Assembly: GCF_044647545.1 (NCBI RefSeq)
Contig: NZ_CP172818.1
Source of the DNA: Escherichia coli
GTDB taxonomy: Bacteria > Pseudomonadota > Gammaproteobacteria > Enterobacterales > Enterobacteriaceae
Length of the DNA: 64,000 nucleotides
Reading direction: 5' to 3' (one strand)
How positions within the stretch are numbered: position 1 is the stretch's first letter; the number at the start of each line of letters is the position of its first letter. Below, one piece after another: positions 1-64,000 of the stretch. A model generated the notes under the pieces. The model was not told where the DNA came from and made no database searches. It was given only the letters and a program-made list of their open reading frames with translations. Both the position numbers and the translations under genes were made by a program.

Positions 1-69
1 AAGGAGGCAGTATGGCAGTTTCAGCAAGAAATCAATTAACCGGAACAGTTACGCAGTAGCAATGGGCGC

Positions 70-390
70 TTGAATGATGAAGTAGAACCGACGCCGCAGG
101 TGTGCAAAACTTGCAATTGTTACACACAGCAGCCAGCAGGCTCTTGGCCGGGAAAAAGGAAAAAAAGGCGCCCCCCCGAAAAAGCCCCCGGGGGGAAACG
201 CGGAAAAGAAAAGCGGGGGGGAAACTCCCCCCCCCCACCCGCTGCGCGGCGCGCGGGCAAACACCCGCGAAGGGCGGGGGGAGCCCCCTCCAAAAAAAAA
301 AAGGGGGGGTTTTAAAATGGGGGGGAAAAAAAAAAAAAAGGAAGGAAAAAAAAACCCCCTAAAAAAAAAACACCAAAAAGGAAAAATTTG
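70..390. other. Anomalous low-complexity tract with long A, G and C homopolymer runs; unlike the rest of the window
   Basis: Direct reading: runs such as a14, c10, g7; the two ORFs across it encode Lys/Arg/Gly/Pro-rich nonsense. Confidence 0.6.
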
Positions 391-412
391 CCGGAGAGTA
401 TGGCTCTCCGGC
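390..412. terminator. GC-rich hairpin (gccggagag / ctctccggc) downstream of ygbA, with T-rich flanks on both strands; putative bidirectional terminator
   Basis: Inverted repeat read directly. Confidence 0.5.
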
Positions 413-416
413 AGAT

Positions 417-761
417 TTATTTCTTTGGACGATATTTTTCTGGCAACTCCGGCACCGGACGCTTGTCATCGATGAGATGACGCACGGTTAAGATCGGATG
501 ACGCCACAGCATTCGCGGCCCGGCCCAACGCATAATCTGTTTCATCTCTTCACGCTTTGCTGGCTGGTAACAGTGCACCGGACACTGCTTACAGGCTGGT
601 TTCTCTTCGCCGAACACACATTTATCCAGCCGCTTTTGCGCGTAGGCAAACAGCGCGTCGTAATGCTCCGGCTCCGCTGACGCCTGCGGGCATTTCGCTT
701 GATAAAGATCGATCATTTTTTTAATCGTCAGTTTTTCACGAGAGATACGCTTGCCGGACAT
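417..761 (-). CDS. ygbA: Small Cys-rich protein YgbA (nitric oxide-responsive in E. coli)
   Basis: 114-aa ORF; position upstream of and divergent from mutS; Cys motifs CPQ and CKQCPVHC. Confidence 0.8.
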   Translation of the reverse strand: MSGKRISREKLTIKKMIDLYQAKCPQASAEPEHYDALFAYAQKRLDKCVFGEEKPACKQCPVHCYQPAKREEMKQIMRWAGPRMLWRHPILTVRHLIDDKRPVPELPEKYRPKK

Positions 762-1047
762 GCTGCCTCCATACTCTTAAGGTGTATTTATATTACAACT
801 TAATTTGAAAGGGGACTATGGCTCTGAAGGAGGAGGTTTATTCAACCGACGCAATTTTGCGTACTTGCTTCATAAGCATCACGCAAAAGCTGCAAAACAG
901 CATCTTTCCCGGAATCACCATCAAGAACTCGCCGTTCGCTTCTTCCCCTGAAATGATTAACTCCGGTATCATGTGCGCCTTATGTGATAACAACGAAAAT
1001 AAAAACCATCACACCCCATTTAATATCAGGGAACCGGACATAACCCC

Positions 1048-3609
1048 ATGAGTGCAATAGAAAATTTCGATGCCCATACGCCCATGATGCAGCAGTATCT
1101 CAAGCTGAAAGCCCAGCATCCCGAGATCCTGCTGTTTTACCGGATGGGCGACTTTTATGAACTGTTTTATGACGACGCAAAACGGGCGTCGCAACTGCTG
1201 GATATTTCACTGACCAAACGCGGTGCTTCAGCGGGAGAGCCAATCCCGATGGCGGGGATTCCCTACCATGCGGTGGAAAACTACCTCGCCAAACTGGTGA
1301 ACCAGGGCGAATCGGTTGCTATTTGTGAACAGATTGGCGATCCGGCGACCAGCAAAGGGCCGGTCGAGCGCAAAGTTGTCCGTATCGTTACGCCGGGCAC
1401 CATCAGCGATGAAGCGCTGTTGCAGGAACGTCAGGACAACCTGCTGGCGGCTATCTGGCAGGACAGTAAAGGTTTCGGCTACGCAACGCTGGATATCAGT
1501 TCCGGTCGTTTTCGCCTGAGCGAACCGGCGGACCGCGAAACGATGGCGGCAGAACTGCAACGTACGAATCCAGCGGAATTACTGTATGCGGAAGATTTCG
1601 CCGAGATGTCGCTGATTGAAGGTCGCCGCGGCCTGCGTCGTCGCCCGCTGTGGGAGTTTGAAATCGACACCGCGCGCCAGCAGTTAAACTTGCAATTTGG
1701 CACTCGCGATCTGGTCGGTTTTGGCGTCGAGAACGCGCCGCGCGGACTTTGTGCCGCCGGTTGTCTGTTGCAATATGCGAAAGATACCCAACGCACGACC
1801 CTGCCGCATATTCGTTCTATCACTATGGAACGTGAGCAGGACAGCATCATTATGGATGCCGCGACGCGTCGTAACCTGGAAATCACCCAGAATCTGGCGG
1901 GTGGTGCGGAAAATACGCTGGCTTCTGTGCTCGACTGCACCGTCACGCCGATGGGCAGCCGTATGCTGAAACGCTGGCTGCATATGCCAGTGCGCGATAC
2001 CCGCGTCTTGCTTGAGCGCCAGCAAACTATTGGCGCATTGCAGGATTTCACCGCCGAGCTGCAGCCGGTACTGCGTCAGGTCGGCGACCTGGAACGTATT
2101 CTGGCGCGTCTGGCTTTACGAACCGCTCGCCCACGCGATCTGGCCCGTATGCGTCACGCTTTCCAGCAACTGCCGGAGCTGCGTGCACTATTAGAAAATG
2201 TCGAAAGCGCACCGGTACAGGCGCTGCGTGAGAAGATGGGCGAGTTTGCCGAACTGCGCGATCTGCTGGAGCGGGCCATTATCGACACACCGCCGGTACT
2301 GGTGCGCGACGGTGGTGTTATCGCGCCGGGCTATAACGAAGAGCTGGATGAGTGGCGGGCGCTGGCTGACGGCGCGACCGATTATCTGGAGCGTCTGGAA
2401 ATCCGCGAGCGTGAACGTACCGGCCTGGACACGCTGAAAGTCGGCTTTAACGCGGTTCATGGTTATTACATTCAGATCAGCCGTGGACAAAGCCATCTGG
2501 CACCCATCAACTATATGCGTCGCCAGACGCTGAAAAACGCCGAACGCTACATTATTCCAGAGCTAAAAGAGTATGAAGACAAAGTACTCACCTCGAAAGG
2601 TAAAGCACTGGCACTGGAAAAACAGCTTTATGAAGAGTTGTTCGACCTGCTGTTGCCGCATCTGGAAGCGTTGCAACAGAGCGCGAGCGCGCTGGCGGAA
2701 CTCGACGTGCTGGTGAACCTGGCGGAACGGGCCTATACCCTGAACTACACCTGCCCGACCTTTATTGATAAACCTGGCATTCGCATTACCGAAGGCCGCC
2801 ATCCAGTGGTTGAACAGGTACTGAACGAACCGTTTATCGCTAACCCGCTAAACCTGTCGCCACAGCGCCGCATGTTGATCATTACCGGTCCGAACATGGG
2901 CGGTAAAAGTACCTATATGCGCCAGACCGCGTTGATTGCGCTGATGGCGTATATCGGCAGCTACGTACCGGCGCAAAAAGTCGAGATTGGCCCGATCGAC
3001 CGTATCTTTACCCGCGTAGGCGCGGCAGACGATCTGGCATCCGGGCGTTCAACCTTTATGGTGGAGATGACCGAAACCGCCAATATTTTACATAACGCCA
3101 CCGAATATAGTCTGGTGTTGATGGATGAGATCGGGCGTGGAACGTCCACTTACGATGGTCTGTCGCTGGCGTGGGCATGCGCGGAAAATCTGGCAAATAA
3201 GATCAAAGCGTTGACGCTGTTTGCTACCCACTATTTCGAGCTGACCCAGTTACCGGAGAAAATGGAAGGCGTCGCCAACGTGCATCTCGATGCGCTGGAG
3301 CACGGCGACACCATTGCCTTTATGCACAGCGTGCAGGATGGCGCGGCGAGCAAAAGCTACGGCCTGGCGGTTGCAGCTCTGGCAGGCGTGCCAAAAGAGG
3401 TTATTAAGCGCGCACGGCAAAAACTGCGTGAGCTGGAAAGCATTTCGCCGAACGCCGCCGCTACACAGGTTGATGGTACGCAGATGTCCCTGCTTTCTGC
3501 GCCAGAAGAAACGTCGCCTGCGGTCGAGGCACTGGAAAACCTCGACCCGGATTCACTGACTCCGCGTCAGGCGCTGGAGTGGATTTATCGGTTGAAGAGT
3601 CTGGTGTAA
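1048..3609 (+). CDS. mutS: DNA mismatch repair protein MutS
   Basis: 853-aa ORF; Walker [10 protein letters not shown]; N-terminal [17 protein letters not shown] matches E. coli MutS. Confidence 0.97.
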
Positions 3610-3615
3610 TAACAA

Positions 3616-3642
3616 TTCCCGATAGTCTTTTGCTATCGGGAA
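3616..3642 (+). terminator. Hairpin (ttcccgatag / ctatcgggaa) just after the mutS stop
   Basis: 10-bp inverted repeat with a 7-nt loop. Confidence 0.5.
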
Positions 3643-3714
3643 TATTAACGACAACTGACGAATCAAATAAAAATACCCTGTATAATAGGAAATCTTATTT
3701 TACAGGGTAAAACC

Positions 3715-4371
3715 ATGCCATCTACACGCTATCAAAAAATTAATGCCCATCACTATCGTTATATATGGGCCGTTGGTGATATTCATGGTGACTATCAATT
3801 ATTACAATCCCGCTTACATCAACTCTCTTTTTGCCCTGAAACCGACTTACTTATTTCCACAGGCGATAATATTGATCGTGGGCCGAAGAGTCTTAACGTG
3901 CTGCACCTGCTAAACCAACCCTGGTTTACGTCGGTTAAAGGCAACCACGAAGCGATGGCGTTGGATGCATTCGAAACTGGCGATGGAAATATGTGGCTTG
4001 CCAGCGGTGGTGACTGGTTTTTCGATTTAAATGATTCAGAGCAACAAGCGGCAATAGATCTGTTGCTGAAATTCCATCACCTTCCACATATTATTGAAGT
4101 TACTAACGACAACACAAAATATGTCATCACACATGCAGATTATCCGGGGAATGAATATCTCTTTGGTAAAGAAATAGCGGAGAGCGAATTACTCTGGCCT
4201 GTTGATCGTGTGCAGAAATCGCTTAATGGCGAGTTACAACAAATAAACGGCGCTGATTATTTTATATTTGGACATATGGTGTTTGATAACATTCAGACGT
4301 TCGCAAACCAGATTTATATTGATACCGGATCGCCGAAAAGCGGGCGGCTGTCATTTTATAAAATAAAGTAG
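3715..4371 (+). CDS. pphB: Serine/threonine protein phosphatase 2 (PPP family)
   Basis: 218-aa ORF; metallophosphatase motifs GDIHGD, GDNIDRG, GNHE. Confidence 0.9.
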   Translation: MPSTRYQKINAHHYRYIWAVGDIHGDYQLLQSRLHQLSFCPETDLLISTGDNIDRGPKSLNVLHLLNQPWFTSVKGNHEAMALDAFETGDGNMWLASGGDWFFDLNDSEQQAAIDLLLKFHHLPHIIEVTNDNTKYVITHADYPGNEYLFGKEIAESELLWPVDRVQKSLNGELQQINGADYFIFGHMVFDNIQTFANQIYIDTGSPKSGRLSFYKIK

Positions 4372-4372
4372 T

Positions 4373-4398
4373 CTCATGCTTCTTCTGTGAAGCATGAG
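4373..4398. terminator. Hairpin (ctcatgcttc / gaagcatgag) between the convergent genes pphB and ygbI
   Basis: Inverted repeat read directly; no clear T-run on the plus strand. Confidence 0.4.
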
Positions 4399-4420
4399 TA
4401 ACCGAGATGTTCTGCAGGCC

Positions 4421-5190
4421 CCTACTCATTTTTCGCTACCAGCAAAGAGAGATCCTGCTTCGCCAGCACGCAACTGGCGCTCTCCGGCGAAGCCGCATAT
4501 CTAATAATCTGATCAAACTAGTAATGGTAACGCCAGCCATGTCGCCACCTGACCATATTTCGTCGCATCACAGACCAAAACTCGCTGGCGGCTGGCACTG
4601 GCAATCGCCCGTTTCACCGTGACTTTATCTTTCCGCTGGCGTAAATCCCCCGCACACTCCATGACGATGCAGAAATAAAAACCTGATCAATCATCAGGCT
4701 GCGCAGCATGGTCGCAGCGGCTTCCCCGACACAGGAACGGTTTTCCCGACACACTGCACCGCCAGTGTGAATAATTGTGCAATTACTGTTGTCAGCAAGT
4801 AGTTCGCAATAACGAAATCGTTTGTGACCACAGTCAGTGACTCCATGTGAATCAGATGCTGTGCTATCGCTAACGTGGTCGTTCCCGCATCCAGATAGAT
4901 ACAACTTTCCGGCTGAACAGACTTTTGCCGCCAGCTTGCCAATAGCCGCTTTTTGCGTCATTGCCAGCGCAGTTTTACCTAAGTTCGCCATGCGCCACGC
5001 GTCCCGGAGACTGGACGCCTCCGGACACCCAGCACAACGGCTCCCTGCTGCTCCAGTTTTTGTAAATCCCGACGAATGGTCATATGTGACACATTACTCA
5101 TTCTGTCCGTTAGTTCAGCAATACTGACAATGCCTTTTTCAGCTTATCTCAAGGATCATCTGGCGACGCTCTACGGGTATCAACTTTTGC
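4421..5190 (-). pseudogene. ygbI: DeoR-family transcriptional regulator YgbI, disrupted by multiple frameshifts in this sequence
   Basis: Segments matching YgbI (IAELTDRMSNVSHMTIRRDLQKLEQQGAVVL; VSGGVQSPGRVAH; KTALAMTQKAAIGKLAA; CIYLDAGTTTLAIAQHLIHMESLTVVTNDFVIANYLL; NSNCTIIHTGGAVCRENRSCVGEAAATMLRSLMIDQVFISASSWSVRG) lie in different frames on the minus strand; longest intact ORF is 125 aa. Confidence 0.75.
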
Positions 5191-5382
5191 TCCTTCCTTT
5201 GTCCTGCTGACATTCTACGCTATTTGCCTGCGAAACGTGCGCGGCGCAACTAACGCTTAGTTCACATAAAATAACACACAATGTTAATTTATGTGAATCA
5301 GCTCACCATATCGTTATCTTCCAGCGCTTATATTCACAATATCAAACAAAATATCACTTAAATTAACCAACAAGGAGAGCAG

Positions 5383-6291
5383 ATGAAAACGGGATCTGAG
5401 TTTCATGTCGGTATCGTTGGCTTAGGGTGAATGGGAATGGGAGCAGCACTGTCATGTGTCACGAGCAGGTCTTTCTACCTGGGGCGCAGACCTGAACAGC
5501 AATGCCTGCGCTACGTTGAAAGAGGCAGGTGCTTGCGGGGTTGCTTGATAACGCCGCGACGTTTGCCGAAAAACTGGACATTATGCTGGTGCTGGTGGTA
5601 AATGCGGCCCAGGTTAAACAGGTGCTGTTTGGTGAAACGGCGTTTGCACAACATCTGAAACCCGGTACGGCAGTAATGGTTTCTTCCACTATCGCTAGTG
5701 CTGATCGCGCAAGAAATTGCTACCGCTCTGGCTGGATTCGATCTGGAAATGCTGGATGCGCCAGTTTCTGGTGGTGCAGTAAAAGCCGCTAACGGTGAAA
5801 TGACTGTCATGGCCTCCGGTAGCGATATTGCCTTTGAACGACTGGCACCCGTGCTGGAAGCCGTTGCCGGAAAAGTTTATCGCATAGGTGCAGAACCGGG
5901 ACTAAAGAGTTCGACCATTAAAGTTCTTCACCAGTTAGCGGGCGTACATATTGCTGCCGGAGCCGAAGCGATGGCACTTGCAGCCCGTGGGATCCCGCTG
6001 GATGTGATGTATGACGTCGTGACCAATGCCGCCGGAAATTCCTGGATGTTCGAAAACCAGATACGTCATGTGGTGGATGGCGATTACACCCCGCATTCAG
6101 CCGTCGATATTTTTGTTAAGGATCTTGGTCTGGTTGCCGATACAGCCAAAGCCCTGCACTTCCCGCTGCCATTGGCCTCAACAGCATTGAATATGTTCAC
6201 CAGCGCCAGTAACGCGGGTTACGGGAAAGAAGACGATAGCGCAGTTATCAAGATTTTCTCTGGCATCACTCTACCGGGAGCGAAATCATGA
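5383..6291 (+). pseudogene. ygbJ: 3-hydroxyisobutyrate dehydrogenase-family enzyme (L-threonate dehydrogenase YgbJ/LtnD), disrupted by an in-frame TGA and frameshifts
   Basis: MKTGSEFHVGIVGLG followed by TGA at about 5428–5430; homologous pieces in three frames (ORFs 5529..5792 and 5698..6291). Confidence 0.75.
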
Positions 6292-7454
6292 TCAAGATTG
6301 GCGTTATCGCCGATGATTTTACCGGCGCGACGGATATCGCCAGTTTTCTGGTGGAAAACGGTCTACCAACGGTACAAATTAACGGTGTTCCAACAGGTAA
6401 AATGCCGGAAGCAATCGACGCACTGGTGATCAGCCTGAAAACGCGCTCCTGTCCAGTGGTTGAAGCCACACAGCAATCGCTGGCGGCTCTGAGCTGGTTG
6501 CAACAGCAAGGTTGCAAACAGATCTATTTCAAATACTGCTCTACTTTCGACAGTACGGCGAAAGGTAATATTGGCCCGGTTACCGATGCCTTAATGGATG
6601 CTCTCGACACGCCGTTTACGGTCTTCTCTCCGGCCCTGCCGGTCAACGGACGTACGGTTTATCAGGGGTATTTGTTCGTAATGAATCAACTGCTGGCCGA
6701 ATCCGGGATGCGCCATCACCCGGTAAATCCCATGACCGACAGCTATCTTCCCCGTCTGGTTGAAGCGCAATCCACAGGGCGCTGCGGCGTCGTTTCGGCA
6801 CATGTTTTCGAACAAGGTGTGGATGCCGTTCGTCAAGAGCTGGCTCGCTTACAGCAAGAGGGCTACCGCTACGCGGTGCTTGATGCGCTGACCGAACACC
6901 ATCTGGAAATTCAGGGAGAAGCCTTGCGCGATGCCCCACTGGTAACGGGCGGTTCTGGTCTGGCGATTGGCCTGGCCCGGCAGTGGGCGCAAGAAAACGG
7001 TAACCAGGCTCGCAAAGCAGGGCGTCCGCTCGCTGGGCGCGGCGTAGTGCTCTCCGGTTCATGCTCTCAAATGACCAACCGCCAGGTAGCACATTACCGT
7101 CAAATTGCACCAGCCCGTGAAGTTGATGTGGCACGCTGCCTCTCAATTGAAACTCTGGCCGCTTATGCACACGAACTGGCAGAGTGGGTTCTGGGCCAGG
7201 AAAGTGTACTTGCTCCACTGGTTTTTGCCACCGCCAGCACTGACGCATTGGCAGCAATTCAACAGCAATACGGTGCACAAAAAGCCAGTCAGGCAGTAGA
7301 AACACTGTTTTCTCAACTAGCGGCGCGGTTAGCAGCGGAAGGCGTGACACGCTTTATTGTCGCAGGCGGTGAGACCTCCGGCGTAGTCACACAGAGCCTG
7401 GGAATAAAAGGGTTTCATATTGGCCCAACCATTTCCCCGGCGTGCCGTGGGTAA
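6288..7454 (+). CDS. ygbK: Four-carbon acid-sugar kinase family protein (3-oxo-tetronate kinase, YgbK/OtnK)
   Basis: 388-aa ORF; N-terminal MIKIGVIADDFTGATD typical of this kinase family; start overlaps the ygbJ stop. Confidence 0.85.
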   Translation: MIKIGVIADDFTGATDIASFLVENGLPTVQINGVPTGKMPEAIDALVISLKTRSCPVVEATQQSLAALSWLQQQGCKQIYFKYCSTFDSTAKGNIGPVTDALMDALDTPFTVFSPALPVNGRTVYQGYLFVMNQLLAESGMRHHPVNPMTDSYLPRLVEAQSTGRCGVVSAHVFEQGVDAVRQELARLQQEGYRYAVLDALTEHHLEIQGEALRDAPLVTGGSGLAIGLARQWAQENGNQARKAGRPLAGRGVVLSGSCSQMTNRQVAHYRQIAPAREVDVARCLSIETLAAYAHELAEWVLGQESVLAPLVFATASTDALAAIQQQYGAQKASQAVETLFSQLAARLAAEGVTRFIVAGGETSGVVTQSLGIKGFHIGPTISPACRG

Positions 7455-7545
7455 ACGCACTGGATAAGCCTGTCTCACTCGCCCTTAAATCTGGCAACTT
7501 CGGTGATGACGCCTTTTTTTCACGAGCCCAAAGAGAGTTTTTATC

Positions 7546-8184
7546 ATGAGCGATTTCGCAAAAGTAGAGCAGTCTTTGCGAGAGGAGATGACGCGGATTG
7601 CCAGTTCATTCTTTCAGCGCGGCTATGCAACCGGTTCGGCTGGCAATCTGTCGCTGCTTTTACCTGACGGGAATTTACTGGCGACACCGACAGGTTCATG
7701 CCTGGGCAATCTCGATCCGCAGCGGCTTTCCAAAGTCGCCGCGGATGGCGAATGGTTAAGTGGTGACAAACCCTCGAAAGAGGTGCTCTTTCATCTGGCG
7801 CTGTATCGCAACAATCCGCGCTGTAAAGCGGTGGTGCATTTGCACAGCACATGGTCGACGGCGCTTTCCTGCCTGCAAGGGCTGGACAGCAGCAACGTTA
7901 TTCGTCCGTTCACACCATACGTGGTGATGCGGATGGGAAATGTCCCGCTGGTGCCTTATTACCGACCGGGCGATAAACGCATCGCACAGGATCTGGCGGA
8001 ACTGGCAGCAGACAATCAGGCTTTTTTACTGGCAAATCATGGCCCAGTGGTTTGCGGTGAAAGCCTGCAAGAAGCCGCCAACAATATGGAAGAGCTGGAG
8101 GAAACGGCAAAGCTGATTTTTATTCTCGGTGACCGCCCGATCCGTTATCTGACCGCAGGTGAAATTGCGGAATTAAGGAGTTAA
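7546..8184 (+). CDS. ygbL: Class II aldolase/adducin-family protein (3-oxo-tetronate 4-phosphate decarboxylase, YgbL/OtnC)
   Basis: 212-aa ORF; operon context. Confidence 0.85.
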
Positions 8185-8188
8185 TGCA

Positions 8189-8965
8189 ATGCCTCGTTTT
8201 GCAGCTAATTTATCCATGATGTTCACCGAAGTGCCTTTTATTGAACGCTTCGCCGCAGCGCGAAAAGCCGGGTTCGATGCTGTGGAATTTCTGTTTCCCT
8301 ATAACTACTCCACCCTGCAAATCCAAAAGCAACTGGAGCAAAACCATCTGACACTGGCGCTGTTCAATACCGCTCCCGGAGATATTAATGCGGGGGAATG
8401 GGGATTATCCGCCCTTCCCGGACGTGAGCACGAAGCACACGCAGACATCGACCTGGCACTGGAATATGCATTGGCGCTCAATTGTGAACAAGTCCATGTG
8501 ATGGCAGGCGTCGTGCCCGCTGGCGAAGATGCTGAACGGTACCGGGCAGTATTTATCGATAATATCCGCTACGCTGCCGACCGCTTTGCGCCACACGGCA
8601 AGCGAATATTAGTTGAAGCACTCAGCCCCGGCGTTAAGCCTCATTATCTCTTCTCCAGCCAGTATCAGGCACTGGCTATTGTTGAAGAGGTTGCGCGAGA
8701 TAACGTGTTTATTCAACTAGATACTTTTCATGCGCAAAAAGTAGATGGCAACCTGACGCATTTAATCCGCGACTACGCCGGGAAATATGCGCACGTACAA
8801 ATTGCCGGACTACCTGATCGACATGAACCGGACGATGGAGAAATCAACTATCCGTGGCTGTTCCGCCTGTTCGATGAGGTGGGATATCAGGGCTGGATCG
8901 GTTGTGAATATAAACCTCGTGGCCTCACCGAAGAAGGGCTTGGCTGGTTTGACGCCTGGCGCTAA
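8189..8965 (+). CDS. ygbM: Hydroxypyruvate isomerase-like TIM-barrel protein (2-oxo-tetronate isomerase, YgbM/OtnI)
   Basis: 258-aa ORF; operon context. Confidence 0.85.
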
Positions 8966-9053
8966 TTCGTTAAATCCCTAATTACAACGTACCCATACAT
9001 CCCCCCATCTACGGATGGGGTAGGTTAACTATAACTTTCAGACAGGGTTTCCC

Positions 9054-10418
9054 ATGTCCACAATTACATTGTTATGCATTGCGTTAGCTGGCGTAATCAT
9101 GCTGTTGCTGCTGGTCATCAAGGCAAAGGTACAACCATTCGTTGCTTTGCTCCTCGTCAGCCTGTTAGTCGCACTTGCGGCAGGTATACCGGCGGGCGAA
9201 GTGGGTAAAGTGATGATCGCCGGGATGGGCGGTGTGCTTGGTTCCGTCACTATTATTATTGGTCTGGGCGCTATGCTGGGGCGTATGATCGAACACTCTG
9301 GTGGTGCAGAGTCACTGGCTAATTATTTCAGTCGCAAGTTAGGTGACAAACGAACTATCGCTGCGCTGACTCTGGCAGCGTTCTTCCTCGGTATTCCCGT
9401 CTTCTTTGATGTCGGCTTTATTATTCTTGCGCCAATCATTTACGGTTTTGCCAAGGTTGCCAAAATATCGCCACTCAAATTTGGCCTGCCTGTCGCTGGG
9501 ATCATGCTCACTGTTCACGTGGCGGTACCGCCGCATCCAGGCCCTGTCGCCGCAGCGGGGTTACTCCACGCAGACATCGGCTGGCTAACCATCATCGGTA
9601 TTGCGATTTCTATTCCCGTAGGGGTTGTTGGCTACTTTGCAGCGAAAATAATCAATAAGCGCCAATATGCGATGTCAGTAGAAGTACTGGAACAGATGCA
9701 ACTGGCTCCGGCCAGTGAGGAAGGCGCGACAAAATTAAGCGATAAAATAAATCCACCGGGCGTCGCGCTGGTCACCTCGCTAATTGTTATTCCTATCGCG
9801 ATTATCATGGCGGGTACGGTTTCCGCAACACTGATGCCGCCTTCGCATCCCCTGCTTGGTACGCTACAGCTGATCGGCTCACCAATGGTAGCTCTAATGA
9901 TTGCGCTGGTGCTGGCATTCTGGTTATTGGCTTTACGTCGCGGCTGGAGCTTACAACACACCAGCGACATTATGGGCTCAGCGCTTCCTACTGCGGCGGT
10001 AGTGATTTTGGTTACTGGTGCTGGAGGGGTATTTGGCAAAGTGCTGGTGGAATCGGGCGTCGGCAAAGCCCTTGCCAACATGCTACAAATGATTGACCTG
10101 CCTCTGTTACCAGCCGCATTTATTATTTCACTGGCGCTGCGTGCATCGCAGGGGTCAGCAACCGTAGCAATACTGACAACCGGCGGGTTACTCTCAGAAG
10201 CGGTGATGGGATTGAATCCGATTCAGTGCGTATTGGTGACGCTGGCAGCCTGCTTTGGTGGGCTTGGTGCGTCACATATTAATGACTCAGGGTTCTGGAT
10301 TGTGACCAAATATCTGGGGTTGTCGGTAGCAGACGGTCTGAAAACCTGGACAGTGTTAACGACCATTCTCGGTTTTACCGGATTCTTAATTACCTGGTGC
10401 GTATGGGCGGTAATTTGA
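9054..10418 (+). CDS. ygbN: GntP-family acid-sugar permease
   Basis: 454-aa highly hydrophobic ORF. Confidence 0.85.
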   Translation: MSTITLLCIALAGVIMLLLLVIKAKVQPFVALLLVSLLVALAAGIPAGEVGKVMIAGMGGVLGSVTIIIGLGAMLGRMIEHSGGAESLANYFSRKLGDKRTIAALTLAAFFLGIPVFFDVGFIILAPIIYGFAKVAKISPLKFGLPVAGIMLTVHVAVPPHPGPVAAAGLLHADIGWLTIIGIAISIPVGVVGYFAAKIINKRQYAMSVEVLEQMQLAPASEEGATKLSDKINPPGVALVTSLIVIPIAIIMAGTVSATLMPPSHPLLGTLQLIGSPMVALMIALVLAFWLLALRRGWSLQHTSDIMGSALPTAAVVILVTGAGGVFGKVLVESGVGKALANMLQMIDLPLLPAAFIISLALRASQGSATVAILTTGGLLSEAVMGLNPIQCVLVTLAACFGGLGASHINDSGFWIVTKYLGLSVADGLKTWTVLTTILGFTGFLITWCVWAVI

Positions 10419-10430
10419 CCTTAATAAAAA

Positions 10431-10457
10431 GGTCCGATGGGCATCGGACCTTTTATT
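10431..10457. terminator. Rho-independent bidirectional terminator between ygbN and rpoS (ggtccgatg ggc atcggacc + TTTTATT; A-run upstream)
   Basis: Perfect 9-bp stem flanked by A and T tracts. Confidence 0.8.
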
Positions 10458-10511
10458 GTGCACAGAAAAGGCCAGCCTCATAAGAGACTGGCCTTTATGA
10501 CAGATGCTTAC

Positions 10512-11504
10512 TTATTCGCGGAACAGCGCTTCGATATTCAGCCCCTGCGTTTGCAGGATTTCGCGCAAACGGCGCAGGCCTTCAACCTGAATCTGGCGAA
10601 CACGTTCACGGGTGAGGCCAATTTCACGACCTACATCTTCCAGTGTTGCCGCTTCGTACCCCAGCAAACCGAATCGACGTGCCAGTACTTCACGCTGTTT
10701 GGCGTTCAGCTCGAACAGCCATTTGACGATGCTCTGCTTCATATCGTCATCTTGCGTGGTATCTTCCGGACCGTTCTCTTTTTCATCGGCCAGGATGTCC
10801 AGCAACGCTTTTTCGGAATCACCACCCAGCGGGGTGTCTACCGAGGTAATGCGCTCGTTAAGACGAAGCATACGGCTGACGTCATCAACTGGCTTATCCA
10901 GTTGCTCTGCGATCTCTTCCGCACTTGGTTCATGGTCCAGTTTATGGGACAACTCGCGTGCGGTTCGCAGGTAAACGTTCAGCTCCTTTACGATGTGAAT
11001 CGGCAAACGAATAGTACGGGTTTGGTTCATAATCGCCCGTTCGATCGTCTGGCGAATCCACCAGGTTGCGTATGTTGAGAAGCGGAAACCACGTTCCGGG
11101 TCAAACTTCTCTACCGCGCGGATCAGCCCCAGGTTGCCCTCTTCGATAAGATCCAGCAAAGCCAGACCACGATTGCCATAACGGCGGGCAATTTTTACCA
11201 CCAGACGCAAGTTACTCTCGATCATCCGGCGGCGAGAGGCAACATCTCCACGCAGTGCGCGACGCGCAAAATAAACTTCTTCTTCGGCCGTTAACAGTGG
11301 TGAATAACCAATCTCACCAAGGTAAAGCTGAGTCGCGTCCAGCACACGCTGTGTGGCTCCCTGCGATAACAGTTCCTCTTCGGCCAAATCGTTATCACTG
11401 GGTTCCTCTTCTACTAAGGCCTTTTCGTCAAAAACCTCAACTCCGTTCTCATCAAATTCCGCATCTTCATTTAAATCATGAACTTTCAGCGTATTCTGAC
11501 TCAT
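10512..11504 (-). CDS. rpoS: RNA polymerase sigma factor RpoS (sigma-38)
   Basis: Sigma-70-family protein starting [21 protein letters not shown] (330 aa); the ORF track extends 12 codons upstream to an earlier ATG. Confidence 0.95.
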
Positions 11505-11566
11505 AAGGTGGCTCCTACCCGTGATCCCTTGACGGAACATTCAAGCAAAAGCCTGGTTCCGCCGAT

Positions 11567-12706
11567 TTATCGCTGCGGCAAATAACGCAGCGGGTTTACG
11601 GATTTCCCCTTGTAACGAATTTCAAAATGCAAGCGTGTTGAACTGGTTCCGGTGCTACCCATGGTTGCTATTTTTTGCCCCGCCTTCACTTCTTGTTGTT
11701 CCCGGACCAGCATTGTGTCGTTATGGGCGTAGGCACTCAGGTAATCATCATTATGTTTGATGATAATCAGATTACCGTAGCCGCGCAGCGCGTTACCGGC
11801 ATAAACAACGCGGCCATCTGCAGTCGCGATAATTGCCTGTCCTTTGCTGCCTGCGATATCAATCCCCTTGTTGCCCCCCTCAGAAGCGCCAAAGGTTTCG
11901 ATCACTTTGCCCTCAGTCGGCCAGCGCCAGGTGGAGATAGGCGTACTGGTTGATGTACTGCTGACAGTCGGCTCGGTTGTGCTTGCTGTTGGTACCGTTA
12001 CAGGCGCTGTGACCGTGGTCGCAGTTGGCTTGTTGTTCGGCAACATTTTGTTAGCACTCTGTTCACCCGAAGACTCAGAATACGTAATTGTCGGTTGCGA
12101 AGCAACAGCAACGGTGGAATTTTGTGCAGGCTTGATCACAACTCCTTGCTCTGCTGCGTCGGCCTGGGTAATGGCATTTCCGCCAGTGATTGGCGTACCG
12201 GAAGCATTCCCCACCTGTAAGGTCTGACCGACGTTCAGCGCATATGGTGCCTGAATATTGTTGCGCTGAGCAAGGTCACGGAAATCGTTGCCAGTAATCC
12301 AGGCGATATAGAAAAGTGTGTCGCCTTTTTTCACGGTGTATGTACTGCCGCTATAACTGCCTTTCGGAATGTTCCCATACTGACGGTTGTAGACGATTCG
12401 TCCGTTTTCCATCTGTACCGGCTGCTGAGCTACTGGCTGCACAGGCTGGATTTGCGGTTGTTGAGTAGCCTGAATTTGTGGCTGCTGTACCGGCTGAATT
12501 TGCGGTTGCTGCGCTGTAGACGTCGTCCCCATTTTCGACGGCGGCGTAATCAACATACCAGAATTGGTATTTGTAGGCGCATTGCCATTAACGGAGCTGA
12601 CCGGTGCCGGTGGATTTGAAGTGTCAGAACAGCCTGCCAGCCATAGCGAAACCAGTGACAAAGCCGCAATGCGGCGAACGGTGAATTTTGGGCTTCCCGC
12701 GCTCAT
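11567..12706 (-). CDS. nlpD: Murein hydrolase activator lipoprotein NlpD (LysM + M23 peptidase-like)
   Basis: 379-aa ORF; lipobox LAGC; Gln/Pro-rich repeat; C-terminal M23 domain. Confidence 0.95.
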
Positions 12707-12845
12707 TTATCCCCCAGGAAAAATTGGTTAATAACCAGTGACATAATTACCGTGCAAGGCACCATACTGAACACTGGAAAAGATGTTCACGATACGCTGA
12801 CTTGCGGCAAAATAACCAGGAAAAATCCAGGTATTTCCTCACGTT

Positions 12846-14207
<1,362 letters not shown>

Positions 14208-14227
<20 letters not shown>

Positions 14228-15257
14228 AATCACCTGTTGTGTTGATAAGTTCCCTGACAACGCTGGTTGCAAAACTACCCGCCGGAAGCCAGAAACGGAT
14301 TTCTACGGTGACGTCATCCCACCAGTTCCAGCTTAATTGTTGCGGATACAGCAGCATCGCTCTGCGCGCGGCTTCAACTTTTTCGCGCACCAGTAAGGCT
14401 TGTAATTCAGTTTCTGCGGCGACAGCTGCTTGTTCGAATGCCAGCGCTTCACGCTGAGTTCCCCATTCGCCACTGCCCGGCAATGCGGCGGTTATCATCA
14501 GCTCTTTATCGTTGACGCGACGCTGTAATTCCACCAGTTCTTCGGTGGTTGCGACAAACCAGCTACCACGTCCGGCTAATTGTAGCGCATCGCCGTCAAC
14601 AACTTGATTAACGTCTGCTTTTTTGAGGCGCTCAGCAACAATCTGATTAAACAACGCACTGCGGGCTGCCGACAACCAAAAACTCCGTTTATTGCGATCG
14701 CGCACCGGAGTATTGGTTTGCGCCCAGCGCAGCGCGCCCTGCAAGTTGCTACCGCCAATCCCAAAACGTTGGGCACCGAAGTAGTTCGGTACACCTTTTA
14801 CGCAAATATCGATCAGACGTTGTTCAACGTCATCGCGATTGCTCACTTCGCGCAGAACCAGGGTAAAGGCGTTACCTTTCAGCGCGCCTAAACGCAGCTT
14901 GCGCTTGTGCCGCGCATACTCCAGCACCTGGCAGCCTTCCAGTTGAAAGGCGCTCAGATCGGGCATCTCTTTGCCCGGCACGCGAGCGCATAACCACTGT
15001 TCCGTAACAGCATGTTTGTCTTTTTGCCCAGCGAAGCTGACTTCACGGGAATGAATTTTCAGGAATTTCGCCAGTGCATCCGCCACAAAACGGGTATTGC
15101 AGCCGTTTTTGAGGATTCTAACCAGAATATGCTCACCTTCACCATCAGGCTCAAAGCCCAAATCTTCCACCACCACAAAGTCTTCCGGATTGGCTTTCAG
15201 CAGCCCGGTGCCTTGCGGTTTACCGTGGAGGTAAGTGAGATTATCAAACTCAATCAT
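14208..15257 (-). CDS. truD: tRNA pseudouridine(13) synthase TruD
   Basis: 349-aa ORF; operon position. Confidence 0.93.
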
Positions 15258-15733
15258 TTTGTTGCCTTAATGAGTAGCGCCACCGCTTCACAGGCAATCC
15301 CTTCCCCACGTCCGGTAAATCCAAGTTTTTCCGTAGTAGTGGCTTTCACGTTAACATCATCCATATGGCAGCCGAGATCTTCGGCAATAAACACGCGCAT
15401 TTGTGGAATGTGCGGCAACATCTTCGGTGCCTGAGCGATGATAGTGACATCGACGTTGCCAAGGGTATAACCCTTCGCCTGAATACGACGCCAGGCTTCG
15501 CGTAGCAGCTCGCGGCTGTCGGCACCTTTAAATGCCGGATCGGTATCCGGGAACAGTTTGCCGATATCCCCCAGCGCCGCCGCGCCAAGCAATGCATCGG
15601 TCAACGCATGGAGCGCCACATCGCCATCAGAATGCGCCAGCAATCCTTTTTCGTAAGGAATGCGTACGCCACCAATGATAATTGGGCCTTCACCGCCAAA
15701 GGCGTGTACGTCAAAACCGTGTCCAATTCGCAT
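15254..15733 (-). CDS. ispF: 2-C-methyl-D-erythritol 2,4-cyclodiphosphate synthase
   Basis: 159-aa ORF; [14 protein letters not shown]. Confidence 0.95.
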
Positions 15734-16443
15734 TATGTATTCTCCTGATGGATGGTTCGGGTGAGGTAAAACTCGGCCAGTGCCAAATCTTCCGGGCGCG
15801 TGACTTTAATGTTATCCGCGCGGCCTTCGACCAACTGCGGATGAAATCCGCAATATTCCAGCGCCGAGGCTTCGTCGGTAATGGTAGCGCCTTCATTTAG
15901 AGCGCGCGTCAGGCAGTCATGTAACAGCTCACGAGGGAAAAATTGCGGCGTCAGCGCGTGCCATAAGCCGTTGCGATCAACGGTATGAGCAATGGCATTT
16001 TTGCCCGGTTCGGCACGTTTCATCGTATCGCGCACTGGTGCGGCGAGGATCCCCCCCGTGCGGCTGGTTTCGCTCAACGCCAACAGGCGCGCGAGGTCAT
16101 CCTGATGCAGACAAGGACGAGCGGCATCATGCACCAATACCCACTGCGCGTCGCCAGCGGCTTTCAAACCTGCCAGCACGGAATCGGCACGCTCATCACC
16201 GCCATCTACAACGGTGATTTGCGGATGATTCGCCAGAGGAAGTTGTGCAAAACGGCTATCGCCAGGACTTATGGCAATGACGACATGTTTCACCCGGGGA
16301 TGCGCCAGCAGCGCATGCACCGAGTGTTCAAGAATGGTTTGATTACCGATTGAGAGATATTGCTTAGGACATTCCGTTTGCATTCGACGGCCAAATCCGG
16401 CCGCCGGAACCACGGCGCAAACATCCAAATGAGTGGTTGCCAT
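15733..16443 (-). CDS. ispD: 2-C-methyl-D-erythritol 4-phosphate cytidylyltransferase
   Basis: 236-aa ORF; 1-bp overlap with ispF. Confidence 0.95.
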
Positions 16444-16461
16444 GTTAATTCCTGGGCTGAT

Positions 16462-16773
16462 TTATCGATTGTTTTGCCCCGCAGACTGTGCGCGCTTCGA
16501 CGCGTCAGGCACCAGACGATAAAAAGTTTCGCCCGGCCTGGTCATGCTGAGTTCATTACGCGCACGCTCTTCGAGCGCCTCCTGGCCGCCATTGAGATCG
16601 TCAATTTCGGCAAAAAGTTGATCGTTTCGCGCTTTAAGTTTCGCGTTTGTAGCTTGCTGTGCCGCCACATCATCATTGACGCGGGTATAGTCATGTATAC
16701 CGTTCTTACCGAACCACAGCGAATACTGTAGCCAGACCAGAATAGCCAGCAACAGCAGCGTTAGTTTACCCAT
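16462..16773 (-). CDS. ftsB: Cell division protein FtsB
   Basis: 103-aa ORF; N-terminal transmembrane segment followed by coiled coil. Confidence 0.93.
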
Positions 16774-16966
16774 CCTGCCCCCTGAAAAACGGCATCATCA
16801 TCCCATGCATCCGAAGACGACTCTACATCCTCTGTTGGGGATACCGCGACAACGCGGGCAAATGTACCACATTTGTCCATTGTTACGTATACCCAGGGCG
16901 TGCAGAACATAATCTCATTATTAGTTACGGTTTGAATTATGAACAGAGGAGACAAGAAAGTACAAA

Positions 16967-17290
16967 TTAGCCCAGTAGCCACATAAACAGTGCGCCAAAC
17001 ATAATGCCTACTGTCACCAGGGTGAAAACAATACTGTAGCGTAGCTTTCCGTCCATCAATGAATGCAGCGCAATCCCCACCACTACCGCGACAGGCATCA
17101 GTGCCAGAAAGAAAGGCCAGGTGTAGATAAAGAAGAACAGCGTGTTAGAGCCATAAATCAACATCGGCATCGCCAGCGCAAATAACCATGAGATAAAACC
17201 GACCACGGCACCAGGCAGTGACCATGTGGTTTCTTCATCCTCAGTAAGGCTGTCGTTATTTGTTAGTGTAATGTTATGGCTATTACGCAT
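16967..17290 (-). CDS. ygbE: Inner membrane protein YgbE
   Basis: 107-aa hydrophobic ORF; position. Confidence 0.8.
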   Translation of the reverse strand: MRNSHNITLTNNDSLTEDEETTWSLPGAVVGFISWLFALAMPMLIYGSNTLFFFIYTWPFFLALMPVAVVVGIALHSLMDGKLRYSIVFTLVTVGIMFGALFMWLLG

Positions 17291-17339
17291 ATTTGATCCT
17301 GTTACTTTGACGAACCGGGCATGGAAACCCGGTGGTGTC

Positions 17340-17945
17340 TCAGGATCTGATAATATCGTTCTGTCTCAACAGATCTAATAATTGCTGTACCAAATTTGTT
17401 ACTAATTGTTCACCATTGAGATGAATTTCTGCCGATTCAGGCGCTTCGTAAACGGAATCTATTCCCGTAAAGTTGCGCAGTTCACCGGCACGCGCTTTCT
17501 TATATAAGCCTTTTGGATCGCGGGCTTCGCAAATCGCCAGCGGTGTATCGACAAACACTTCGATAAAGCGCCCTTCTCCTACGCGTTCGCGAACCATCTG
17601 GCGTTCGGCGCGGTGTGGCGAGATAAATGCGGTCAGCACCACCAGTCCGGCTTCAACCATCAAATTCGCCACTTCACCGACGCGACGGATATTCTCTTTA
17701 CGATCGGCATCGCTAAAACCGAGATCGCTGCATAATCCGTGGCGAACATTGTCGCCATCCAGCAGATACGTACTGACGCCGAGTTTATGTAACGCCTCCT
17801 CCAGCGCCCCGGCGACCGTTGATTTACCGGACCCGGAGAGGCCGGTAAACCACAGCACTACACCACGATGACCGTGGTGTAGCTCGCGTTGTTGCACAGT
17901 GACTGGATGGCTATGCCAGACGACGTTTTCGTCATGCAGCGCCAT
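17340..17945 (-). CDS. cysC: Adenylyl-sulfate (APS) kinase
   Basis: 201-aa ORF; P-loop GLSGSGKST. Confidence 0.95.
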
Positions 17946-19372
17946 TATTTATCTCCCAGCAAATCGCGCGCGCCCCAGTGCGGAAAGTGGCGGCGAACCA
18001 GAGCATTCAATTCCAGTTCGAATACACTGAATTGAGATGGCGCAGCAGTTGCCTGGCTAACTGGCTCGTGCACCATACCGGCACCTACGGTCACATTGCT
18101 CAGGCGATCGATTAAAATCAGCCCACCGGTCACCGGATTTTGCTGATAACGATCTAACACCAGTGGCTCGTCAAAGGTGAGATCTACCAGGCCGATGCCG
18201 TTCAGCGGCAGGTTTTCAACTTCGCGTTGGGTAAGGTTATTAATATCAACCTGATAACGAATACCATCAACACGAGCACGCGTCTTCTTACCGGCAATTT
18301 TGATGTCATAACTCTGGCCCGGGGAAAGCGGCTGTTCCGCCATCCATACCACATCCACCGACGCGCTCTGCACAGCCGGTAACGCTTCGTCTGCCGCCAG
18401 CAGCAGATCGCCACGGCTGATGTCGATCTCATCCGTCAGCACCAGGGTGATCGCTTCTCCGGCAAAGGCTTCTTCGCGATCGCCATCAAAAGTCACGATC
18501 CGCGCGACGTTTGATTCCACACCAGAGGGCAGCACTTTGACACGTTGCCCGACTTCCACGCGACCGGATGCCAGCGTTCCGGCGTAGCCACGAAAATCGA
18601 GATTCGGACGGTTAACGTACTGCACCGGGAAGCGCATTGGCTGAGCATCCACCACTCGCTGGATCTCCACGGTTTCCAGCACTTCTAGCAGTGTCGGACC
18701 GCTGTACCACGGCATACTTTCACTTTGCGAAGCCACGTTGTCGCCTTCCAGTGCGGAGAGCGGCACAAAGCGGATATCCAGATTACCCGGCAGCTGCCCG
18801 GCAAAAGTCAGATAATCTTCACGAATACGGGTGAACGTCTCTTCACTGTAATCCACCAGATCCATTTTGTTGATCGCCACGACCAGATGTTTGATCCCCA
18901 ACAGTGTGGAGATAAAACTGTGACGACGGGTTTGATCGAGCACGCCTTTACGGGCATCGATCAGTAAGATCGCCAGTTCACATGTCGATGCGCCAGTCGC
19001 CATATTGCGGGTGTACTGCTCGTGCCCTGGGGTGTCGGCGATAATAAATTTACGCTTCTCGGTAGAGAAATAGCGGTAGGCCACATCAATAGTGATGCCC
19101 TGTTCGCGCTCAGCTTGCAGGCCGTCCACCAGCAGTGCCAGATCCAGCTTTTCGCCCTGGGTGCCGTGACGCTTACTGTCGTTATGCAGCGATGAGAGCT
19201 GATCTTCGTAGATTTGGCGGGTATCGTGTAGCAGGCGACCAATCAGGGTACTTTTGCCGTCATCGACGCTACCACAGGTCAGAAAACGCAGCAGGCTTTT
19301 ATGTTGTTGCGCAATCATCCAGGCTTCGACGCCGCCTTCATTGGCGATTTGTTGTGCAAGTGCGGTGTTCAT
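17945..19372 (-). CDS. cysN: Sulfate adenylyltransferase subunit 1 (GTPase)
   Basis: 475-aa ORF; GTP-binding motifs [18 protein letters not shown]. Confidence 0.95.
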
Positions 19373-19373
19373 C

Positions 19374-20282
19374 TTAAAAATACCCCTGACGTTTTTTCAG
19401 CTCCATAGACCCCGCCTGGTCGCGGTCAATCACGCGGCCCTGACGTTCACTGGTGGTGGAAACCAGCATCTCTTCGATGATCTCCGGCAGTGTTTGTGCA
19501 TTTGACTCCACCGCACCGGTCAGCGGCCAGCAGCCCAGCGTACGGAAACGCACCATCCGTTTTTTAATCACTTCGCCCGGTTGCAGGTCGATACGGTTGT
19601 CATCAATCATCATCAACATACCGTCGCGTTCCAGAACCGGACGTTCCGCAGCGAGATACAGCGGCACAATGTCGATATTTTCCAGCCAGATGTATTGCCA
19701 GATATCCTGCTCGGTCCAGTTAGAGAGCGGGAAGACGCGGATGCTTTCGCCTTTGTTAATTTGCCCGTTGTAGTTGTGCCACAGCTCCGGGCGCTGATTT
19801 TTCGGATCCCAGCGATGGAAGCGGTCACGGAAAGAGTAGATTCGCTCTTTAGCGCGGGATTTCTCTTCGTCACGACGTGCGCCACCGAAGGCGGCATCAA
19901 AACCGTATTTGTTCAGCGCCTGTTTCAGGCCTTCAGTTTTCATAATATCGGTATGTTTCGCGCTGCCGTGTACGAATGGATTAATCCCCATCGCCACGCC
20001 TTCCGGGTTTTTATGCACCAGCAGCTCGCAGCCGTAGGCTTTCGCCGTACGATCGCGGAACTCATACATCTCGCGGAATTTCCAGCCGGTATCGACATGC
20101 AGCAACGGGAAAGGCAGCGTACCTGGATAAAACGCCTTGCGCGCCAGATGCAGCATGACGCTGGAATCTTTACCGATAGAGTAGAGCATCACCGGATTTG
20201 AGAATTCTGCAGCCACCTCGCGAATAATGTGGATGCTTTCCGCCTCCAGTTGCCGCAGGTGAGTAAGTCGTTTTTGATCCAT
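19374..20282 (-). CDS. cysD: Sulfate adenylyltransferase subunit 2
   Basis: 302-aa ORF; PAPS reductase-like fold. Confidence 0.95.
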
Positions 20283-20533
20283 AACCGTTCCTTTGCAATA
20301 CCGCTATTTTCTTGCCATCAGATGTTTCGACTATAGGGAGCGCAGGAGAACGAATGAAATTACCAATTAGAATGAGTAGTTCCTTAACGGAATAACGATT
20401 TGGCAAAGCTAATGTCAAAAAGTGCTTAAGGCACCAGATTTCGGGCGTTTAGGAAGATTTGAAATTGTTTTAGCGCATCGGCAGTTTCATACTATGGCGG
20501 TAAAAAAATTTGCATGGTATTTAAGGACTCACT

Positions 20534-21571
20534 ATGTTTTCCGCATTGCGCCACCGTACCGCTGCCCTGGCGCTCGGCGTATGCTTTATTCTCCCCGTAC
20601 ACGCCTCGTCACCTAAACCTGGCGATTTTGCTAATACCCAGGCACGACATATTGCTACTTTCTTTCCGGGACGCATGACCGGAACTCCTGCAGAAATGTT
20701 ATCTGCCGATTATATTCGCCAACAGTTTCAGCAAATGGGTTATCGCAGTGATATTCGGACATTTAATAGTCGGTATATTTATACCGCCCGCGATAATCGC
20801 AAGAGCTGGCATAACGTGACGGGAAGTACGGTGATTGCCGCTCATGAAGGCAAAGCTCCGCAGCAGATTATCATTATGGCGCATCTGGATACTTACGCCC
20901 CGCTGAGCGATGCTGACGCCGATGCCAATCTCGGCGGGCTGACGTTACAAGGAATGGATGATAACGCCGCAGGTTTAGGTGTCATGCTGGAATTGGCAGA
21001 ACGCCTGAAAAATACGCCTACCGAGTATGGTATTCGATTTGTGGCGACCAGCGGCGAAGAGGAAGGGAAATTAGGCGCTGAGAATTTACTCAAGCGGATG
21101 AGTGACACCGAAAAGAAAAATACGCTGCTGGTGATTAATCTCGATAACTTAATTGTTGGCGATAAATTGTATTTCAACAGTGGTGTAAAAACCCCTGAAG
21201 CAGTAAGGAAATTAACGCGCGACAGGGCACTGGCAATTGCGCGTAGTCATGGAATTGCCGCAACGACCAATCCGGGTTTGAATAAAAATTATCCGAAGGG
21301 TACTGGCTGTTGTAATGACGCCGAAGTTTTCGACAAAGCCGGTATTGCGGTACTTTCGGTGGAGGCGACCAACTGGAATCTTGGAAATAAGGATGGTTAT
21401 CAGCAACGCTCAAAAACACCGGCCTTCCCGGCGGGAAATAGCTGGCATGATGTAAGGCTTGATAATCAACAGCATATTGATAAGGCGCTTCCTGGAAGAA
21501 TAGAACGTCGTTGCCGTGATGTTATGCGGATAATACTACCGCTGGTGAAGAAACTGGCGAAGGCGTCTTGA
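20534..21571 (+). CDS. iap: Alkaline phosphatase isozyme conversion aminopeptidase (M28 family)
   Basis: 345-aa ORF with signal peptide; immediately upstream of the CRISPR array. Confidence 0.92.
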   Translation: MFSALRHRTAALALGVCFILPVHASSPKPGDFANTQARHIATFFPGRMTGTPAEMLSADYIRQQFQQMGYRSDIRTFNSRYIYTARDNRKSWHNVTGSTVIAAHEGKAPQQIIIMAHLDTYAPLSDADADANLGGLTLQGMDDNAAGLGVMLELAERLKNTPTEYGIRFVATSGEEEGKLGAENLLKRMSDTEKKNTLLVINLDNLIVGDKLYFNSGVKTPEAVRKLTRDRALAIARSHGIAATTNPGLNKNYPKGTGCCNDAEVFDKAGIAVLSVEATNWNLGNKDGYQQRSKTPAFPAGNSWHDVRLDNQQHIDKALPGRIERRCRDVMRIILPLVKKLAKAS

Positions 21572-21652
21572 TGGGTTTGAAAATGGGAGCTGCGAGTTCT
21601 ACCGCAGGGGCGGGGAATTCTAAGTGATATCCATCATCGCATCCAGTGCGCC

Positions 21653-22418
21653 CGGTTTATCCCCGCTGGCGCGGGGAATCGCCGGAAAATATTCATGATG
21701 GGGGTGGTTATGGCGGTTTATCCCCGCTGGCGCGGGGAATCTCGGGGCCGCCGTGTTCACATTTGCCTAATTTCCCGGTTTATCCCCGCTGGCGCGGGGA
21801 ACTCTATCATAAACGAGGTGAATTTATGGAAACTGTACGGTTTATCCCCGCTGGCGCGGGGAACTCGTTAGTTTTCGAAAAAATTGTTTTCTTACGCTGG
21901 TTTATCCCCGCTGGCGCGGGGAACTCAATTATTGTCGTGGACAAATGCCGGTGTTATTGCGGTTTATCCCCGCTGGCGCGGGGAACTCATTCGAGACAAT
22001 CTCTCAAAATTAATGAAATCGGTTTATCCCCGCTGGCGCGGGGAACTCCAGGTATCAAGAAATAATCGAAGCCTTCATGACGGTTTATCCCCGCTGGCGC
22101 GGGGAACTCAATTGATTGCTGGGTGATATTGGAAAATGTTGCGGTTTATCCCCGCTGGCGCGGGGAACTCCTACCGTACAGATCCTGACCGGATATTATT
22201 TTTTTGCGGTTTATCCCCGCTGGCGCGGGGAACTCCGACGTTCGACGAAATGCGCGATGGCGGTCGGCGGTTTATCCCCGCTGGCGCGGGGAACTCTTCT
22301 GCGTCCCCGATGTCTGGCCCGACTGGTCCGGTTTATCCCCGCTGGCGCGGGGAACTCTATATGACCGGAACACTTCCGCCTGACGTTTGCGGTTTATCCC
22401 CGCTGGCGCGGGGAACTC
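21653..22418 (-). CRISPR. CRISPR array, type I-E repeat (plus strand CGGTTTATCCCCGCTGGCGCGGGGAACTC), 13 repeats and 12 spacers; leader at the high-coordinate end
   Basis: Repeat starts at about 21653, 21714, 21776, 21838, 21898, 21960, 22020, 22081, 22142, 22207, 22268, 22329, 22390; the two leader-distal repeats end GAATCG/GAATCT. Confidence 0.97.
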
Positions 22419-22523
22419 TCTAAAAGTATACATTTGTTCTTAAAGCATTTTTTCCCATAAAAACAACCCACCAACCTTAATGTAACATTTCCTTATTATT
22501 AAAGATCAGCTAATTCTTTGTTT
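22419..22523 (-). promoter_or_regulatory. AT-rich CRISPR leader between the last repeat and cas2
   Basis: AT-rich non-coding segment adjoining the consensus repeat; leader role is from established knowledge of type I-E arrays. Confidence 0.7.
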
Positions 22524-23727
<1,204 letters not shown>

Positions 23728-23742
23728 TTTATTACACCTAAA

Positions 23743-24342
23743 TCACAGTGGAGCCAAAGATAGCAAGCCACATCCCATCGATTTAGCTGGCCCAATACCT
23801 TGCTGTACAAGATCTATTAACGCTGGCGCGTCGTTGATGGTGATCACCCCTTCAAAGCAAACCGTTTGAATCTTTCCACTTTTACCATCACCAGAAAAAT
23901 ACTGTGGCCGTTCCGATATGGGATGCACATCTTCAACGCGCGCCGCATTGCCCAATTTACGTTGCAACCACGCGATTTGTTCTGCTTCTTTTATTAACGG
24001 AACCCGACAGCGTTTAATATTCCCTTTACTGTCCAGGCGCTTTTGATTGTCGAGAATAGTTTTGATCGGATTTGCCCGAAGCCGAAAATAGAGTGGAACA
24101 CCAACCTGAAGTTGAAATTCAACCTGTTTAGTTTTAATGACTGTCGCAACGGCAGTTGAAACAGGCATTTGCGCTGACTGCAATAAAACATGACAGCCTT
24201 CTGGTGTGTTTCGCTTCTCAACATGAAAAAGAAAATCACGAGCAGCATCCGGTCTGTTTGGAAATAAATGCCATAATCCCTGGTGAAGTTGGTAAAGATC
24301 CCTGCTCCAGGCCCTGGCAATGATGACTTTACTGAGATACAT
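23743..24342 (-). CDS. casE: Cascade pre-crRNA endoribonuclease CasE (Cas6e)
   Basis: 199-aa ORF starting MYLSKVIIARAW. Confidence 0.95.
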   Translation of the reverse strand: MYLSKVIIARAWSRDLYQLHQGLWHLFPNRPDAARDFLFHVEKRNTPEGCHVLLQSAQMPVSTAVATVIKTKQVEFQLQVGVPLYFRLRANPIKTILDNQKRLDSKGNIKRCRVPLIKEAEQIAWLQRKLGNAARVEDVHPISERPQYFSGDGKSGKIQTVCFEGVITINDAPALIDLVQQGIGPAKSMGCGLLSLAPL

Positions 24343-25003
24343 CCATACCTCCTTTAATCACATACCATTCTCGGGAAGCAAATTGTCGAGGTAAGGTGAT
24401 CATCGGTTCGTCGCGCGCCGTAAATTTTAAATAATGCCCTGTAACTGATTCCTCACTATAAATATCGCCGCCAACGGGCTCATAATTTAATAGCGCCTTC
24501 TGAGGATCCGATGCCTTACATGTCCCCAAAAAAAGCGGGTGTGTTAGTGGGCAACTTCTCCGCCCCAGGTAGGGTGTATACCGAGGCTTTAATACTGCTT
24601 TTTCAAGTTCTGAGATAACCATCGTTGCATGGGGTGTTAACCAGAGAGCGACGGTAAAGGAGGCATCACATAAATATTCGCGCCATGTTTGAATCGTTTC
24701 ATGACTTTTCAAACCACGGTAATCTTCTCGCGCTCCAAGGACTGTATGGTAATCACGCAACCCCGTTACAGACACACGACGATCGTCAAGAATGAGTTCA
24801 TCGCAGCGCACTGCAAATTGCACACTCTCTGATAACGCCTGTAATGAAGAAGTATCATCACGTTGGATCCCAAGACAAGCACCGAGTAGCCCTAATAACC
24901 CGCTTCGGGTCGGAAATCTTCCGGTAGGTCGCGTTCCTTCAAAGGTCGGCTGCCCCCAGGCTTGCATTGGCCCAGCAAGCCGCAAGATCAAATAAGATCT
25001 CAT
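24329..25003 (-). CDS. casD: Cascade subunit CasD (Cas5e)
   Basis: Start taken at MRSYLILRLAGPMQAWG (224 aa); overlaps the casE start. Confidence 0.92.
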   Translation of the reverse strand: MRSYLILRLAGPMQAWGQPTFEGTRPTGRFPTRSGLLGLLGACLGIQRDDTSSLQALSESVQFAVRCDELILDDRRVSVTGLRDYHTVLGAREDYRGLKSHETIQTWREYLCDASFTVALWLTPHATMVISELEKAVLKPRYTPYLGRRSCPLTHPLFLGTCKASDPQKALLNYEPVGGDIYSEESVTGHYLKFTARDEPMITLPRQFASREWYVIKGGMDVSQ

Positions 25004-25005
25004 GT

Positions 25006-26097
25006 TCACGCCTCGCCATTATTACGAACCCAGGATTTTAACTGTTCTAAAGTAGGCATTTGTTTAACTTGAGCAGTAATTGGGTCTACATCAGATAAGC
25101 TGAATTGCGCAGCAGCTCCGTTCAGACCATATCCATTGGCAACGCGATCCCAATATTGATTAAAAGCCTGTATAGACGGTTGCAAAAAGCCATCTTTCGC
25201 TTTAACCGCTTTTTCAAAAGCATTTGCCATAGAAAGTGGCATATCGGAGAAATTAACCATTACCATATCCGCAGGGTTAAAAGCGGCATAAGTACGCTGT
25301 TTTGCTCCAGGGACCTCTGTTGCCAGCATATGAACAACATGGGTTGCAATTTCCAGAGCCTGCTCCCTGGAGGCACCACCTAAATTTTCCTGAAGTTGAG
25401 CGAGGTTAATGTTGGCATAACGATAAAAAACACCCGATGAAAATTCCTGAGTTCCCAGATGTGCAGAACCTTGTTCCTGTAAATCATCTACAGCGGTGAA
25501 CCAGTCAATATCAGAATCAACCTGATGAGTAGTGATCGCATGCGCAATGGACATTGCACCATCAACTTTTCCCAACTCACTCATCATGCCGCTGGTTGCC
25601 ATTCTTCCACTAAGCGCAATATCAACACCCTGCTGTAAATTCACACGTATGGCGGCAATATCTTCCTTAAGAACTTTGAGCAGCTTTTTATCATCCAGAT
25701 TATCAGCCTCTGCTTTTGCAACCTGCTCACAGAACCAGGCTATTTCTCCCACAACCCAGGGAGTAACCGCATCGGCAGAAATCTTTTCGGCTTCATCAAC
25801 TAATTTACCGGAGAGCAGCGCTAATGTCTTATCGATGATTTTTTGGTCAAAACGTTCACCAAGTTTTTGCCGAAGAACATCACGTAATTGTGCAAGATGA
25901 ATTGTTCTGAGACTGGATTCACCAATATTTTGTGCGTAATAATCACTTTTACGCATCGCACGTTTAAGGCTTTGACTTGAAATTCTTACTCGTCTTTTCC
26001 CGCCGAAAATAGCGTCTTTCTGCATGTTCATATCGTCGCGGTTCAGACATGAAGGGCTGTGAGAAATCAGAACATGAATATTGATAAAGTTAGACAT
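25006..26097 (-). CDS. casC: Cascade backbone subunit CasC (Cas7e)
   Basis: 363-aa ORF. Confidence 0.95.
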
Positions 26098-26109
26098 AGA
26101 AAGGTTTCC

Positions 26110-26592
26110 TTACGCATTTTTGTTTGTGGTCAATACAAAATCTTCCAGAAGTTGCTGGCGTTCGCGCTTTCCCCACCAGGTCAACATCCTGGCCATTAAT
26201 GGCCAGTCAAGTACGGGTTCGGCGTGAGTAAGTAATCGACGTAACTGGACCATATCGGCTGTTCTGTCAGCCCGAATTAATTGAAAGATACGGCGCTCGT
26301 TAATTCTTCCACTATTGGCTAAAGCTCTTCCCAACGAGATACCTGTTGTTTGCTCCGGTTTTTTGTCCTGATGTCGGATGACATTCTTTCCTGCGCTCAG
26401 GCAAAACACCATGCGCAAAAGAGCCTGCTGGTGACGTGGGTTTTCCCAACCAAAAGGTTGCACCAGCCTATAAAACGCAGGGATATCGCGTAATTCATCA
26501 GGTTCTGAAACACGTCTAATTTGCGCACATGCTCCATTATCCAGTTGTTGCCAGGCTCGATATAAAGCCATTGCATCAATTTCATCAGCCAT
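26110..26592 (-). CDS. casB: Cascade small subunit CasB (Cse2)
   Basis: 160-aa ORF. Confidence 0.95.
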   Translation of the reverse strand: MADEIDAMALYRAWQQLDNGACAQIRRVSEPDELRDIPAFYRLVQPFGWENPRHQQALLRMVFCLSAGKNVIRHQDKKPEQTTGISLGRALANSGRINERRIFQLIRADRTADMVQLRRLLTHAEPVLDWPLMARMLTWWGKRERQQLLEDFVLTTNKNA

Positions 26593-28093
26593 TTGATGGC
26601 CCTCCTTGCGGTTTTAACTCCCGTAAATGTTTGTATAGCGTGGCGCGGGCAAGCGCTAATGTGCTTATTAATTTAGGATGATGTGCATAGGGAGCTTCAG
26701 ATTGATTAAATAGCATTTCACACAATTGATGAAGTTTGTCTCGTAAATCAGCTATTACCTCATCAGCTTGGGAAAAATTAATATTCGCCAGTACATCGGG
26801 AATTAATAATTCACTCTGTCGATAGAAATGCCTTTCTGCAGTCTCATGAACAGAGACTCCGGCCCCTTTGAAATCTTTATTTTTAAACCCTTCTGCAAAG
26901 GTATATAACGCCTTGCGTAAGGCTGTTTTATATCCCAAACCAACAGTCACTATTTCGTTTATCACATTGCCGTATTGTTGCCACCCCTGATTAAACATCA
27001 ACACATCATGACGCCGTTCAAGAATAGATGCTTGATTATTACGATATCCCCCCATAATCAATTCAAGAGGACTTTGCGGCGCAATATTTCTGAATTGATT
27101 CACAACCGCCGCCACGCGATTTCCATTTTCATTTTGAATAATCTTATCTACCACAACTCGGCTGATTTGTGTCCATGATGGTGCGGAGGTGGTGAAAGCA
27201 AGAAATTTTTCCTCAACCTCCCCTTTCTTGACTGTTACCAGACAAGGGGAATGCGGATGGGGCCATAGCCCATTAACTGTAAAGGTAAATTTTTCCTTAA
27301 GAAAACCGGTATAACGCAAATTGCTTTCCTGTCCACAGCAAGAACATTTACCAATCCCAATGGGATCGCATAATTCAATATGCGCTGGTTGCCAGAATAA
27401 GCCACGGACAAACCCAATTGACGAAGCTGGCACAGATTCATTGGGTTTGACAGGCTTAACCCAGGTAGGTTGGTTTTCCGTATGTAATTCATTGGGAAAT
27501 TGTTTTTGAAGACGAGGTATTGTGAGGACATTGAGTAATACCGTCGAGCGAAGATCGATCCCACATACGAAGGTGGTTATAGGTGTTCCTCCACGTAAAC
27601 CGCTTTTAAAGCCACCACCAAAACCAGGTGCCTGATTCGCCTGGTTGAATAACGCAATCGCAGTGCATCCACCACATAATGCTTCACCCTGCCCCGGTTG
27701 ATTGACAAATGCACAATTCGTCGCGCCGCTTACCCCAGCCAACAGTTTTTCCATTGGAGTCACATCATTTGCTTTGACACCTTTGGTCTGCATAAAGGGA
27801 TGTTCTGCGTGATTAAGGTAGAACATATCTATCCACGGCGCGATGAGTTGTTGAAACTCATCTTCAGTGAGCGGATTCATTATGCGATGTCGAAATTCAA
27901 CGTCATCTTTTGCCGGGGCGATAATTTGCCCAATGCAAACCAGCAGTGCTAAAGCGGCCAGTTCCATATCGTCACGGGGCAAACTTAATCGCCACTGATC
28001 TCTACTGCAGTATAGCGATTGCAGATTTATGATTTGGACTTCCCCCCCGTTTCGCGGGCGTACAGGGATCCAGTTATCAATAAGCAAATTCAT
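26585..28093 (-). CDS. casA: Cascade large subunit CasA (Cse1)
   Basis: 502-aa ORF; 8-bp overlap with casB. Confidence 0.95.
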   Translation of the reverse strand: MNLLIDNWIPVRPRNGGEVQIINLQSLYCSRDQWRLSLPRDDMELAALALLVCIGQIIAPAKDDVEFRHRIMNPLTEDEFQQLIAPWIDMFYLNHAEHPFMQTKGVKANDVTPMEKLLAGVSGATNCAFVNQPGQGEALCGGCTAIALFNQANQAPGFGGGFKSGLRGGTPITTFVCGIDLRSTVLLNVLTIPRLQKQFPNELHTENQPTWVKPVKPNESVPASSIGFVRGLFWQPAHIELCDPIGIGKCSCCGQESNLRYTGFLKEKFTFTVNGLWPHPHSPCLVTVKKGEVEEKFLAFTTSAPSWTQISRVVVDKIIQNENGNRVAAVVNQFRNIAPQSPLELIMGGYRNNQASILERRHDVLMFNQGWQQYGNVINEIVTVGLGYKTALRKALYTFAEGFKNKDFKGAGVSVHETAERHFYRQSELLIPDVLANINFSQADEVIADLRDKLHQLCEMLFNQSEAPYAHHPKLISTLALARATLYKHLRELKPQGGPSNG

Positions 28094-28507
28094 TTGTTCT
28101 CCTTCATATGCTCCGACATTTCTCCTGCATTTCTATACGTCGGCACACTTCCGTTATCGGTAAAAACAAAGAAAAAATACGGCGTAATTAATTCAATAAT
28201 CACATTCACTGCAAAAATATATTCATTGGTTTAATACAATTAACCTATGCATATATTAAGATGTGTTGAATTGTTTAAAGACAATAATGCATGCATTTCA
28301 AATCTGCAAGTTATTCGTTTTATTATCAAAGAAATTTTTAGTTATAATAATTACCATAAATTTTATTACATAAAATATTCATACTGTGAATATAAAATCT
28401 CATACCGGGAAATTAAAAGAAGATGTACATTGTGCACCTTCCCTACTTAAGTAGGGATAAACCGTTATTGGTCTTGTTATCGTCATTGATACCAATCATT
28501 CCCGAAG
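28094..28507 (-). promoter_or_regulatory. Strongly AT-rich cas3–casA intergenic region; site of the casABCDE12 promoter (Pcas), known in E. coli K-12 to be H-NS-silenced and LeuO-activated
   Basis: AT-rich 414-bp gap read directly; promoter role from established knowledge. Confidence 0.7.
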
Positions 28508-31174
28508 TTATTTGGGATTTGCAGGGATGACTCTGGTCATCCCTTCATCCCGAGTGTAGGTAATAACAATATTATTACCCTGCCAGATCCATCCATCCTG
28601 ATTCTGTTTCCCTTCCAGCCAAAGTACCCCATCTTCATCTACTACTTCAGAAAAATTACGTTTCCAGGTGAAGGGTACATTGACGCGATTAAGTGCTAAC
28701 GCCTCATACTGCTGTTCATGACTTAGGTCCTCGTAGACCTGGCCATCGAGCAGTTGTTTACCTGAAGACGTTTGTAAATAAGGCAATAATGGCAGGCTCA
28801 TTTCCCCATCCCTCGTTACCGCAAGAATTGTTTCATCGTTATCCTGCAAGCTATATTCTTCAGCCCACTGCAGAACCTTGCGAGCCTTGAACCTCTTTTC
28901 ACACTCAGCACTTTCATACTTATCCATGCCTTTGATGACCCATTCTGGCTCATCCATTTCAGCATCATCGTAAATGCTATCCAGCCATTGCCGGTAGGCA
29001 TCAGGGAAAAATAAGGATGCTCCATTAAGTTCCTCAATATGTTGCTGCGTCCGCCACATGACTCTAACGTTGCTATAAATATGCTCATGTCGTCCGTAAC
29101 CTTCGCCATCAGGCAGCAAAACGCTGGCAAGAGGAACCTCAAAACCAGCGGGACGATATTTGCGATGATGGCGATGTAAACGGCCCAATCGTTGGAAAAG
29201 TAAATCTGCGGGGCAATGCTGAGTAATTAACCAATCAAAATCAACGTCGAGTGATTGTTCCACGACCTGGGTGGCGACAAGTATCCGTCCAACATTTCGC
29301 TTCCCATTTTTGCCGAAATTGCTAATAACTCGATTCTCTTTTTCACGACGATCGTTCAGCGTAAAGCGCGCATGAAACAAATCTATATCTACTTGCGTGT
29401 TATTTAGTTCCTTTAACCGTTGGTGGCATAGTTGTGCAACATCAACCAAATTGCAGATAAGACAGACTTGTGCACCCGCATTTGCCGCTACGATCATTCG
29501 CTCTAACATCCTAAGGTCAGGTAACATGTCAGCTAAATAAATAGGTTCTGGCCGAATCGAAAAGCGGGGCGGGAGTTGTTCTGAATGAGCTAACAGATCA
29601 AAACGTTGTGCACCATTCACACCTCGCCAGTTAATGAGTGGATATGCGGAGTTATTTTCCTCTGGATCTGTATGCAGACCATAAGTATCCAGAAGTTTCT
29701 GTTTTTGTTTCATTGGTAGAGTTGCGGAAAGAAGAATAACACTCCCCCCCACATCAGCCTGAGCCTTGAGCACAGCCTCCAGCAAGCCGTTCATATACGT
29801 GTCGTAAGCATGAACTTCATCAACAATTAAAACACTTCGACCAATTCCCAAACCACGGATAAAGCGGTGTTTAACTGGCAATACCGATATCAACACCTGA
29901 TCAATCGTGCAAACGCCGATTTGCCCAAGAAACACTTTCTTATTGCTTTGTGACAACCACTGACAACACTGAACCCATGCTTCTTCTTGCCCCTGCTCAG
30001 TAAATGCGCGTGATTTTATTGATTGAAAAAGGTGGTTAAAACGTGAATTACCATGAGCAAGAATAAGATTTGGGGAGGTAAATAAACGGCTCGCGTTCGC
30101 TTCCATTCTGCTGAGCATTGCATTTGCAGTAGCTTGTGTAGGGAGGGCAAAAATAACACTATCCGCAAGTTGTTGGTCAATAAGTTTCCAGGCATAGGCC
30201 AGCGCTGTTTCGGTTTTACCTGATCCCGTAGGTGCCTCAATCACCGTCAGCCCGGGAGCTGCAGGAAGAGCATCAACTAACACTTGTAATTGTCTGGGTT
30301 GATAGCCATTGTCCAGTAGAGCATGAACACCTTCATAACATCGCTTATTTGATACAAGGCCGCTCAACTCCAATACCCGGCTCGCATCCTGCTGTCGGTC
30401 CTGGAAATACGTTCTTAGAGCATTTATGTTGGAAGGTGCATCCTCTTTAAACAGAAAGGTATTCGTTGTAGTCCAGGAGCCTAACCAGTCAGCAAGCGAG
30501 CAAAAACCTGCTAACAGTGATGAACAATCAGGTGGTATATCGTTTATAGATAACCCGGCTGGCGTTAAAAATAATGCTTCGAGTACAGATATCCACTCCT
30601 CACGAGCCTGTTTATCTTGCGCAGCATAAGATGCCAGAGAAGCTGGCATTTCCCAACGCGACTTATCTTGATCCTGGGAATGTAATATAAAACCATGATG
30701 TCCTGTAACGGCCTCTACCCATGGAAACCAGGACTCATAAGGATGAGGAGCGGCATCAAAAAAACTGAAAAAATCCCCGGGAGATTGCTCTGAAAGTGAA
30801 TCCTGGTTAAACCAATACAGACCGGCTGCACCATGATTAAATTTACGGCACATTTGTGTTGATGGACCATTAAGTGATGGCGTTGCAGGATTTAATTTCA
30901 GCCAACTTTCTGCTGATTTATATTGGAATCGTATATCAAACTTTCCGATATCATGAAGGGCAATGAAAAATAACAGCCAGGCTTTCACCATCTGTTTTGA
31001 TAGCATTTCATTTTGGCAAAAAGCATTTTGTAGTACGACTGATTGTTCCCACCAGCAATCTGCAACAGCTGCAACATCCAGGCAATGATAAATCAACAGA
31101 TGAATATCATTTCCTTTCGTCAGGCTTTTTGAGGATTTCCCCCAGTAATGACATATATATTTAAAAGGTTCCAT
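28508..31174 (-). CDS. cas3: CRISPR-associated nuclease/helicase Cas3 (HD nuclease + SF2 helicase)
   Basis: 888-aa ORF starting MEPFKYICHYWGKSS; helicase motifs APTGSGKTE and DEVH. Confidence 0.96.
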   Translation of the reverse strand: MEPFKYICHYWGKSSKSLTKGNDIHLLIYHCLDVAAVADCWWEQSVVLQNAFCQNEMLSKQMVKAWLLFFIALHDIGKFDIRFQYKSAESWLKLNPATPSLNGPSTQMCRKFNHGAAGLYWFNQDSLSEQSPGDFFSFFDAAPHPYESWFPWVEAVTGHHGFILHSQDQDKSRWEMPASLASYAAQDKQAREEWISVLEALFLTPAGLSINDIPPDCSSLLAGFCSLADWLGSWTTTNTFLFKEDAPSNINALRTYFQDRQQDASRVLELSGLVSNKRCYEGVHALLDNGYQPRQLQVLVDALPAAPGLTVIEAPTGSGKTETALAYAWKLIDQQLADSVIFALPTQATANAMLSRMEANASRLFTSPNLILAHGNSRFNHLFQSIKSRAFTEQGQEEAWVQCCQWLSQSNKKVFLGQIGVCTIDQVLISVLPVKHRFIRGLGIGRSVLIVDEVHAYDTYMNGLLEAVLKAQADVGGSVILLSATLPMKQKQKLLDTYGLHTDPEENNSAYPLINWRGVNGAQRFDLLAHSEQLPPRFSIRPEPIYLADMLPDLRMLERMIVAANAGAQVCLICNLVDVAQLCHQRLKELNNTQVDIDLFHARFTLNDRREKENRVISNFGKNGKRNVGRILVATQVVEQSLDVDFDWLITQHCPADLLFQRLGRLHRHHRKYRPAGFEVPLASVLLPDGEGYGRHEHIYSNVRVMWRTQQHIEELNGASLFFPDAYRQWLDSIYDDAEMDEPEWVIKGMDKYESAECEKRFKARKVLQWAEEYSLQDNDETILAVTRDGEMSLPLLPYLQTSSGKQLLDGQVYEDLSHEQQYEALALNRVNVPFTWKRNFSEVVDEDGVLWLEGKQNQDGWIWQGNNIVITYTRDEGMTRVIPANPK

Positions 31175-31479
31175 TAATAGCCTCCCTGTTTTTTTAGTAT
31201 TATCGATGATATCAGTGGACTATTTTTCGATGCTGCTCATAAATATCGAATTACAGTGATATACACATGTCTTGCCTCCCTGCAAAGAAGAGACTAACAT
31301 CCGAATTGCTTAGGTTCGAACGCTGGCCTCAGGTTGATAGAAATATCGCCTGGGGCTTTTGTCCATCTGGTACCTCGCGAATGCTTAATGCCAGACAGCC
31401 TCAAGCACCCAACGCCATTCTATACCTGTTAATTCTTCCAACGACGTTCACGTTTAAAATCAGGAATGCTGCTCGCAAA

Positions 31480-31516
31480 ATAAAAACGCCCCCATCATTT
31501 CTGACAGAGGCGTTTA
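31480..31516 (-). terminator. Putative terminator after cysH (stem aaacgcc / ggcgttt followed by a T-rich tract on the minus strand)
   Basis: Inverted repeat with a large loop, then TTTTTATTTT on the minus strand. Confidence 0.5.
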
Positions 31517-31532
31517 ATTTATCCGGCAATAT

Positions 31533-32267
31533 TTACCCTTCGTGTAATCCACATTCCCTTTTTAAGCCAAAGAAACGCGTTTCTTCTTCCGCCATGCCGG
31601 GTTCCCATTTACGGGTTGTATGGGTATCGCCCACCGATAAATATCCTTCGTCCCATAATGGGTGATATTTCAGGCCATGTTTTTGCAGGTACTGATATAT
31701 CGTTCGGTTATTCCAGTCGATAATCGGCAGCACTTTAAATACGCCACGCTGAATTGCCAGCACCGGTAAATTGGCGCGGCTGCCGGATTGTTCACGGCGC
31801 AGGCCAGCAAACCACGTTTGCGCATTCAGTTCTTTCAGCGCCCGGTTCATCGGTTCGACTTTGTTGATGTCATTGTACTTTTCAATGCCTTCAACGCCCT
31901 GCTCCCACAGTTTGCCGTAGCGTGCTTCCTGCCAGGCGGCGCTTTCAGTAGCACGGTACACTTTCAGGTTGAGCTTGAGTTTGTCCGTTAACTCGTCAAT
32001 AAAGCGGTAGGTTTCCGGGAACAGATAGCCGGTATCGGTGAGGATCACTGGAATATCCGGGTGAATCTGATTCACCAGATGCAGGCTCACCGCCGCCTGA
32101 ATGCCAAAGCTGGAAGAAAGTACATATTCACCAGGCAGATTATCCAGCGCCCAGGCAACGCGGCCTTCAGCGTCCAGTTTTTCCAGTTCGGCGTTAGTTT
32201 CCGCCAGCGCCAGAATGCGATCTACCTTCGGCAGTTCGTTCAGGGCGTTTAGATCGAGTTTGGACAT
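31533..32267 (-). CDS. cysH: Phosphoadenosine phosphosulfate (PAPS) reductase
   Basis: Start taken at [14 protein letters not shown] (244 aa); C-terminal ECGLH motif. Confidence 0.95.
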
Positions 32268-32286
32268 AGATTCCTCACTGTTTGCC

Positions 32287-32328
32287 TTGCCTGATGCGAC
32301 GCTCACGCGTCTTATTAGGCCTACAAGA
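32287..32328. repeat. REP (repetitive extragenic palindromic) element between cysI and cysH
   Basis: gcctgatgcgacgctcacgcgtcttattaggcctacaag matches the REP pattern. Confidence 0.7.
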
Positions 32329-32340
32329 CCGGGCTGATGG

Positions 32341-34053
32341 TTAATCCCATAAATCGCGCGCCGGATCGAGCACCGGGCGAATGATGCCCGCACGCACCGT
32401 AAAGTCGCCGAAGCCTTCACCCGCTTCGCGCTCTTTCGCCCAGCGCCCTATCAGTTCATCAAGCGACGCCAGGATTTCCGGCTCGGTGATGTTTTCTTTA
32501 TACATCCGTGGGATACGTGTCCCAATGCGGTTGCCGCCAAGATGCAGGTTGTAGCGACCCGGCGCTTTCCCCACCAGGCCCACTTCCGCCAGCATCGCGC
32601 GACCACAACCGTTCGGGCAGCCTGTTACACGCATCACGATATGCTCATCGCTGACACCATGTTTCGCCATTAAATTATCGATGTTGTCGATAAAAGACGG
32701 CAGGAAACGCTCCGCTTCCGCCATCGCCAGCGGGCAAGTCGGGAATGACACGCAGGCCATTGAGTTTTCACGCTGCGGCGTGACGGCATTCATTAACCCG
32801 CTTTCTTTGGCGATCTTCTCGATCTTCGCTTTCTCGCTTTCCGGCACGCCGGCGATGATCAGATTCTGGTTCGCCGTAATGCGGAAATCACCTTTGTGGA
32901 TCTTCGCGATCTCCAGCAGGCCAGTTTTCAGCGGACGCCCCGGATAATCAAGGATGCGACCATTTTCGATAAATAGCGTCAGGTGCCAGTTATCATCAAT
33001 GCCCTTAACCCAACCAATACGATCGCCGCGTCCGGTGAACTCATACGGACGGATCGGTTCAAATTTGATCCCCGCGCGACGCTCCACTTCCGCTTTAAAC
33101 GTCTCAACCCCCACGCGCTCCAGCGTGTATTTGGTTTTGGCATTTTTACGATCGGTTCGGTTACCCCAGTCACGCTGAGTTGTCACGACGGCTTCCGCCA
33201 CCGCCAGCGTATGCTCCAGCGGCAGATAGCCAAACTCACTCGCCGTGCGGGCGTAGGTTTTCTTGTTGCCGTGTTCGATAGAAAGCCCACCCCCCACCAG
33301 CAGGTTAAAGCCCACCAGCTTGCCGTTTTCGGCGATTGCCACGAAGTTCATGTCGTTGGCATGCAGATCGATATCGTTCTGCGGCGGGATCACTACCGTG
33401 GTTTTGAATTTACGCGGCAAATAAGTCTGACCGAGGATCGGTTCTTCATCGGTGGTGGCGACTTTTTCCTGATCGAGCCAGATCTCCGCATACGCGCGGG
33501 TACGCGGCAGCAGATGTTCAGATATTTTCTTAGCCCATTCATAGGCTTCCGCGTGCAGCTGCGACTCGTAAGGGTTCGAGGTGCAGAGTACGTTACGGTT
33601 CATGTCGTTAGCAGTCGCCAGCGCATCAAGACCGACCGAGTGCAGCATCTGGTGCACCGGTTTGACGTTCTTTTTCAGAATGCCGTGGAACTGAAACGTC
33701 TGGCGGTTGGTCAGGCGAATGCTGCCATAGATGGTGTTTTCACCGGCAAATTTATCGATCGCCTGCCACTGTTTGGTGGTAATCACCCCACCCGGCAGAC
33801 GACAGCGCAACAGCATCGCGTGGCGCGGCTCCAGCTTCTGTTCAGCACGTTCGGCGCGGATGTCGCGGTCATCCTGCTGATACATGCCGTGGAAGCGGAT
33901 CAGCAGGAAGTTGTCGCCCTTAAAGCCGCCGGTCAGACCGTCGTTTAAATCTTCCGCAATGGTGCCGCGCAGGTAGTTGCTTTCAAGCTTCATGCGCTCG
34001 GCGTCTGTCAGTTTTCCTTCGACCACTAAAGGCCCTGGATGTTTTTCGCTCAT
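32341..34053 (-). CDS. cysI: Sulfite reductase (NADPH) hemoprotein beta subunit
   Basis: 570-aa ORF; siroheme/Fe-S Cys cluster ([17 protein letters not shown]). Confidence 0.96.
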
Positions 34054-35852
34054 TAGTAGACATCTCGCTGATAACGGCGCTCTACGCGCAGCTCACTTAA
34101 AAATTCATCCGCCGCTTCGGTGTCCATGCCACCAAATTCGGCAATCACTTCCAGAAGTGCCTGTTCAACGTCTTTCGCCATGCGATTAGCGTCGCCGCAG
34201 ACATAAATGTGGGCACCGTCATTGATCCAGCGCCACAGCTCTGCGCCCTGTTCGCGCAGTTTGTCTTGTACATAAACTTTTTCTTTTTGGTCGCGCGACC
34301 AGGCAAGATCGATACGCGTCAGCACGCCCTCTTTGACGTAGCGCTGCCATTCCACCTGGTAGAGGAAATCTTCCGTAAAGTGCGGGTTGCCAAAGAACAA
34401 CCAGTTTTTCCCCGGCGCTTCGTCGGCGGCGCGTTGCTGCATAAAGGCGCGGAACGGCGCGATGCCGGTGCCTGGGCCAATCATAATGACCGGCGTTTCC
34501 GGGTTCGCCGGCAGACGGAAGTTGTCGTTGTGCTCGATAAAGACGCGAACTTCGCCCTCCTCTTCGACACGGTCAGCCAGGAAGCTGGATGCACCGCCCG
34601 CGCGAGCACGGCCTTCGATGTCATAACGCACCACACCCACGGTCACGTGGACTTCGCTTTCCACTTCCGCCTGCGAAGAGGCGATAGAGTAAAGACGCGG
34701 CGTCAGTGGACGTAACAGGCCAACCAGCGCTTCTGCATCCAGCTGTGCTGGCGCGAAACGCACCATATCAACAATCGGCGTGGTGGCCGCATAGTGCTGC
34801 AACTTCGCTTTATCGCCCACTAACGGCAGCAAGGATTCGCTGCGCGTCAAGGTGGCGTAATTCTCAACGATGTTGGCCGTGTTGACGGTCAGTTCAAAAT
34901 GCCACTGTAGCGCCTCATTCAGCGGCAGGGTTTTGCCCTCAACGGTGACAGGTTCATCACCTTTCAGCCACAGCAGTTCGACAAGTTCTTTCACCAGTGC
35001 CGGATCGTTCTGATACCAGACGCCCAGCGCGTCACCCGGCTGGTAACGCAGGCCCGAGTCACCTAAGTCAATTTCGATATGGCGAACGTCTTTTTCAGAG
35101 TTACGCCCGGTAATTTTCTGGTTAACAGAGAGGCTCGCCACCAGCGGCGCGTCTTTGCTGTACGGGCTGGTGTGGATTTCATTTACCGCGCCAGTAGCGA
35201 CGGATTGCGAAGGTGCCGCGACAGGCGCACGCGATTTAAGCGCATCAACCACGCGGGCGCGCCACTCGCTGGCAGCGGCCTGATATTCAACGTCGGCATC
35301 GACACGGTCGAGCAGGCGTTCACCGCCCTGTTCCGCCAGCTTGCTGTCAAAATCTTTCCCGGACTGGCAGAAAAATTCATAAGAGCTATCGCCGAGGCTA
35401 AACACGGCAAATGCGGTGTTTTCCAGCTTCGGCGCTTTTTTGGAGAACAGGAACTTATGCAGCGCGACGGCTTCTTCCGGCGGTTCCCCTTCCCCTTGCG
35501 TTGACGTCACCACGATGAGCAGTTTTTCGCTGGCGATTTGTTTGAATTTATAGTCGCCCGCGTTCACCAGCTTAACGTTCAGTTTTGCCGCCAATAAATC
35601 ATCGCGTAATGCTTCAGCAACCCGGCGCGCATTGCCGGTTTGCGAGGCGGAGATAATAGTTATACCCGGCATTTCTGCGGCGGGCGCTGGCGTCGCTGCA
35701 AGCGCAGCAGGCTGCTGGTTGAGCACGCCCCAGAAATAGCCAGAAACCCAGGCAAGCTGGGTAGGAGTTAAATCGGTCGTGGCCGCCTGAAGGCGTGCCA
35801 GTTGCTCCGGGTTCAACGGAAGCAACGCGGAAGGTGGGACCTGTGTCGTCAT
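34053..35852 (-). CDS. cysJ: Sulfite reductase (NADPH) flavoprotein alpha subunit
   Basis: 599-aa ORF; flavodoxin and FNR-like domains; 1-bp overlap with cysI. Confidence 0.96.
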
Positions 35853-36167
35853 GCGTCGTTATGTTCCAGTAAGCAAAGCTGTTTCTGCGCCCTGTCAGCG
35901 CCCATAAAACAGAAGAGAAGGTAAGGTTAACGGGGTGAACGGTGTGGATTAAAGACGGGATAGCGATAACTAATAACCAAATCGACTAACCTGTTTTAGC
36001 AATAGTCTTTAACAACAAAATAGATTAACCAACCCAATGAAAAACAAATGAATATTGCCCATCAATAAGATAAATCAGCGATTTTGCGCAACAAAGTCGT
36101 TTTAGATAATGCGAAAAAACAGCCTTTCCGGTACTCTACGGCGGTTTTATCGTCATGTAGAGAAATT

Positions 36168-36533
36168 ATGATGTCCACCACGTTATTTAAAGATTTCACC
36201 TTCGAAGCCGCTCACCGCTTGCCGCACGTCCCACAAGGGCATAAATGTGGTCGCCTGCACGGGCATTCCTTTATGGTGCGACTGGAAATTACCGGGGAAG
36301 TCGATCCGCATACGGGCTGGATTATCGATTTCGCTGAACTGAAAGCGGCGTTTAAGCCAACCTACGAGCGCCTCGATCACCATTATCTCAATGATATTCC
36401 AGGTCTGGAAAACCCAACCAGCGAGGTTTTAGCAAAATGGATTTGGGATCAGGTTAAACCGGTTGTTCCGCTGTTAAGTGCGGTTATGGTGAAAGAAACC
36501 TGCACCGCAGGTTGCATCTATCGCGGCGAATGA
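36168..36533 (+). CDS. queD: 6-carboxy-5,6,7,8-tetrahydropterin synthase
   Basis: Start taken at [22 protein letters not shown] (121 aa). Confidence 0.92.
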
Positions 36534-36610
36534 TAAGAGTGTGTCGGCGGTCAATTTCCCTTAAGTAACGCTATGTTAGGGTGTTGTGTTCTGGATATTT
36601 GGGGCATGAC

Positions 36611-37882
36611 ATGGAAGACGACTGCGACATTATTATTATTGGTGCCGGTATTGCAGGCACCGCTTGCGCGTTACGCTGCGCGCGAGCGGGTTTATCCGTT
36701 TTGTTACTGGAACGCGCTGAAATCCCCGGCAGCAAAAATCTTTCCGGCGGGCGTTTATATACCCAGGCGCTCGCGGAACTCCTCCCACAATTTCATCTGA
36801 CCGCGCCTCTTGAACGACGCATCACTCACGAAAGCCTTTCCCTGTTAACGCCGGATGGCGCAACGACGTTTTCCAGCTTACAGCCCGGCGGTGAATCCTG
36901 GAGTGTATTACGTGCACGGTTCGATCCGTGGCTGGTTGCCGAAGCCGAAAAAGAAGGTGTCGAATGCATCCCCGGTGCGACGGTGGATGCGTTGTATGAA
37001 GAAAACGGCAGGGTGTGTGGTGTCATTTGTGGTGACGATATTCTCCGCGCCTGTTATGTGGTGCTGGCAGAAGGTGCCAACAGCGTCCTGGCTGAACGTC
37101 ACGGGTTAGTGACTCGTCCTGCTGGCGAAGCGATGGCGTTGGGGATCAAAGAAGTGCTGTCGCTGGAAACATCCGCTATTGAAGAACGTTTTCATCTGGA
37201 GAATAACGAAGGCGCAGCGTTGCTGTTCAGCGGCGGGATCTGTGATGACTTACCCGGCGGCGCATTTCTTTATACTAATCAACAAACGCTCTCGTTAGGG
37301 ATTGTTTGCCCGCTCTCTTCCCTTACGCAAAGTCGTGTTCCGGCAAGCGAGCTGCTGGCTCGCTTTAAAACGCATCCGGCAGTGCGCCCGCTTATCAAAA
37401 ACACGGAATCACTGGAGTATGGTGCGCATCTGGTGCCAGAAGGTGGCTTGCACAGTATGCCGGTGCAATACGCCGGTAACGGCTGGCTGCTGCTGGGCGA
37501 TGCGTTGCGCAGTTGCGTCAATACCGGAATTTCCGTGCGCGGCATGGATATGGCGCTAACTGGCGCGCAGGCGGCGGCACAAACGCTGATAAGCGCCTGC
37601 CAGCACCGCGAGCCGCAAAATCTGTTTGCGCTTTATCATCACAACGTAGAGCGCAGCCTGCTGTGGGATGTTCTACAACGTTATCAGCATGTTCCGGCGC
37701 TTTTGCAACGCCCTGGCTGGTATCGGGCGTGGCCTGCGTTAATGCAGGATATTTCCCGCGATTTATGGGATCAGGGTGATAAACCTGTTCCACCGCTGCG
37801 CCAGTTATTCTGGCGTCATTTACGTCGTCACGGCCTGTGGCATCTGGCGGGCGATGTTATCAGGAGTCTGCGATGTCTGTAG
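36611..37882 (+). CDS. ygcN: FAD-dependent oxidoreductase, FixC/ETF-quinone oxidoreductase-like
   Basis: Start taken at MEDDCDIIIIGAGIAG (dinucleotide-binding motif); 423 aa. Confidence 0.85.
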   Translation: MEDDCDIIIIGAGIAGTACALRCARAGLSVLLLERAEIPGSKNLSGGRLYTQALAELLPQFHLTAPLERRITHESLSLLTPDGATTFSSLQPGGESWSVLRARFDPWLVAEAEKEGVECIPGATVDALYEENGRVCGVICGDDILRACYVVLAEGANSVLAERHGLVTRPAGEAMALGIKEVLSLETSAIEERFHLENNEGAALLFSGGICDDLPGGAFLYTNQQTLSLGIVCPLSSLTQSRVPASELLARFKTHPAVRPLIKNTESLEYGAHLVPEGGLHSMPVQYAGNGWLLLGDALRSCVNTGISVRGMDMALTGAQAAAQTLISACQHREPQNLFALYHHNVERSLLWDVLQRYQHVPALLQRPGWYRAWPALMQDISRDLWDQGDKPVPPLRQLFWRHLRRHGLWHLAGDVIRSLRCL

Positions 37883-38133
37883 CCCGTAATCTCTGGCGCG
37901 TTGCCGATGCGCCGCACATTGTTCCGGCTGACTCCGTTGAGCGTCAGACGGTACAATGGTTGATTAACGCTTGTCCGGCTGGTCTTTTTTCGCTCACACC
38001 AGAAGGTGACTTACGTATTGACTATCGCAGTTGCCTGGAGTGTGGCACCTGCCGTTTGCTGTGCGACGAAAAAACACTACAACAGTGGCGCTATCCACCT
38101 TCCGGATTCGGCATCACCTACCGTTTTGGATAA
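37873..38133 (+). CDS. ygcO: Ferredoxin-like protein, FixX-like
   Basis: Start taken at MSVARNLWRV (86 aa); overlaps the ygcN 3' end. Confidence 0.8.
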   Translation: MSVARNLWRVADAPHIVPADSVERQTVQWLINACPAGLFSLTPEGDLRIDYRSCLECGTCRLLCDEKTLQQWRYPPSGFGITYRFG

Positions 38134-38149
38134 ATAATAAGGATAATTT

Positions 38150-38725
38150 ATGCCCCTCTTACACCTGCTCCGCCAGAATCCGGTGATTGCTGCCGTTAAA
38201 GATAATGCCAGCCTGCAACTGGCAATCGACTCTGAATGCCAGTTTATTTCCGTGTTGTACGGCAATATCTGCACCATCAGTCATATCGTCAAAAAGATTA
38301 AAAGTGCCGGGAAATATGCCTTTATTCATGTCGATTTGCTGGAAGGCGCATCGAACAAAGAAGTGGTGATTCAGTTTCTGAAACTGGTGACCGAGGCGGA
38401 CGGCATTATCAGCACGAAAGCATCGATGCTGAAAGCAGCAAGAGCGGAAGGTTTTTTCTGTATTCATCGCCTGTTTATTGTTGATTCGATTTCGTTTCAC
38501 AACATTGATAAGCAAGTTGCGCAATCGAATCCGGATTGTATTGAGATCCTGCCTGGCTGTATGCCCAAAGTGCTGGGCTGGGTGACGGAGAAAATCCGCC
38601 AACCGCTGATTGCTGGCGGGCTGGTGTGCGATGAAGAAGATGCGCGTAATGCGATTAACGCAGGTGTCGTGGCGCTTTCCACCACGAATACCGGGGTCTG
38701 GACGCTAGCGAAAAAATTGCTTTGA
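38150..38725 (+). CDS. ygcP: GlpP-family (glycerol-3-phosphate responsive) antiterminator homologue
   Basis: 191-aa ORF starting MPLLHLLRQNPVIAAVKDN. Confidence 0.8.
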   Translation: MPLLHLLRQNPVIAAVKDNASLQLAIDSECQFISVLYGNICTISHIVKKIKSAGKYAFIHVDLLEGASNKEVVIQFLKLVTEADGIISTKASMLKAARAEGFFCIHRLFIVDSISFHNIDKQVAQSNPDCIEILPGCMPKVLGWVTEKIRQPLIAGGLVCDEEDARNAINAGVVALSTTNTGVWTLAKKLL

Positions 38726-38760
38726 CGGGATAATCGTAACGAATTGAATTTGTGTGATTT

Positions 38761-38830
38761 GTAGGCTGTACGCCACATCGGACATTCAGCGCCTGATGCG
38801 ACGCTTGACGCGTCTTATCAGGCCTACAAG
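38761..38830. repeat. Pair of REP elements in inverted orientation (BIME-like) between the convergent genes ygcP and ygcQ
   Basis: gtaggctgtacgccacatcggacattcagcgcctgatgcgacgcttgacgcgtcttatcaggcctacaag. Confidence 0.7.
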
Positions 38831-38871
38831 TCCCCAGGCCAGAACCGTAGGCAGGATCATCCAGCAACACG

Positions 38872-39732
38872 TTATTGGCAATCTGCGTGAATGTTTGTCA
38901 CCATTGCCTCCAGCACCACTTTCCAGTCATCAACCACGCCAACATCTGCCTGTGAAAATACCGCTGCGCTGGCGTCATGATTAATCGCCACCACAAACTT
39001 GCTATTGCATACGCCCGCCATTAACGCTGCTGCGCCAGAAGCGCCAACAACAATACACACCTCAGGTGCCAGCAGATGTCCGGAAATACCAATCACTTTT
39101 TCAGCATCAACGCCACCGTTCATCACTCGCGCCCGACTGTAGCCCACTTCGGCTCCCAGCTTTTCTGCCAGCATAGCGATTTCCTGGTTATCTGCCTCTC
39201 CGCCCTGCCCCACCACCAGCACCCGTCTGGCTTCAGCTAATGGGTCGCGGGTAACATTTTTCAGGTTTTCTAGGCTAACCAGCCAGTCGGGAAGCGCGCC
39301 GGGGACAATGTTCAGTTGCTGCATCCCAGAGGGCAACGTGGCGTTTTTATCTGCTCCCGCCTGACGCGCCAGCGAAAGGCATAGCGGGCGTTTGTCTGTT
39401 TGCAGCGTCGCCGTCAACGCATTTCCCCAGTGGGATTTGCGCACGCTTACGGTTGGAATATCTAACGAAGTCACCTGGCAGATGCTTGCACCATGTAAAC
39501 GCCAGGCCAGCCGGGTCGACAGTTCATCGCCAAACGTTCCCGGCGGAAAGAGAACAACGTCCGCAGGCGTTCGCTGCCACTGTTCCACCAACGCATCCAG
39601 CACCTGTTCCGCCACTACGGGCTGAGGTTCAATCTGCCAGTGCGCCAGGGTACAACCGCTGAAATCCTGCGCCGCCAGCCAGCTCGCTATTGCGGCATTC
39701 TCCTGATTTATTGTCACAATTGCGATATTCAT
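38872..39732 (-). CDS. ygcQ: Electron transfer flavoprotein alpha-subunit-like protein
   Basis: Start taken at MNIAIVTINQ (286 aa). Confidence 0.85.
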   Translation of the reverse strand: MNIAIVTINQENAAIASWLAAQDFSGCTLAHWQIEPQPVVAEQVLDALVEQWQRTPADVVLFPPGTFGDELSTRLAWRLHGASICQVTSLDIPTVSVRKSHWGNALTATLQTDKRPLCLSLARQAGADKNATLPSGMQQLNIVPGALPDWLVSLENLKNVTRDPLAEARRVLVVGQGGEADNQEIAMLAEKLGAEVGYSRARVMNGGVDAEKVIGISGHLLAPEVCIVVGASGAAALMAGVCNSKFVVAINHDASAAVFSQADVGVVDDWKVVLEAMVTNIHADCQ

Positions 39733-40508
39733 GGCTGCATCCTTTGGCGTAAATAGTTCTGCCATAGCTTTTGCGCTTTTTCTGCTACCGTTTGCCCATC
39801 AATCAGCGTCGCTCCGCGTCGTTGCTCTGCTCTTGCCAGATGCAGACACTGCATCGCTGGCAATTCGACAGCAACAGTTTTACGGATAATTGCTGCTTTC
39901 CCCGCAGCCATTCGCTGGCGCATTCCCGGTACTGGCAAGGCCACTTCACCACACTGGCGCACGGCAATCACCGCAGGCAAGCGAACCCGGCAACAGCGCA
40001 GCCCGTTTTCAGTACGCTGTTCAAGGGTGATAAACGGCGCGTCGAGAGTAAAACGCTCCACCTGGGTGAAGCAGGGCCAGCCCAGCATTTCCGCCAGCAA
40101 AAATGGCGTTTGCCCATTCTGCCCTTCGCTGCTTTGGCAGCCGGTAATGATCAGATCCAGCGGATTCTGACGCTGCCATTCGGCAATATGGCGAGCGACA
40201 AATTCCGGCGCAAAGCGCAGATCTGCCACCGTCTCCAGCAATACAGCGTCCTCAAACCCAAGAGCCATGAGATAGCGCAGCCAGTGCAACGCCCGTTCAT
40301 CCCCCATGCTCAACGCGGTTAAAGACATCGGCGTACCGTTTTTTCTCTGCGCCAACAGCAGCGCGGCGGCAGCCTGTTCATCAGCACCGAGTAAACTTCG
40401 CAGTAGCGAAACATCTGGTCCAATATTACCCTGAGCCGCCGCCTGCCACTCTTTTTCCGCCAGCATTCCGGCATCCGGTTCGGCTTTAAACGCTAACAGA
40501 ATGTTCAT
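39729..40508 (-). CDS. ygcR: Electron transfer flavoprotein beta-subunit-like protein
   Basis: Start taken at MNILLAFKAEPD (259 aa); overlaps the ygcQ start. Confidence 0.85.
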   Translation of the reverse strand: MNILLAFKAEPDAGMLAEKEWQAAAQGNIGPDVSLLRSLLGADEQAAAALLLAQRKNGTPMSLTALSMGDERALHWLRYLMALGFEDAVLLETVADLRFAPEFVARHIAEWQRQNPLDLIITGCQSSEGQNGQTPFLLAEMLGWPCFTQVERFTLDAPFITLEQRTENGLRCCRVRLPAVIAVRQCGEVALPVPGMRQRMAAGKAAIIRKTVAVELPAMQCLHLARAEQRRGATLIDGQTVAEKAQKLWQNYLRQRMQP

Positions 40509-41823
40509 TCGCACCTCCTACATTTCCCGCCGCCACCAGCGGGAGTGCTTTGGTTTCTGGTGCCCATAGCCAGGTCACAACAAAACCAACCAACAACACT
40601 GCCGCCAGGAGCAATAAGGTGGCTTGCATTCCCCACTGCGCCAGCACCCACGGCAGCAGGCCAGTACTTACCGCCGCCCCCAACCGACTCATGGCGGTGG
40701 CAAAACCGACGCCCAGCGAGCGAATGTCAGTAGGAAAACTTTCCGCAGGCAAAATGCCCACCAGATTACTGACTGCCGAAATGGTGGTGCTGAAGAGAAC
40801 AAAAAGCAGCAGCGTTAATGAACTGCCGGAAGGCAAACAGGCCATCACTACCAGCGTTGCCGCCAGCAGCAAAAAACTTCCCAGCAAAAACTTGCGATGT
40901 GCCAGCAGGTGCGTCAGAACTAATCCCAGCAGCGCGCCCACAATTAACAACGCATTAAGCATCAGGCTGGCGGTCAGCGCATCCTCCAGACCAATAGTCT
41001 GGGCGATGGTCGGCAGCCAGGTATAAATCACAAACCATGGGATTACGAGGCAGACAAAGAAGACGCTGTTAAACGCCGTGCGTCGCCAGTAGCGCGAAGA
41101 AAACAAGGTTTTGATGTGTTTATGGGTCGCCGCTGCCACTTCATCGCCCAGTAAAACATGTGGCCCCAAATAGCGATGCACAATAGCGTGAGCTTCAGCA
41201 AAACGTCCCTGGCGCAGTAGCCAGCGTGGCGATTCCGGCGTGCCCCAACGTAGCAGCGTAATCAGCAAGGCTGGTAACGCCGCTGATGCCAGCAGCCAGC
41301 GCCAGGCCTCCGGGTTTTCGGAAATAAAGTGATGTCCGGCAATACTTGCCAACACATAGCCTACGGTCCACACCACGCTGAATGCGCCCAGTAAAATACC
41401 GCGATGGCGGCGCGGGGAAAATTCAGCCAGCAAGGTGTGACCGACTGAGTAATCGCCTCCCAGACCAATGCCGATCAAAATGCGCAGCCCAATAAGATGC
41501 TCTGGCGTGGTGGCAAAAAATTGCAAGAACGAAGCGAGCGTAATCAGCAAAAAGCTGAAGGTGAAGATTTTTTGCCGACCAATATGGTCGGAGATCCATC
41601 CAAGAACCAGGCTGCCAAGAAACAAACCAAGGAGTGCTGAGCCGCCAATCATTCCCGCCATAAACGGCGTCAGTTGCATGGCTGGAGTAAGCTGAATAAT
41701 GGCGTAACCAATGACGCCGAGGACATAACCGTCGGTCAGGTGCGCACCGAAAGTGAGCGCAGCAATGCGGCAGTGAAAACGGTTAAGTGGTAAATCATCC
41801 ATTCGCACCGGTGAAGTGTTCAT
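40486..41823 (-). CDS. ygcS: MFS sugar-transporter-family protein
   Basis: Start taken at MNTSPVRMDD (445 aa); the ORF track's 475-aa version is a 5' extension. Confidence 0.85.
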   Translation of the reverse strand: MNTSPVRMDDLPLNRFHCRIAALTFGAHLTDGYVLGVIGYAIIQLTPAMQLTPFMAGMIGGSALLGLFLGSLVLGWISDHIGRQKIFTFSFLLITLASFLQFFATTPEHLIGLRILIGIGLGGDYSVGHTLLAEFSPRRHRGILLGAFSVVWTVGYVLASIAGHHFISENPEAWRWLLASAALPALLITLLRWGTPESPRWLLRQGRFAEAHAIVHRYLGPHVLLGDEVAAATHKHIKTLFSSRYWRRTAFNSVFFVCLVIPWFVIYTWLPTIAQTIGLEDALTASLMLNALLIVGALLGLVLTHLLAHRKFLLGSFLLLAATLVVMACLPSGSSLTLLLFVLFSTTISAVSNLVGILPAESFPTDIRSLGVGFATAMSRLGAAVSTGLLPWVLAQWGMQATLLLLAAVLLVGFVVTWLWAPETKALPLVAAGNVGGANEHSVSV

Positions 41824-41916
41824 CTTTACCCCTTCATTGTCCGGTAATAAGAACGGCTTCTCGCCTGAGAAGCCGAAAAGGCAACGCCCCGTCATCGCGG
41901 AACGCTGCCTCACACA

Positions 41917-43371
41917 TTATTTTTCAATCGGATAGATAGTACCCGTATTCATAATGCCGTTAGGATCGAACTGTTTTTTCAGCCCTTCCAGCAACGTCCA
42001 CGCGCTGCCGTGTTCCAGTTTGCTCCAGTGAACGCGATGTTTACCAATACCGTGGTGGTGCACCATCGAACCGCCGAGACGAATGGTTTCTTCGCAGATG
42101 ATTTTGTTGAGCGGATTGTGGTACTTGTCGATTTCCTCTTCCGGCTTACAGTCAACGACGTTGTAGTCGTAGACGAAGTACATGTTGGTACCGTTCTGAT
42201 AGCTATGAGAGGAGTGACCGCCCAGCATGGTGATGTCGTCGGCGTGCGGGAACTCGGTACGAATACGGTTAATAACGCTTTCGTAGATTTCGTGGATGCA
42301 GCTCCAGCAGCCGGACACTTCGGTGGTAAAGCCCATGTTGCCGGTTTTGAGGATCTGCACACGTTCAGCGGCCACTTTATCCGGCCCCCAGTTCAGGTGA
42401 TTAAACCAGGTTTCGATCAGCTTGCTGTCCACGCGCTGGCATTGCGGGTAACGTGCCACGATTTCAGCAATCCCTTCGCCCGTCGCCTTCGCAATGCGAG
42501 GGTTACCTTCAGCCATAAAGATCAGCACGCATTTACCATCGGCAAAATGGGTGAAGTGTTGGGTGCCATCTTCAACGTCATATAAACGAGCGATCGACGG
42601 ACGATACCCTTCCACCATGATTTCACGCAGGATGTTGAAGCCGGTTTTCATATCTTCCAGGATATAGCCGTAGAAGAGGTTGTTTTCCGGGGTGAATTTA
42701 AAGATTTTCACTGTTACTTCAGTGATATAGCACAGTGCACCTTCGTTGCCGATGATGATGTGACGAATGTCCGGGCCAGCCGCGCGGCGTGGCACGTTTT
42801 TAATACGTGTGACGGTACCATCTGCCAGTACCGCTTCCAGACCAACGACCATATCTTCGATTGCGCCGTAGAGTGTGGAGAACTGCCCGATACTGCGGGT
42901 TGCTACCAGGCCGCCCATCTGCGCCAGCGGTTTTGATTGCGGTGAATGCCCCGTGGTGTAACCTTTTTCACGCAACGCGTTTTCCAGCACCTCCAGCGGA
43001 ACGCCACATTGCGCCGTGGCCTGCATATTCTCAATATCAATATTAATGATTTGATTCATGGCAGAGCCGTCGAGCACCACCGAGTTTTCCACAACGGTTT
43101 CCAGCCCGCCTTCAGTGGCGGAAGCACCGGTACGCGGCACACCGTTAATTTTGTGCGCATTCATAAAATTCAGCACACGGGACACTTGTTCTGTGGAACC
43201 GAGTTTTACGACCGCTGCCGGAATCGGCAAAGTATAAATGCCATGAATATCCGGAAATTTGCGAAAACGGTCAATACTGTTTTTCTTTAATACTGTTTCA
43301 TCGGTAATTACGCGATCTGCACCAACAATTTCCTTTAGCTGGTCGACAATCGCTGCGCGAGATAAAGACAT
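41917..43371 (-). CDS. ygcU: FAD-linked oxidase (alkyl-DHAP synthase / D-lactate dehydrogenase-like)
   Basis: 484-aa ORF. Confidence 0.85.
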   Translation of the reverse strand: MSLSRAAIVDQLKEIVGADRVITDETVLKKNSIDRFRKFPDIHGIYTLPIPAAVVKLGSTEQVSRVLNFMNAHKINGVPRTGASATEGGLETVVENSVVLDGSAMNQIINIDIENMQATAQCGVPLEVLENALREKGYTTGHSPQSKPLAQMGGLVATRSIGQFSTLYGAIEDMVVGLEAVLADGTVTRIKNVPRRAAGPDIRHIIIGNEGALCYITEVTVKIFKFTPENNLFYGYILEDMKTGFNILREIMVEGYRPSIARLYDVEDGTQHFTHFADGKCVLIFMAEGNPRIAKATGEGIAEIVARYPQCQRVDSKLIETWFNHLNWGPDKVAAERVQILKTGNMGFTTEVSGCWSCIHEIYESVINRIRTEFPHADDITMLGGHSSHSYQNGTNMYFVYDYNVVDCKPEEEIDKYHNPLNKIICEETIRLGGSMVHHHGIGKHRVHWSKLEHGSAWTLLEGLKKQFDPNGIMNTGTIYPIEK

Positions 43372-43440
43372 AGTAATTCCTTCCTGATAATAAAAATGGA
43401 ATAATCATTAATAAGAGAAAACAGAAACCACCGTTATGGA

Positions 43441-44226
43441 TTAGCGCACTAAATAACCGCCATCGACCACTAATAAATGCCCGTTAACATAATTTGAAGC
43501 CGGACTTGCGAGGAAGACGGCTGCGCCCATTAAATCCTGTGTATCGCCCCAACGGTTTGCCGGAATATGATCAAGAACGCGCTGATTAGTTTCAGGATTA
43601 CTGCGTGTCGCCAGCGTAATATCTGTTGCATAATAACCTGGAGCAATACCATTTACCTGAATATTATATTGACCTAGTTCATCACAATAAGCTTTGGTGA
43701 ATCCAGCAAGAGCATGTTTAGTTGCAGAATATGCAGGTGACCATTGTCCACCTAAGTAAGAGAACAATGAACAGATATTAATAATTTTACCGCTTTTCTG
43801 CGGGATCATAATTTTTGCCGCTTCGTAGCTTAACTCGAATGCGGCGGTCAGGTTCACATCAATCATCGGGTCCCAGTCGGCACGACCGAAGTCCAGCACC
43901 TTATTCAGCTTACAAATACCGGCATTGTTAACCAGAATATCTACGGTACCGAAGCGCTCACAGCAGGCAGCGATAATCTTCTGCGGCGCGCCTTCTGCGG
44001 TGATATCCACCTGCATAAAATCAACTTCGACACCCTGTTTTTCAATCATTTCCTTTGTTTCGCCGTTATCTTTGACGAAGCTAGGGATAAAGACATTTGC
44101 GCCAGCTTTGGCCAACGCCATGGCAAATGCCTGGCCTAAACCGCTATTCCCGCCGGTAACAATTGCTGTTTTACCTTTCAGGGAGAAAAAATCCATTGAG
44201 AACGCATTGAGAGATTCGATTGACAT
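43441..44226 (-). CDS. ygcW: Short-chain dehydrogenase/reductase (SDR)
   Basis: Start taken at MSIESLNAF (261 aa); TGGNSGLG cofactor motif. Confidence 0.85.
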   Translation of the reverse strand: MSIESLNAFSMDFFSLKGKTAIVTGGNSGLGQAFAMALAKAGANVFIPSFVKDNGETKEMIEKQGVEVDFMQVDITAEGAPQKIIAACCERFGTVDILVNNAGICKLNKVLDFGRADWDPMIDVNLTAAFELSYEAAKIMIPQKSGKIINICSLFSYLGGQWSPAYSATKHALAGFTKAYCDELGQYNIQVNGIAPGYYATDITLATRSNPETNQRVLDHIPANRWGDTQDLMGAAVFLASPASNYVNGHLLVVDGGYLVR

Positions 44227-44250
44227 AGTTAGCTCCAATTTCCGTAAGGC

Positions 44251-44297
44251 AAAAAAAAAGAAAGGTAACTTCCCCCGCGAGAGGGAAGTTACCTTTC
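44251..44297 (-). terminator. Intrinsic-terminator-like hairpin (14-bp stem gaaaggtaacttcc, 9-nt loop) followed on the minus strand by U9, lying in the ygcW 5' leader about 25 nt upstream of the start codon; candidate attenuator
   Basis: Near-perfect inverted repeat 44260–44297 with the a9 run 44251–44259 on the plus strand (U9 on the minus strand). Confidence 0.6.
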
Positions 44298-44544
44298 TCA
44301 TTATCTCTGGTAACTGGAGATAATTTTTAGCATAAGGGCATAAGCGCTAATGTGATCGTAATCACAGTGTGATATTCGTATTATCAAATAATTTTAAAAA
44401 GCAGAAGCGTGACTACTCTCACACAACACCACTGCTTTCCATGTTATTTCTTATTGCAATTACTAGAGACCTGAGAAAAGTAATCCACCTGAAAGGGCGG
44501 CTTACTTTTCTCTTTTTTTTGTCTATTACAAATGGGAATACGAT

Positions 44545-45822
44545 ATGCAACACAACTCATATCGCCGTTGGATAACCCTCGCGATAATTAGTTTTAGCGG
44601 CGGCGTTAGTTTCGACCTGGCTTATTTACGTTATATTTATCAAATTCCCATGGCGAAATTTATGGGATTCAGCAATACCGAGATAGGTTTAATAATGAGT
44701 ACCTTTGGTATTGCAGCTATTATTCTTTATGCGCCCAGTGGCGTTATTGCCGATAAATTCTCACATCGCAAAATGATTACTTCCGCGATGATCATTACCG
44801 GATTACTGGGTCTGTTAATGGCAACTTATCCACCGCTGTGGGTAATGCTCTGTATTCAGGTCGCCTTTGCGATAACGACGATTTTAATGCTGTGGTCGGT
44901 GTCGATTAAAGCCGCATCGTTGCTGGGCGATCATAGCGAGCAAGGGAAAATTATGGGCTGGATGGAAGGGCTGCGCGGCGTCGGTGTAATGTCGCTGGCG
45001 GTGTTTACCATGTGGGTCTTTTCTCGCTTTGCACCGGATGACAGCGCCAGCCTGAAAACGGTCATTATCATCTATAGTGTGGTTTACATCTTGTTGGGGA
45101 TTCTGTGCTGGTTTTTTGTTAGCGATAACAACAACCTGCGCAGTGCCAATAACGAAGAAAAACAATCATTCCAGCTTAGCGACATCCTGGCTGTTTTGCG
45201 CATCAGCACCACCTGGTATTGCAGCATGGTGATTTTTGGCGTCTTCACCATCTACGCCATTCTGAGTTACTCCACCAACTATCTCACCGAAATGTACGGC
45301 ATGTCGCTGGTGGCGGCGAGCTACATGGGGATTGTGATCAACAAAATATTCCGCGCGCTGTGTGGTCCACTTGGCGGCATTATCACCACCTACAGTAAAG
45401 TGAAATCCCCTACCCGCGTAATTCAAATCCTTTCCATCATCGGCCTGCTGGCACTGACTGCCCTGCTTGTTACCAACTCTAACCCGCAATCGGTCGCTAT
45501 GGGGATTGGCCTGATTTTACTACTGGGATTCACCTGCTACGCCTCACGTGGACTGTACTGGGCCTGCCCCGGCGAAGCGAGAACACCGTCTTACATTATG
45601 GGCACCACGGTAGGTATTTGTTCGGTGATTGGATTCCTGCCGGATGTCTTCGTTTACCCGATTATCGGCCACTGGCAAGACACCCTGCCCGCTGCAGAAG
45701 CCTACCGCAACATGTGGCTAATGGGCATGGCCGCGCTTGCCATGGTGATCATCTTTACCTTTTTGCTGTTCCAAAAAATTCGTACTGCTGATAGCGCCCC
45801 CGCAATGGCTAGCAGCAAGTAA
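44545..45822 (+). CDS. yqcE: MFS transporter
   Basis: 425-aa hydrophobic ORF. Confidence 0.85.
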   Translation: MQHNSYRRWITLAIISFSGGVSFDLAYLRYIYQIPMAKFMGFSNTEIGLIMSTFGIAAIILYAPSGVIADKFSHRKMITSAMIITGLLGLLMATYPPLWVMLCIQVAFAITTILMLWSVSIKAASLLGDHSEQGKIMGWMEGLRGVGVMSLAVFTMWVFSRFAPDDSASLKTVIIIYSVVYILLGILCWFFVSDNNNLRSANNEEKQSFQLSDILAVLRISTTWYCSMVIFGVFTIYAILSYSTNYLTEMYGMSLVAASYMGIVINKIFRALCGPLGGIITTYSKVKSPTRVIQILSIIGLLALTALLVTNSNPQSVAMGIGLILLLGFTCYASRGLYWACPGEARTPSYIMGTTVGICSVIGFLPDVFVYPIIGHWQDTLPAAEAYRNMWLMGMAALAMVIIFTFLLFQKIRTADSAPAMASSK

Positions 45823-45848
45823 GCCAGGAAAATTACAGGAGAAAAATC

Positions 45849-47327
45849 ATGTCGAAAAAATACATCATAGGGATTGATGGCGGAAGTCAGAGCACAAAAG
45901 TGGTGATGTACGATCTGGAAGGTAATGTGGTTTGCGAAGGCAAAGGCTTATTGCAGCCGATGCACACGCCAGATGCCGATACCGCAGAACATCCTGACGA
46001 CGATTTATGGGCATCATTATGTTTTGCCGGTCACGATTTGATGAGTCAGTTTGCCGGAAATAAAGAAGATATTGTCGGTATTGGTCTGGGATCCATCCGT
46101 TGCTGCCGTGCGTTATTGAAAGCCGATGGCACGCCAGCTGCGCCGTTGATTAGCTGGCAGGATGCACGCGTTACACGCCCTTACGAACATACGAATCCTG
46201 ACGTGGCATATGTCACCTCTTTTTCAGGTTATCTGACGCATCGCTTAACCGGCGAGTTTAAAGACAATATCGCCAACTATTTTGGTCAGTGGCCGGTGGA
46301 TTATAAGACCTGGGCATGGAGTGAAGATGCCGCAGTCATGGAGAAGTTTAATATCCCCCGTCATATGCTGTTTGATGTGCAAATGCCGGGCACTGTTCTT
46401 GGGCATATCACTCCTCAAGCCGCGCTGGCGACACATTTCCCAGCTGGGCTGCCGGTTGTTTGTACCACCAGTGATAAACCGGTAGAAGCTCTGGGAGCCG
46501 GATTACTGGATGATGAAACGGCGGTGATTTCTCTTGGCACCTACATCGCGCTGATGATGAACGGTAAAGCACTGCCGAAAGATCCGGTGGCGTACTGGCC
46601 GATTATGTCTTCTATTCCGCAAACATTGCTGTATGAAGGTTACGGTATTCGCAAAGGCATGTGGACGGTGAGCTGGCTGCGCGACATGTTAGGCGAGTCG
46701 TTAATTCAGGATGCCAAAGCACAGGATCTTTCACCGGAAGATTTGCTCAACAAAAAAGCGTCTTGTGTGCCGCCTGGCTGTAATGGTCTGATGACGGTGC
46801 TGGACTGGCTGACCAATCCGTGGGAACCATACAAACGCGGGATTATGATCGGCTTTGATTCCAGCATGGATTACGCATGGATATATCGTTCGATACTGGA
46901 AAGCGTGGCGCTGACGCTGAAGAACAATTACGACAATATGTGTAATGAAATGAATCACTTTGCAAAGCATGTGATCATTACTGGCGGCGGTTCGAACAGC
47001 GATCTGTTTATGCAGATTTTTGCCGACGTGTTCAACCTTCCGGCACGCCGTAACGCCATTAATGGTTGTGCAAGTCTGGGGGCAGCGATCAATACGGCGG
47101 TAGGTCTGGGGCTATACCCGGATTACGCAACGGCTGTCGACAAAATGGTTCGCGTGAAAGATATCTTTATGCCTGTTGAGAGCAACGCCAAACGCTACGA
47201 CGCGATGAATAAAGGCATTTTCAAAGACCTAACCAAGCACACTGATGTGATCCTGAAAAAATCGTATGAAGTGATGCATGGTGAGCTGGGGAATGAAGAT
47301 TCGATCCAGAGCTGGTCGAATGCGTAA
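45849..47327 (+). CDS. ygcE: FGGY-family carbohydrate kinase
   Basis: 492-aa ORF starting MSKKYIIGIDGGSQSTKVV. Confidence 0.85.
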   Translation: MSKKYIIGIDGGSQSTKVVMYDLEGNVVCEGKGLLQPMHTPDADTAEHPDDDLWASLCFAGHDLMSQFAGNKEDIVGIGLGSIRCCRALLKADGTPAAPLISWQDARVTRPYEHTNPDVAYVTSFSGYLTHRLTGEFKDNIANYFGQWPVDYKTWAWSEDAAVMEKFNIPRHMLFDVQMPGTVLGHITPQAALATHFPAGLPVVCTTSDKPVEALGAGLLDDETAVISLGTYIALMMNGKALPKDPVAYWPIMSSIPQTLLYEGYGIRKGMWTVSWLRDMLGESLIQDAKAQDLSPEDLLNKKASCVPPGCNGLMTVLDWLTNPWEPYKRGIMIGFDSSMDYAWIYRSILESVALTLKNNYDNMCNEMNHFAKHVIITGGGSNSDLFMQIFADVFNLPARRNAINGCASLGAAINTAVGLGLYPDYATAVDKMVRVKDIFMPVESNAKRYDAMNKGIFKDLTKHTDVILKKSYEVMHGELGNEDSIQSWSNA

Positions 47328-47335
47328 GTGAGGAA

Positions 47336-47359
47336 GACCGGGCGGGAAACTGCCCGGCC
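47336..47359 (+). terminator. Short GC hairpin (ccgggc / gcccgg) after ygcE; weak terminator candidate
   Basis: 6-bp stem, no clear T-run. Confidence 0.3.
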
Positions 47360-47374
47360 TGAACATACCTGAAT

Positions 47375-47511
47375 GGTTATCCCCGCTGACGCGGGGAACA
47401 TAAGTTCGACAACTTAAAAAATGATAACAAGTCCGGTTTATCCCCGCTGATGCAGGGAACATAATAAAAACTTTAACTAGTTCGTTTATCCCTGTTGTTA
47501 CAAGGAATATT
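47375..47511 (-). CRISPR. Degenerate CRISPR remnant: three decayed type I-E-like repeats
   Basis: ggttatccccgctgacgcggggaacat; cggtttatccccgctgatgcagggaacat; cgtttatccctgttgttacaaggaatat. Confidence 0.75.
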
Positions 47512-47964
47512 AACTACACTCGATGTCTTTAGAATAAAAGACAATACGAATCGCACTTTATCAATTTTCACTTAAAGTATGAACTGGATATCTTTATTCA
47601 TAAGAACTATTCATCAACAGCGTATAGAGGCGGTTATGTAAAACCACTCATTAGCCTCAAAACAAAGACAAACTTCCAGATTTATTACTTAATCAATGAA
47701 TAACAAGCTTAAAAAATACACTGTTATTCTAAAGAAAAAATTAACAGGCATTAATTAATATTAAAAAAAATAATATATTAAAATTTCTTAACGGTTTAAG
47801 GATTATACAAATAACACTTTGATTAAATTTGATTTTTTGTATCGATAATTGTGAACTTATCTGGCATGGAGAACTATTTTGAACATGAGGTGTTATGTGG
47901 ATATGTTGCTTATTACAAGTACAGCTAATATAAAAACTTGAGAAAGAGATAACGGGTTATATGG

Positions 47965-48367
47965 TGGTTCATCCCCGCTGGCGCGGGGAACACGTCTTTT
48001 TGACCGGCCGGTAAATCGTCTGCCTGCGGTTTATCCCCGCTGGCGCGGGGAACACAAACCATTCTCGCAATCAAGGACTATTCCTAGACGGTTTATCCCC
48101 GCTGGCGCGGGGAACACGGTCGCAGGGAATACAAAGCCGTGCATCCTGCTCGGTTTATCCCCGCTGGCGCGGGGAACACTGGCTCTGCAACAGCAGCACT
48201 ATGACCCCGTCGGTTTATCCCCGCTGGCGCGGGGAACACGAAAAGCTTATGATCGTTAATGCCGCAAACACCGGTTTATCCCCGCTGGCGCGGGGAACAC
48301 ATTACACCTATGTGCGAGCGCCCGGTTTTTGCCGCTAGCGGTTTATCCCCGCTGGCGCGGGGAACAC
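47965..48367 (-). CRISPR. Orphan CRISPR array, 7 repeats and 6 spacers, repeat variant ending GAACAC (plus strand CGGTTTATCCCCGCTGGCGCGGGGAACAC)
   Basis: Repeat starts at about 47965, 48027, 48089, 48151, 48211, 48272, 48339; the first repeat is a variant (ggttcatcc). Confidence 0.95.
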
Positions 48368-48706
48368 TCTAAACATAACCTATTATTAATTAATGATTTT
48401 TTAAGCCAGTCACAATCTACCAACTTTATAGTATCACACAAACAACACATCCATTATGTTAAAGAGCACTTAATCCATTGATTAAAAAGGTAAATATTTA
48501 AAATAACTCTATACAAACTAAAATCTACCAAACTTTACCGCAATAATTTTCACTCCAGCGAAAAATTAACGCCACAGAATTTGTAGAGAATGATAATGAT
48601 TAGTTCAGGATGGGCAAGATGGATGAGTTTTCAGAGGCGACAAACAATATAAATGAGTAGAAGTCTTTACAGGTTCCACCCATTTATAACGCTTATAAAT
48701 GTTTAA
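48368..48706 (-). promoter_or_regulatory. AT-rich leader of the second CRISPR array
   Basis: AT-rich segment adjoining the most conserved repeat; begins tctaaa like the array 1 leader (tctaaaag). Confidence 0.6.
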
Positions 48707-49378
48707 TCAGGCAATATTTAGATATTTATGTGTTTGCATCGACAAACGCCAATTACGCGCAATGCAGGTTTCAATGCACAAACGTGTGGCATCATCCTTT
48801 TGGCTAATCGGCTGCAGTGCAATGACTCGCGGTTTATCATCGGTCAGCGTTGCCAGTAGTTCATCCAGTGCTTCAATATCACGTACGCGCCCCACTGGAT
48901 GCTTGATTTCGTTGGCTCGCTCCAGTGCCTGTGACAACACTTCATAGCCGCCGCGCATGTTCAACTTTGGTGATACGGTAACCCAGGTATTCGGTGTGCA
49001 GCGTACCTCATGAGTACCACTGGTTTCGATCTGGCAGCTAAAACCGTTCTTTTCGAGCAGATCAGTCAGTGGCAGCAAATCATGAATGCAAGGCTCACCA
49101 CCCGTAATCACCACATGCCGTGCGGTGTATCCCTGGCGACCAATGACAGCCAGCAAATCTTCACTGCTCGCAGCCCCCCACTTATCACTCTCTTTGGTCT
49201 TCGCCAGAATGCTGAAAAGGGAGACTTCCCGATCCTCAAGCTTTTCCCAGGTGTGTTTGGTGTCGCACCAGGCACAGCCAACCGGGCATCCCTGTAAACG
49301 AATAAAAATGGCGGGGACGCCGGTAAAGTAACCCTCACCTTGCAGGGTCTGGAACATCTCGTTAATCGGGTACTGCAT
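48707..49378 (-). CDS. queE: 7-carboxy-7-deazaguanine synthase (radical SAM)
   Basis: 223-aa ORF; Cys motif CPVGCAWC. Confidence 0.92.
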   Translation of the reverse strand: MQYPINEMFQTLQGEGYFTGVPAIFIRLQGCPVGCAWCDTKHTWEKLEDREVSLFSILAKTKESDKWGAASSEDLLAVIGRQGYTARHVVITGGEPCIHDLLPLTDLLEKNGFSCQIETSGTHEVRCTPNTWVTVSPKLNMRGGYEVLSQALERANEIKHPVGRVRDIEALDELLATLTDDKPRVIALQPISQKDDATRLCIETCIARNWRLSMQTHKYLNIA

Positions 49379-49671
49379 AGCATTCTCTGTGAAGTGGATA
49401 ATTGTTAATTATTGCAGATCCTGCCACAACAATCATGTCTTATTAACATTCTGTTACAGGCAGGTTTAAAGAAAAATGAGAAACAGATCGTTAATAATAA
49501 AAGGAAGTAACGTATTATGTCAGAAATAAATAAAGTAAAGGGATTTAATCATGTCAAAAACATTCACCGAAATTATACTTATTTTTTCTGTGTTCGTTTT
49601 TAATTATAACGAATCTCAAATTACCGGTGCCGCCGTCAATTTATTTATCCAGCTTTAATGGGACATTTATA

Positions 49672-50544
49672 ATGCGCTATTTCATACTAATATTCACATT
49701 CGTGTGTTCCTTTGTTGCAGCCCAACCAACTATTGTCCCACAATTACAGCAACAAGTTACGGATCTTACGAGTAGCTTAAACTCACAAGAAAAGAAAGAA
49801 CTGACGCGGAAGTTAGAATCTATTTTCAATAATACCCAAGTACAAATTGCTGTATTAATTATTCCCACAACCAAAGACGAGACAATTGAACAATATGCTA
49901 CAAGGGTTTTTAACAATTGGCGTTTAGGAGATGCCAAACGCAATGATGGGATACTGATCATTGTTGCCTGGTCGGATCGCACTGTCCGCATCCAGGTAGG
50001 TTATGGGCTGGAAGAAAAGGTAACCGATGCTCTGGCTGGAGATATCATCCGTAGCAACATGATACCCGCATTTAAACAACAAAAATTAGCTAAGGGATTA
50101 GAGTTAGCTATAATCGCTTTGAATAACCAACTCACTTCACAACACCAATATTCGGCTAATCCTTCAGAAAGTGAATCAGCGTCTTCCAGCGATTATTACT
50201 ACTTTGCTATTTTTTGGGTATTTGCAGTGATGTTCTTCCCTTTCTGGTTTTTTCATCAAGGCAGTAATTTTTGTCGCGCATGTAAAAGCAGTGTCTGTAT
50301 TTCAGCAATCTATCTTTTAGATTTATTCCTGTTCTCCGATAAAACTTTTTCCATTGCTGTATTTTTCTTCTTTTTTACTTTCACCACCATTATGGTCTTT
50401 ACCTGTTTATGTGTACTTCAGAAAAAAGCATCTGGTAGAAGTTATCATTCAGACAACAGCGGTTCCGGTGGCGGCTCAAGTGGCGGCGGATTTAGCGGCG
50501 GGGGCGGTTCTTCTGGCGGTGGCGGCGCGTCCGGTCGCTGGTAA
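49672..50544 (+). CDS. ygcG: TPM-domain membrane protein with Gly/Ser-rich C-terminal tail
   Basis: Start taken at [10 protein letters not shown] (290 aa); signal/transmembrane segment; C-terminal [20 protein letters not shown]. Confidence 0.8.
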
Positions 50545-50552
50545 CTCAACCA

Positions 50553-50584
50553 TAAAAAATGCCAGCCCGAAGGCTGGCATTTTT
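50553..50584. terminator. Bidirectional rho-independent terminator between ygcG and eno (A6 atgccagcc cgaa ggctggcat T4)
   Basis: Perfect 9-bp stem with a 4-nt loop, flanked by A and T runs. Confidence 0.85.
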
Positions 50585-50603
50585 AAATCAGATAAAGTCA
50601 GAC

Positions 50604-51917
<1,314 letters not shown>

Positions 51918-51988
51918 TCACTAGTTAAACTGAAACTCCAGACAAACAACGCGTACCCAGGGTACGCGTTGCCGTTCTAACTTTTTTC

Positions 51989-53641
<1,653 letters not shown>

Positions 53642-53853
53642 TTAGGTTGAAAAGACGATGGAATAACCAGGACGGGAAAGCAGTATACCCGAACATGACC
53701 TGTGCCACAAACTTTCATTATCCCTCCTCTTCGCCAGCGCACTATTGAAATCAGGAGTGAGAAAATAGCCCCTTTGGGGTAAATGTTTTTGACGCAAATC
53801 AAGCGCTTGTCATTTAAAAAATGACACAAATGGCGCTTGACCGCGTAATTCCC

Positions 53854-54645
53854 TTAGAGATCAATTTCCTGCCGTTTTACCTGTTGCCAGACTTCTTCCA
53901 TTGTTTCGAGGTCAACACCTGTCATTTCCAGTCCACGCGCGGCAACAATACGCTCCACTTCGCGAAAACGACGCTCGAATTTTTCGTTCGCTTTTTGCAA
54001 TGCGATTTCCGCTTTTGTCCCTAAATGACGAGCCAGATTGACCGTGGCAAACAGCAGGTCACCCATTTCCTCCTCCAGTTTAGCCTGGTCGACAACAGCC
54101 TGCTGCGCCTCGTACATCACCTCGTCGATCTCTTCGTAGACTTTATCGACTACCGGACCAAGCGTCGTCCAGTCGAAGCCAACGTTGGCGCAACGTTTCT
54201 GGATTTTTTGCGCACGCATTAAAGCCGGTAAACTACGAGGAATATCATCCAGCGCCGAATGCTGTGCTTTCTGCGCGCGTTCTTCGGTTTTGATTTGCTC
54301 CCAACGGGCGAGCACTTCACTACTGTTTTCGGCAGAACTGTCAGCAAAAACATGCGGATGGCGACGCTCTAATTTATCGCTAATAGCAGCGCAAATATCA
54401 TTAAAGTCAAAGCGCCCTTCTTCCTGAGCCATTTGTGCGTAAAACACCACCTGGAACAGCAGATCGCCCAGTTCACCGCGCAGATCGTCAAAATCTTCAC
54501 GGGCGATGGCGTCCAGCACCTCGTAGGTTTCTTCAAGGGTGTAAGGCGCAATGGTGGCAAATGTCTGCTCTTTATCCCACGGGCAGCCGTTTTCCGGATC
54601 GCGCAGGCGCTGCATAATAGTGAGCAAACGGTCGATTTGATTCAT
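53854..54645 (-). CDS. mazG: Nucleoside triphosphate pyrophosphohydrolase MazG
   Basis: 263-aa ORF; two MazG-type domains. Confidence 0.93.
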   Translation of the reverse strand: MNQIDRLLTIMQRLRDPENGCPWDKEQTFATIAPYTLEETYEVLDAIAREDFDDLRGELGDLLFQVVFYAQMAQEEGRFDFNDICAAISDKLERRHPHVFADSSAENSSEVLARWEQIKTEERAQKAQHSALDDIPRSLPALMRAQKIQKRCANVGFDWTTLGPVVDKVYEEIDEVMYEAQQAVVDQAKLEEEMGDLLFATVNLARHLGTKAEIALQKANEKFERRFREVERIVAARGLEMTGVDLETMEEVWQQVKRQEIDL

Positions 54646-54716
54646 TGAATTGTCCTGAAAATTGCGGGTCTGTCAGGTGGAAACCTGTGACCAGAATAGA
54701 AGTGAGTTAGTAACAC

Positions 54717-55052
54717 CTACCCAATCAGCACGTTAATTTTGGCTTTAATGAGTTGTAATTCCTCTGGGGCAACTGTTCCTTTCTTCGTTGCTCCTCTTGC
54801 CCGCCAGGCGATACTTTTTACCTGATCAGCTAACGCTACGCCATCACGTTCCTGACCGGATAGAACAACTTCGAACGGATATCCTTTTGATTGCGTTGTA
54901 CAAGGAACACACAGACACATACCTGTTTTGTTGTTGTACATGAACGGACTCAGGACAACAGCCGGACGATGTCCGGCTTGCTCGCTACCTTTTGTCGGGT
55001 CAAAATCAACCCAAATCAGATCGCCCGTATCGGGTACGTATCGGCTTACCAT
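54717..55052 (-). CDS. mazF: Type II toxin MazF (ACA-specific mRNA interferase)
   Basis: 111-aa ORF starting [19 protein letters not shown]. Confidence 0.95.
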   Translation of the reverse strand: MVSRYVPDTGDLIWVDFDPTKGSEQAGHRPAVVLSPFMYNNKTGMCLCVPCTTQSKGYPFEVVLSGQERDGVALADQVKSIAWRARGATKKGTVAPEELQLIKAKINVLIG

Positions 55053-55300
55053 TACCAGACTTCCTTATCTTTCGGCTCCCCCCAGTCGATATTCTCGTGG
55101 AGGTTTTCCGGCGTGATGTCGTTGACCAGTTCAGCAAGCGTAAATACGGGCTCTTTACGCACTGGCTCAATAATTAATTTTCCATCCACCAGGTCAATCT
55201 TCACTTCATCATCAATATTCAGATTGAGCGCCTGCATTAACGTAGCCGGGATCCGCACTGCAGGAGAATTTCCCCAACGCTTTACGCTACTGTGGATCAT
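55052..55300 (-). CDS. mazE: Type II antitoxin MazE
   Basis: 82-aa ORF starting [18 protein letters not shown]; 1-bp overlap with mazF. Confidence 0.95.
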
Positions 55301-55320
55301 AACCCTTTCCTCAAACCGCT

Positions 55321-55367
55321 ATCATATGTAGATACAGTATATATCAATCTACATTGTAGATACGAAC
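55321..55367 (-). promoter_or_regulatory. mazEF promoter/operator region with repeated tgtagata motifs and an inverted partner (alternating palindrome)
   Basis: tgtagatacagtatatatcaatctacattgtagatac lies 20–67 nt upstream of the mazE start. Confidence 0.7.
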
Positions 55368-55377
55368 AAGTTTCGGC

Positions 55378-57612
55378 CTAACTCCCGTGCAACCGACGCG
55401 CGTCGATAACATCCGGCACCTGGTTGAGTTTACCCAGCACGCGGCCCAGCACTTGCAGGTTGTAAATCTCAATGGTCATGTCGATGGTCGCCAGTTGCTG
55501 TTTGGTGTCGCTACGGCTGGCAACGCCAAGTACGTTCACCTTCTCGTTGGCGAGAATGGTCGTGATATCACGTAACAACCCACTACGATCATTAGCCACC
55601 ACGCGGACCACCAGCGAATATCCGGCGGAGTAGCTCTCGCCCCATACCGCGTCAACAATGCGTTCTGGCGCATGGGAGCGCAGTTCCGCCAGTTGTTCGC
55701 AATCGGCGCGGTGTACTGAAATACCGCGTCCCTGGGTAATGAAGCCGACAATCTCATCTCCAGGAATCGGCTGGCAGCAGCGCGCGATGTGGTGCATCAG
55801 GTTACCGACCCCTTCTACCACCACACGACCGTTATCTTTACTGCGGTTTTGCGGCGTGTAGCTTTTTTGCTGAAGCTGTTTCAGCGCGGCGGCATCCTGC
55901 TCTTCGGCACTCGGCTTATTAAATTGCGATTGCAGGAAGTTCACCATCTGATTGAGACGGATATCCCCGCCACCAATTGCCGCCAGCAACTCGTCGACAT
56001 CATTGAAGTTGTAACGCGGCAGCAGATGTTTTTCTGCTTCTTTCAGGCTGATCCCCAGATGTTCCAGCTCGTCGTCAAGGATTTGCCGCCCAGCCAGAAT
56101 GTTTTTGTCACGGTCCTGTTTACGGAACCAGGCGTGAATTTTCGAACGCCCACGGCTGGTTGTGACGTAACCGAGATTTGGGTTTAACCAGTCACGGCTG
56201 GGGTTCGGCTGTTTCTGGGTGATAATTTCAATCTGGTCGCCCATCTGCAGCTGGTAGGTGAACGGCACAATGCGCCCGCCAATTTTTGCCCCGATGCAGC
56301 GGTGTCCGACATCACTGTGGATGTGGTAAGCGAAGTCCAGCGGTGTTGATCCCGCAGGCAAATCAACGACATCACCTTTCGGCGTAAAGACGTACACCCG
56401 GTCGTCAAAGACCTGGCTGCGTACTTCGTCGAGCATTTCGCCGGAATCAGCCATCTCTTCCTGCCACGCAATCAGTTTACGCAGCCAGGCAATTCGGTCT
56501 TCATGTCCCGAACGTGCGCCGCCAGCTGCCGCGCCCTCTTTATATTTCCAGTGCGCAGCAACACCCAACTCTGCATCTTCATGCATCTGTTTGGTGCGGA
56601 TTTGGATCTCAACGGTTTTGCCACCCGGCCCCAGAACCACGGTATGAATAGACTGATAACCGTTTGGTTTCGGGTTAGCGACGTAATCGTCGAACTCATC
56701 CGGCAGGTGGCGATAGTGAGTGTGCACTATCCCCAGTGCGGCATAACAATCCTGTAAACGCTCGGCGACAATACGTACCGCACGCACATCAAACAGCTCA
56801 TCGAAGGCGAGGTTCTTTTTCTGCATTTTGCGCCAGATGCTGTAGATGTGTTTCGGTCGACCATACACTTCAGCTTTAACGCCTTCAGCTTTCATCTCAG
56901 CGCGCAGATGGCCGACAAACTCTTCGATATAGTGTTCGCGGTCGAGACGGCGTTCATGCAGCAGTTTTGCGATGCGTTTGTATTCGGTCGGGTGGAGATA
57001 ACGGAAGCAGTAATCTTCCAGCTCCCATTTCAGTTGCCCAATCCCAAGACGGTTCGCCAACGGCGCGTAGATATTGGTGCACTCTTTTGCCGCCAGTACG
57101 CGTTCATCTTCCGGCGCGTCTTTTACTTCGCGCAGATGAGCAATACGCTCTGCCAGTTTGATGACCACGCAGCGGAAATCATCGACCATCGCCAATAACA
57201 TCCGGCGAACGTTATCGACCTGTTCGGAGGAAACAGAATCGGTATGCGTCGCTTTCAGCTGGCGGATCGCCGCCATATCACGCACGCCGTGAATAAGGTT
57301 AACGACCGACTTACCGACGCTCTCACGCAGCACATCTTCGCTGACTACGTTGGCATCCGCCAGAGGGAACAGCAGCGCCGCCCGCAGCGTGTCAATGTCC
57401 ATACTTAATGTCGAGAGGATCTCCACCATCTCAACACCACGCCACAATAACAGACTGGCATCCGGATGCCCCTGCGTCTGTTGCAGACAATATGCCCAGG
57501 TTTCGGCTAAGCACTCACACGACTTCTGGCTGGTAATACCCAGACTTGCGATCCATTTTTCCGGATCAAATTCACCAGCCTTATTGATATGTGCACTTCT
57601 TACCGCAACCAT
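55378..57612 (-). CDS. relA: GTP pyrophosphokinase ((p)ppGpp synthetase I)
   Basis: 744-aa ORF. Confidence 0.96.
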   Translation of the reverse strand: MVAVRSAHINKAGEFDPEKWIASLGITSQKSCECLAETWAYCLQQTQGHPDASLLLWRGVEMVEILSTLSMDIDTLRAALLFPLADANVVSEDVLRESVGKSVVNLIHGVRDMAAIRQLKATHTDSVSSEQVDNVRRMLLAMVDDFRCVVIKLAERIAHLREVKDAPEDERVLAAKECTNIYAPLANRLGIGQLKWELEDYCFRYLHPTEYKRIAKLLHERRLDREHYIEEFVGHLRAEMKAEGVKAEVYGRPKHIYSIWRKMQKKNLAFDELFDVRAVRIVAERLQDCYAALGIVHTHYRHLPDEFDDYVANPKPNGYQSIHTVVLGPGGKTVEIQIRTKQMHEDAELGVAAHWKYKEGAAAGGARSGHEDRIAWLRKLIAWQEEMADSGEMLDEVRSQVFDDRVYVFTPKGDVVDLPAGSTPLDFAYHIHSDVGHRCIGAKIGGRIVPFTYQLQMGDQIEIITQKQPNPSRDWLNPNLGYVTTSRGRSKIHAWFRKQDRDKNILAGRQILDDELEHLGISLKEAEKHLLPRYNFNDVDELLAAIGGGDIRLNQMVNFLQSQFNKPSAEEQDAAALKQLQQKSYTPQNRSKDNGRVVVEGVGNLMHHIARCCQPIPGDEIVGFITQGRGISVHRADCEQLAELRSHAPERIVDAVWGESYSAGYSLVVRVVANDRSGLLRDITTILANEKVNVLGVASRSDTKQQLATIDMTIEIYNLQVLGRVLGKLNQVPDVIDARRLHGS

Positions 57613-57659
57613 CGTCCTCTCCTTTAGGGACCAGACCTGCCGAAATCGGCAAATCGCAA

Positions 57660-58961
57660 CTATTTAACGCGCGAGAAAAGTACCATCGATTCCAGATGTC
57701 CCGTGTGTGGGAACATATCCAGCATCGCCAGTCGCGCAATGGTATATCCTGCTTTTAATAACGCTTCGCTATCCCGAGCCAGCGTTGCAGGGTTACAGGA
57801 TACATAAACTATACGAATAGGTTCCAGTTTTATAATTTGCTGCATAACACCTGCGGCACCTGCTCGCGCCGGGTCCAACAACACTTTATCGAAGCCGTTT
57901 TTCGCCCACGGCTGCTTTGTGACATCTTCTTCAAGATTTTCGTGATAAAACGTCACATTGTGTAAGCCATTAAGACGCGCATTCTGCTGGCCTTTTTCAA
58001 CCAGCGCCGGAACGCCTTCTACACCGACCACACTGGCAGCTTGTGTCGCCAATGGCAGTGTAAAGTTGCCCATACCGCAGAACAGATCCAGTACGCGATC
58101 TTCAGGTTGCACATCCAGCCATTCCAACGCACGCGCTACCATTTTTTGGTTCACACCCGCATTGACCTGAATAAAATCGCGCGGGCTAAAAGTTAAGCGC
58201 AACCCATTTGAGTCATACCAGGGCATCTCACCAGAGACGGTTTCGAGTATCTCACTATCGGGGGCGAGATACAGATCCAGTCCTTCAGAATGCGAAAAGC
58301 ATTCCAGTTTTTCGCGATCTGCCGAACTTAGCGGTGCGGTATGGCGCAAAATCATTAGCGTGCCGCTGGTTGCCTGTACCAGTTCAACATGACCAAGATG
58401 GCGCATAGCTTGTAAGCTGCCCAGGCATGCCCTGACTTTGGGCAGCAATGCTTCAAGTTGGGGCACTAAAATGGGGCATTGTTTAACGTCGACAATGTCA
58501 CTGGAGCCCGCTTTGCGAAACCCCATCTGAAGTTGCTGTGTTTTCGGTAAGTAGTTCAGACTTAAACGCGCGCGACGGCGATAGCCCCAGGGAACATCGG
58601 CGATCACTTCAGAGACTTCGTGTTTCATTAATCGGGCGAGTGCCGCACTTTTGCTTCGCTGCTGTAAATCCACACTGGCGTGTTGTTGCTGACAGCCGCC
58701 GCATACGCCAAAATGAGGACAGCGTGGCGTTTCGCGTTCCGGACTATCGCTTAACCGGCGTACGACTTTAGCGCGGGCATACTGTTTTTTATCTTCAGTA
58801 ACAGTAACTTCCGCGTTTTCCTGCGGCAATAATCCGGGGATAAATAATGTTTTGCCGTTATGTCGCGCCACACCCTGACCAAAAGAGTCGAGGTCGTTGA
58901 CTGAAACGGTTATGATCTGACGCGTCGTCGTGCGTCGTTTTGCAGAGTAGAATTGCGCCAT
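57660..58961 (-). CDS. rlmD: 23S rRNA (uracil1939-C5)-methyltransferase RlmD (RumA)
   Basis: 433-aa ORF; Fe-S Cys cluster near the N-terminus; C-terminal methyltransferase domain. Confidence 0.93.
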
Positions 58962-59017
58962 TGGCGAGACTTTCTCAATTTAACAGTGTGACCTTAATTG
59001 TCCCATAACGGAACTCC

Positions 59018-61774
59018 ATGACCAACTACAGCCTGCGCGCACGCATGATGATTCTGATCCTGGCACCGACCGTCCTTATTGGTTTATTGCTGAGTATCTT
59101 TTTCGTCGTGCATCGCTATAACGACTTGCAGCGTCAACTGGAAGATGCCGGTGCCAGCATTATTGAGCCGCTTGCAGTTTCTACTGAATATGGCATGAGT
59201 CTGCAAAATCGCGAATCTATCGGTCAGTTAATAAGCGTACTGCATCGTCGCCATTCCGATATTGTTCGCGCGATTTCGGTTTATGATGAAAATAACCGAC
59301 TCTTTGTCACCTCCAATTTTCATCTTGATCCCTCATCAATGCAGCTCGGCAGCAACGTGCCGTTTCCTCGCCAGCTCACTGTCACTCGTGACGGCGATAT
59401 TATGATCCTCCGCACGCCGATTATTTCTGAGAGTTACTCCCCCGACGAATCGCCCAGTAGCGATGCCAAAAATAGTCAAAATATGTTGGGATATATTGCG
59501 CTGGAGCTGGATCTTAAATCGGTTCGCTTGCAGCAATATAAAGAGATCTTTATTTCCAGCGTGATGATGCTGTTTTGTATCGGTATTGCGCTTATTTTTG
59601 GCTGGCGCTTAATGCGCGATGTAACCGGTCCGATTCGCAACATGGTGAATACCGTCGACCGCATCCGTCGCGGGCAACTCGACAGCCGGGTGGAAGGATT
59701 TATGCTTGGTGAGCTGGATATGCTGAAAAACGGTATCAACTCGATGGCAATGTCGCTGGCGGCTTATCACGAAGAGATGCAACACAATATCGACCAGGCG
59801 ACGTCCGATCTGCGTGAGACGCTGGAGCAAATGGAGATTCAGAACGTTGAGTTGGATCTGGCGAAAAAGCGCGCCCAGGAAGCGGCGCGTATTAAATCCG
59901 AGTTTCTGGCAAATATGTCACACGAGCTGCGTACACCACTGAATGGTGTTATTGGCTTTACCCGCCTGACGCTGAAAACAGAATTAACACCAACGCAGCG
60001 CGATCACCTGAATACGATTGAACGTTCGGCAAATAATTTGCTGGCAATTATTAATGATGTTCTCGACTTCTCGAAACTGGAAGCAGGTAAGCTGATTCTG
60101 GAAAGTATTCCATTCCCACTACGCAGCACGCTGGATGAAGTCGTTACCCTGCTGGCACATTCTTCTCACGATAAAGGGCTGGAACTGACGCTCAATATTA
60201 AAAGCGACGTGCCTGATAACGTGATCGGCGACCCACTACGATTACAGCAAATCATCACTAACCTGGTGGGGAATGCAATTAAATTCACCGAGAATGGCAA
60301 CATTGATATTCTGGTAGAAAAACGTGCGCTGAGTAATACCAAAGTGCAAATTGAAGTGCAGATTCGGGATACCGGCATTGGTATTCCTGAACGCGATCAA
60401 TCGCGCTTATTCCAGGCCTTCAGACAGGCTGATGCCAGTATTTCCCGCCGTCATGGTGGCACCGGGCTGGGGCTGGTGATTACACAAAAACTGGTTAATG
60501 AAATGGGCGGCGATATTTCGTTCCATAGCCAGCCGAATCGCGGTTCAACTTTCTGGTTCCACATTAATCTCGATCTGAACCCGAACATTATTATCGAAGG
60601 GCCATCCACCCAGTGCCTCGCCGGCAAGCGCCTGGCCTATGTCGAACCAAACTCCGCAGCAGCGCAATGCACGCTGGATATTTTAAGTGAAACGCCGCTG
60701 GAAGTGGTTTATAGCCCAACGTTCTCTGCGCTGCCTCCCGCGCATTACGACATGATGTTGTTAGGCATCGCGGTGACCTTCCGCGAGCCGCTAACAATGC
60801 AACATGAGCGATTAGCGAAAGCAGTATCGATGACCGATTTTCTGATGCTGGCACTTCCTTGCCATGCACAAGTCAATGCTGAAAAACTTAAGCAAGATGG
60901 TATCGGCGCGTGTCTGCTGAAACCATTAACACCTACGCGCCTGTTACCTGCCCTGACGGAATTTTGTCATCACAAACAAAACACGCTTTTGCCTGTAACC
61001 GATGAAAGTAAGCTGGCAATGACAGTCATGGCGGTTGATGACAACCCCGCTAACCTGAAACTTATCGGCGCATTGCTGGAAGATATGGTGCAACATGTGG
61101 AACTTTGCGATAGCGGGCATCAGGCGGTTGAACGGGCGAAACAGATGCCGTTCGATTTGATCTTAATGGATATTCAAATGCCGGACATGGACGGCATTCG
61201 GGCCTGCGAACTCATCCACCAGCTCCCCCATCAGCAACAAACGCCGGTTATCGCGGTAACGGCGCATGCAATGGCCGGGCAAAAAGAGAAGCTGCTTGGC
61301 GCAGGGATGAGCGATTATCTGGCGAAACCGATTGAAGAAGAGCGATTGCATAATTTGTTGTTGCGCTATAAGCCTGGCAGCGGTATTTCCTCTCGCGTCG
61401 TGACGCCCGAAGTCAACGAAATTGTGGTGAACCCGAATGCGACCCTCGACTGGCAACTGGCACTACGCCAGGCAGCAGGAAAAACCGATTTAGCGCGCGA
61501 TATGCTGCAAATGTTACTCGATTTCCTGCCTGAAGTTCGCAACAAAGTTGAGGAACAGCTGGTTGGAGAAAACCCGGAAGGCCTGGTTGATTTGATTCAT
61601 AAACTGCATGGCAGTTGCGGCTATAGCGGTGTGCCGCGTATGAAGAATCTCTGCCAACTGATCGAACAACAGCTACGTAGCGGTACTAAAGAAGAAGATT
61701 TGGAGCCGGAGCTGCTGGAACTGTTGGACGAGATGGATAATGTAGCGCGCGAAGCCAGCAAAATTCTCGGGTAA
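59018..61774 (+). CDS. barA: Hybrid sensor histidine kinase BarA
   Basis: 918-aa ORF; HAMP, HisKA (SHELRTPLN), HATPase, receiver and HPt domains. Confidence 0.96.
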
Positions 61775-61848
61775 CGGACGTCTTGTCGAGTAGCAATCGG
61801 CTTTTTATGAAGCTGGTTTCAGACTGGTGACAAAGTGCCTGTGTTTAT

Positions 61849-61882
61849 GCCGGATGCGGCGTTAACGCCTTATCCTGCCTAC
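61849..61882. repeat. REP element downstream of barA
   Basis: tgccggatgcggcgttaacgccttatcctgcctac matches the REP pattern. Confidence 0.6.
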
Positions 61883-61965
61883 AAAATCAATTAAATTCAA
61901 TGAATTAAAAAGTATGTTGGCCTGATACGTAGCGCAACAGGCAATTTTGCGTTTGGCATCAGTCT

Positions 61966-61999
61966 CAAACCGGCTCCTGACAGAGCCGGTTTTTGTTTT
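61966..61999 (+). terminator. Rho-independent terminator (aaccggct cctgacag agccggtt + TTTTTGTTTT)
   Basis: 8-bp stem followed by a T-run. Confidence 0.7.
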
Positions 62000-62004
62000 C
62001 AGTC

Positions 62005-63345
62005 TTAACGCACCATGCACGGGCGCTTGTTATCAAACGTCCAGCCAGGAATCAGGTACTGCATTCCCATCGCATCGTCACGCGCGCCAAGCCCGTGTTT
62101 CTGATACAGCTCGTGGGCTTTCATCACCTGATCCATATCGATTTCTACGCCCAATCCTGGTTTTTGCGGCACCTGTACCAGCCCGCCTTTGATCTCAAAC
62201 GGTTCTTTGGTCAGACGCTGATTGCCTTCCTGCCAGATCCAGTGCGTATCAATAGCAGTAATTTTACCCGGTGCAGCAGCGGCTACATGGGTAAACATCG
62301 CCAGGGAAATATCGAAGTGGTTGTTAGAGTGTGAACCCCAGGTCAGGCCAAATTCATGGCACATTTGCGCCACACGTACCGAACCTTGCATCGTCCAGAA
62401 ATGCGGATCCGCCAGCGGGATATCAACGGATTGCAGGGAGAGCGTATGGCCCATCTGCCGCCAGTCGGTGGCGATCATATTGGTTGCGGTCGGCAGGCCA
62501 GTCGCGCGACGGAACTCTGCCATCACTTCACGCCCGGAGAAACCTTGCTCCGCACCACACGGATCTTCTGCATAAGCCAGCGAACCTTTCAGGTATTTAC
62601 CAATTTTAATCGCTTCGTTCAGCGACCAGGCACCGTTAGGATCGAGGGTAATACGCGCCTGTGGGAAGCGTTGCGCCAGTGCCACAATAGATTCTGCTTC
62701 TTCTTCCCCGGCCAGTACACCGCCCTTCAGTTTGAAATCGTTGAAGCCATATTTTTCATATGCCGCTTCCGCCAGGCGCACCACCGCATCCGGCGTCATC
62801 GCTTCTTCGTGACGCAGGCGATACCAGTCACATTGATCATCCGGCTGGCTTTGATACGGCAGCGGTGTGGCTTTGCGATTACCGACGAAGAACAGATAAC
62901 CGAGCATTTCGACTTCGCTACGCTGTTGACCATCGCCCAGCAGCGATGCCACGTTAACCCCCAGATGCTGCCCCAGCAGATCCAGCATTGCCGCTTCTAT
63001 CCCGGTAACCACATGAATAGTGGTCCGCAGGTCAAATGTCTGCAAACCGCGCCCGCCGGCATCACGATCGGCAAATGTATTACGCACCAGCGTCAGAACG
63101 TTTTTGTATTCACCCAGCGTTTTACCCACCACCAGCGGAATCGCATCTTCCAGCGTTTTACGGATTTTCTCGCCGCCGGGAATTTCCCCTACCCCAGTGT
63201 GACCAGAATTATCTTTGATAATCACAATATTACGCGTGAAGAACGGTGCGTGTGCACCACTCAGATTCATCAGCATACTGTCATGGCCCGCCACCGGGAT
63301 GACCTGCATTTCAGTAACAACAGGCGTCGTAAATTGAGAACTCAT
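62005..63345 (-). CDS. gudD: Glucarate dehydratase (enolase superfamily)
   Basis: Start taken at [23 protein letters not shown] (446 aa). Confidence 0.93.
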
Positions 63346-63365
63346 ATTTATGTCCTTTTTCAAAA

Positions 63366-64000
63366 TCAATGACGGCCGAAAACGGGACGTTTACGGTCAA
63401 AGGTCCAGCCGGGGATCAGGTACTGCATCGGGCCCGCGTCGTTACGCGCACCGCCAGGCAGACGTTTATAGGCCTCATGCGCCTTTTGTACCTGCTCCCA
63501 GTCCAGTTCCACGCCCAGACCGGGCGCATCAGGAACGGCAATTTTTCCATTTTTAATCTCCAGCGGATTTTTGGTCAGGCGACAATCGCCCTCCTGCCAA
63601 ATCCAGTGGGTATCGATAGCGGTAGGATTACCCGGTGCCGCCGCGCCCACATGGGTAAACATCGCCAGAGAGATATCAAAGTGGTTATTGGAATGGCAGC
63701 CCCAGGTCAGCCCCCAGTCGTCGCAAAGCTGCGCTACGCGGACTGCACCGGAAAGCGTCCAGAAGTGCGGGTCGGCAAGTGGAATATCTACCGCATTGAG
63801 CATCACCGCATGGCCCATTTCGCGCCAGTTGGTGGCGATCATATTAGTCGCGACGGGCAAGCCGGTCGCCCGCCGAAATTCCGCCATCACTTCACGTCCG
63901 GAGAAACCCTGTTCTGCGCCACACGGATCTTCGGCATAGGTGAGAACATCATTCAGCCCTTTGCACAGAGAAATAGCTTCATCAAGCAGCCATGCTCCGT
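63366..64000 (-). CDS. gudX: Glucarate dehydratase-related protein GudX, partial (N-terminus lies beyond the window end)
   Basis: Reading frame open to the window edge; C-terminal 174 aa paralogous to GudD. Confidence 0.85.

Follow-up and report, generated by a model that had tools for sequence, protein, structure and literature searches.

The reference CRISPR system is the type I-E system of Escherichia coli K-12, whose silence under laboratory conditions has long prompted the question of its purpose. The promoter region between cas3 and casA is itself known biology, described since 2010. H-NS silences the cas promoters, LeuO activates the promoter of the casA operon (Pcas8e) and CRP represses it (PMC10011333), and a Pcas-lacZ fusion rises from 6 to 568 units under LeuO (PMC6698644). 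The same region holds anti-Pcas, a divergent and H-NS-repressed promoter on the opposite strand of which it is said that 'its role is unknown', suggested roles being in cas3 termination or translation (PMC10011333). Here we examine this gap in a 64-kb stretch of E. coli DNA, referred to throughout as the window. The analysis points to a bidirectional type I-E cas control region, in which an H-NS/LeuO layer is overlaid by a layer of CreR-type autorepression by Cascade, a reading to which we assign a probability of roughly 0.7.

Results

Composition and K-12 identity of the cas3-casA gap

In the ORF listing of the window the gap is exactly 414 bp long (Table 1). The names of the flanking genes follow the RefSeq annotation of a strain with 100% identity across the gap, in which the locus has its usual context and order of cysH-cas3-casABCDE-cas1-cas2-CRISPR-iap. 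GC content is 30.0% in the gap and 23.6% in its core (28160-28435), compared with 41-50% in the flanking cas genes and 50.3% in the window, and nine runs of four to six A or T bases occur within it. The sequence-only reading from which this analysis started was therefore right to describe a gap much richer in AT than the coding DNA nearby and containing multiple A/T tracts. Its further term 'extremely' AT-rich is fair locally, with just 0.46% of all 414-bp windows equally AT-rich, but one region alone, beside the second CRISPR array at ~47.4-48.0 kb, is richer still. That array (47373-48367, minus strand) has two blocks, one of seven repeats (47965-48367, GTGTTCCCCGCGCCAGCGGGGATAAACCG) and one of three degenerate repeats (47373-47510); between them the window reaches its highest AT content, with GC at 26% near 47523. 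The gap between cas3 and cysH (30900-31530) is likewise AT-rich at 35-39% GC, and in K-12 it carries an annotated small RNA, sokX (11354-11412 of the K-12 locus, L002).

Table 1. Coordinates of the cas3-casA gap, its borders and its predicted elements in the window
Feature	Position	Strand	Basis or remark
casA (cse1/cas8e)	26585..28093	-	ORF listing
cas3	28508..31174	-	ORF listing
cas3-casA (cas8e) intergenic region, K-12 'IGLB' region; H-NS-silenced AT-rich regulatory DNA	28094..28507	.	Coordinates, GC 30%, K-12 identity, literature
39-codon GTG ORF in putative casA 5' UTR	28090..28209	-	TGA stop overlaps casA ATG (ATGA); no Shine-Dalgarno
casA Shine-Dalgarno AAGGAG	28099..28104	-	Sequence reading; 5 nt upstream of ATG 28093-28091
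Putative Pcas -10 hexamer TATTGT	28281..28286	-	17-nt spacing from -35 constant in six lineages
Putative Pcas -35 hexamer TTGCAG	28304..28309	-	Overlaps PAM complement; alignment at PAM
AAG, canonical type I-E PAM of predicted self-target	28308..28310	+	Motif search
Protospacer-like target	28311..28341	+	Positions 1-17 (28311-28327) match pseudo-spacer except 6, 9 and 12
TATAAT, candidate anti-Pcas -10	28343..28348	+	Read from sequence; tentative
Perfect 7-N5-7 palindrome ATATTCA-TACTG-TGAATAT, probable LeuO site IIa core	28375..28393	.	Sole such palindrome in gap
psiR1, degenerate repeat ACCTTCCCTACTTAAGTAGGGATAAACCG	28436..28464	+	Hairpin CCCUAC/GUAGGG; intact 5'-handle AUAAACCG (ATAAACCG) at 28457-28464
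Predicted mature cr-like RNA, 60 nt	28457..28516	+	From known Cas6e cleavage position in canonical repeat
Pseudo-spacer psiS, 31 nt, TTATTGGTCTTGTTATCGTCATTGATACCAA	28465..28495	+	Between psiR1 and psiR2
psiR2, degenerate repeat TCATTCCCGAAGTTATTTGGGATTTGCAG	28496..28524	+	3'-handle hairpin UUCCCGAA-GUUA-UUUGGGAU kept

The gap of K-12 MG1655 also measures 414 bp and is identical to that of the window at 408/414 bases (98.6%). One of the six SNPs falls at position 17 of the target described below, and one each at positions 12 and 28 of the pseudo-spacer. Compared with the K-12 IGLB region (Pul et al. 2010; Westra et al. 2010, via PMC10011333, PMC6698644), the window has the same genes, the same length, the LeuO-core-like palindrome, the SlyA site and the published primer sites; the differences are the six SNPs and that Pcas expression is known for K-12. 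The SlyA site 'TTATTGAATTAA', reported for K-12 at 100 bp upstream of casA, maps to 28188-28199 in the window, and published K-12 features can therefore be transferred to it. Two LeuO footprints have been reported in the K-12 region. The palindrome at 28375-28393 is identical in K-12, and its form agrees with how the LeuO IIa core has been described in print, the comparison being with that description. GC values of 30% in the gap and 24% in its core against 50% in the window are those expected of H-NS-bound DNA, and a search with the H-NS motif TCGATAAATT returned one 8/10 match in the gap, which is not above chance. Identity to K-12 and the K-12 literature together support the sequence-only reading in its claim of an H-NS-silenced, LeuO-activated Pcas with a divergent anti-Pcas, and it is a reasonable inference that the locus would be cryptic under laboratory conditions in the present strain too. 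As an account of regulation that reading was nevertheless incomplete, having missed a mini-CRISPR at the cas3 end of the gap.

A degenerate mini-CRISPR antisense to cas

On the plus strand, antisense to the cas genes, psiR1, a pseudo-spacer and psiR2 make up a degenerate two-repeat mini-CRISPR. The array repeat of the locus reads GAGTTCCCCGCGCCAGCGGGGATAAACCG on the cas strand. psiR1 is identical to it at 19/29 positions, with 8/8 in the 8-nt 5'-handle, and the psiR1 stem differs from the repeat stem by two compensated pairs. psiR2 retains the UUCCC...GGGAU base of the hairpin and accommodates the cas3 stop codon (28508-28510) within its loop. When folded alone, the repeat, psiR1 and psiR2 give the same dot-bracket structure at -15.1, -10.3 and -8.5 kcal/mol respectively, and the minimum-energy structure predicted for the 181-nt transcript lacks the weaker psiR2 hairpin. 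The pseudo-spacer, at 31 nt, is shorter than 32-33 nt.

The 19/29 identity of psiR1 is not significant alone, as 18/29 is reached by chance at about ten sites in the window. Because this identity lies within chance, the case for a mini-CRISPR rests on geometry and comparative data. A seven-pair hairpin followed by a handle matching at at least 6/8 positions is found outside both CRISPR arrays at psiR1 only (128 kb, both strands). A scan of metagenomes with the psiR2-type hairpin pattern, which serves as a negative control, returned 120 unrelated matches, of which one had a handle-like octamer upstream and none of its own repeat-like hairpin before it. A canonical CRISPR array, for which at least three near-identical repeats with a leader would be expected, was rejected given that the element has two units only, a repeat identity of 19/29 at most and an orientation opposite to that of the arrays. 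An Rfam covariance-model search matched no family and gave chance snoRNA-type matches only (E > 1), and no copies or mimics of the mini-array were found in the phage records, plasmids and viral contigs searched.

A partial self-target adjoining the putative casA promoter

On the strand with the sequence of the crRNA spacer, a type I-E protospacer is preceded by an AAG PAM. The pseudo-spacer (TTATTGGTCTTGTTATC...) has such a counterpart within its own gap, pairing with AAG-TTATTCGTTTTATTATC on the same strand at 28308-28327 with mismatches at positions 6, 9 and 12 only. Cascade leaves every sixth base of a guide unpaired, and the mismatches at 6 and 12 fall at these positions, which leaves position 9 as the one real mismatch. 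The PAM and seed together (AAGTTATTNGT) occur once in 64 kb against 0.14 occurrences expected, and no shuffled spacer out of 5000 gave an equally good AAG-flanked match inside the gap. Within the target seed a single SNP was observed, in strain 13C1065T (L095) at the equivalent of window position 28317, where position 7 changes from G to T; in the annotation of this strain cas3 is a partial pseudogene.

Alignment of the cas strands at the PAM gives the pattern TTGnnn-N17-TAttnT in every locus, with TTCCAT as the -35 hexamer in L088. The PAM complement is CTT, and the TTGnnn hexamer starts from its second base. We infer that this pattern is Pcas, with a transcription start near 28274 on the minus strand. 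A consensus promoter scan of the gap, a tool without discriminating power in DNA of such AT content, returned two sites against 3.4 expected. On the opposite strand the TATAAT at 28343-28348 would be consistent with an anti-Pcas start ~80 bp upstream of Pcas, as Pul et al. reportedly found. Cascade occupying 28308-28341 would in that case overlie the -35 region of each divergent promoter. Since the target is upstream of the Pcas -35 and does not cover the -10 or the start site, the strength of any repression is uncertain.

Conservation of the module in long-gap relatives

Among species representatives K-12-type Cas3 has few close relatives, and a Cas3-based scan of species genomes yielded two useful ones only; the usable loci came from CasA homologues of 57-77% identity together with contig look-ups. 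The module is present in eight of nine long-gap loci and in none of seven short-gap loci, the latter being relatives whose cas3 and casA either overlap or are at most 94 bp apart, and which have no psiR1. A long AT-rich gap therefore accompanies the module. The long-gap locus that lacks it is a K-12-like Salmonella locus with a decayed psiR1 and no target, from which it follows that the module can be lost. Seven related long-gap loci, representing six lineages beyond E. coli, share the layout of an antisense psiR1 with its handle just past the cas3 stop, followed by the pseudo-spacer and then the psiR2 hairpin. The gap of the L088 type was not found in E. coli genomes. In X. bovienii (L089) psiR1 is preceded on the antisense strand by a tandem triplication of the 5' part of the repeat (CTGTTCCCC CTGTTCCCC CTGTTCCCCGCG...).

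In each module-bearing locus a partial match to the pseudo-spacer, flanked by AAG, lies on the same strand of the gap, 185-224 nt away from the casA ATG. The pseudo-spacer sequence differs between lineages: it begins TTATTgGT in E. coli, TTATTgGC in L088, TTGCTtTG in L099, TTATTtTG and TTATTcTG in two Xenorhabdus species, TTACTgTG in Pokkaliibacter and TCTGTtTT in Marinomonas. The target changes with it, so that spacer and target co-vary. For each of the own-gap pairs of E. coli, L088, L087, L089, L004 and L092, at most one of 5000 shuffles was as good; the L099 pair (seed TTGCT-TG) was read by eye and stands outside the shuffle set. Position 6 is mismatched in all module loci, as is position 12 except in K-12, where it matches. 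This regularity exceeds what neutral drift at unpaired positions would lead one to expect, within few independent lineages. Pairing stops at positions 13-17; past that point pseudo-spacers differ in length, with a range of 20-33 nt.

The hairpins are conserved as structures. Across the repeats and pseudo-repeats of five loci all 98 of 98 stem cells are paired and 17 double-sided changes are seen; none of 500 shuffles equalled this, and slid controls gave 39-60% pairing. The co-varying stem pairs are the top three, which were unused in finding psiR2.

These comparisons bear on the strongest alternative, that the gap is an H-NS-silenced promoter region only, its hairpins the functionless relic of an old array and anti-Pcas at most antisense to the 3' end of cas3. 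Such a relic would accommodate the chance-level identity of psiR1 to the repeat, the Salmonella relative demonstrates that decay does occur, and an anti-Pcas whose role is called unknown might indeed concern cas3 termination or translation (PMC10011333). A relic is not expected, however, to preserve all 8/8 handle positions and stems in which the changes are fully compensated, nor a PAM-flanked spacer and target that co-vary across lineages with no more than 1/5000 shuffles as good for each tested pair. We consider this explanation improbable, and CreR-type autorepression by Cascade, guided by RNA from anti-Pcas, the most likely function of the element.

A small hydrophobic peptide upstream of casA in relatives

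Between the targeted promoter and casA five of the relatives (L099, L087, L089, L004 and L092) have an unannotated gene for a conserved peptide of 38-41 aa, with the consensus ..INxVxPxGIAxxxLLVAxLAL.. and a hydrophobic C-terminal helix. The genes lie at 7853-7969 in L087, ~7848-7988 in L089, 5356-5472 in L004 and 7861-7983 in L092, and upstream of 3201 in L099. The bearers belong to Xenorhabdus, Marinomonas, Pokkaliibacter and two metagenomic lineages. The peptides have no NCBIfam or PADLOC family and a non-significant PHROG match (E = 0.27), and a protein database search with them returned the query itself alone. The 39-codon GTG ORF of E. coli sits where the relatives encode the peptide and does not align to its hydrophobic part; it may be a decayed remnant of the same gene.

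The arrangement recalls CreTA, and a second alternative is an addiction or anti-anti-CRISPR device in which a toxic membrane peptide encoded upstream of casA is repressed by Cascade and freed when Cascade is lost or inhibited. The peptide of the five relatives is a possible candidate, by position and predicted helix, for a membrane toxin under such repression, and toxin-antitoxin genes are reportedly enriched beside mini-arrays, those of type I-E included. Against this, the peptide matches no toxin or defence family, and E. coli has no intact homologue, its GTG ORF being without a ribosome-binding site. A CreTA-type toxin gene under the repressed promoter is accordingly not supported for E. 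coli, where an intact small hydrophobic ORF is lacking. As the function of the present element we judge this alternative less probable still than a relic. Least probable of all, to the point of being very unlikely, is that the hairpins are transcription terminators or 3'-end stabilisers of cas3 mRNA, since, although both lie at or just past the cas3 stop codon, the cas strand has no U-run after either and a terminator scan of the gap finds none, on which grounds an intrinsic cas3 terminator was rejected, and the handle AUAAACCG and the spacer/target/PAM relation make sense on the antisense strand only.

Discussion

Our results provide a model for how the cas3-casA gap may control the type I-E locus in both directions. 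The first layer is established for K-12 and would carry over to the window by virtue of 98.6% identity. H-NS would coat the AT-rich DNA and silence both Pcas, directed towards casA, and the divergent anti-Pcas, while LeuO, and also SlyA, would bind the gap and counteract this silencing. The second layer would be autorepression of the CreR type. A transcript from anti-Pcas would traverse psiR1, the pseudo-spacer and psiR2, and Cas6e, once made, would cleave both hairpins to release a cr-like RNA of ~60 nt (28457-28516) for loading into Cascade. Nucleotides 1-17 of the RNA would pair at the AAG-flanked site whose PAM overlaps the Pcas -35, and the same target would span the candidate -35 region of anti-Pcas. 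Cascade positioned there would block RNA polymerase, resulting in negative feedback on the cas genes and on the guide itself. With pairing stopping at ~17 nt the R-loop would remain incomplete, and Cas3 should therefore spare the chromosome. Strains mutated in hns express cas strongly, so any feedback must be partial.

The mini-CRISPR probably explains both anti-Pcas and the length of the gap. A broader proposal, which we advance tentatively and against the odds, is that anti-Pcas is the precursor of a cr-like RNA silencing both promoters, that LeuO, its high-affinity site being in the leader of this RNA, may turn cas on and the repressor RNA off together, and that in the relatives the Cascade-repressed promoter first transcribes the peptide, which could be the toxin of a type I-E CreTA-like safeguard since lost by E. 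coli.

Shmakov et al. 2023 (bioRxiv 10.1101/2023.03.03.530964) predicted a mini-array in an E. coli I-E locus; in their study an I-F1 mini-array alone was tested experimentally, and it was validated. Their E. coli mini-array lies between cas3 and cas8, is transcribed opposite to cas3 and matches its target partially in the seed, next to an AAG PAM; its target overlaps an H-NS site just upstream of Pcas and its start region overlaps LeuO and CRP sites. Matched by these described properties, it is almost certainly the element reported here. The text of Shmakov et al. 2023 makes no mention of anti-Pcas, and no literature text was found that ties the E. coli mini-array to anti-Pcas or reports an experimental test of it in E. 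coli. The element itself is thus already described, and what the present analysis may add is the fixed geometry of PAM and -35, the association of long gaps with the module and the small peptide of the relatives.

A functional precedent is CreR of the Salmonella enterica type I-E locus: it uses E. coli Cascade to repress PcasA, and competing crRNAs lift the repression (Liu et al. 2023, bioRxiv 10.1101/2023.03.10.532045). Like the E. coli element, CreR is a degenerate mini-CRISPR in the cas3-casA gap that has kept the 5' handle in psiR1 and the 3' handle in psiR2, with an AAG PAM and a partial match adjoining the casA promoter. The two differ in their pseudo-spacers, that of Salmonella being unrelated, starting with TAG and matching at 15 consecutive positions, and in the distance from target to casA, which is ~140 bp in Salmonella and 217 bp here. 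Salmonella CreR is experimentally validated, whereas the E. coli element is a prediction. In CreTA and CreAP (Haloarcula I-B and Acinetobacter I-F) a cr-like RNA likewise guides Cascade to a promoter within the cas locus, but there a toxin gene is repressed, and the E. coli gap is without an intact toxin candidate while the relatives may have one. The sequence features by which CreR/CreA-type elements are recognised were found in the present one, namely a two-repeat layout outside the array, handles, compensated stems, a PAM-flanked partial match and co-variation.

If the model is correct, cas expression in the reference system would be under Cascade-guided feedback besides H-NS and LeuO, and anti-Pcas would gain a function. 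It would also explain why a long cas3-casA gap is kept in some I-E loci and is missing from close relatives. Engineered strains in which the region has been replaced or deleted would have lost a feedback loop as well. The small hydrophobic peptide of the relatives is a separate and testable lead.

The gap is found in 1133 of 5426 complete E. coli genomes, the nearest species-level relatives of its Cas3 are in Marinomonas at ~55% identity, and relatives of its CasA are dispersed among Xenorhabdus, Pokkaliibacter, Cronobacter and Pantoea. This patchy occurrence and the scatter of relatives suggest horizontal spread of the present I-E variant. IS1 has inserted repeatedly in the region. In an E. 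coli-like contig labelled as a Bacillota MAG (L003, 3260-3294) an IS1 end lies in the casA 5' UTR, and in strain 1506 (L097, 748-1445) IS1 stands in place of casA and most of the gap.

Follow-up and report, generated by a model that had tools for sequence, protein, structure and literature searches.

REP and BIME elements in the cysI–cysH, ygcP–ygcQ and barA–gudD intervals of an Escherichia coli chromosome segment

REP and BIME elements have been on record since the 1980s. The REPs of Escherichia coli are imperfect palindromes of 29–37 nt, which are tagged by the tetranucleotide GTAG or CTAC and occur in hundreds of copies per genome. The element, also termed palindromic unit, reportedly goes back to Stern and Higgins in 1984, and its classification into the types y, z1 and z2 is said to be owed to Gilson and Bachellier. 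As non-autonomous repeats, REPs are spread and reshuffled by a REP-associated tyrosine transposase (RAYT/TnpA_REP) and persist in intergenic spots that tolerate a hairpin. The composite element BIME-1 is also called RIP/RIB. Two insertion sequences encountered at REPs in this study are IS621, a member of the IS110 family with a bridge-RNA recombinase, and IS1397, which belongs to the IS3 family.

The definition of a REP comprises a conserved GTAG and a 2-nt mismatch in the stem needed for the binding of TnpA_REP, and the same source defines the architectures of BIME-1 as well as BIME-2, the former combining z1 and y in a single copy with a long L linker that frequently contains an IHF site (PMC3333891). 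BIME-2 elements are sites of gyrase (PMC6379681). On the RNA level, REP hairpins withstand exonucleases, and for part of the Rho-terminated transcripts they mark the 3′ ends at steady state (PMC6061677). For intercistronic REPs there is a precedent in the malE-malF and hisJ-hisQ junctions (Newbury et al., 1987, cited after PMC6061677). With respect to protein synthesis, a rule of Liang, Rudd & Deutscher (2015) holds, in the form in which it is related in PMC12306157, that a REP located less than 16 nt past the upstream stop codon lowers translation.

We have investigated a 64,000-nt segment of an E. coli chromosome (the window), which carries cas/CRISPR, cysHIJ, ygc, relA, barA and gudD and whose gene order from casE to gudX is collinear with that of MG1655. 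An 801-nt probe around the cysI-cysH REP is 100% identical in FDAARGOS_497 and 95–99% identical in nearly all of 5426 complete genomes. Besides the cysJIH operon, two convergent gene pairs are of interest, with ygcP (+) and ygcQ (−) meeting around 38726-38871 and barA (+) and gudD (−) ending at 61774 and 62005, respectively. No RAYT gene is found within the 64 kb; in MG1655, rayT is flanked by BIMEs. The window further contains two CRISPR arrays of type I-E, whose repeat is CGGTTTATCCCCGCTGGCGCGGGGAAC, one at 21641-22422 (about 13 repeats) and the other at 47377-48379 (about 9 repeats plus degenerate ones); the cas genes are situated between the former array and cysH. At 48471-48483 (−), about 90 nt past the end of the second array, there is an exact IHF consensus (AATCAATGGATTA) in the place expected for the IHF site of a leader. 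Between cas3 and cysH, Rfam identifies a sok antitoxin RNA (RF01794, 102.6 bits) at 31254-31410 (−), which corresponds to the hokX/sokX locus of K-12. Finally, a direct repeat of 300 nt with 75% identity (62188-62487 and 63552-63851, at a spacing of 1364 nt) is consistent with the paralogous genes gudD and gudX. The coordinates of the features discussed in the following are collected in the table.

Coordinates of the REP and BIME features and of the cysJIH genes in the window, with the basis of each assignment
Feature	Position	Strand	Basis
cysH	31533-32267	−	ORF list
cysI-cysH intercistronic spacer, 73 nt	32268-32340	−	sequence and ORF list
Single z2-type REP in the cysI-cysH spacer	32289-32324	−	R1 52.1 bits, E 2e-11
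cysI	32341-34053	−	ORF list
cysJ	34053-35852	−	ORF list
y-REP remnant, GTAG first, left arm of the inverted pair at ygcP-ygcQ	38761-38783	+	read from sequence
Intact z2-type REP, iREP orientation, ending in CTAC	38791-38827	+	R1 55.7 bits; 0 consensus mismatches
Second y-REP remnant (GTAGGCAGGATCATCCAGC)	38847-38865	+	R1 17.4 bits, E 0.02
y-type REP, left half of the BIME-1 at barA-gudD	61849-61882	+	R1 56.8 bits, E 1e-12
L-type long linker (aaaatcaattaaattcaatgaattaaaaagtat), 33 nt, AT-rich	61883-61915	+	likeness to MG1655 linkers
Degenerate z1-type REP (GCCTGTTGCGCTACGTATCAGGCCAAC), right half of the BIME-1	61916-61942	−	z1 consensus alignment

For the identification of REPs, we used about 350 kb of MG1655 as source of reference elements and linkers. 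So that the test would not depend on an assumed consensus, the covariance model R1 was constructed from 32 REPs located in the region 1–250 kb of MG1655 only, at loci unrelated to the window. In the reference alignment, 96% of the stem is paired, and 5 of its 12 pairs show compensatory changes. The types y, z1 and z2 were assigned by alignment to the published REP query sequences contained in the methods of PMC11208160. The MG1655 RefSeq record lacks REP repeat_region features, no Rfam family covers the three REP loci, and a full-text literature search returned no paper that pairs cysJIH or cysH/cysI with the term ‘extragenic palindromic’.

A preliminary description had located REP-like palindromes between cysI and cysH, between ygcP and ygcQ and after barA. 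All three are borne out with essentially unchanged boundaries by a search of the entire window with R1 (filters off), which returned exactly three strong matches of 52–57 bits (E 1e-11 to 1e-12) and a next-best match of 17.4 bits, and in the comparison with the REP consensus, which had been proposed as a check, none of the three loci remained without an alignment. By type, the elements at cysI-cysH and ygcP-ygcQ are z2 and the one following barA is y, with alignment scores of 30–32 compared to a null maximum of about 14 and with at most four aligned positions deviating from the y or z2 consensus. A strict 37-nt consensus matches the ygcP-ygcQ element with 0 mismatches, where 0 matches are expected (100 shuffles), and recovers only this one of the three REPs in the window because the length of the loop varies. 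The 14-nt tail CTTATCMGGCCTAC is found five times with up to two mismatches (0.41 expected), including 32311-32324, 38814-38827 and 61869-61882; the 13-nt head motif alone is at the level of chance (11 matches, 7.9 expected).

The defining structural features are present as well. The R1 structure is fully aligned in all three intact REPs, in line with an imperfect palindrome, and the hairpins have predicted energies between −15.5 and −21.9 kcal/mol (z −2.6 to −5.6). The 2-nt stem mismatch, with GC opposite TT in alignment columns 8-9 and 25-26, is shared by the three intact copies and the 32 reference REPs. CTAC tags are located at 32321-32324, 38824-38827 and 61879-61882 and GTAG tags at 38761-38764 and 38847-38850. 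The repetitive character is evident from the 44-mer 32285-32328, which finds at least 40 places per genome in 5425 of 5426 complete E. coli genomes, and every REP copy in the window sits between ORFs. The heading of operon boundaries, under which the elements had initially been placed, is appropriate for the two loci between convergent genes and does not apply to the cysI-cysH copy, which resides inside the cysJIH operon. The three loci are, with high probability, ordinary members of the REP family (a solitary z2 element, a decayed BIME-2-like cluster and a BIME-1) whose function is passive or weak. As such, these elements are of kinds that were described decades ago and are already known.

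Between ygcP and ygcQ, an inverted pair had been noted at 38761-38830. The pair is real, with the qualification that its left member is only a remnant of a y REP, in which an internal deletion of about 11 nt joins GTAGGCTG to TACGCCACATCGGAC and which R1 does not detect at E ≤ 10. The remnant is clearer in its K-12 orthologue, where GTAGGCCG and CACGCCACATCCGAC agree with the two ends of the y consensus in 8/8 and 13/15 positions, respectively. The intact z2 element has the sequence GCCTGATGCGACGCTTGACGCGTCTTATCAGGCCTAC. A second remnant, which had been missed in the preliminary description, follows 19 nt past the CTAC of the z2 element and 6 nt before the stop codon of ygcQ; it aligns with both ends of R1 and lacks 15 central positions. 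The region 38761-38865, with its succession of a y remnant, an intact z2 and another y remnant, is a decayed or atypical, BIME-2-like BIME. In a BIME-2, intact y and z2 units alternate, usually in tandem, whereas here both y units carry deletions and there is no tandem repetition. We found no terminator-like site in 38650-38950, leaving the convergent spacer without an intrinsic terminator, and no promoters at the junction.

The element at barA-gudD extends beyond the y REP (GCCGGATGCGGCGTTAACGCCTTATCCTGCCTAC; score 30/34 in the alignment to the y consensus). Adjacent to it follow a linker and an inverted z1 copy (61883-61942), both of which had previously gone unnoticed. The linker shares its length class of 33–35 nt, the start AAAA and a WTCAATNNRTT core at equal offset with the linkers of the thrC-yaaX, cueO-gcd and mutT-yacG elements of MG1655; the combined pattern, which was drawn up after seeing the sequence of the window, occurs once in the window compared to 0.00 expected occurrences. 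The linker contains no exact IHF consensus and a predicted near-consensus IHF site, ATTCAATGAATTA, with one mismatch to WATCAANNNNTTR; on the level of DNA, it probably binds IHF. The z1 copy differs from its consensus by a 2-nt deletion, two substitutions and the change of GTAG to GTTG, and the K-12 orthologue retains GTAG. It is a weak match of R1 (11.9 bits, E 0.57) and the best z1 alignment in the window, with a score of 20.5 compared to a null maximum of 13.1 ± 1.3 (highest 19.0). Together, y REP, L linker and inverted z1 REP constitute a BIME-1 at 61849-61942 as a single unit, which is flanked by a weak terminator-like hairpin at 61785-61801 and a strong one at 61967-61992. BLAST searches with the L linker and z1 REP against the 5426 genomes returned the orthologous locus only; other BIME-1 copies are not found because the query is too short and too diverged for a database of 28 Gb. 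At the orthologous locus, 3544 of 5234 records share only 80–90% identity with the window in the segment 61883-61945, and this unusual degree of polymorphism suggests relaxed constraint.

Alternatively, the REP/BIME elements could act mainly on the level of DNA, as sites that organize the chromosome, with the ygcP-ygcQ cluster as target of gyrase and IHF-induced bending at barA-gudD absorbing supercoiling between convergent transcription units. This proposal draws on the over-representation of BIME-2 elements at the sites that gyrase cleaves in vivo, where y REPs are cut more than z2 (PMC6379681), on the frequent presence of IHF sites in L linkers (PMC3333891) and on the location of both elements between convergent genes, where positive supercoils accumulate. 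However, the y REPs, which would be the preferred target of gyrase, are both internally deleted at ygcP-ygcQ, the putative IHF site is mismatched and the segment containing linker and z1 is highly polymorphic (with the identity of 80–90% in 3544 genomes), and we regard such an organizing role as rather improbable.

A different interaction on the level of DNA is documented by insertion sequences residing in the same REPs of other strains; the window itself contains neither IS621 nor IS1397. IS621 is inserted in the cysI-cysH REP in 2 of 5426 complete genomes (EC71 and 7.1994/NIST0056), with the junction ...TTATCAGGC-CT-IS-CT-ACAAG at ATCAGGC-CT-AC and CT as core (equivalent to position 32322 of the window). 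In strain 7.1994/NIST0056, the element spans 4371-5710 of the locus sequence and its transposase gene is annotated as frameshifted. The documented natural target of IS621 is ATCAGGCCTAC (PMC11208160), from which the REP in the window, with ATTAGGCCTAC, deviates by one mismatch. IS1397 occupies the loop of the ygcP-ygcQ z2 REP (38805-38808 in the window) with a duplication of TTGA in 285 of 5426 genomes (as in strain 7/2, at 2613-4039 of the locus sequence), and the shared junction is probably due to inheritance within a lineage. REPs would in this respect serve as landing sites of IS621 and IS1397. The copies described here are live targets of both elements in natural strains, where the insertion of IS621 splits the cysJIH operon, and their use by REP-specific insertion sequences supports the identification of the cysI-cysH and ygcP-ygcQ elements as functioning REPs.

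The cysI-cysH REP is the only one of the three placed within an operon. On the forward strand its sequence is GCCTGATGCGACGCTCACGCGTCTTATTAGGCCTAC, with a stem at 32289-32320 and the CTAC/GTAG tetranucleotide at 32321-32324, and the cysJIH mRNA, transcribed from the minus strand, reads 5′-GTAGGCCUAAUAAGACGCGUGAGCGUCGCAUCAGGC-3′. When locally aligned with the z2 consensus, it reaches a score of 30, with a null maximum of 14.4 ± 1.0. In the order of the mRNA, the spacer consists of the UAA stop codon of cysI, 16 nt, GUAG, the 32-nt stem-loop, 12 nt, the Shine-Dalgarno sequence GAGGA (32276-32272), 4 nt and the AUG of cysH (32267). An intrinsic terminator and an internal promoter of cysH were considered and rejected: in 32150-32650, there is no terminator-like site, the REP being followed by AAGGCAAACAG in place of a U-tract, and no sigma-70-like promoter. 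The lack of both agrees with cysH being transcribed by read-through within cysJIH.

Among E. coli strains, the element is subject to variation in detail. The isolated hairpin of the window has an energy of −15.5 kcal/mol (z −2.6), compared to −18.1 kcal/mol in K-12, which contains an extra bulged U, and −21.9 kcal/mol in the majority allele; in the window, one G-C pair is lost by a C-to-T change, with TTATTAGG replacing TTATCAGG. This loss, the degenerate z1 copy and both y remnants look like decay rather than maintenance. A single z2 REP is found at this position in at least 5283 of 5426 genomes, and in four genomes the allele is 136 nt long and contains a z1-like REP together with a y REP. 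An allele with three REPs, known from one draft genome, occurs in 0 of the 5426 complete genomes. The identical 136-nt spacer with two REPs is common to E. coli N96 and a genome labelled Pseudocitrobacter vendiensis, whose CysH shares 98% identity with the protein of E. coli. The shared spacer and the similarity of CysH suggest either a mislabelled genome or recombination at the locus.

The REP within the operon had been proposed to modulate a differential stability of the mRNA or the translation of cysH. By legitimate analogy to the REPs at malE-malF and hisJ-hisQ, such a role would be plausible; nothing that we have tested at cysI-cysH supports it. In published Term-seq lists of MG1655 (Adams et al., PMC7815308; LB and M63 media; thresholded), no 3′ end is listed at the foot of the REP (MG1655 28883xx), and in minimal medium none is listed for ygcP, ygcQ or the barA-gudD spacer, where absence from a thresholded list is weaker than proof of absence. 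The only 3′ end in the vicinity of the cysI-cysH REP was obtained in M63 with glucose (MG1655 2888409 on the minus strand, corresponding to 32363 of the window; PMC7815308) and falls within the cysI reading frame, 19 nt short of the stop codon, with the REP following 39 nt downstream. An origin of this end in a local hairpin was rejected, the preceding 61 nt folding like shuffled sequences (z +0.5).

Each transcribed REP would form a stable stem-loop without a U-tract, which would not terminate transcription alone and could block the 3′-to-5′ exonucleases PNPase and RNase II. Because stem-loops can act in this way, the REP hairpins at the two convergent pairs probably define or protect the 3′ ends of transcripts. 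At cysI-cysH, the hairpin might at most confer some added protection to the upstream cysJI segment, with RNA polymerase and ribosomes expected to continue to cysH.

A role in translation has been considered in two forms, with the REP either lowering translation of cysI by the stalling of terminating ribosomes and trans-translation, as described by Liang, Rudd & Deutscher, or lowering that of cysH by hindering the binding of the 30S subunit. GTAG follows the cysI stop codon at a distance of 16 nt, and the first base to be paired at one of 20 nt; this is near the reported limit and just misses the rule of less than 16 nt, making the case borderline, with some uncertainty as to the way of measuring the distance. 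The 3′ end at 32363 lies approximately where a ribosome pausing at the stop codon of cysI would have its trailing edge, a connection that is speculative. We rejected the possibility that the stem of the REP sequesters the Shine-Dalgarno sequence of cysH, since its foot is located 12 nt before GAGGA and 21 nt before the AUG. In the minimum-free-energy fold, UGAGG of the Shine-Dalgarno sequence instead pairs with CCAUCA just 3′ of the cysI stop codon, which could favour an effect on cysH; yet this masking comprises only 5 bp in a fold that is no better than that of shuffled sequences (z −1.6). Taken together, we consider a translational function of either form very improbable.

The cysI-cysH spacer was also compared across species in 80 cysH loci, with one locus per species-level Enterobacteriaceae genome. 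Its length ranges from 12 to 234 nt, and 70 of 81 spacers contain a palindromic repeat of some kind, with at least three families at the same intra-operon site. E. coli-type REPs are present in about 25 spacers (among them those of Escherichia, Citrobacter, Salmonella arizonae and diarizonae and of some Kluyvera and Kosakonia), another GTAG-tagged REP family in about 19, as in Klebsiella and Enterobacter, CCCTCTCCC...GGGAGAGGG palindromes in 12, and other or unclear palindromes in 14. The 11 spacers without an element are 12–35 nt long, as exemplified by the 15 nt CCACGAGAGGTATTT in Enterobacter cloacae. When R1 was applied to 289 kb of cysH loci, 47 of its 50 matches were located in this spacer of about 100 nt, and the cysH-proximal REP has the same orientation throughout and ends about 21 nt before the AUG.

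These observations bear on the proposal that the REP is a selected intercistronic regulator, whose hairpin would stabilize the cysJI segment relative to cysH by differential decay, as at malE-malF, and would in this way determine the amount of sulfite reductase relative to PAPS reductase. The presence of hairpins of several families in most spacers, the concentration of E. coli-type matches at this one site, the constant orientation and distance to the AUG in Escherichia, Citrobacter and Salmonella and the near fixation of the single z2 REP in E. coli are in its favour, as is the documented property of REP hairpins to act as barriers for exonucleases (PMC6061677). Conversely, the foot of the REP is devoid of a Term-seq 3′ end in minimal medium, 11 species (Enterobacter cloacae, Leclercia, Lelliottia and Trabulsiella among them) get by with a hairpin-free spacer of 12–35 nt, the strength of the hairpin varies between −15.5 and −21.9 kcal/mol among E. 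coli alleles and the insertion of IS621 at the REP is tolerated in two genomes. Moreover, the apparent ‘hot spot’ is defined by this one spacer and may simply denote a ‘permissive spacer’. We consider a selected regulator of this kind unlikely.

The high occupancy across genera could reflect selection for a hairpin, and a purely passive view would not have predicted it. In its broadest form, the junction would be under selection for an intercistronic hairpin, for example to adjust the ratio of CysJI to CysH, and this requirement would have been filled convergently by at least three unrelated families, namely E. coli-type REPs, GTAGGCCGGGC-type REPs and CCCTCTCCC/GGGAGAGGG palindromes, with the REP being exapted. 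Since this spacer alone was surveyed among intra-operon spacers, we assign a low probability to this scenario and deem it quite doubtful. The occupancy could also originate from an old REP site with a changed repeat family or from a permissive spot. The pattern across genera provides a cheap natural experiment, in which spacers of 12–15 nt can be compared with REP-filled ones with respect to a selected role of intra-operon REPs.

With ordinary REP elements as the preferred assignment, the analysis carries little weight for new biology, the copies residing at conserved and nearly fixed positions of E. coli, and its use lies in part in a corrected parts list, in which the element at barA is a full BIME-1 and the one at ygcP/ygcQ a decayed cluster.

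Compared to the described systems, the cysI-cysH REP resembles the REP stabilizers of malEFG and hisJQMP as an intercistronic hairpin located 3′ of genes whose mRNA could be protected. It differs in that those loci contain at least two REPs and are backed by experimental evidence, whereas cysI-cysH contains a single REP and published Term-seq data place no 3′ end at its foot. With the described hosts of REP-targeting insertion sequences, the loci share that in other strains the cysI-cysH REP harbours IS621 and the loop of the ygcP-ygcQ REP harbours IS1397. In the cluster 38761-38865, as in a BIME-2, y and z2 units of opposite orientation take turns (y, z2, y), with a head-to-head linker of 7 nt as in the BIME-2 arrays of MG1655 and a tail-to-tail linker of 19 nt that is somewhat longer than the 12–16 nt found there. 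Unlike in a BIME-2, both y units have lost their central 11–15 nt, so that only z2 can form a hairpin, and a tandem array is absent. The element 61849-61942 corresponds to a BIME-1 in that a y REP, an AT-rich linker of 33 nt and a z1 in inverted orientation form one unit; it departs from the reference in the single mismatch of its IHF core to WATCAANNNNTTR, in the decayed z1 arm and in the replacement of the TGCA...TGCA dyad of two reference linkers by ATTA...TTAA. With respect to the y, z1 and z2 REPs of E. coli, there is no essential difference beyond the C-to-T change that costs the cysI-cysH copy one stem pair and the GTTG and 2-nt deletion of the z1 copy: length, GTAG/CTAC tag, palindrome with its conserved 2-nt mismatch, extragenic site and high copy number are all the same.

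Follow-up and report, generated by a model that had tools for sequence, protein, structure and literature searches.

Locus and gene content

The window, that is, the whole 64-kb stretch of E. coli DNA that was analysed, holds ten intact genes between positions 36611 (the ATG of ygcN) and 47327 (the stop codon of ygcE), arranged in three transcription units: ygcN, ygcO and ygcP on the plus strand, ygcQ, ygcR, ygcS, ygcU and ygcW on the minus strand, and yqcE and ygcE on the plus strand (Table 1). By megablast, E. coli chromosomes contain this stretch with 100% identity, and the RefSeq annotation of an identical locus lists just the ten genes, at the same places, that a preliminary description of the sequence had named. 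The family assignments made there were upheld at superfamily or subfamily level, with every NCBIfam match lying under its curated cut-off.

On its left the cluster is bounded by queD, 77 bp before ygcN, and not by a REP element as previously described. The REP element is internal, in the gap between ygcP and ygcQ; its core GCCTGATGCGACGCT is matched exactly at 38791 and again at 32289. On the right, ygcE is followed by degenerate CRISPR repeats, an AT-rich stretch and a seven-repeat array, as had been claimed. The term 'island' was not borne out: at least 80% of 36611-47327 is held by 5060 of 5426 complete E. coli genomes (~93%, megablast), the position between queD and queE is constant throughout the Enterobacteriaceae, and the GC content (0.43-0.57) is in the ordinary E. 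coli range, so that composition does not point to a recent island.

Table 1. Features of the ygc cluster and its right flank (positions in the window; strand given where assigned)
Feature	Position	Strand	Description	Basis or remark
ygcN	36611..37882	+	FixC-like FAD-dependent oxidoreductase, candidate ETF:quinone oxidoreductase	RefSeq, NCBIfam
ygcO	37873..38133	+	FixX-like ferredoxin	10-nt overlap with ygcN
ygcP	38150..38725	+	GlpP-family (PF04309) antiterminator protein	PDB 3kts
REP/BIME element	~38760-38860		Between convergent ygcP and ygcQ	Read directly from sequence
ygcQ	38872..39732	-	Divergent ETF alpha subunit	Pfam ETF_alpha PF00766 (4e-17), ETF PF01012
ygcR	39729..40508	-	Divergent ETF beta subunit	RefSeq, NCBIfam; 4-nt overlap with ygcQ
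ygcS	40486..41895	-	MFS transporter	Kin to aromatic-acid, sugar-porter, organic-cation (OCT) and NiaP families
ygcU	41917..43371	-	FAD enzyme, VAO/GlcD superfamily, alkyl-DHAP-synthase-like subgroup	PDB, residues
ygcW	43441..44226	-	SDR oxidoreductase, KduD/gluconate-5-dehydrogenase-like	RefSeq, NCBIfam, PDB
ygcW leader RNA	44244..44317	-	5' AGUUACC box, GAGA-rich spacer, 19-bp terminator hairpin, U9	Terminator scan
CRP site TGTGATTACGATCACA	44351..44366		Between the two leaders	Centre 41.5 nt upstream of first base of ygcW leader element
yqcE leader RNA (second copy)	44456..44526	+	AAUUACU box, GAGA spacer, terminator, U8	
yqcE	44545..45822	+	MFS transporter, anion:cation-symporter/organophosphate-antiporter type	RefSeq, NCBIfam
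ygcE	45849..47327	+	FGGY-family kinase	PDB, NCBIfam; in 71/85 loci
Degenerate CRISPR repeats	47373-47510		Three repeats	
CRISPR array	47965-48377		Seven repeats	

Enzymes, electron-transfer proteins and transporters

The closest PDB structure to YgcU in a profile search was alkyl-dihydroxyacetonephosphate synthase (ADPS; 8.8e-56). The invariant YgcU residues R262, Y398 and H438-440 align with Arg419, Tyr578 and His615-617 of ADPS, and HHHG stands at the place of the EHG of GlcD-type enzymes. On the NCBIfam GlcD model YgcU scored 143.8 bits (cut-off 567.9); its identity to orthologues in Firmicutes, Desulfobacterota and Actinomycetes is 65-76%. The AlphaFold model (pLDDT 65) was too poor for structural inspection. 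YgcU, previously listed among the 'oxidases', is more probably a dehydrogenase passing electrons to its own ETF, and this is the likeliest reading.

YgcW reached 349.9 bits on the NCBIfam KduD model (cut-off 369), with KduD and Gno enzymes as its top PDB matches. YgcE scored ~141 bits on XylB or LsrK (cut-offs 380 to 528) and attained no NCBIfam equivalog cut-off; LsrK and glycerol kinases were its top PDB matches.

Scores on the FixC-type NCBIfam subfamilies were 377.9 and 360 bits for YgcN, below the cut-offs (377.9 against 466), and YgcO scored 80.2 bits on FixX (cut-off 166). YgcQ carries the ETF FAD-binding domain, and its NCBIfam matches fell far under the cut-offs. Of the two transporters, YgcS scored best with aromatic-acid symporters (NCBIfam), and its over-expression increases nicotinamide-to-NMN conversion (PMC8601175). 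YqcE scored best with anion symporters and also matched the D-galactonate transporter family.

Leader RNA and control by YgcP and CRP

Both divergent operons, ygcWUSRQ and yqcE-ygcE, begin with the same leader RNA of ~74 nt, an intrinsic terminator whose 5' arm can alternatively pair with an upstream AGUUAC box. The ygcW leader has a minimum free energy of -34.2 kcal/mol (z = -7.4) and a covariance-model score of 69.2 bits; for the yqcE leader z is -3.8 and the score 66.9 bits, and the G-to-A change in its box is compensated in the stem by C-to-U. Folded as elements of 74 and 76 nt, the two leaders give -34.2 and -22.3 kcal/mol, and extended to the start codon -37.9 and -23.6 kcal/mol. The antiterminator hairpins are weak (-6.4 and -1.4 kcal/mol).

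The covariance model was built on the terminator alone, leaving out the antiterminator helix, from seed leaders initially located by regular expression. Run over the window together with 1.56 Mb of fetched loci, it gave 117 copies, and within the 64-kb window it matched the two ygc leaders only. The first gene after the copies in the loci was that for YgcW (44), YqcE (41), YgcU (15), YgcE (7) or a BCCT transporter (5); of the remaining copies, one precedes an MttB operon, one an OpuC-type ABC operon and one has no same-strand gene downstream. In the terminator helix 94% of cells were paired, with compensatory change in 10 of 15 pairs, and in the antiterminator helix 85% were paired, falling to 23-47% when the helix was slid. 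Antiterminator pair 4-40 was GC in 59 copies and AU in 36, and pair 10-33 was UA in 67 and CG in 26; column 33 shows covariation with its partner in the terminator as well (AU 86, GC 27), as expected if the helices are mutually exclusive, and all these counts over-count events because the loci are phylogenetically related. No Rfam family matches the RNA, and RefSeq carries no annotation of the element. Relatives of the cluster that contain ygcP have this conserved, previously unannotated RNA switch in common.

YgcP matched PDB 3kts (Listeria GlpP) with E=4.6e-28, and its orthologues in Firmicutes (55-62% identity) all carry PF04309. By locus, YgcP and the leader RNA were both present in 47 cases and both missing in 6, with 4 discordant, and the pairing spans Enterobacterales to Clostridia, Bacilli and Actinomycetes. 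The CRP site between the leaders has an in-vitro Kd of 1.7 nM (PMC12871828) and is among the CRP binding targets in ETEC H10407 (PMC4287617); yqcE-ygcE is on a list of CRP-activated genes (PMC8085971).

CRP at this single site would activate both divergent promoters, and each transcript would by default terminate at the strong hairpin and U-tract. Effector-bound YgcP is proposed to stabilise the weak alternative hairpin, in which AGUUACY pairs with RGUAACU around a GAGA-rich loop; since that hairpin sequesters the terminator 5' arm, read-through into ygcWUSRQ and yqcE-ygcE would follow. This regulatory scheme, CRP with YgcP/leader antitermination, is largely established. By analogy with glycerol-3-phosphate for GlpP, the effector of YgcP would most likely be a phosphorylated pathway intermediate.

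Neighbourhoods of related loci

The genome-neighbourhood comparison suggested in the preliminary description was run over 85 loci, in which YgcU was found 83 times, YgcW, its commonest neighbour, 79, YgcE 71, YgcR/Q ~61 and YgcP 54. Adjacency is kept across at least five phyla. The cross-phylum core consists of YgcW (SDR), YgcE (FGGY kinase) and YgcU, usually with the ETF pair, and the order YgcU-YgcR-YgcQ is kept in ~61 of the 85 loci. YgcN and YgcO are confined to Enterobacterales loci (ygcN in 35 of 85), and in Enterobacterales and Photobacterium yqcE always stands immediately before ygcE.

Nineteen loci outside Enterobacterales have 5 kb or more of flank on both sides, and 18 of these 19 carry BCCT, OpuC-type ABC or MttB-family genes, several of them directly behind the same leader RNA. 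Relatives of the cluster in other bacteria are thus almost always neighbours of transporters of the choline/betaine type. A Fae-like gene in the relatives' neighbourhoods exceeds its cut-off, and SSADH-like, AKR and AspA-like genes recur near loci in Pantoea/Erwinia, SAR324, Desulfopila and Alkalihalobacillus. One leader-controlled operon has a GldA-type glycerol dehydrogenase downstream of a BCCT gene, and two loci carry SurE-like phosphatases. Strict anaerobes (Sporomusa, Desulfobacula, Clostridia) make up most of the non-enteric hosts, and in the anaerobe clusters a second GlcD-type gene ('GlcD2', EHG motif, ~20% identity to YgcU) flanks the ETF pair. Halophilic Bacilli have YgcP-YgcW-YgcE-YgcU-BCCT with the ETF absent from the locus, so YgcU may not require net electron transfer. 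None of the 85 loci had an aldolase, dehydratase or isomerase.

Loci with ygcS (44) and loci with BCCT, OpuC-type or MttB genes (27) do not overlap, an exclusivity that is confounded with phylogeny. BCCT, OpuC and MttB genes are all absent from the E. coli cluster itself, and given the best scores of YgcS and YqcE, with aromatic-acid and anion symporters, its substrate could differ from that of the Firmicute and marine clusters.

Proposed pathway and alternatives

The E. coli ygc genes form a real, single co-regulated breakdown pathway. The reading that we prefer, and to which we give about an even chance, is that the cluster is one CRP/YgcP regulon whose products break down a small glycerol-like alcohol, a vicinal diol, with a positively charged head group of quaternary-ammonium type. 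The preliminary description had called the substrate not evident; the neighbourhoods now suggest this compound class and not an ordinary sugar, and we infer it from the transporter/MttB, Fae-, SSADH- and AspA-like, GldA and SurE genes nearby together with the exclusivity of YgcS. Literature on the ygc genes was limited to CRP binding, the YgcS side effect on NMN, a D-serine test of ygcU with negative outcome and mentions of YgcR in connection with MazF, with no experiment tying any ygc gene to a substrate.

For the chemistry we infer the following steps. The compound would enter via YgcS and/or YqcE. YgcW, as an NAD-dependent SDR, would oxidise the secondary hydroxyl and YgcE would phosphorylate the terminal one, in either order, to give X-CH2-CO-CH2-O-phosphate, a 1-substituted DHAP. 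YgcU may then act on this phosphorylated intermediate, with the head-group carbon released or oxidised to leave triose phosphate, and electrons would flow from YgcU to the dedicated ETF YgcR/YgcQ and reach the quinone pool by way of the FixCX-like YgcN/YgcO. The core trio would thereby mirror, in the catabolic direction, the eukaryotic ether-lipid steps. Transporter neighbours and RNA switch together make the substrate of this uncharacterised pathway testable.

It is unlikely that the cluster is instead a second glycerol/G3P dissimilation system, with YgcE as a paralogue of glycerol kinase, YgcU serving together with the ETF and the FixCX-like proteins as an alternative G3P dehydrogenase, YgcW acting as dehydrogenase on glycerol or dihydroxyacetone, and YgcP sensing G3P as GlpP does. 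The homology of YgcP to GlpP, the many glycerol kinases among YgcE's PDB neighbours, the kinship of YgcU with a DHAP-binding enzyme and the GldA-type gene in a leader-controlled operon are consistent with it, and the G3P/DHAP couple fits an ETF- or quinone-linked dehydrogenase. However, YgcE reached only 102 bits on the GlpK model (cut-off 590), YgcU has no kinship with GlpD or GlpA, neither of the two dedicated transporters is GlpF- or GlpT-like, and E. coli already has glpK, glpD and glpABC. Plain glycerol also leaves the near-universal BCCT/OpuC-type/MttB link and the Fae-, SSADH- and AspA-like neighbours unexplained.

E. coli has three FixABCX-like sets, YgcNOQR among them, of which the fix set is tied to carnitine reduction and lies beside the BCCT transporter CaiT. 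The similarity of YgcNOQR to FixC, FixX, FixB and FixA, together with this link, could point to a reductive cai/fix-like electron sink, in which YgcN/O and YgcR/Q feed YgcU during anaerobic growth and YgcU reductively cleaves the head group (e.g. trimethylamine or alkoxide) off an alpha-substituted ketone phosphate. The prevalence of strict anaerobes among the non-enteric hosts would suit such a sink, and GlcD2 could serve as electron donor. We nevertheless regard it as improbable: the aerobic halophilic Bacilli retain the YgcW/E/U core with no ETF gene in the locus, activation by CRP points to a role in the use of a carbon source, and the direction of electron flow is not fixed by any sequence feature.

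An ordinary sugar-acid or keto-deoxy-sugar pathway, with YgcW as a KduD/gluconate-5-dehydrogenase paralogue, YqcE as a hexuronate/galactonate-type permease, YgcE as a ketose/aldonate kinase and the quaternary-amine neighbours elsewhere coincidental, is quite unlikely. The near-cut-off KduD score and best PDB matches of YgcW, the galactonate match of YqcE and those of YgcE to XylB, LsrK and GntK models speak for it; the scores below equivalog cut-offs, the lack of aldolase, dehydratase and isomerase in all 85 loci, a YgcU/ETF pairing and GlpP-type regulator foreign to known sugar-acid routes, and the quaternary-amine transporters in 18 of 19 well-flanked non-enteric loci, some under the leader RNA, speak against it.

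That the genes are mere neighbours without a common function, as three transcription units on both strands, a REP element in mid-cluster and a literature yielding no experimental operon data might allow, is very improbable, since one type of cis-regulatory RNA heads both divergent operons, a single CRP site is common to them and adjacency is retained across at least five phyla, which contradicts the independently transcribed genes of unrelated function considered in the preliminary description and agrees with its single catabolic or redox module.

Comparison with known systems

The eukaryotic ether-lipid pathway comprises alkylglycerol kinase, alkyl-DHAP reductase (an SDR) and ADPS. The ygc kinase, SDR and ADPS-like flavoenzyme are likewise of types acting on 1-substituted glycerol, G3P and DHAP, and ADPS/AGPS is the nearest solved structure to YgcU, with Arg419, Tyr578 and the HHH loop retained. 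Unlike ADPS, whose reaction is redox-neutral, YgcU is paired with an ETF, soluble, bacterial and presumably catabolic; it lacks the N-terminal part of ~180 residues, the alignment beginning at ADPS residue 180, and no lipid-handling genes lie near the cluster.

With E. coli fixABCX/caiTABCDE and ydiQRST the cluster shares a FixA/B/C/X-like four-protein electron-transfer set, and its relatives share with fix/cai the link to BCCT-type quaternary-amine transport. The four Ygc proteins, however, score far under the Fix equivalog cut-offs, their partner enzyme is a VAO-family flavoprotein and not an acyl-CoA dehydrogenase, the ygc cluster has no CoA-transferase or CoA-ligase genes, and YgcN/O are found in Enterobacterales only. 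In LctBCD of Acetobacterium woodii (PDB 7qh2) a VAO/GlcD-superfamily dehydrogenase gene also stands beside an EtfB/EtfA pair, presumably with the products in a complex; the EHG motif of GlcD2 is typical of such dehydrogenases, whereas the active-site residues of YgcU are of ADPS type and not of 2-hydroxyacid type. The Brucella erythritol route likewise sets a polyol kinase (EryA, FGGY) before flavin-dependent oxidation of the polyol phosphate into the respiratory chain (EryB), but EryB is GlpD-like and YgcU VAO/ADPS-like, ygc has no isomerases, and regulator and transporters differ.

For its regulation, the cluster most resembles the G3P-dependent antitermination of B. subtilis GlpP at the glpD, glpFK and glpTQ leaders. 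YgcP is of the same family, and in both leader types the promoter is followed by a short 5' box that complements the terminator 5' arm, a GAGA-rich spacer and a terminator hairpin; in the glpD 5' UTR, on which GlpP is proven to act, GGTC lies upstream, GACC lies in the 5' arm of the terminator, and the spacer between them is GAGA-rich (PMC9604022 Table S4). The sequences differ (AGUUACY...GAGAAARGUAACUUCC in ygc against GGUCC...GAGAGACCAC), and the YgcP-type RNA, which no Rfam model matches, governs non-glp genes in Proteobacteria, Clostridia, Negativicutes, Bacilli and Actinomycetes.

Organisation, boundaries and prevalence of the cluster

The ygc cluster was 100% identical to several complete E. 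coli genomes, and the RefSeq annotation of an identical locus held exactly the ten genes that a preliminary description had named from the sequence. Three transcription units were read from the gene spacing, and their coordinates and those of all other features are collected in the table.

Features of the ygc cluster, its leader RNAs and surrounding elements (positions in the window, unless preceded by the handle of a fetched locus, L-number)
Feature	Position	Strand	Basis or detail
ygc cluster	36611-47327		ygcN ATG to ygcE stop
ygcN-ygcO-ygcP unit		+	10-nt overlap, then 16-nt gap
ygcW-ygcU-ygcS-ygcR-ygcQ unit		-	gaps of 69 and 21 nt, then overlaps of 23 and 4 nt
yqcE-ygcE unit		+	26-nt gap
ygcW leader element	44244-44317	-	covariance-model match
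ygcW leader terminator hairpin and U-tract	44299-44250	-	terminator scan and folding
yqcE leader element	44456-44526	+	covariance-model match
yqcE leader terminator hairpin and U-tract	about 44478-44520	+	terminator scan and folding
Internal element copy	L065 9850-9917		
Internal element copy	L067 9831-9918		
Internal element copy	L071 8715-8803		
Internal element copy	L064 1742-1808		
REP core, exact copies	32289-32303; 38791-38805		
Inverted partner of second REP copy	38809-38823		BIME-like arrangement
Decayed CRISPR repeats (three)	47373-47510		directly 3' of ygcE terminator
CRISPR array, 7 repeats	47965-48377		type I-E
sok antitoxin RNA	31254-31410	-	full-length Rfam match RF01794, 102.6 bits vs threshold 59
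Formaldehyde-activating-enzyme homologue	L036 2386-2889		134.9 bits vs cut-off 118
Leader-controlled MttB/PanB-like/OpuC-type operon	L091 6352-12098		

The CRISPR boundary described earlier on the right was confirmed, and consists of three decayed repeats, an AT-rich stretch and the array. REP elements, which had been taken as the boundary on the other side, lie inside the cluster as a REP/BIME between the convergent ygcP and ygcQ, and the left boundary is queD. The decayed repeats have the appearance of a relic from an earlier array, and are separated from the intact one by about 450 nt of very AT-rich sequence. The REP core, GCCTGATGCGACGCT, has two exact copies, of which the second, with its inverted partner, occupies the ygcP/ygcQ gap.

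At least 80% of the cluster was held by 5060 of 5426 complete E. coli genomes, its GC content was unremarkable, and in other Enterobacteriaceae it was found at the same queD-queE position. A recent genomic island was rejected on these three observations, and the 'island' of the preliminary description is therefore better described as an old near-core block. About 363 of the 5426 genomes were without the leader or without the cluster, and some lineages appear to be losing the pathway. Truncated YgcU variants of 366–415 aa, 99% identical to the full-length protein, were found in protein clusters P0009, P0029 and P0049, which hold hundreds of member sequences. Outside the cluster, the sok match points to a toxin-antitoxin locus of the hok/sok type, situated between the regions of cas3 and cysH.

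Structure and covariation of the leader RNA

A terminator scan identified a 19-bp hairpin followed by U9 just 5' of the ygcW start codon. Hairpins at the equivalent site in Enterobacterales, Bacilli, Clostridia, Negativicutes and Vibrionaceae were conserved in sequence as well as in shape. A covariance model of the terminator, built from 37 aligned copies, was searched against the window and 84 loci (1.56 Mb) and gave 117 matches, exactly two of them within the 64-kb window. The first gene downstream encoded YgcW (44 matches), YqcE (41), YgcU (15), YgcE (7) or a BCCT transporter (5), or headed an MttB-led operon (1) or an OpuC-type ABC operon (1); one match was without a downstream gene on the same strand. 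Similar contexts were recovered by a pattern scan of metagenomes in 19 of 20 loci, and the remaining pattern, in the metagenome locus L099, lay amid housekeeping genes (MreB, AlaS, UDG) and was treated as a chance match or an unrelated terminator. No model match was found upstream of ygcN, and control of ygcNOP by the same RNA was accordingly rejected.

Pairing in the terminator reached 94%, and 10 of its 15 pairs showed compensatory changes. Upstream of it, a conserved AGUUACY box is the exact complement of RGUAACU in the terminator 5' arm. In this antiterminator helix, which lies outside the model, 85% of cells pair; shifting the partner by one to three columns lowers the figure to 23–47%. 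Two pairs of the helix alternate (G-C 59/A-U 36 and U-A 67/C-G 26), and the base that changes in the second also covaries with its terminator partner (A-U 86/G-C 27), the counts coming from related loci and thus not being independent events. Covariation of a shared base in both helices is the hallmark of helices that exclude one another. Further compensations were seen in rarer variants from a Pluralibacter-like MAG and from Saccharopolyspora.

In E. coli the antiterminator hairpins are weak (-6.4 and -1.4 kcal/mol), whereas the leader elements of 74 and 76 nt fold at -34.2 and -22.3 kcal/mol (z = -7.4 and -3.8), and at -37.9 and -23.6 kcal/mol when extended to the start codon. Given this difference, the antiterminator would be expected to prevail only with the help of a protein. 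That both leaders terminate by default, and that the alternative helix would prevent termination, is strongly supported.

A gathering-level scan of the window with Rfam 15 gave no leader match, sok being the only match at that level, and an E-value scan of 44200-44560 found no credible family (best 23.8 bits vs threshold 100). Across 5063 E. coli genomes the element occurred at a median of two places per genome, without an annotated feature. In Clostridia and one gammaproteobacterial contig, a second copy lay within the operon, between the orthologues of ygcE and ygcU, which suggests two successive antitermination checkpoints.

Probable control by YgcP and CRP

YgcP belongs to the GlpP family of antiterminators, with the G3P_antiterm fold (PF04309) and matches to PDB entries 3kts (E=4.6e-28) and 1vkf. 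PF04309 was precomputed for all 120 listed YgcP relatives and for the orthologues in two fetched loci, L002 and L004, and the best 120 homologues listed were all of the ygc type. Among well-flanked loci, the ygcP gene and the RNA were both present in 47 and both absent from 6; four were discordant, including one locus outside the RNA search. Clusters with other regulators, of GntR, LysR or sigma-54 type, were without the RNA. The tight association of the leader RNA with YgcP is strongly supported, and this co-occurrence makes YgcP the obvious candidate for the protein acting on the antiterminator. YgcP loaded with a phosphorylated intermediate would stabilise the antiterminator.

The two leaders are separated by a perfect CRP palindrome, centred 41.5 nt from the base at which the ygcW element begins, with a TGnTA extended -10-like motif between palindrome and element. 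A ygcW promoter is predicted at that site. CRP is reported to bind in vitro with a Kd of 1.7 nM (PMC12871828), a list of CRP targets in ETEC H10407 includes the site (PMC4287617), and yqcE-ygcE is listed as CRP-activated (PMC8085971). That the two divergent operons form one regulon with a CRP site is strongly supported.

Comparison of related loci

Open reading frames were clustered from 85 loci around YgcU orthologues, 80 from genomes and 5 from assemblies. YgcU was found in 83, YgcW in 79, YgcE in 71, the ETF beta and alpha pair in about 61 and YgcP in 54, which strongly supports YgcW, YgcE and YgcU, together with the ETF, as the conserved enzymatic core. YgcN, YgcO and YgcS were confined to Enterobacterales among these loci; strict anaerobes carried instead a second GlcD-type flavoprotein (GlcD2) adjoining the ETF genes, and halophilic Bacilli only YgcP, YgcW, YgcE and YgcU with a BCCT transporter.

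A BCCT transporter, an OpuC/OsmF-type glycine-betaine/choline ABC transporter or an MttB-family gene was present in 18 of 19 non-Enterobacterales loci flanked by 5 kb or more on both sides. Several of these quaternary-amine genes lie directly behind the same leader RNA, and so belong to the regulon. YgcS never occurred together with BCCT, OpuC-type or MttB genes, which is suggestive of an equivalent role but confounded with taxonomy. Other recurrent neighbours were an SSADH-type aldehyde dehydrogenase, an aldo-keto reductase (AKR) or zinc alcohol dehydrogenase, and SurE-like phosphatases. An aspartase-like lyase was found in both Alkalihalobacillus and Desulfopila, and a GldA-type glycerol dehydrogenase lay 3' of the BCCT gene in a leader-controlled operon.

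Homologues of the formaldehyde-activating enzyme occurred in Erwinia, Pantoea and SAR324 (L036, L041, L050, L051 and L052). In Erwinia and Pantoea the gene shares an operon with an AKR, an SSADH-like dehydrogenase and YgcS, the last replaced by BCCT in SAR324; to our knowledge, tetrahydromethanopterin synthesis is not expected in the enterobacteria among these hosts. In L091, as also in L074 and L097, a leader-controlled operon combines an OpuC-type ABC transporter with an MttB-family protein and a PanB-like hydroxymethyltransferase, the last scoring 334.8 bits and exceeding the cut-off of its subfamily. Such company is unusual for a non-pyrrolysine MttB. No gene for a corrinoid protein was noted in the L091 operon, where two neighbouring ORFs are without annotation. 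YgcU was 99% identical to that of E. coli in a Planctomycetota MAG (L007) and 89% identical in a 'Chryseobacterium sp.' locus with enterobacterial synteny (L030); both probably reflect contamination or mis-binning in the source assemblies.

Protein families and alternative readings

The families assigned in the preliminary description held for all ten proteins, and none reached the curated cut-off of any characterised NCBIfam equivalog.

YgcE has LsrK and glycerol kinases as its nearest solved structures, and its orthologues carry FGGY_N and FGGY_C domains. It scored below every FGGY specificity cut-off (GlpK, XylB, LsrK, GntK, AraB, FucK, RhaB), the best scores being XylB (142.6 vs 380) and LsrK (140.5 vs 528). 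A spare glycerol/G3P system, the reading nearest to these kinases and to the family of YgcP, is a live but less likely alternative.

YgcQ matched ETF_alpha PF00766 at 4e-17 and PF01012 at 2.9e-6, which places it among the ETF subunits, and both domains were present in YgcR/YgcQ orthologues. Scores against the Fix equivalogs fell short of the cut-offs (FixC 360.4 vs 610; FixX 80.2 vs 166; FixB-type 60–68 vs about 530–550; FixA 33.7 vs 219), and by these scores YgcN, YgcO, YgcQ and YgcR are relatives rather than equivalogs of the carnitine- or nitrogenase-linked FixABCX. A reductive, cai/fix-like electron sink, as the relationship would allow, is likewise a live alternative, of the same lower probability.

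YgcW has KduD and gluconate-5-dehydrogenases as its nearest solved structures and fell narrowly under the KduD cut-offs (NF005390, 349.9 vs 369; TIGR01832, 276 vs 338.85). An ordinary sugar-acid route, to which these relatives would point, is still less probable. Mere co-location of the genes is contradicted by the shared RNA and the conserved synteny.

The best solved relative of YgcU is alkyl-DHAP synthase (ADPS); glycolate oxidase and LctD, an ETF-dependent lactate dehydrogenase, rank behind it. As GlcD, YgcU scored 143.8 bits against the TIGR00387 cut-off of 567.9; it has HHHG where GlcD-type enzymes, including the GlcD2 of the anaerobe clusters, have EHG, and is only 20% identical to the neighbouring GlcD2 protein. 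The ADPS catalytic columns were fixed by the deposited mutants 4bc7 (R419H) and 4bca (Y578F). In the HMMER alignment to 4bby, YgcU R262 corresponds to Arg419, Y398 to Tyr578 and H438-440 to the His615-617 loop, and these residues were invariant in 12 orthologues. This strongly supports a predicted ADPS-type active site, as judged by sequence alignment alone; an AlphaFold2 model from a 12-sequence alignment (mean pLDDT 65, pTM 0.61) was too poor for a fold search. YgcU is unusually conserved, E. coli sharing 65–76% identity with Sporomusa, Clostridia, Halobacillus, Desulfobacula, SAR324 and Saccharopolyspora.

Proposed pathway and substrate

A literature search found no substrate, phenotype or YgcP study for the ygc genes; matches to 'ygcO' were a misspelt ycgO, and most of those to 'ygcU' and 'ygcE' were the MBNL motif YGCU and journal DOIs, respectively.

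We propose, with low confidence, that ygc is the first described route breaking down glycerol-linked quaternary-ammonium compounds, the deacylated betaine-lipid head glyceryl-N,N,N-trimethylhomoserine being the leading substrate and glycerophosphocholine the alternative; that it amounts to the 'ether-lipid pathway run backwards'; and that an undescribed cross-phylum class of GlpP-family riboregulator governs the regulon.

On the mechanism considered most likely, the substrate would be X-CH2-CHOH-CH2OH, X being a cationic head group. The SDR YgcW would make the ketone and the FGGY kinase YgcE would phosphorylate the terminal hydroxyl, giving a 1-substituted DHAP, the scaffold on which ADPS works. 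YgcU would then remove or oxidise the substituent, with electrons passing through YgcRQ and YgcNO to quinone. Run as the ether-lipid pathway backwards, the order would be kinase, SDR and an ADPS-like flavoenzyme detaching the head group from the DHAP intermediate. Ether-lipid metabolism uses alkylglycerol kinase, alkyl-DHAP reductase and ADPS; the kinase, SDR and ADPS-like protein of ygc are the same enzyme types, which makes a glyceryl ether attractive as substrate. Glyceryl-N,N,N-trimethylhomoserine is such an ether, and is not opened by hydrolases.

In some lineages, homoserine betaine might be converted by an ADH or AKR and an SSADH-like enzyme to aspartate betaine, and this by an AspA-like lyase to fumarate and trimethylamine. 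In anaerobes, the released homoserine betaine may pass to MttB-type demethylases. Deacylated glyceryl-trimethylhomoserine fits the ADH, SSADH-like and aspartase-like neighbours; glycerophosphocholine is consistent with neighbours encoding a phosphatase, alcohol and aldehyde dehydrogenases and MttB. In E. coli, the cluster could have a different analogue as its substrate.

Significance and comparison with known systems

The cluster is one of the larger near-core gene blocks of E. coli without an assigned function, and its Fix/ETF paralogue set, the third in E. coli, is unexplained. Recognition of a single regulon under a defined RNA switch offers a direct experimental handle on the inducer and makes this long-standing orphan cluster testable. 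With the cross-phylum tie to choline/betaine-type transporters and to MttB demethylases, the search for the substrate shrinks from 'any sugar' to a few compounds that can be bought or readily made; if the substrate proved to be a dietary or algal quaternary amine, the pathway would bear on gut trimethylamine and on marine betaine-lipid and osmolyte turnover. With the leader RNA, E. coli would have two protein-dependent antitermination families, BglG being the other, and synthetic biology would gain a compact part.

The y-genes have long been annotated, and their protein families and GlpP antitermination as a principle are all known. The leader RNA with its alternative helices, which is the principal novelty here, and the two operons as a YgcP/CRP regulon were not found described in the searched literature or in Rfam; nor were the ADPS-type active site of YgcU and the cross-phylum link to quaternary-amine uptake and demethylation found in the literature.

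YgcU resembles ADPS in combining FAD_binding_4 (PF01565) and FAD-oxidase_C (PF02913) with the catalytic Tyr, Arg and His-loop residues. It differs in length, its 484 aa aligning to ADPS 180-652 only, without the first ~180 residues, and, unlike the redox-neutral ADPS, it is accompanied by a dedicated ETF pair in most loci. As in GlpP-type antitermination, the fold of YgcP goes together with a leader carrying an intrinsic terminator and an overlapping alternative structure. The 5' UTR of B. subtilis glpD, a proven GlpP target, has GGTC, a GAGA-rich spacer and GACC at the start of the terminator stem (PMC9604022). Compared by layout with this published 5' UTR only, the ygc leader shares a common plan with the glpD leader but has a different sequence.

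Follow-up and report, generated by a model that had tools for sequence, protein, structure and literature searches.

What controls the divergently transcribed ygc and yqc genes of Escherichia coli is the question raised by a 318-bp region that runs from the ygcW ATG (44226) to the yqcE ATG (44545) and contains two leaders, W and E, facing in opposite directions. Positions are those of the window, the whole 64,000-nucleotide stretch of DNA that was analysed. The gene order is queD, ygcN-ygcO-ygcP (plus strand), ygcQ-R-S-U-W (minus strand) and yqcE-ygcE (plus strand), followed by a CRISPR array. The encoded proteins, an SDR, an FAD oxidase with ETF, an FGGY kinase and MFS transporters, make up an uncharacterised catabolic cluster. 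Three genes are central to the argument.

38150..38725, plus strand: ygcP, GlpP family (PF04309), the proposed antiterminator, named from its Pfam match and synteny
43441..44226, minus strand: ygcW (SDR), the first gene 3' of leader W
44545..45822, plus strand: yqcE (MFS transporter), the first gene 3' of leader E, followed by the ygcE kinase gene

The sequence-only reading had placed an intrinsic terminator in the ygcW leader and proposed the GlpP homologue YgcP as the factor that relieves it. The analysis leads to a broader form of that proposal. CRP-activated promoters, termination by default and YgcP-dependent antitermination of both operons is the preferred reading, with a probability of about 0.72. 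A 471-bp segment of the region was found in 5,066 of 5,426 complete E. coli genomes, at a median of one place per genome, and over the query it is 100% identical to the E. coli FDAARGOS_497 chromosome.

Leader W precedes ygcW on the minus strand. In the direction of transcription it consists of the following elements.

44314..44309, minus strand: antiterminator helix 5' strand GUUACC, transcript +2 to +7, pairing with GGUAAC
44308..44294, minus strand: purine-rich loop AGAGAUAAUGAGAAA, the proposed YgcP contact, whose 3' half also starts the terminator 5' arm
44293..44288, minus strand: antiterminator helix 3' strand GGUAAC, common to the terminator 5' arm
44299..44258, minus strand: terminator hairpin GAGAAAGGUAACUUCCCUC-UCGC-GGGGGAAGUUACCUUUCUU, core stem ending at C44260
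44259..44251, minus strand: U9 tract, invariant across Enterobacterales
44236..44233, minus strand: ygcW ribosome-binding site GGAG, then ATG at 44226..44224

The succession of hairpin, U9, ribosome-binding site and ATG is thus present as originally described, but the stem is 15 bp or more rather than 14. It has 15 perfect Watson-Crick pairs, or 19 when G-U pairs and an extension at the base are included, and a loop of 4 nt; at its foot, two pairs (44258-59 with 44298-99) run into the U-tract. Folding of the leader, which had been suggested as a check, gave -42.4 kcal/mol with z = -5.8 against 200 shuffles. In the ORF listing ygcW is 25 codons longer and starts at an ATG in the loop of leader W (ORF 43441-44301, minus strand). 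This start is an artefact: conservation is lacking for the ATG at 44301, and the ribosome-binding site belongs to the annotated start at 44226.

The terminator of leader W has a twin. The stem pattern GAAARGTAA...TTACYTTTC occurs twice in the 64-kb window and in none of 100 shuffles, and the second occurrence lies before yqcE on the plus strand.

44459..44484, plus strand: E antiterminator hairpin, AUUACU (44459-64), loop AGAGACCUGAGAAA (44465-78) and AGUAAU (44479-84)
44473..44512, plus strand: E terminator hairpin, covariance model score 74.8 bits
44513..44520, plus strand: E U8 tract, with the yqcE ATG 24 nt further on

The E and W leaders share one layout; what distinguishes them in the lower stem is a compensated change, G-C to A-U. 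U44484 is paired in the E antiterminator helix and stands opposite a C in the terminator. The sequence-only reading had named the minus-strand genes ygcW-ygcU-ygcS-ygcR-ygcQ as the regulated set. These are included, but they are not alone; the twin leader before yqcE implies that the set comprises both divergent operons, ygcW and the genes after it and yqcE-ygcE. No further copy was found before ygcN, ygcP or other genes in the window and about 1.26 Mb of related loci.

Both leaders are transcribed and terminated in vivo, as published data sets show. The K-12 leaders are identical to those of the window, and K-12 v3 coordinates equal window positions plus 2,856,047. To place the published transcription starts, a v2-to-v3 shift of the K-12 genome, presumably of 1,978 nt, was applied. 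As a check on the conversion, the starts reported in PMC4681348 are 143 nt apart, which equals the distance between the homologous A residues at 44315 (CAGUUAC) and 44458 (CAAUUAC).

44315..44319, minus strand: ygcW leader transcription start cluster (ecr2774; PMC4681348, Table S5 and TSS list)
44458..44459, plus strand: yqcE leader transcription start (ecr2775; PMC4681348)

Using dRNA-seq and northern analysis, Romero 2014 (PMC4681348) catalogued ecr2774 (73 nt, minus strand) and ecr2775 (63 nt, plus strand) in this same intergenic region, with class I start sites for both and a positive northern for ecr2775. They were labelled "potential novel sRNAs, simple stem-loop, perhaps REP-like". Their 3' ends convert to about 44246 and 44521 in the window. 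Term-seq (Adams 2021, PMC7815308) independently recorded 3' ends at 2900311(-), with 40,640 reads, and 2900556(+), with 1,557 reads. With Rho scores of 0.50 (W) and 0.61 (E), both ends are called "No" for Rho; as intrinsic terminators they score 15.8 and 11.4, and neither carries an annotated regulatory element. In window terms the Term-seq ends fall at 44264 (W) and 44509 (E), 4-5 nt before the U tracts, which suggests trimming back to the stable part of the stem. The short Rho-independent RNAs accumulate in LB and in M9-glucose.

Thus each leader has an intrinsic terminator between its transcription start and the start codon, and the upstream starts together with the short Rho-independent RNAs mean that both terminators work in vivo. 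For ygcW this bears out the original claim: hairpin and U9 are preceded by the mapped start, and the short terminated transcripts that had been proposed as a check exist in the dRNA-seq and Term-seq data (PMC4681348, PMC7815308). Neither a start downstream of the hairpin nor full read-through, the two outcomes named as adverse to the claim, is what these data report.

Upstream of the starts, each leader has its own promoter with a CRP-type site at the class II position.

44324..44332, minus strand: extended -10 TGCTAAAAA of the ygcW promoter, inferred from its distance to the start, in a conserved block
44351..44366, no strand assigned: CRP site 1 TGTGATCGTAATCACA, a perfect and conserved site, centre 44358.5, about -41.5 from the ygcW start
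44408..44423, no strand assigned: putative CRP-like site 2 CGTGACTACTCTCACA, centre -42.5 from the yqcE start
44442..44450, plus strand: extended -10 TGTTATTTC of the yqcE promoter, inferred from its distance to the start, conserved

ChIP in ETEC and an in vitro footprint (Kd 1.7 nM) have demonstrated that CRP binds site 1, which PhyloScan also predicts. With its centre near -41.5, site 1 therefore marks a class II CRP-dependent promoter. Published ChIP and footprint data list site 1 only, not site 2. The CGTGAT-N5-CTCACA of site 2 is kept in 14 of 14 aligned species, and in the same 14-species alignment the spacer between the W and E modules is not conserved.

As a possible competitor of the terminator, the sequence-only reading had pointed to the inverted repeat TTATCTC (44323..44317)/GAGATAA (44307..44301). 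The repeat is present in the DNA, but it fails as a competing structure: other genera do not conserve it, and transcription starts within its upstream arm or after it. The real competitor in leader W is the covarying helix of GUUACC (44314..44309) with GGUAAC (44293..44288). Each of the two transcripts opens with RUUACY, complementary to an RGUAAY in the terminator 5' arm, and these strands enclose a loop of 14-15 nt, AGAG-N4-5-GAGAAA, in which GAG and GAGAAA are invariant across an alignment (A1) of 83 distinct leaders.

In these 83 leaders the antiterminator helix is 99% paired (16-62% in slid controls), with two-sided changes at three of its six pairs; for the terminator helix, pairing is 91% and two-sided changes affect seven pairs. 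Many of the paired changes separate the W and E lineages, so that they represent few independent events. One position is the last base of RGUAAY (position 33), which pairs with the first base of RUUACY (position 3) as G-C in 61 leaders and as A-U in 21. Position 33 is unpaired in the terminator in 55 of the 83. A base that pairs in the antiterminator and is mostly unpaired in the terminator shows that selection acts on the alternative helix itself.

Folding of the growing transcript gives the order of events. The 5' hairpin forms first, at -4.7 to -6.2 kcal/mol in W and -1.4 in E, and the terminator then supplants it, at -31 in W and -20.5 kcal/mol in E. The series favours the terminator, which argues for termination by default and for a factor that holds the 5' hairpin when polymerase reads through.

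The distribution of the element was followed in 64 species loci that were retrieved by scanning with YgcP, so that co-occurrence is assessed within YgcP-retrieved loci. In nearly all of about 60 species loci, ygcP adjoins homologues of ygcW, ygcU, ygcE and yqcE. Both leaders are present in about 50 Enterobacterales species. The covariance model R1 detects two full copies per Enterobacterales locus, no more and no fewer, and these are in each case the W and E leaders; the window also has two. By the same type of search the element lies before a ygcU-ygcP-yqcE-ygcW-ygcE operon in five Listeria species, and also occurs in Bacillus sp. DNRA2 (two copies), Thalassobacillus, Lachnoclostridium and Faecalibacterium. 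Vibrio hannami and Fodinisporobacter each have it as a divergent pair, and Sporomusa has it before an SDR operon and before a BCCT transporter gene. In these YgcP-retrieved loci the element always stands before cluster operons, in the sense orientation, whatever the gene order or transporter type. In further loci the helix varies, as GUUGCU/AGCGAC (Listeria), GUUUC/GAAAC (Faecalibacterium), GUUGCC/GGCGAC (a MAG) and AUUGC/GCAAAU, and the GAG..GAG loop is kept.

Some loci have features of their own. The clusters of Vibrio hannami, Sporomusa and Fodinisporobacter (L076, L077, L078) carry a BCCT or OpuA-type transporter beside or instead of the MFS transporter, and such betaine/choline/carnitine-like transporters may be a hint on the substrate. 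In Limnobaculum eriocheiris (L032, 13887-13950) the ygcW-yqcE spacer is about 130 bp long and has a single hairpin between A9 and T9, an arrangement that recombination of the inverted copies, with loss of the two promoters and the two 5' hairpins, could have left. In Citrobacter youngae and Klebsiella spallanzanii (L010, L012) an ERIC (IRU)-like insertion of about 125 nt lies between the E terminator and yqcE, which puts the yqcE start codon 150 nt from the terminator, not 24.

The cluster itself is a mosaic. Over window positions 36611-47327, compared with loci L006-L029, E. coli and Citrobacter share 92-97% identity in YgcP, YgcW and YgcU, and only 58-77% in YgcN, O, Q and R; this suggests that two parts of the cluster may have different histories. 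A GC-rich hairpin, CGGCTTCTC-AGGC-GAGAAGCCG, lies between ygcU and ygcS (41854-41875, minus strand). Mixta, Pluralibacter and Citrobacter sedlakii have an equivalent hairpin with other stem bases and a T run just before the ygcS start, and the structure may attenuate transcription internally or stabilise the mRNA. With the RefSeq start of ygcS (MTGRCLF...) the coding sequence would run through this hairpin, and translation therefore probably begins further downstream, at MNTSPV. Where ygcP and ygcQ converge (38751-38824, plus strand), Rfam scores naRNA4 at 31.9 bits, below its gathering score of 59.5; a REP-type element is the likeliest cause. The CRISPR repeat array downstream of ygcE (1,251 bp, about 47965-49215) is taken from the RefSeq annotation of the identical strain FDAARGOS_497; cas genes are absent from the annotation of the stretch shown.

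The candidate for the holding factor is YgcP. As had been proposed, it is a GlpP homologue: it matches PF04309 (G3P_antiterm) over its full length with E = 2.8e-62 (Pfam), its solved relatives 3KTS and 1VKF are TIM-barrel-like, and its gene lies with the genes to be regulated. Relief of the terminator in the B. subtilis glpD leader has been reported for GlpP together with glycerol-3-phosphate. The glpD 5' UTR contains GGUC-CUGAGAUGAGGAGA-GACC, and the GACC strand begins the terminator 5' arm. The ygc leaders resemble this leader by eye and by folding, glpD being the only B. subtilis leader compared. Three distant PF04309-linked leaders (L068, L073 and L074) are built likewise, as GCUA-GAGAGAUGAGAGUA-UAGC, GGGU-CGGAGAUCAGGAGAU-GCCC and GGC-GGAGAUGAAGAGA-GCC, and the covariance model gives only 15 bits on the first of them. 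At four others among the eight distant representatives (L069, L071, L072, L075), no clear motif was found beside the PF04309 gene. The loop-helix design may thus be general across the family, as is only partly shown by these comparisons.

The proposed mechanism combines these elements. The intergenic region consists of two mirror-image modules. In each, a CRP-type site at the class II position and an extended -10 promoter precede a leader some 65 to 90 nt long, and CRP would activate both promoters. The first 28 nt of each leader form the small hairpin, a 6-bp RUUACY/RGUAAY helix closing the AGAG-N4-5-GAGAAA loop. The 3' half of this hairpin doubles as the 5' arm of the strong terminator, some 24 nt ahead of the start codon. 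Unless a factor intervenes, the far more stable terminator replaces the 5' hairpin and transcription stops, yielding the 63-73 nt RNAs seen in vivo. When the inducer is present, ligand-bound YgcP would bind and lock the 5' hairpin. The locked hairpin would withhold GAGAAARGUAAY from the terminator, and RNA polymerase would read into ygcW-ygcU(-ygcS-R-Q) and yqcE-ygcE. By analogy with glycerol-3-phosphate for GlpP, the inducer is probably a phosphorylated product of the YgcE kinase. In this picture the RNA structures with their conservation and covariation, the transcription starts, the Rho-independent 3' ends and the binding of CRP at site 1 are observed, and the role of YgcP and its ligand, the induced read-through and the reach of the operons are the proposed part.

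Two extensions of this mechanism are doubtful. First, the leader RNAs might act in trans, as YgcP decoys that set the induction threshold or as Hfq-dependent sRNAs. Both terminated RNAs carry the full putative YgcP-binding hairpin and an sRNA-like terminator with a U tail, and the W RNA is very abundant under uninduced conditions. Second, and separately, the GAGA..GAG loop might be a general recognition element for PF04309 proteins.

The helix/terminator switch itself is well supported, and YgcP is its candidate factor; the 28-nt hairpin could instead bind a metabolite, as a very small riboswitch, or be held by another protein, with YgcP having its role elsewhere. No Rfam 15 family matches within 44226-44545 (cmscan, E <= 1, over 35000-49000), which leaves an unknown RNA class possible. 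However, the aptamer would be just a 6-bp stem and a 15-nt loop, and glpD, whose reported regulator is GlpP, has a loop of the same type in its leader. In addition the element is found strictly with PF04309 genes in every lineage examined, these loci having been retrieved via YgcP. A switch that dispenses with YgcP is therefore unlikely, and the terminator of leader W is probably relieved by the GlpP-type protein YgcP.

Another reading accepts the listing of ecr2774 and ecr2775 as "simple stem-loop" candidate sRNAs (PMC4681348). The hairpins would then be constitutive terminators of independent RNAs, trans-acting or functionless, and ygcW and yqcE would be transcribed from other promoters. The abundance of the W RNA in Term-seq (40,640 reads, PMC7815308) agrees with such a product. 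The geometry does not: about 24 nt separate the U tract from the start codon, which leaves no room for another promoter. A conserved alternative helix would also be purposeless in a plain sRNA terminator, and the element is always sense and directly 5' of cluster operons, in any gene order and in Gram-positives too. Independent sRNAs are thus quite unlikely.

It is very improbable that the hairpins are REP-like or other dispersed extragenic palindromes devoid of a specific regulatory role, as the "perhaps REP-like" entry of the Romero table (PMC4681348) might suggest. They are palindromic, and one intergenic region holds two inverted copies. REP and ERIC-type palindromes, however, occur in many copies at unrelated sites. 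The 64-kb window has only two copies, the related loci (1.26 Mb) have two apiece, and the 471-bp region maps once per E. coli genome in the median. The element keeps its position and its sequence from Gammaproteobacteria to Firmicutes, and scans with Rfam and for REP-type elements gave no match at the hairpins. Ribosome-mediated attenuation by a leader peptide from ATG 44301, to which the ygcW frame extends, is barely credible, given that neither the E leader nor most other species (GAAGAGAAAAG, CCTGAGAAAAG) have this ATG, that it lacks a Shine-Dalgarno sequence and that no stop codon follows it before ygcW.

The preferred reading, YgcP-dependent antitermination at both leaders, joins observations that had remained separate. 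It accounts for ecr2774 and ecr2775 and for the two Term-seq 3' ends, for which neither source paper offers an explanation, and it gives the ten-gene ygc/yqc cluster a concrete regulatory handle. The sequence-only reading knew of no description of the leader. No published link between an attenuator here and YgcP was found, but the short RNAs, the 3' ends and the CRP site are all in published data sets; the literature search likewise found nothing that ties ygcP, ygcW, yqcE, ecr2774/5 or PF04309 to attenuation of these RNAs. The mechanism as such is already known from GlpP in Bacillus. What is new here is the regulon, the host lineage, the two divergent leaders and the explicitly defined antiterminator hairpin. 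If the reading is correct, this would be the second protein-dependent antitermination system in E. coli K-12, besides bgl. We know of no other GlpP-type system in a Gram-negative bacterium. A leader-reporter fusion should then light up with the true substrate, so that the function of the pathway becomes directly testable. The hairpin defined by covariation also offers a precise, mutable RNA target for a protein family that has no structural description of RNA recognition. Were the loop general to PF04309 (more than 1,200 clusters at 50% identity), it would represent a widespread class of protein-dependent riboregulators that is missing from Rfam.

Three known systems invite comparison. HutP and TRAP recognise NAG/GAG triplet repeats. 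The single-stranded GAG triplets of the ygc leaders, 2-5 nt apart, resemble the targets of such recognition, a likeness offered as a lead; the ygc leaders, however, have two or three triplets only, placed in a hairpin loop, and the protein fold is unrelated. The closest parallel in logic within E. coli is the RAT element of the BglG/SacY/LicT family, of which the bgl operon is the classic E. coli example. There too a protein-stabilised 5' hairpin overlaps the terminator 5' arm ahead of a catabolic operon. BglG/SacY-type regulators have CAT and PRD domains, whereas YgcP has neither, PF04309 being its only strong match, and the RNA motif is unrelated. Nor is PTS-linked control evident for ygc; the other cluster genes encode enzymes and transporters.

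GlpP of B. subtilis is the nearest system. Both have a PF04309 regulator encoded beside its targets and an intrinsic terminator in the 5' UTR, and in glpD, as in ygc, a short helix surrounds a GAGA...GAG purine loop and its 3' side starts the terminator 5' arm. The differences are in the setting. GlpP acts on glpD, glpFK and glpTQ; the ygc target is another catabolic cluster, not glp genes, and the host is Gram-negative. E. coli glp genes are controlled by the GlpR repressor. In addition ygc has two divergent leaders on class II CRP promoters and a 6-bp helix with a fixed RUUACY; binding of YgcP to these leaders is putative, and its ligand is probably not glycerol-3-phosphate. The shared design of helix, loop and terminator nevertheless places the ygc leaders in the same class of RNA as the known GlpP target.

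Follow-up and report, generated by a model that had tools for sequence, protein, structure and literature searches.

The stretch of Escherichia coli DNA analysed here (the window, 64,000 nucleotides of NZ_CP172818.1 from assembly GCF_044647545.1) contains the known CRISPR-II locus, which is composed of the CRISPR2.3 array and the CRISPR2.2 remnant and has already been described. The locus is real. Its leader is identical to that of K-12, the cas genes that belong to it are intact, and the spacers of its array are of mixed origin. The number of repeats, the irregular lengths and the 38-nt spacer written in the record are very probably assembly errors and not properties of the living strain. Published work on CRISPR-II of E. 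coli, both descriptive and experimental, goes back to about 2010. All features are collected in Table 1.

Table 1. Position of the CRISPR-associated features and their flanking genes in the window.
Feature	Position	Strand	Remarks
CRISPR2.1 array	21653..22418	-	T-type repeats; beside cas2; 13 repeats against 14 in FDAARGOS_497; garbled like CRISPR2.3
Type I-E cas operon	22524..31174	-	cas3, casA, casB, casC, casD, casE, cas1, cas2; all 8 ORFs full length
ygcE (left flank)	45849..47327	+	FGGY-family sugar kinase; 492-aa ORF; collinear with K-12 b2776
CRISPR2.2 remnant repeat 1	47373..47401	-	repeat family D1/D2; same as K-12; 7-bp hairpin, -15.1 kcal/mol
CRISPR2.2 remnant repeat 2	47434..47462	-	same as K-12; hairpin -12.1 kcal/mol
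CRISPR2.2 remnant repeat 3	47482..47510	-	heavily mutated; 78% identity to remnant repeat 2
AT-rich stretch between CRISPR2.2 and CRISPR2.3	47511..47964	.	454 bp; 27% G+C
CRISPR2.3 array as written in the record	47965..48367	-	7 repeats, 6 spacers; 403 nt
Spacer 1 (farthest from the leader)	47994..48026	-	33 nt; garbled copy of FDAARGOS_497 spacer 1
Spacer 2	48056..48088	-	33 nt; mix of K-12 spacer 2 and FDAARGOS_497 spacer 2
Spacer 3	48118..48150	-	33 nt; K-12 spacer 3 with bases of FDAARGOS_497 spacer 3 (GGTCG..., ...GCATCCTG)
Spacer 4	48180..48210	-	31 nt; K-12 spacer 4 with one deletion and two substitutions
Spacer 5	48240..48271	-	32 nt; K-12 spacer 5 with 4 substitutions
Spacer 6 (leader-adjacent)	48301..48338	-	38 nt; K-12 spacer 6 with the tail of the last FDAARGOS_497 spacer
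Leader 2.3 and remaining AT-rich region to queE	48368..48706	-	30% G+C
queE (ygcF, right flank)	48707..49378	-	223-aa ORF; K-12 b2777

The CRISPR-II locus and its cas operon

The published CRISPR-II locus lies between ygcE and ygcF and possesses CRISPR2.2 and CRISPR2.3, 0.5 kb apart, with a leader beside CRISPR2.3 (PMC3903273). The same arrangement is present in the window, where the gap of 454 bp between the two elements agrees with the published separation (PMC3903273), and K-12 MG1655 aligns collinearly with the window over 63.7 kb (96.9% identity). Repeat finding from 46500 to 49500 recovered the array of seven repeats and six spacers that the initial annotation had placed between the two genes. 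Its repeats start at 47965, 48027, 48089, 48151, 48211, 48272 and 48339. The repeat unit is 29 nt long and reads CGGTTTATCCCCGCTGGCGCGGGGAACAC on the plus strand; on the transcribed minus strand this A-type repeat is GTGTTCCCCGCGCCAGCGGGGATAAACCG. Six of the seven copies are exact, and the one at 47965-47993, farthest from the leader, is degenerate with two mismatches (TGGTTCATCC...). A repeat pattern allowing up to three mismatches gave 21 matches across the window, 13 of them in the CRISPR2.1 array, against none in 100 shuffles.

The repeats of CRISPR2.3 match the type I-E family consensus GWGTTCCCCGCGCCAGCGGGGATAAACCG, which is also the published E. coli repeat consensus (PMC3338789). The repeat is predicted to fold into a hairpin with a G+C-rich stem of 7 bp and a loop of 4 nt (-15.2 kcal/mol, z = -3.2), and by this predicted fold it would have the stem-loop expected for Cas6e. 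The repeats end in ...GAACAC, those of the CRISPR2.1 array in ...GAACTC. This one-base difference between the arrays, reported earlier for the window, was seen in both arrays and is the known A/T polymorphism; two repeat variants differing by A or T, with a typical period of 61 bp, have been described (PMC3737337). The repeat at 48272-48300, second from the leader, has the consensus CGG; its K-12 equivalent shows the known CCG-to-CCT polymorphism (AGG on the plus strand), and the relatives have this variant at another repeat.

Three heavily mutated repeats had been reported upstream of the array, and all three were found, as the CRISPR2.2 remnant. The second shows 3 mismatches to the consensus over its first 27 bases. 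The third starts 48 nt after the second, against an expected period of 61, and keeps a 7-bp stem (-7.9 kcal/mol). As none of 200 shuffles folded as well, the stem was retained through paired changes. The sequence of this third repeat is also present in natural genomes. No recognisable leader was found at the remnant, and the AT-rich stretch of 47511-47964 showed no significant similarity to either of the two leaders. The CRISPR2.2 remnant is most likely inert.

The AT-rich leader is situated at the queE end of CRISPR2.3 and the degenerate repeat at the other end. Because the transcribed strand is the minus strand, the leader belongs on the queE side, the side which had been called correctly before. 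Over the 193 bases adjoining the array, the window does not differ from K-12 or from FDAARGOS_497. A simple promoter scan of the region 48368-48706 gave nothing above chance.

Each of the eight cas ORFs scored above the NCBIfam curated cut-off for its own type I-E family, and the operon is 100% identical to that of FDAARGOS_497. The cas gene nearest to CRISPR2.3 is cas3 (28508-31174), at a distance of 16,791 bp. Thus the array is an orphan only locally, with a complete cognate cas operon 16.8 kb away. The initial annotation had noted the absence of adjacent cas genes and let both the array and the remnant repeats depend on the distant operon, which holds for the array; for the remnants, which have no recognisable leader, nothing points to such a dependence. 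Between cas3 and cysH, at 31254-31410 on the minus strand, the Rfam model of the sok antitoxin RNA was matched over its full length (102.6 bits). It was the sole family reported over the window at the Rfam gathering threshold; its position corresponds to the sokX locus of K-12, a remnant of hok/sok type beside the cas operon.

From what is known in other strains, transcription of the array would begin in the AT-rich leader next to queE and follow the minus strand, and Cas6e (CasE) would cleave the pre-crRNA where the stem of every repeat hairpin begins. The resulting 61-nt crRNAs would enter Cascade, followed by recruitment of Cas3, while Cas1-Cas2 would add new 33-bp spacers at the junction of leader and repeat. 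All these proteins would be supplied in trans by the intact type I-E operon 16.8 kb off. Such working of the locus has precedent in K-12, where CRISPR 2.1 and CRISPR 2.3 were both found by Swarts et al. to acquire spacers of 32-33 nt beside the leader, where spacers in CRISPR 2.1 or 2.3 were shown experimentally to confer interference, and where transcription and processing into crRNAs guiding interference were demonstrated for CRISPR 2.3 (PMC3338789). The type I-E operon of wild-type cells is expected to be mostly silenced by H-NS in this strain as well; repression of the system by H-NS, and its relief by LeuO, have been described (PMC4782391).

Lengths and origin of the spacers

Regular repeat spacing had been taken as a mark of the array. 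The repeats do recur, in seven copies, and their spacing is irregular throughout, which had gone unremarked. The distances from start to start are 62, 62, 62, 60, 61 and 67, against 61 or 62 in natural arrays. From the ygcE side to the queE side the spacers measure 33, 33, 33, 31, 32 and 38 nt. Among 85 spacers of seven natural arrays, 78 are of 32 nt and seven of 33 nt, and no other length occurs. The array in the record thus departs from the regular 61-62-bp period and the 32-33-nt spacers of the type I-E family, and we attribute this irregularity to error in the sequence of the record, not to the locus.

The regions 22450-47300 and 48400-64000 are 100.0% identical to complete genomes including FDAARGOS_497, ECONIH1, MS6198 and IMT16316. 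Over 386-4370, 10466-21678, 22324-47996 and 48339-64000 taken together, one base of the window differs from FDAARGOS_497. Direct comparison with this genome covered 10466-48367, where differences were found only in 21679-22323 (CRISPR2.1), in 47997-48338 (CRISPR2.3) and at base 47780. The last is the single difference in the flank on the ygcE side; the other 94 differences of the ygcE-queE region all fall within 47997-48338, the span of the six spacers. The array has 403 nt in the record, 395 nt in K-12 and 1251 nt in FDAARGOS_497, and the distance from ygcE to queE is 1.38 kb in the record against 2.1-2.2 kb in the relatives. When 5,426 complete E. coli genomes were searched, the best match to the array showed 87.8% identity.

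Ordinary mutation of K-12-type spacers, which drifted in a genuine seven-repeat array while the array was silent, would be another explanation. Kinship with the K-12 spacer of the same position can be recognised in five of the six spacers, and shared spacers of natural strains do differ by one or two bases. However, in the comparison of the ygcE-queE region with K-12, differing columns make up 24.3% of the spacers, 1.5% of the repeats and 2.5% of the neutral AT-rich flanks (Fisher p = 2e-25), and divergence confined to the spacers rejects ordinary drift. Moreover, the flanks are of the FDAARGOS_497 type and not of the K-12 type, many of the apparent mutations are the bases of unrelated FDAARGOS_497 spacers standing in register, the insertions and deletions yield lengths unseen in the 85 natural spacers, and a similar array was not found among the 5,426 genomes. 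Drift is therefore considered very unlikely.

Alignment of the individual spacers distinguished the two sources. Five of the six are closer to the K-12 spacer of the same ordinal, and for four of the six the best-scoring FDAARGOS_497 spacer is the one in register. Counted from the nearer flank, the FDAARGOS_497 spacer in register outscores the 19 others for spacers 1, 2, 3 and 6. Spacer 1, at the end away from the leader, is the first spacer of the relatives in damaged form; it scored 20 against FDAARGOS_497 spacer 1 and 1 against K-12 spacer 1, while no other FDAARGOS_497 spacer exceeded -4. Spacer 2 scored 8 against K-12 and 3 against the FDAARGOS_497 spacer of the same position, with the others at -4 or below. 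For spacer 3, three of the four departures from K-12 are the FDAARGOS_497 base. The genuine sequence of K-12 spacer 4, CAACAGCAGCACCCATGAC, is the published site of primer BG3415 (PMC3338789). A motif of spacer 5, GCTTAT, is also present in FDAARGOS_497 spacer 19, which merely ties with another FDAARGOS_497 spacer in scoring, and a mix of the two sources is not shown for this spacer. No spacer of the array is identical to any natural one.

The leader-adjacent spacer had been singled out for its 38 bp. This length is confirmed in the record, while its standing as a biological oddity is lost. The extra bases match the tail of a spacer of another strain: K-12 spacer 6 (ATTACGCCTTTTTGCGATTGCCCGGTTTTTGC, 32 nt in natural genomes) runs, by way of a TTTTTGC common to both, into the end of the last FDAARGOS_497 spacer (...TTTTTTGCCGCTGAG). 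It scored 15 against K-12 spacer 6 and 7 against FDAARGOS_497 spacer 20, with the other FDAARGOS_497 spacers at -2 or below. In reference-quality sequence, namely K-12 MG1655 and the genomes with identical flanks, the corresponding spacers have the standard 32 nt, an outcome that the initial annotation had named as refuting its reading. The spacer contains CCCGGTTTTT. The stretch cccggttttt, earlier read as resembling a repeat start, belongs to the authentic K-12 spacer 6, and a decayed repeat inside the spacer was rejected because CCCGGTTTTTGC is native to that K-12 spacer. The exact 38-mer was absent from the genome_contigs and metagenome_contigs collections.

A genuine but aberrant Cas1-Cas2 integration, from a slipped or imprecisely trimmed prespacer, might also give an overlong spacer. 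Aberrant integration is documented, in the form of a 35-bp intervening sequence beside a repeat trimmed by 2 bp (PMC3737337). The documented events keep the 61-bp period, whereas here the distance is 67 and both flanking repeats are intact. Further, an old and widely shared K-12 spacer makes up the first 32 nt in mutated form, and the extra 6 nt match the end of the last spacer of the relatives. The full 38-nt protospacer was not found in phages or plasmids. This origin of the spacer is extremely unlikely. The spacer homology search that the initial annotation had proposed gave no credible protospacer in phages or plasmids; its full-length matches were other CRISPR arrays, hit through the repeat, and one weak partial match was obtained in Corynebacterium phages (E = 3e-3).

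Damage elsewhere in the window and probable source of the errors

The same kind of damage was observed in other segments of the window. The CRISPR2.1 array consists of FDAARGOS_497 spacers with one unit dropped, and its length of 766 nt follows K-12 (763 nt) and not FDAARGOS_497 (823 nt). Three of its spacers measure 31, 31 and 36 nt, and at the end away from the leader two repeats each lack one base (GGGGAATCG, GGGGAATCT). At the beginning of the window, positions 1-167 are a 91% copy, with insertions and deletions, of a TOBE-domain gene which is present between fhlA and ygbA in FDAARGOS_497 and not in K-12. Positions 168-385 are homopolymer junk of A, G and C which derives from neither K-12 nor FDAARGOS_497, and exact sequence begins again at 386. 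The segment 1-385 has the look of a consensus that failed across an insertion missing from K-12.

In the variable region between mutS and rpoS, FDAARGOS_497 possesses genes of hydroxyarylic acid decarboxylase while the window has ygbI-ygbN of K-12 (4371-10480). The first 1.7 kb of this block, the ygbI/ygbJ stretch at 4371-6065, contains dozens of small and mostly frameshifting insertions and deletions along with an in-frame stop. The following 6065-10480 is 100% K-12, a block of 4.4 kb which FDAARGOS_497 lacks. The junction of the K-12 block with sequence of the FDAARGOS_497 type was found in no complete genome, the best match being 98.4%. FDAARGOS_497 sequence in register was tried as the source of the ygbI/ygbJ noise and rejected, as agreement at shift 0 was 16% and none of the shifts gave a distinct peak. 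All four of the large structural differences between K-12 and the FDAARGOS_497 lineage found in the window are garbled, and three of the four have the length of K-12.

A real recombinant of a K-12-like and an FDAARGOS_497-like array, produced by repeat-mediated recombination or by horizontal exchange, would account for the signal of both parental arrays, and recombination between CRISPR arrays has been reported (PMC4524480). Recombination at repeats gives whole parental spacers, though, and not an interleaving of single bases or insertions and deletions of 1-6 nt, and equal garbling is present in segments of the window which are not CRISPR. Such a recombinant is highly unlikely. It is likewise extremely improbable that the record is correct and that a living strain had its spacers converted, one base at a time, into mixtures of two unrelated sets with non-canonical lengths of up to 38 nt; if this were true, an unknown process would edit or convert spacers and spare the repeats and flanks.

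The low-complexity junk at 168-385, the noisy K-12 copy that turns perfect after 1.7 kb, and the perfect repeats beside half-remembered spacers are features which could be expected from synthetic sequence, whether made by a generative sequence model or planted. Against this, two broken ORFs of the ygbI/ygbJ stretch, one on the minus strand (4614-4991) and one on the plus strand (5698-6291), match exactly in proteins predicted from public NCBI genomes, each being found exactly once, with an NCBI source, in a collection of 15 billion proteins. Every garbled segment also ends exactly where homology between K-12 and FDAARGOS_497 resumes, which needs an alignment-based process. A synthetic origin of the segments is thus highly improbable. 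As the collection derives these ORFs from NCBI, the damage is present in the deposited record. None of the ORFs on the CRISPR2.3 array was found in the protein collection, which makes the link between array and contig an indirect one. The NCBI contig with both broken ORFs has 4,499,902 bp, and the sizes are 4.64 Mb for K-12 and 4.94-5.31 Mb for close relatives, a shortfall of 0.4-0.8 Mb against the latter; the smaller size fits an assembly templated on K-12, and the whole record may be reference-templated and devoid of strain-specific islands.

With assembly error as the preferred reading, we infer a consensus-type error as the procedure behind the mixing, in which K-12 sequence, present as reference, scaffold or contaminant, would have been merged with reads resembling FDAARGOS_497 or ECONIH1. 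A plain consensus from mapping to K-12 explains the two arrays and the retained K-12 block. It was rejected as a full account because the partial TOBE-domain gene (1-167) and the noise in ygbI/ygbJ stay unexplained by it. An erroneous scaffold polished with long reads, or a long-read assembly of mixed strains, would fit better. The true array of the sequenced strain probably has about 19-21 repeats. If the array in the record is an artefact, the reads should span an array of 19-21 repeats with intact 32-33-nt spacers, and none should contain ATTACACCTATGTGCGAGCGCCCGGTTTTTGCCGCTAG.

Nothing is added to the biology of CRISPR-II by this locus, and its worth lies in the warning on a public record. 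Neither the spacer content of the two arrays nor the sequence of at least two further strain-variable segments can be relied upon, and CRISPR typing, spacer-target assignment and gene-content calls made from the record would be wrong. The case also provides a usable error signature, composed of perfect repeats and flanks, partly mutated spacers, and an array length that matches a reference strain.

Comparison with known CRISPR loci

Among the closest known counterparts is CRISPR-II of K-12 MG1655 (NC_000913.3, about 2903420-2904407). It shares with the window the position between ygcE and queE, the leader, the seven repeats and the A-type repeat. Its remnant repeats are the same except for two base differences, and five of the six spacers of the window are recognisably those of K-12 with their order kept. 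K-12 differs in that the far-end repeat and the adjacent spacer of the window are of the FDAARGOS_497 type, in the CCT polymorphism of its repeat 2, which is missing from the window, and in the genes around the locus, which are diverged from the window by about 3%.

FDAARGOS_497 (NZ_CP033850.1) and ECONIH1 (NZ_CP009859.1), a group which we take to be ST648 of phylogroup F, are further counterparts. Their flanks are identical to the window save one base, they carry the same degenerate end repeat (TGGTTCATCC...), and their first spacer and the tail of their last spacer are recognisable in the window. Their CRISPR2.3 arrays have 21 and 19 repeats, respectively. In contrast to the window, they contain 18-20 intact spacers of 32-33 nt, none of which is intact in the window and none of which is a K-12 spacer.

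Other parallels are CRISPR2 of Salmonella enterica and the arrays of cas-less E. coli such as BL21, whose type I-E repeats belong to the same family and occupy a conserved chromosomal site away from cas genes (PMC2886076, PMC3737337). Those arrays are served in trans or stranded, whereas the window has a complete cas operon 16.8 kb off.

Follow-up and report, generated by a model that had tools for sequence, protein, structure and literature searches.

An AT-rich stretch between the CRISPR2.2 remnant and the CRISPR2.3 array of Escherichia coli is not a working CRISPR leader

In Escherichia coli, a decayed CRISPR remnant and an intact CRISPR array are separated by a few hundred base pairs of very AT-rich DNA, and the question is what this DNA is: the relic of the leader of an eroded array, as a sequence-only reading of the locus proposed, the eroded interior of an array, an overlooked gene, an insertion of foreign DNA, or simple filler. 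The window that we analysed is a stretch of DNA of 64,000 nucleotides (contig NZ_CP172818.1) whose sequence matches Escherichia coli chromosomes. In K-12, the annotated gene order around the AT-rich stretch is yqcE, ygcE, CRISPR, queE, yqcG, ygcG, eno, and the order within CRISPR-II is here ygcE, CRISPR2.2, 0.5 kb, CRISPR2.3, leader 2.3, queE, where the names CRISPR2.1, CRISPR2.2 and CRISPR2.3 follow the Alicante nomenclature of the Almendros/Mojica group (PMC3903273, PMC4489801, PMC3737337). The features of the locus are the following.

21653-22418: array 1, which is CRISPR2.1 and adjoins cas2
45849-47327: ygcE, which ends at 47327
47338..47361, + strand: GC-rich hairpin just 3' of the ygcE stop codon, probable terminator or stabiliser of ygcE
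47373..47510: CRISPR2.2, a fossil mini-array whose crRNA-sense strand is the - strand
47373-47401: first repeat of CRISPR2.2 (R1), 5 mismatches
47402-47433: spacer 1 of CRISPR2.2 (S1)
47434-47462: second repeat of CRISPR2.2 (R2), 4 mismatches
47463-47481: spacer 2 of CRISPR2.2 (S2), truncated, 19 nt
47482-47510: third repeat of CRISPR2.2 (R3), 11 mismatches
47512..47964: AT-rich non-coding intervening stretch between CRISPR2.2 and CRISPR2.3
47965..48367, - strand: CRISPR2.3, which is array 2, 7 repeats, with a degenerate trailer repeat at 47965
48368..48706, - strand: leader 2.3 and the remaining interval to the queE stop codon, 339 nt
from 48707, - strand: queE

This arrangement has been described before. 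CRISPR2.2 and CRISPR2.3 are reported to be "separated by 0.5 kb" in E. coli (PMC3903273), CRISPR2.2 consists of three repeats with two invariable spacers (PMC4489801), and leaders are recognised beside CRISPR2.1 and CRISPR2.3 only (PMC3903273, PMC3737337). The gap of K-12 CRISPR-II has the same flanking genes, the same three-repeat remnant and the same two spacers, and its sequence is 97.1% identical to that of the stretch; this strain differs from it by a 1-nt deletion and one substitution in R3 and by its own alleles in a hypervariable centre (described below), and otherwise nothing of substance differs. We consider it probable that positions 47512-47964 are the known non-coding, AT-rich intervening sequence of about 0.45 kb that lies between CRISPR2.2 and CRISPR2.3 in the CRISPR-II locus of E. 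coli. The stretch is in any case a real, ordinary and previously described feature of the CRISPR locus that has been studied best, and the initial observation is confirmed.

The composition of the stretch is extreme: its GC content is 27.4%, against a mean of 50.2% over the window, and only 0.16% of all 453-nt windows are equally GC-poor, so that the stretch is about the minimum of the window. Its orientation relative to the arrays is also clear. All 20 intact repeats of the two arrays and the three remnants in CRISPR2.2 share the same reading direction on the + strand, and both real leaders start directly to the right of the last repeat, at 22419 for array 1 and at 48368 for array 2, where they open with TCTAAA. 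Since the repeats are co-oriented and the leaders lie to the right of the arrays, the stretch flanks the remnant on its leader side and array 2 on its trailer side. The open reading frames within it are only 20-26 aa long, and none is conserved in a comparison with five other E. coli lineages and a sister lineage, L011 (CP089930.1; species-level, with a ygcE that is 93% identical): the small frames break or run into stop codons in other E. coli lineages or in L011, and in those that stay open the differences are mostly non-synonymous. The AT-richness, the position, the orientation and the absence of credible genes were thus all correctly read from the sequence.

These observations bear on the idea that the stretch hides an unannotated gene, coding for either an sRNA or a small protein. 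The minus strand folds somewhat better than shuffled sequences (z = -2.5) and part of the stretch is a conserved block, both of which speak for such a gene. On the contrary, an Rfam search of the stretch returned no match to any RNA family, no structure is supported by covariation (the alignment-based fold has a positive covariation term, and a compensatory change is seen in only 4 of the 111 predicted pairs), and there is no conserved ORF. Of 5426 complete E. coli genomes, 4164 contain the stretch (93-100% identity), and it is almost always unannotated in them, apart from a few records that extend their CRISPR feature across the equivalent of 47512-47964; PGAP has annotated nothing there in thousands of genomes. 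A hidden gene is therefore very improbable.

The main proposal of the sequence-only reading was that the stretch is a relic leader, which can be compared with real ones. As a positive control, leader 2.1, leader 2.3 (from E. coli and E. albertii) and the leader of Klebsiella spallanzanii were aligned pairwise, using global alignments that are anchored at the repeat junction and scored against dinucleotide shuffles; they align with z = 4.6-11. Leader 2.3 is colinear with leader 2.1 and with the Klebsiella I-E leader, and the real I-E leaders that were compared share TCTAAA at positions 1-6, a T-run at 30-35 and C[CT]ACCAAC at 49/50-57. The last motif covers the integrase anchoring site (IAS), which has been defined experimentally at -50 to -53 of the I-E leader (PMC5224486). 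The AT stretch opens with TAACTAC, and it has none of these three landmarks. A scan for IHF sites, which is noisy even on real leaders, detects no match to WATCAANNNNTTR with at most 2 mismatches in the first 60 nt, the sole one being at 68-80.

No significant similarity to the leaders of array 1 and array 2 was found by blastn, anchored global alignment, local alignment, diagonal scans or nhmmer, and the scores of the stretch against leader 2.1 and against the Klebsiella leader are those expected by chance (z about 0). The junction-anchored alignment with leader 2.3 does give z = 4 and outscores 182 natural AT-rich windows, the best diagonals being +3 and +4. We read this signal as compositional, rather than as homology, because other registers of the stretch beat the anchored one against leader 2.3 (offset 81 scores 8, versus 4) and because local alignment is at chance (P = 0.30 and 0.56). 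An A>T strand skew is common to the stretch and leader 2.3.

The spacers of the remnant point in the same direction. CRISPR2.2 has the same two spacers in every E. coli locus examined in which the remnant is intact, and spacer 1 is also present in L011. The only differences in spacer content are losses, either by repeat-repeat deletion (strain 114, L011) or by insertion of an IS (L007). These invariable spacers imply that none has been acquired by CRISPR2.2 within E. coli, and since the leader landmarks are absent too, the stretch is not a working CRISPR leader today. The type I-E leaders of Enterobacteriaceae and the stretch are alike in that both are AT-rich, non-coding, adjacent to the leader-side end of a repeat and skewed towards A over T, but the stretch has neither the landmarks, nor a significant alignment, nor the spacer turnover. 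As it had been formulated, the proposal of a relic leader fails on the alignment with the leaders of both arrays, on the landmarks and on the invariable spacers, and the stretch should not be annotated as a leader.

Whether some part of it nevertheless descends from a leader depends on how the sequence evolves, which we examined by comparing this strain with L011. The four-fold degenerate sites of ygcE are 74.2% identical between the two, which we use as the neutral level. The identity over the whole AT stretch, 76.7%, is neutral, whereas leader 2.3 is strongly constrained, with 94% identity in E. albertii and L011 (P = 9e-22 above neutral). We note in passing that ygcE (45849-47327) is unusually divergent from its K-12 counterpart for a comparison within E. 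coli (95.9% identity overall, 84% at four-fold sites), and that the ygcE locus appears to carry deep alleles or to have exchanged with other lineages.

The average over the stretch conceals two regions that behave differently.

47512..47611: R3-proximal conserved block, 0 of 100 columns variable among 5 deep E. coli lineages
47630..47900: hypervariable centre, as defined by column variation and identity with L011

In the conserved block, 89 of 100 columns are identical in L011, against 74% for the neutral level (P = 2e-4 before correcting for the post-hoc choice of bins), and R3 together with the first 100 nt is at least 99% identical in 3447 of 4151 genomes. In the hypervariable centre, on the contrary, 28 of the 100 columns at 47712-47811 vary among 5 E. 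coli sequences, the identity with L011 is 52-75%, and a central probe of 130 nt (47690-47819) has a megablast match in 748 genomes only. The conserved zone is not restricted to the stretch: it extends from the ygcE hairpin through R1, S1, (R2, S2) and R3 to about 100 nt into the stretch, and the fossil array with these 100 nt (47373-47611) is 89-96% identical in L011, compared with the neutral 74%, and has no variable columns in 5 deep lineages. The substitution pattern thus indicates that most of the stretch drifts at the neutral rate and that its first 100 nt or so do not, so that "inert AT-rich filler" is not a fitting description of the whole. It is this sharp boundary, between a conserved fossil array with about 100 nt and a remainder that drifts neutrally, that seems to us the thread worth following.

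The conserved zone has structural features as well. R1, R2 and R3 all fold into the canonical hairpin with a 7-bp stem and a 4-nt loop, and do so only on the sense (minus) strand: the sense hairpins of R2 and R3 have predicted energies of -12.1 and -7.9 kcal/mol (z = -3.3 and -3.8), while on the opposite strand the stem is interrupted (z = -1.3). The stem of R3 is kept by two double changes from C-G to U-A and by one G-U pair; given the five transitions in the stem, the chance of retaining it by accident was estimated at about 8%. Two further elements lie in the conserved block.

47524..47543: 7-bp inverted repeat or hairpin, (T)GTCTTT-AGAATA-AAAGAC(A), from the predicted fold
47555..47583, - strand: candidate promoter-like element, TGn-extended, read from the sequence and directed at R3

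The hairpin at 47524..47543 is retained in L011 through one compensatory change and two wobble changes. The candidate promoter-like element consists of a -35 hexamer TTCATA (47583-47578), a 17-nt spacer and a -10 hexamer TAAAGT (47560-47555), which together match 8 of 12 hexamer positions, and it is about 37 nt from R3; neither hexamer shows a change in any of six E. coli sequences or in L011. It falls under the threshold of the promoter scan, and there are 16 such sites in the region, as the composition predicts. Together, the hairpins and the promoter candidate give a hint, from sequence comparison, that there may be, or may have been, selection on a sense-strand transcript of the fossil array; this hint is based on one sister lineage and on windows that were chosen post hoc. 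As a separate observation, the repeats of CRISPR2.2 all end with AAYAT, while those of arrays 1 and 2 end with AACTC or AACAC.

We can now return to the possible descent from a leader, in the following restricted form: at least the 100-150 nt that are proximal to R3 would derive from the leader of a once-independent CRISPR2.2, and would have lost the integration signals but perhaps kept a promoter. The stretch lies on the correct side in the correct orientation and abuts the leader-side end of R3, the conservation of R3 and of the block next to it is far above the neutral level, a conserved TGn-extended element is directed at R3, and the three repeats share their AAYAT end and keep their sense-strand hairpin. 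The anchored alignment with leader 2.3, with its diagonals at +3/+4, could be counted on the same side. Moreover, TTTATCAAT, at 47-55 nt from R3, is identical to TCTACCAAC (49-57 of leader 2.3) except for three C-to-T changes, so that it may be a decayed look-alike of the -50 motif at roughly the right distance; this decay is of the same kind as that seen in R3 and would destroy the anchoring site.

The observations that count against such a descent are of several kinds. The better scores of non-anchored registers, the local alignments at chance and the z of about 0 with leader 2.1 and the Klebsiella leader all weaken the one positive alignment, and neither the TCTAAA junction nor the T-run at 30-35 of real leaders is present; the noisy IHF scan likewise shows no site in the first 60 nt. 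Leader 2.3 has changed by only about 6% across Escherichia, so that one would expect to recognise a tandem copy that had arisen in the genus; this makes a recent tandem copy of leader 2.3 an unlikely source of the stretch. R3, which is the leader-proximal repeat, is the most decayed of the three and not the least. Last, we looked in metagenomes for a live homologue, with the canonical repeat end joined to the conserved core as the query, and obtained 0 matches. We regard descent of the proximal part from a leader as a tentative explanation, more doubtful than not.

It may also be that the conserved zone still does something. The fossil CRISPR2.2 and the first 100 nt or so would then be a unit that still functions and gives one or two invariable crRNA-like RNAs, conserved across the species, with a role other than adaptive defence. 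Transcription in the crRNA sense would start at a non-canonical promoter within the conserved block or else reach the unit from CRISPR2.3 as read-through. Such a unit would explain why R1, S1, R3 and the proximal block are conserved above neutral across a species-level divergence, why R2 and R3 have Cas6e-type hairpins on the sense strand only, with compensatory and G-U changes, and why the rest of the stretch drifts neutrally. A search for a protospacer of the invariant spacer 1 in phages and plasmids gave chance-level matches only. We hold this functional reading to be improbable; if the conservation does reflect function, E. coli would have a domesticated, non-adaptive crRNA unit.

A different possibility is that the stretch is not beside an array but is itself the interior of one, the 453 nt being about 7-8 old repeat-spacer units that have mutated beyond recognition. 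R3 and the trailer repeat lie 483 nt apart, which is about 8 x 61; of the repeat-like traces, the best two, CTGGCATGGAGAAC (47861-47874, P about 0.014) and CGGTTTA (47792), are 0 and 5 nt off a 61-nt lattice; and R3 shows that repeats do decay from GC to AT at this locus. In four lineages the autocorrelation at 61 nt nevertheless does not rise above background, divergent E. coli do not keep the CTGGCATGGAGAAC trace but have CATATATGGAGAGC instead, and the nhmmer match to array 1 has E = 5.3. On the basis of repeat matching against shuffles and of the 61-nt autocorrelation, we reject a decayed-array interior, which is close to refuted and has, in our opinion, hardly any chance of being correct.

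Regarding the origin of the stretch, we scanned one genome per species, using YgcE as an anchor. ygcE and queE are adjacent and convergent, 40-100 bp apart, in Citrobacter, Enterobacter, Klebsiella, Cedecea and others, which indicates that the whole CRISPR-II block is an insert specific to Escherichia. The left edge of this insert is marked by the hairpin at 47338..47361, which is kept in all the Escherichia loci compared; in a CRISPR-less locus (L040, 8480-8510), the stem of the hairpin at the end of ygcE is retained with different base pairs. The terminator scan did not call this hairpin, and no T-run follows its stem.

Within Escherichia, the stretch is not present everywhere. In E. albertii and E. 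whittamii, R1 is accompanied by leader 2.3 and by few or no additional repeats, and the AT stretch is lacking. E. coli HS and the B2 phylogroup have a single array like that of E. albertii, again without the stretch, and 231 genomes share the B2 spacer. L011 carries the stretch, with an R3 that is unchanged at all 27 aligned bases, but R2 and spacer 2 are missing. In the loci compared, spacer 1 is never seen without the AT stretch, so that S1-R2-S2-R3-AT behaves as one presence/absence block.

One way to account for this distribution is that a single ancestral array (the CRISPR2.2-3 arrangement) was split by AT-rich foreign DNA that inserted in its old end. In E. albertii, E. whittamii, E. coli HS and B2, the single array does start, beside ygcE, from this same degenerate R1, and the stretch is missing, the presence/absence block would be what was gained, and the stretch is AT-rich and H-NS-bound (in K-12, see below), like horizontally acquired DNA. 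But no similarity of the stretch to phages, plasmids or other parts of the window was found that could point to a donor, and no target-site duplication or terminal repeats are seen. Three matches to "plasmids" turned out to be mislabelled chromosomes, and a 15-nt inverted pair that we considered as a trace of insertion is within chance and not conserved. The absence of the stretch is explained equally well by deletion between repeats, a process that is visible in strain 114, which lacks S1+R2, and in L011, which lacks R2+S2. In addition, the R1 of single-array strains ends with AACTC, which is the product expected of a crossover between R1 and the trailer repeat. Insertion of foreign DNA is thus conceivable but, as we see it, rather unlikely, and the distribution fits both an insertion into one ancestral array and a pair of arrays that underwent repeated deletion.

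The locus is rearranged in other ways in two of the genomes. In L003 (NZ_CP068591.1, strain EF7-18-58, positions 1-1315), cysJ-queD runs straight into a 3' fragment of ygcE, a junction whose sequence implies that the whole segment from iap-CRISPR2.1-cas to ygcE has been deleted; this strain retains CRISPR2.2, the AT stretch and a long CRISPR2.3. In L007 (NZ_LR536431.1, positions 340-2485), an IS3 lies between the end of ygcE and R1, and an IS1 takes the place of R3 and of nearly all the AT stretch, of which the last 34 nt are left.

The sequence-only reading had also suggested that the stretch could carry promoter or nucleoid-protein binding activity, and here the literature provides data for K-12. 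The K-12 orthologue of the stretch is the promoter island 2901670-2902016 (coordinates of U00096.2; also named 2901670_347), one of 78 such islands (PMC3661553). It is listed as ygcE(+)/queE(-), intergenic and convergent (PMC3661553, Table 1 and Table S1), it lies within a genomic island according to GIST (flag set in Table 1), and its H-NS code is "A", which stands for H-NS binding "according to all studies" (Grainger, Kahramanoglou, Oshima) (PMC3661553). In K-12, promoter islands are defined with PlatProm as regions of at least 300 bp in which predicted transcription start points are extremely dense; as a class, they bind RNA polymerase and form open complexes, but yield mainly abortive oligonucleotides of 9-14 nt and very little full-length RNA.

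The coordinates of the island were converted from U00096.2 to U00096.3 with an offset of about +1977, which we take to be the amount by which the two genome versions differ in length (1,977 bp). When this offset is applied, two neighbouring islands land in the intergenic regions after which they are named (MG1655 annotation), and the island itself becomes 2,903,647-2,903,993 of U00096.3, inside the K-12 AT stretch. Mapped from K-12 to the window, it covers most of the stretch; a further site was found by the promoter scan.

47599..47945: equivalent of the K-12 promoter island 2901670-2902016
47938..47965, + strand: promoter-like site TTGAGA-16-TATGGT, which points into CRISPR2.3, antisense

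The suggested binding activity is thus backed by published data for an orthologue that is 97% identical, an H-NS-bound island (PMC3661553); the H-NS and polymerase data were obtained with K-12 (97.1% identical), not with this strain, and are taken from a secondary analysis.

Our own scans put the promoter-like sites in perspective. With a lax threshold for the hexamers, the stretch is the densest part of the 64-kb window in pairs that resemble -35 and -10 elements (16-17, versus a mean of 2.7), but dinucleotide shuffles of the stretch give 14.9 +/- 4.4 such sites, which equals the observed number. Sites that match the strict consensus are fewer than expected (1, versus 3.7 in shuffles), the count of H-NS motifs is that expected from shuffles, and promoter-like sites in the scanned region around 47938..47965 are no commoner than in shuffles. 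The density of promoter-like sites in the stretch is a by-product of its base composition.

The stretch resembles the promoter islands of K-12, among which the casA/cas3 and queE/ygcG intergenic islands may be named for comparison (PMC3661553), in its AT-richness, its weak promoter-like sites, the binding of H-NS and its location in laterally acquired DNA. It differs in that it lies between convergent genes inside a CRISPR locus and so does not front any gene. Elsewhere in the window, the queE/yqcG-ygcG intergenic region (about 49250-49900) has the most promoter-like sites that match the strict consensus, up to 8 per 453 nt, and it corresponds to a second published promoter island, 2903475_338.

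We propose the following picture of how the stretch may behave. The AT-rich DNA would have come with the laterally acquired CRISPR block, or into it. Its extreme AT content would create dozens of weak, overlapping promoter-like sites, on which RNA polymerase may be trapped, and H-NS would coat the stretch, as published for K-12. Such weak overlapping sites and the bound H-NS would together put the stretch in a silent, heterochromatin-like state. It could then keep apart, as a silent buffer, the 3' ends of two convergent transcripts, that of ygcE and the leftward pre-crRNA of CRISPR2.3, which would give it an insulating role.

Last, we note some details of the intact arrays. Array 1 has an additional, decayed 14th repeat at 21592-21620, exactly 61 nt ahead of the repeat that is listed first, in the trailer on the iap side, where CCGCAGGGGCGGGGAATTC matches repeat positions 11-29. 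Two spacers have lengths that are atypical for type I-E, namely 38 nt in the leader-proximal spacer of array 2 (48301-48338) and 36 nt in the array 1 spacer at 22171-22206; the remaining spacers measure 31-33 nt.
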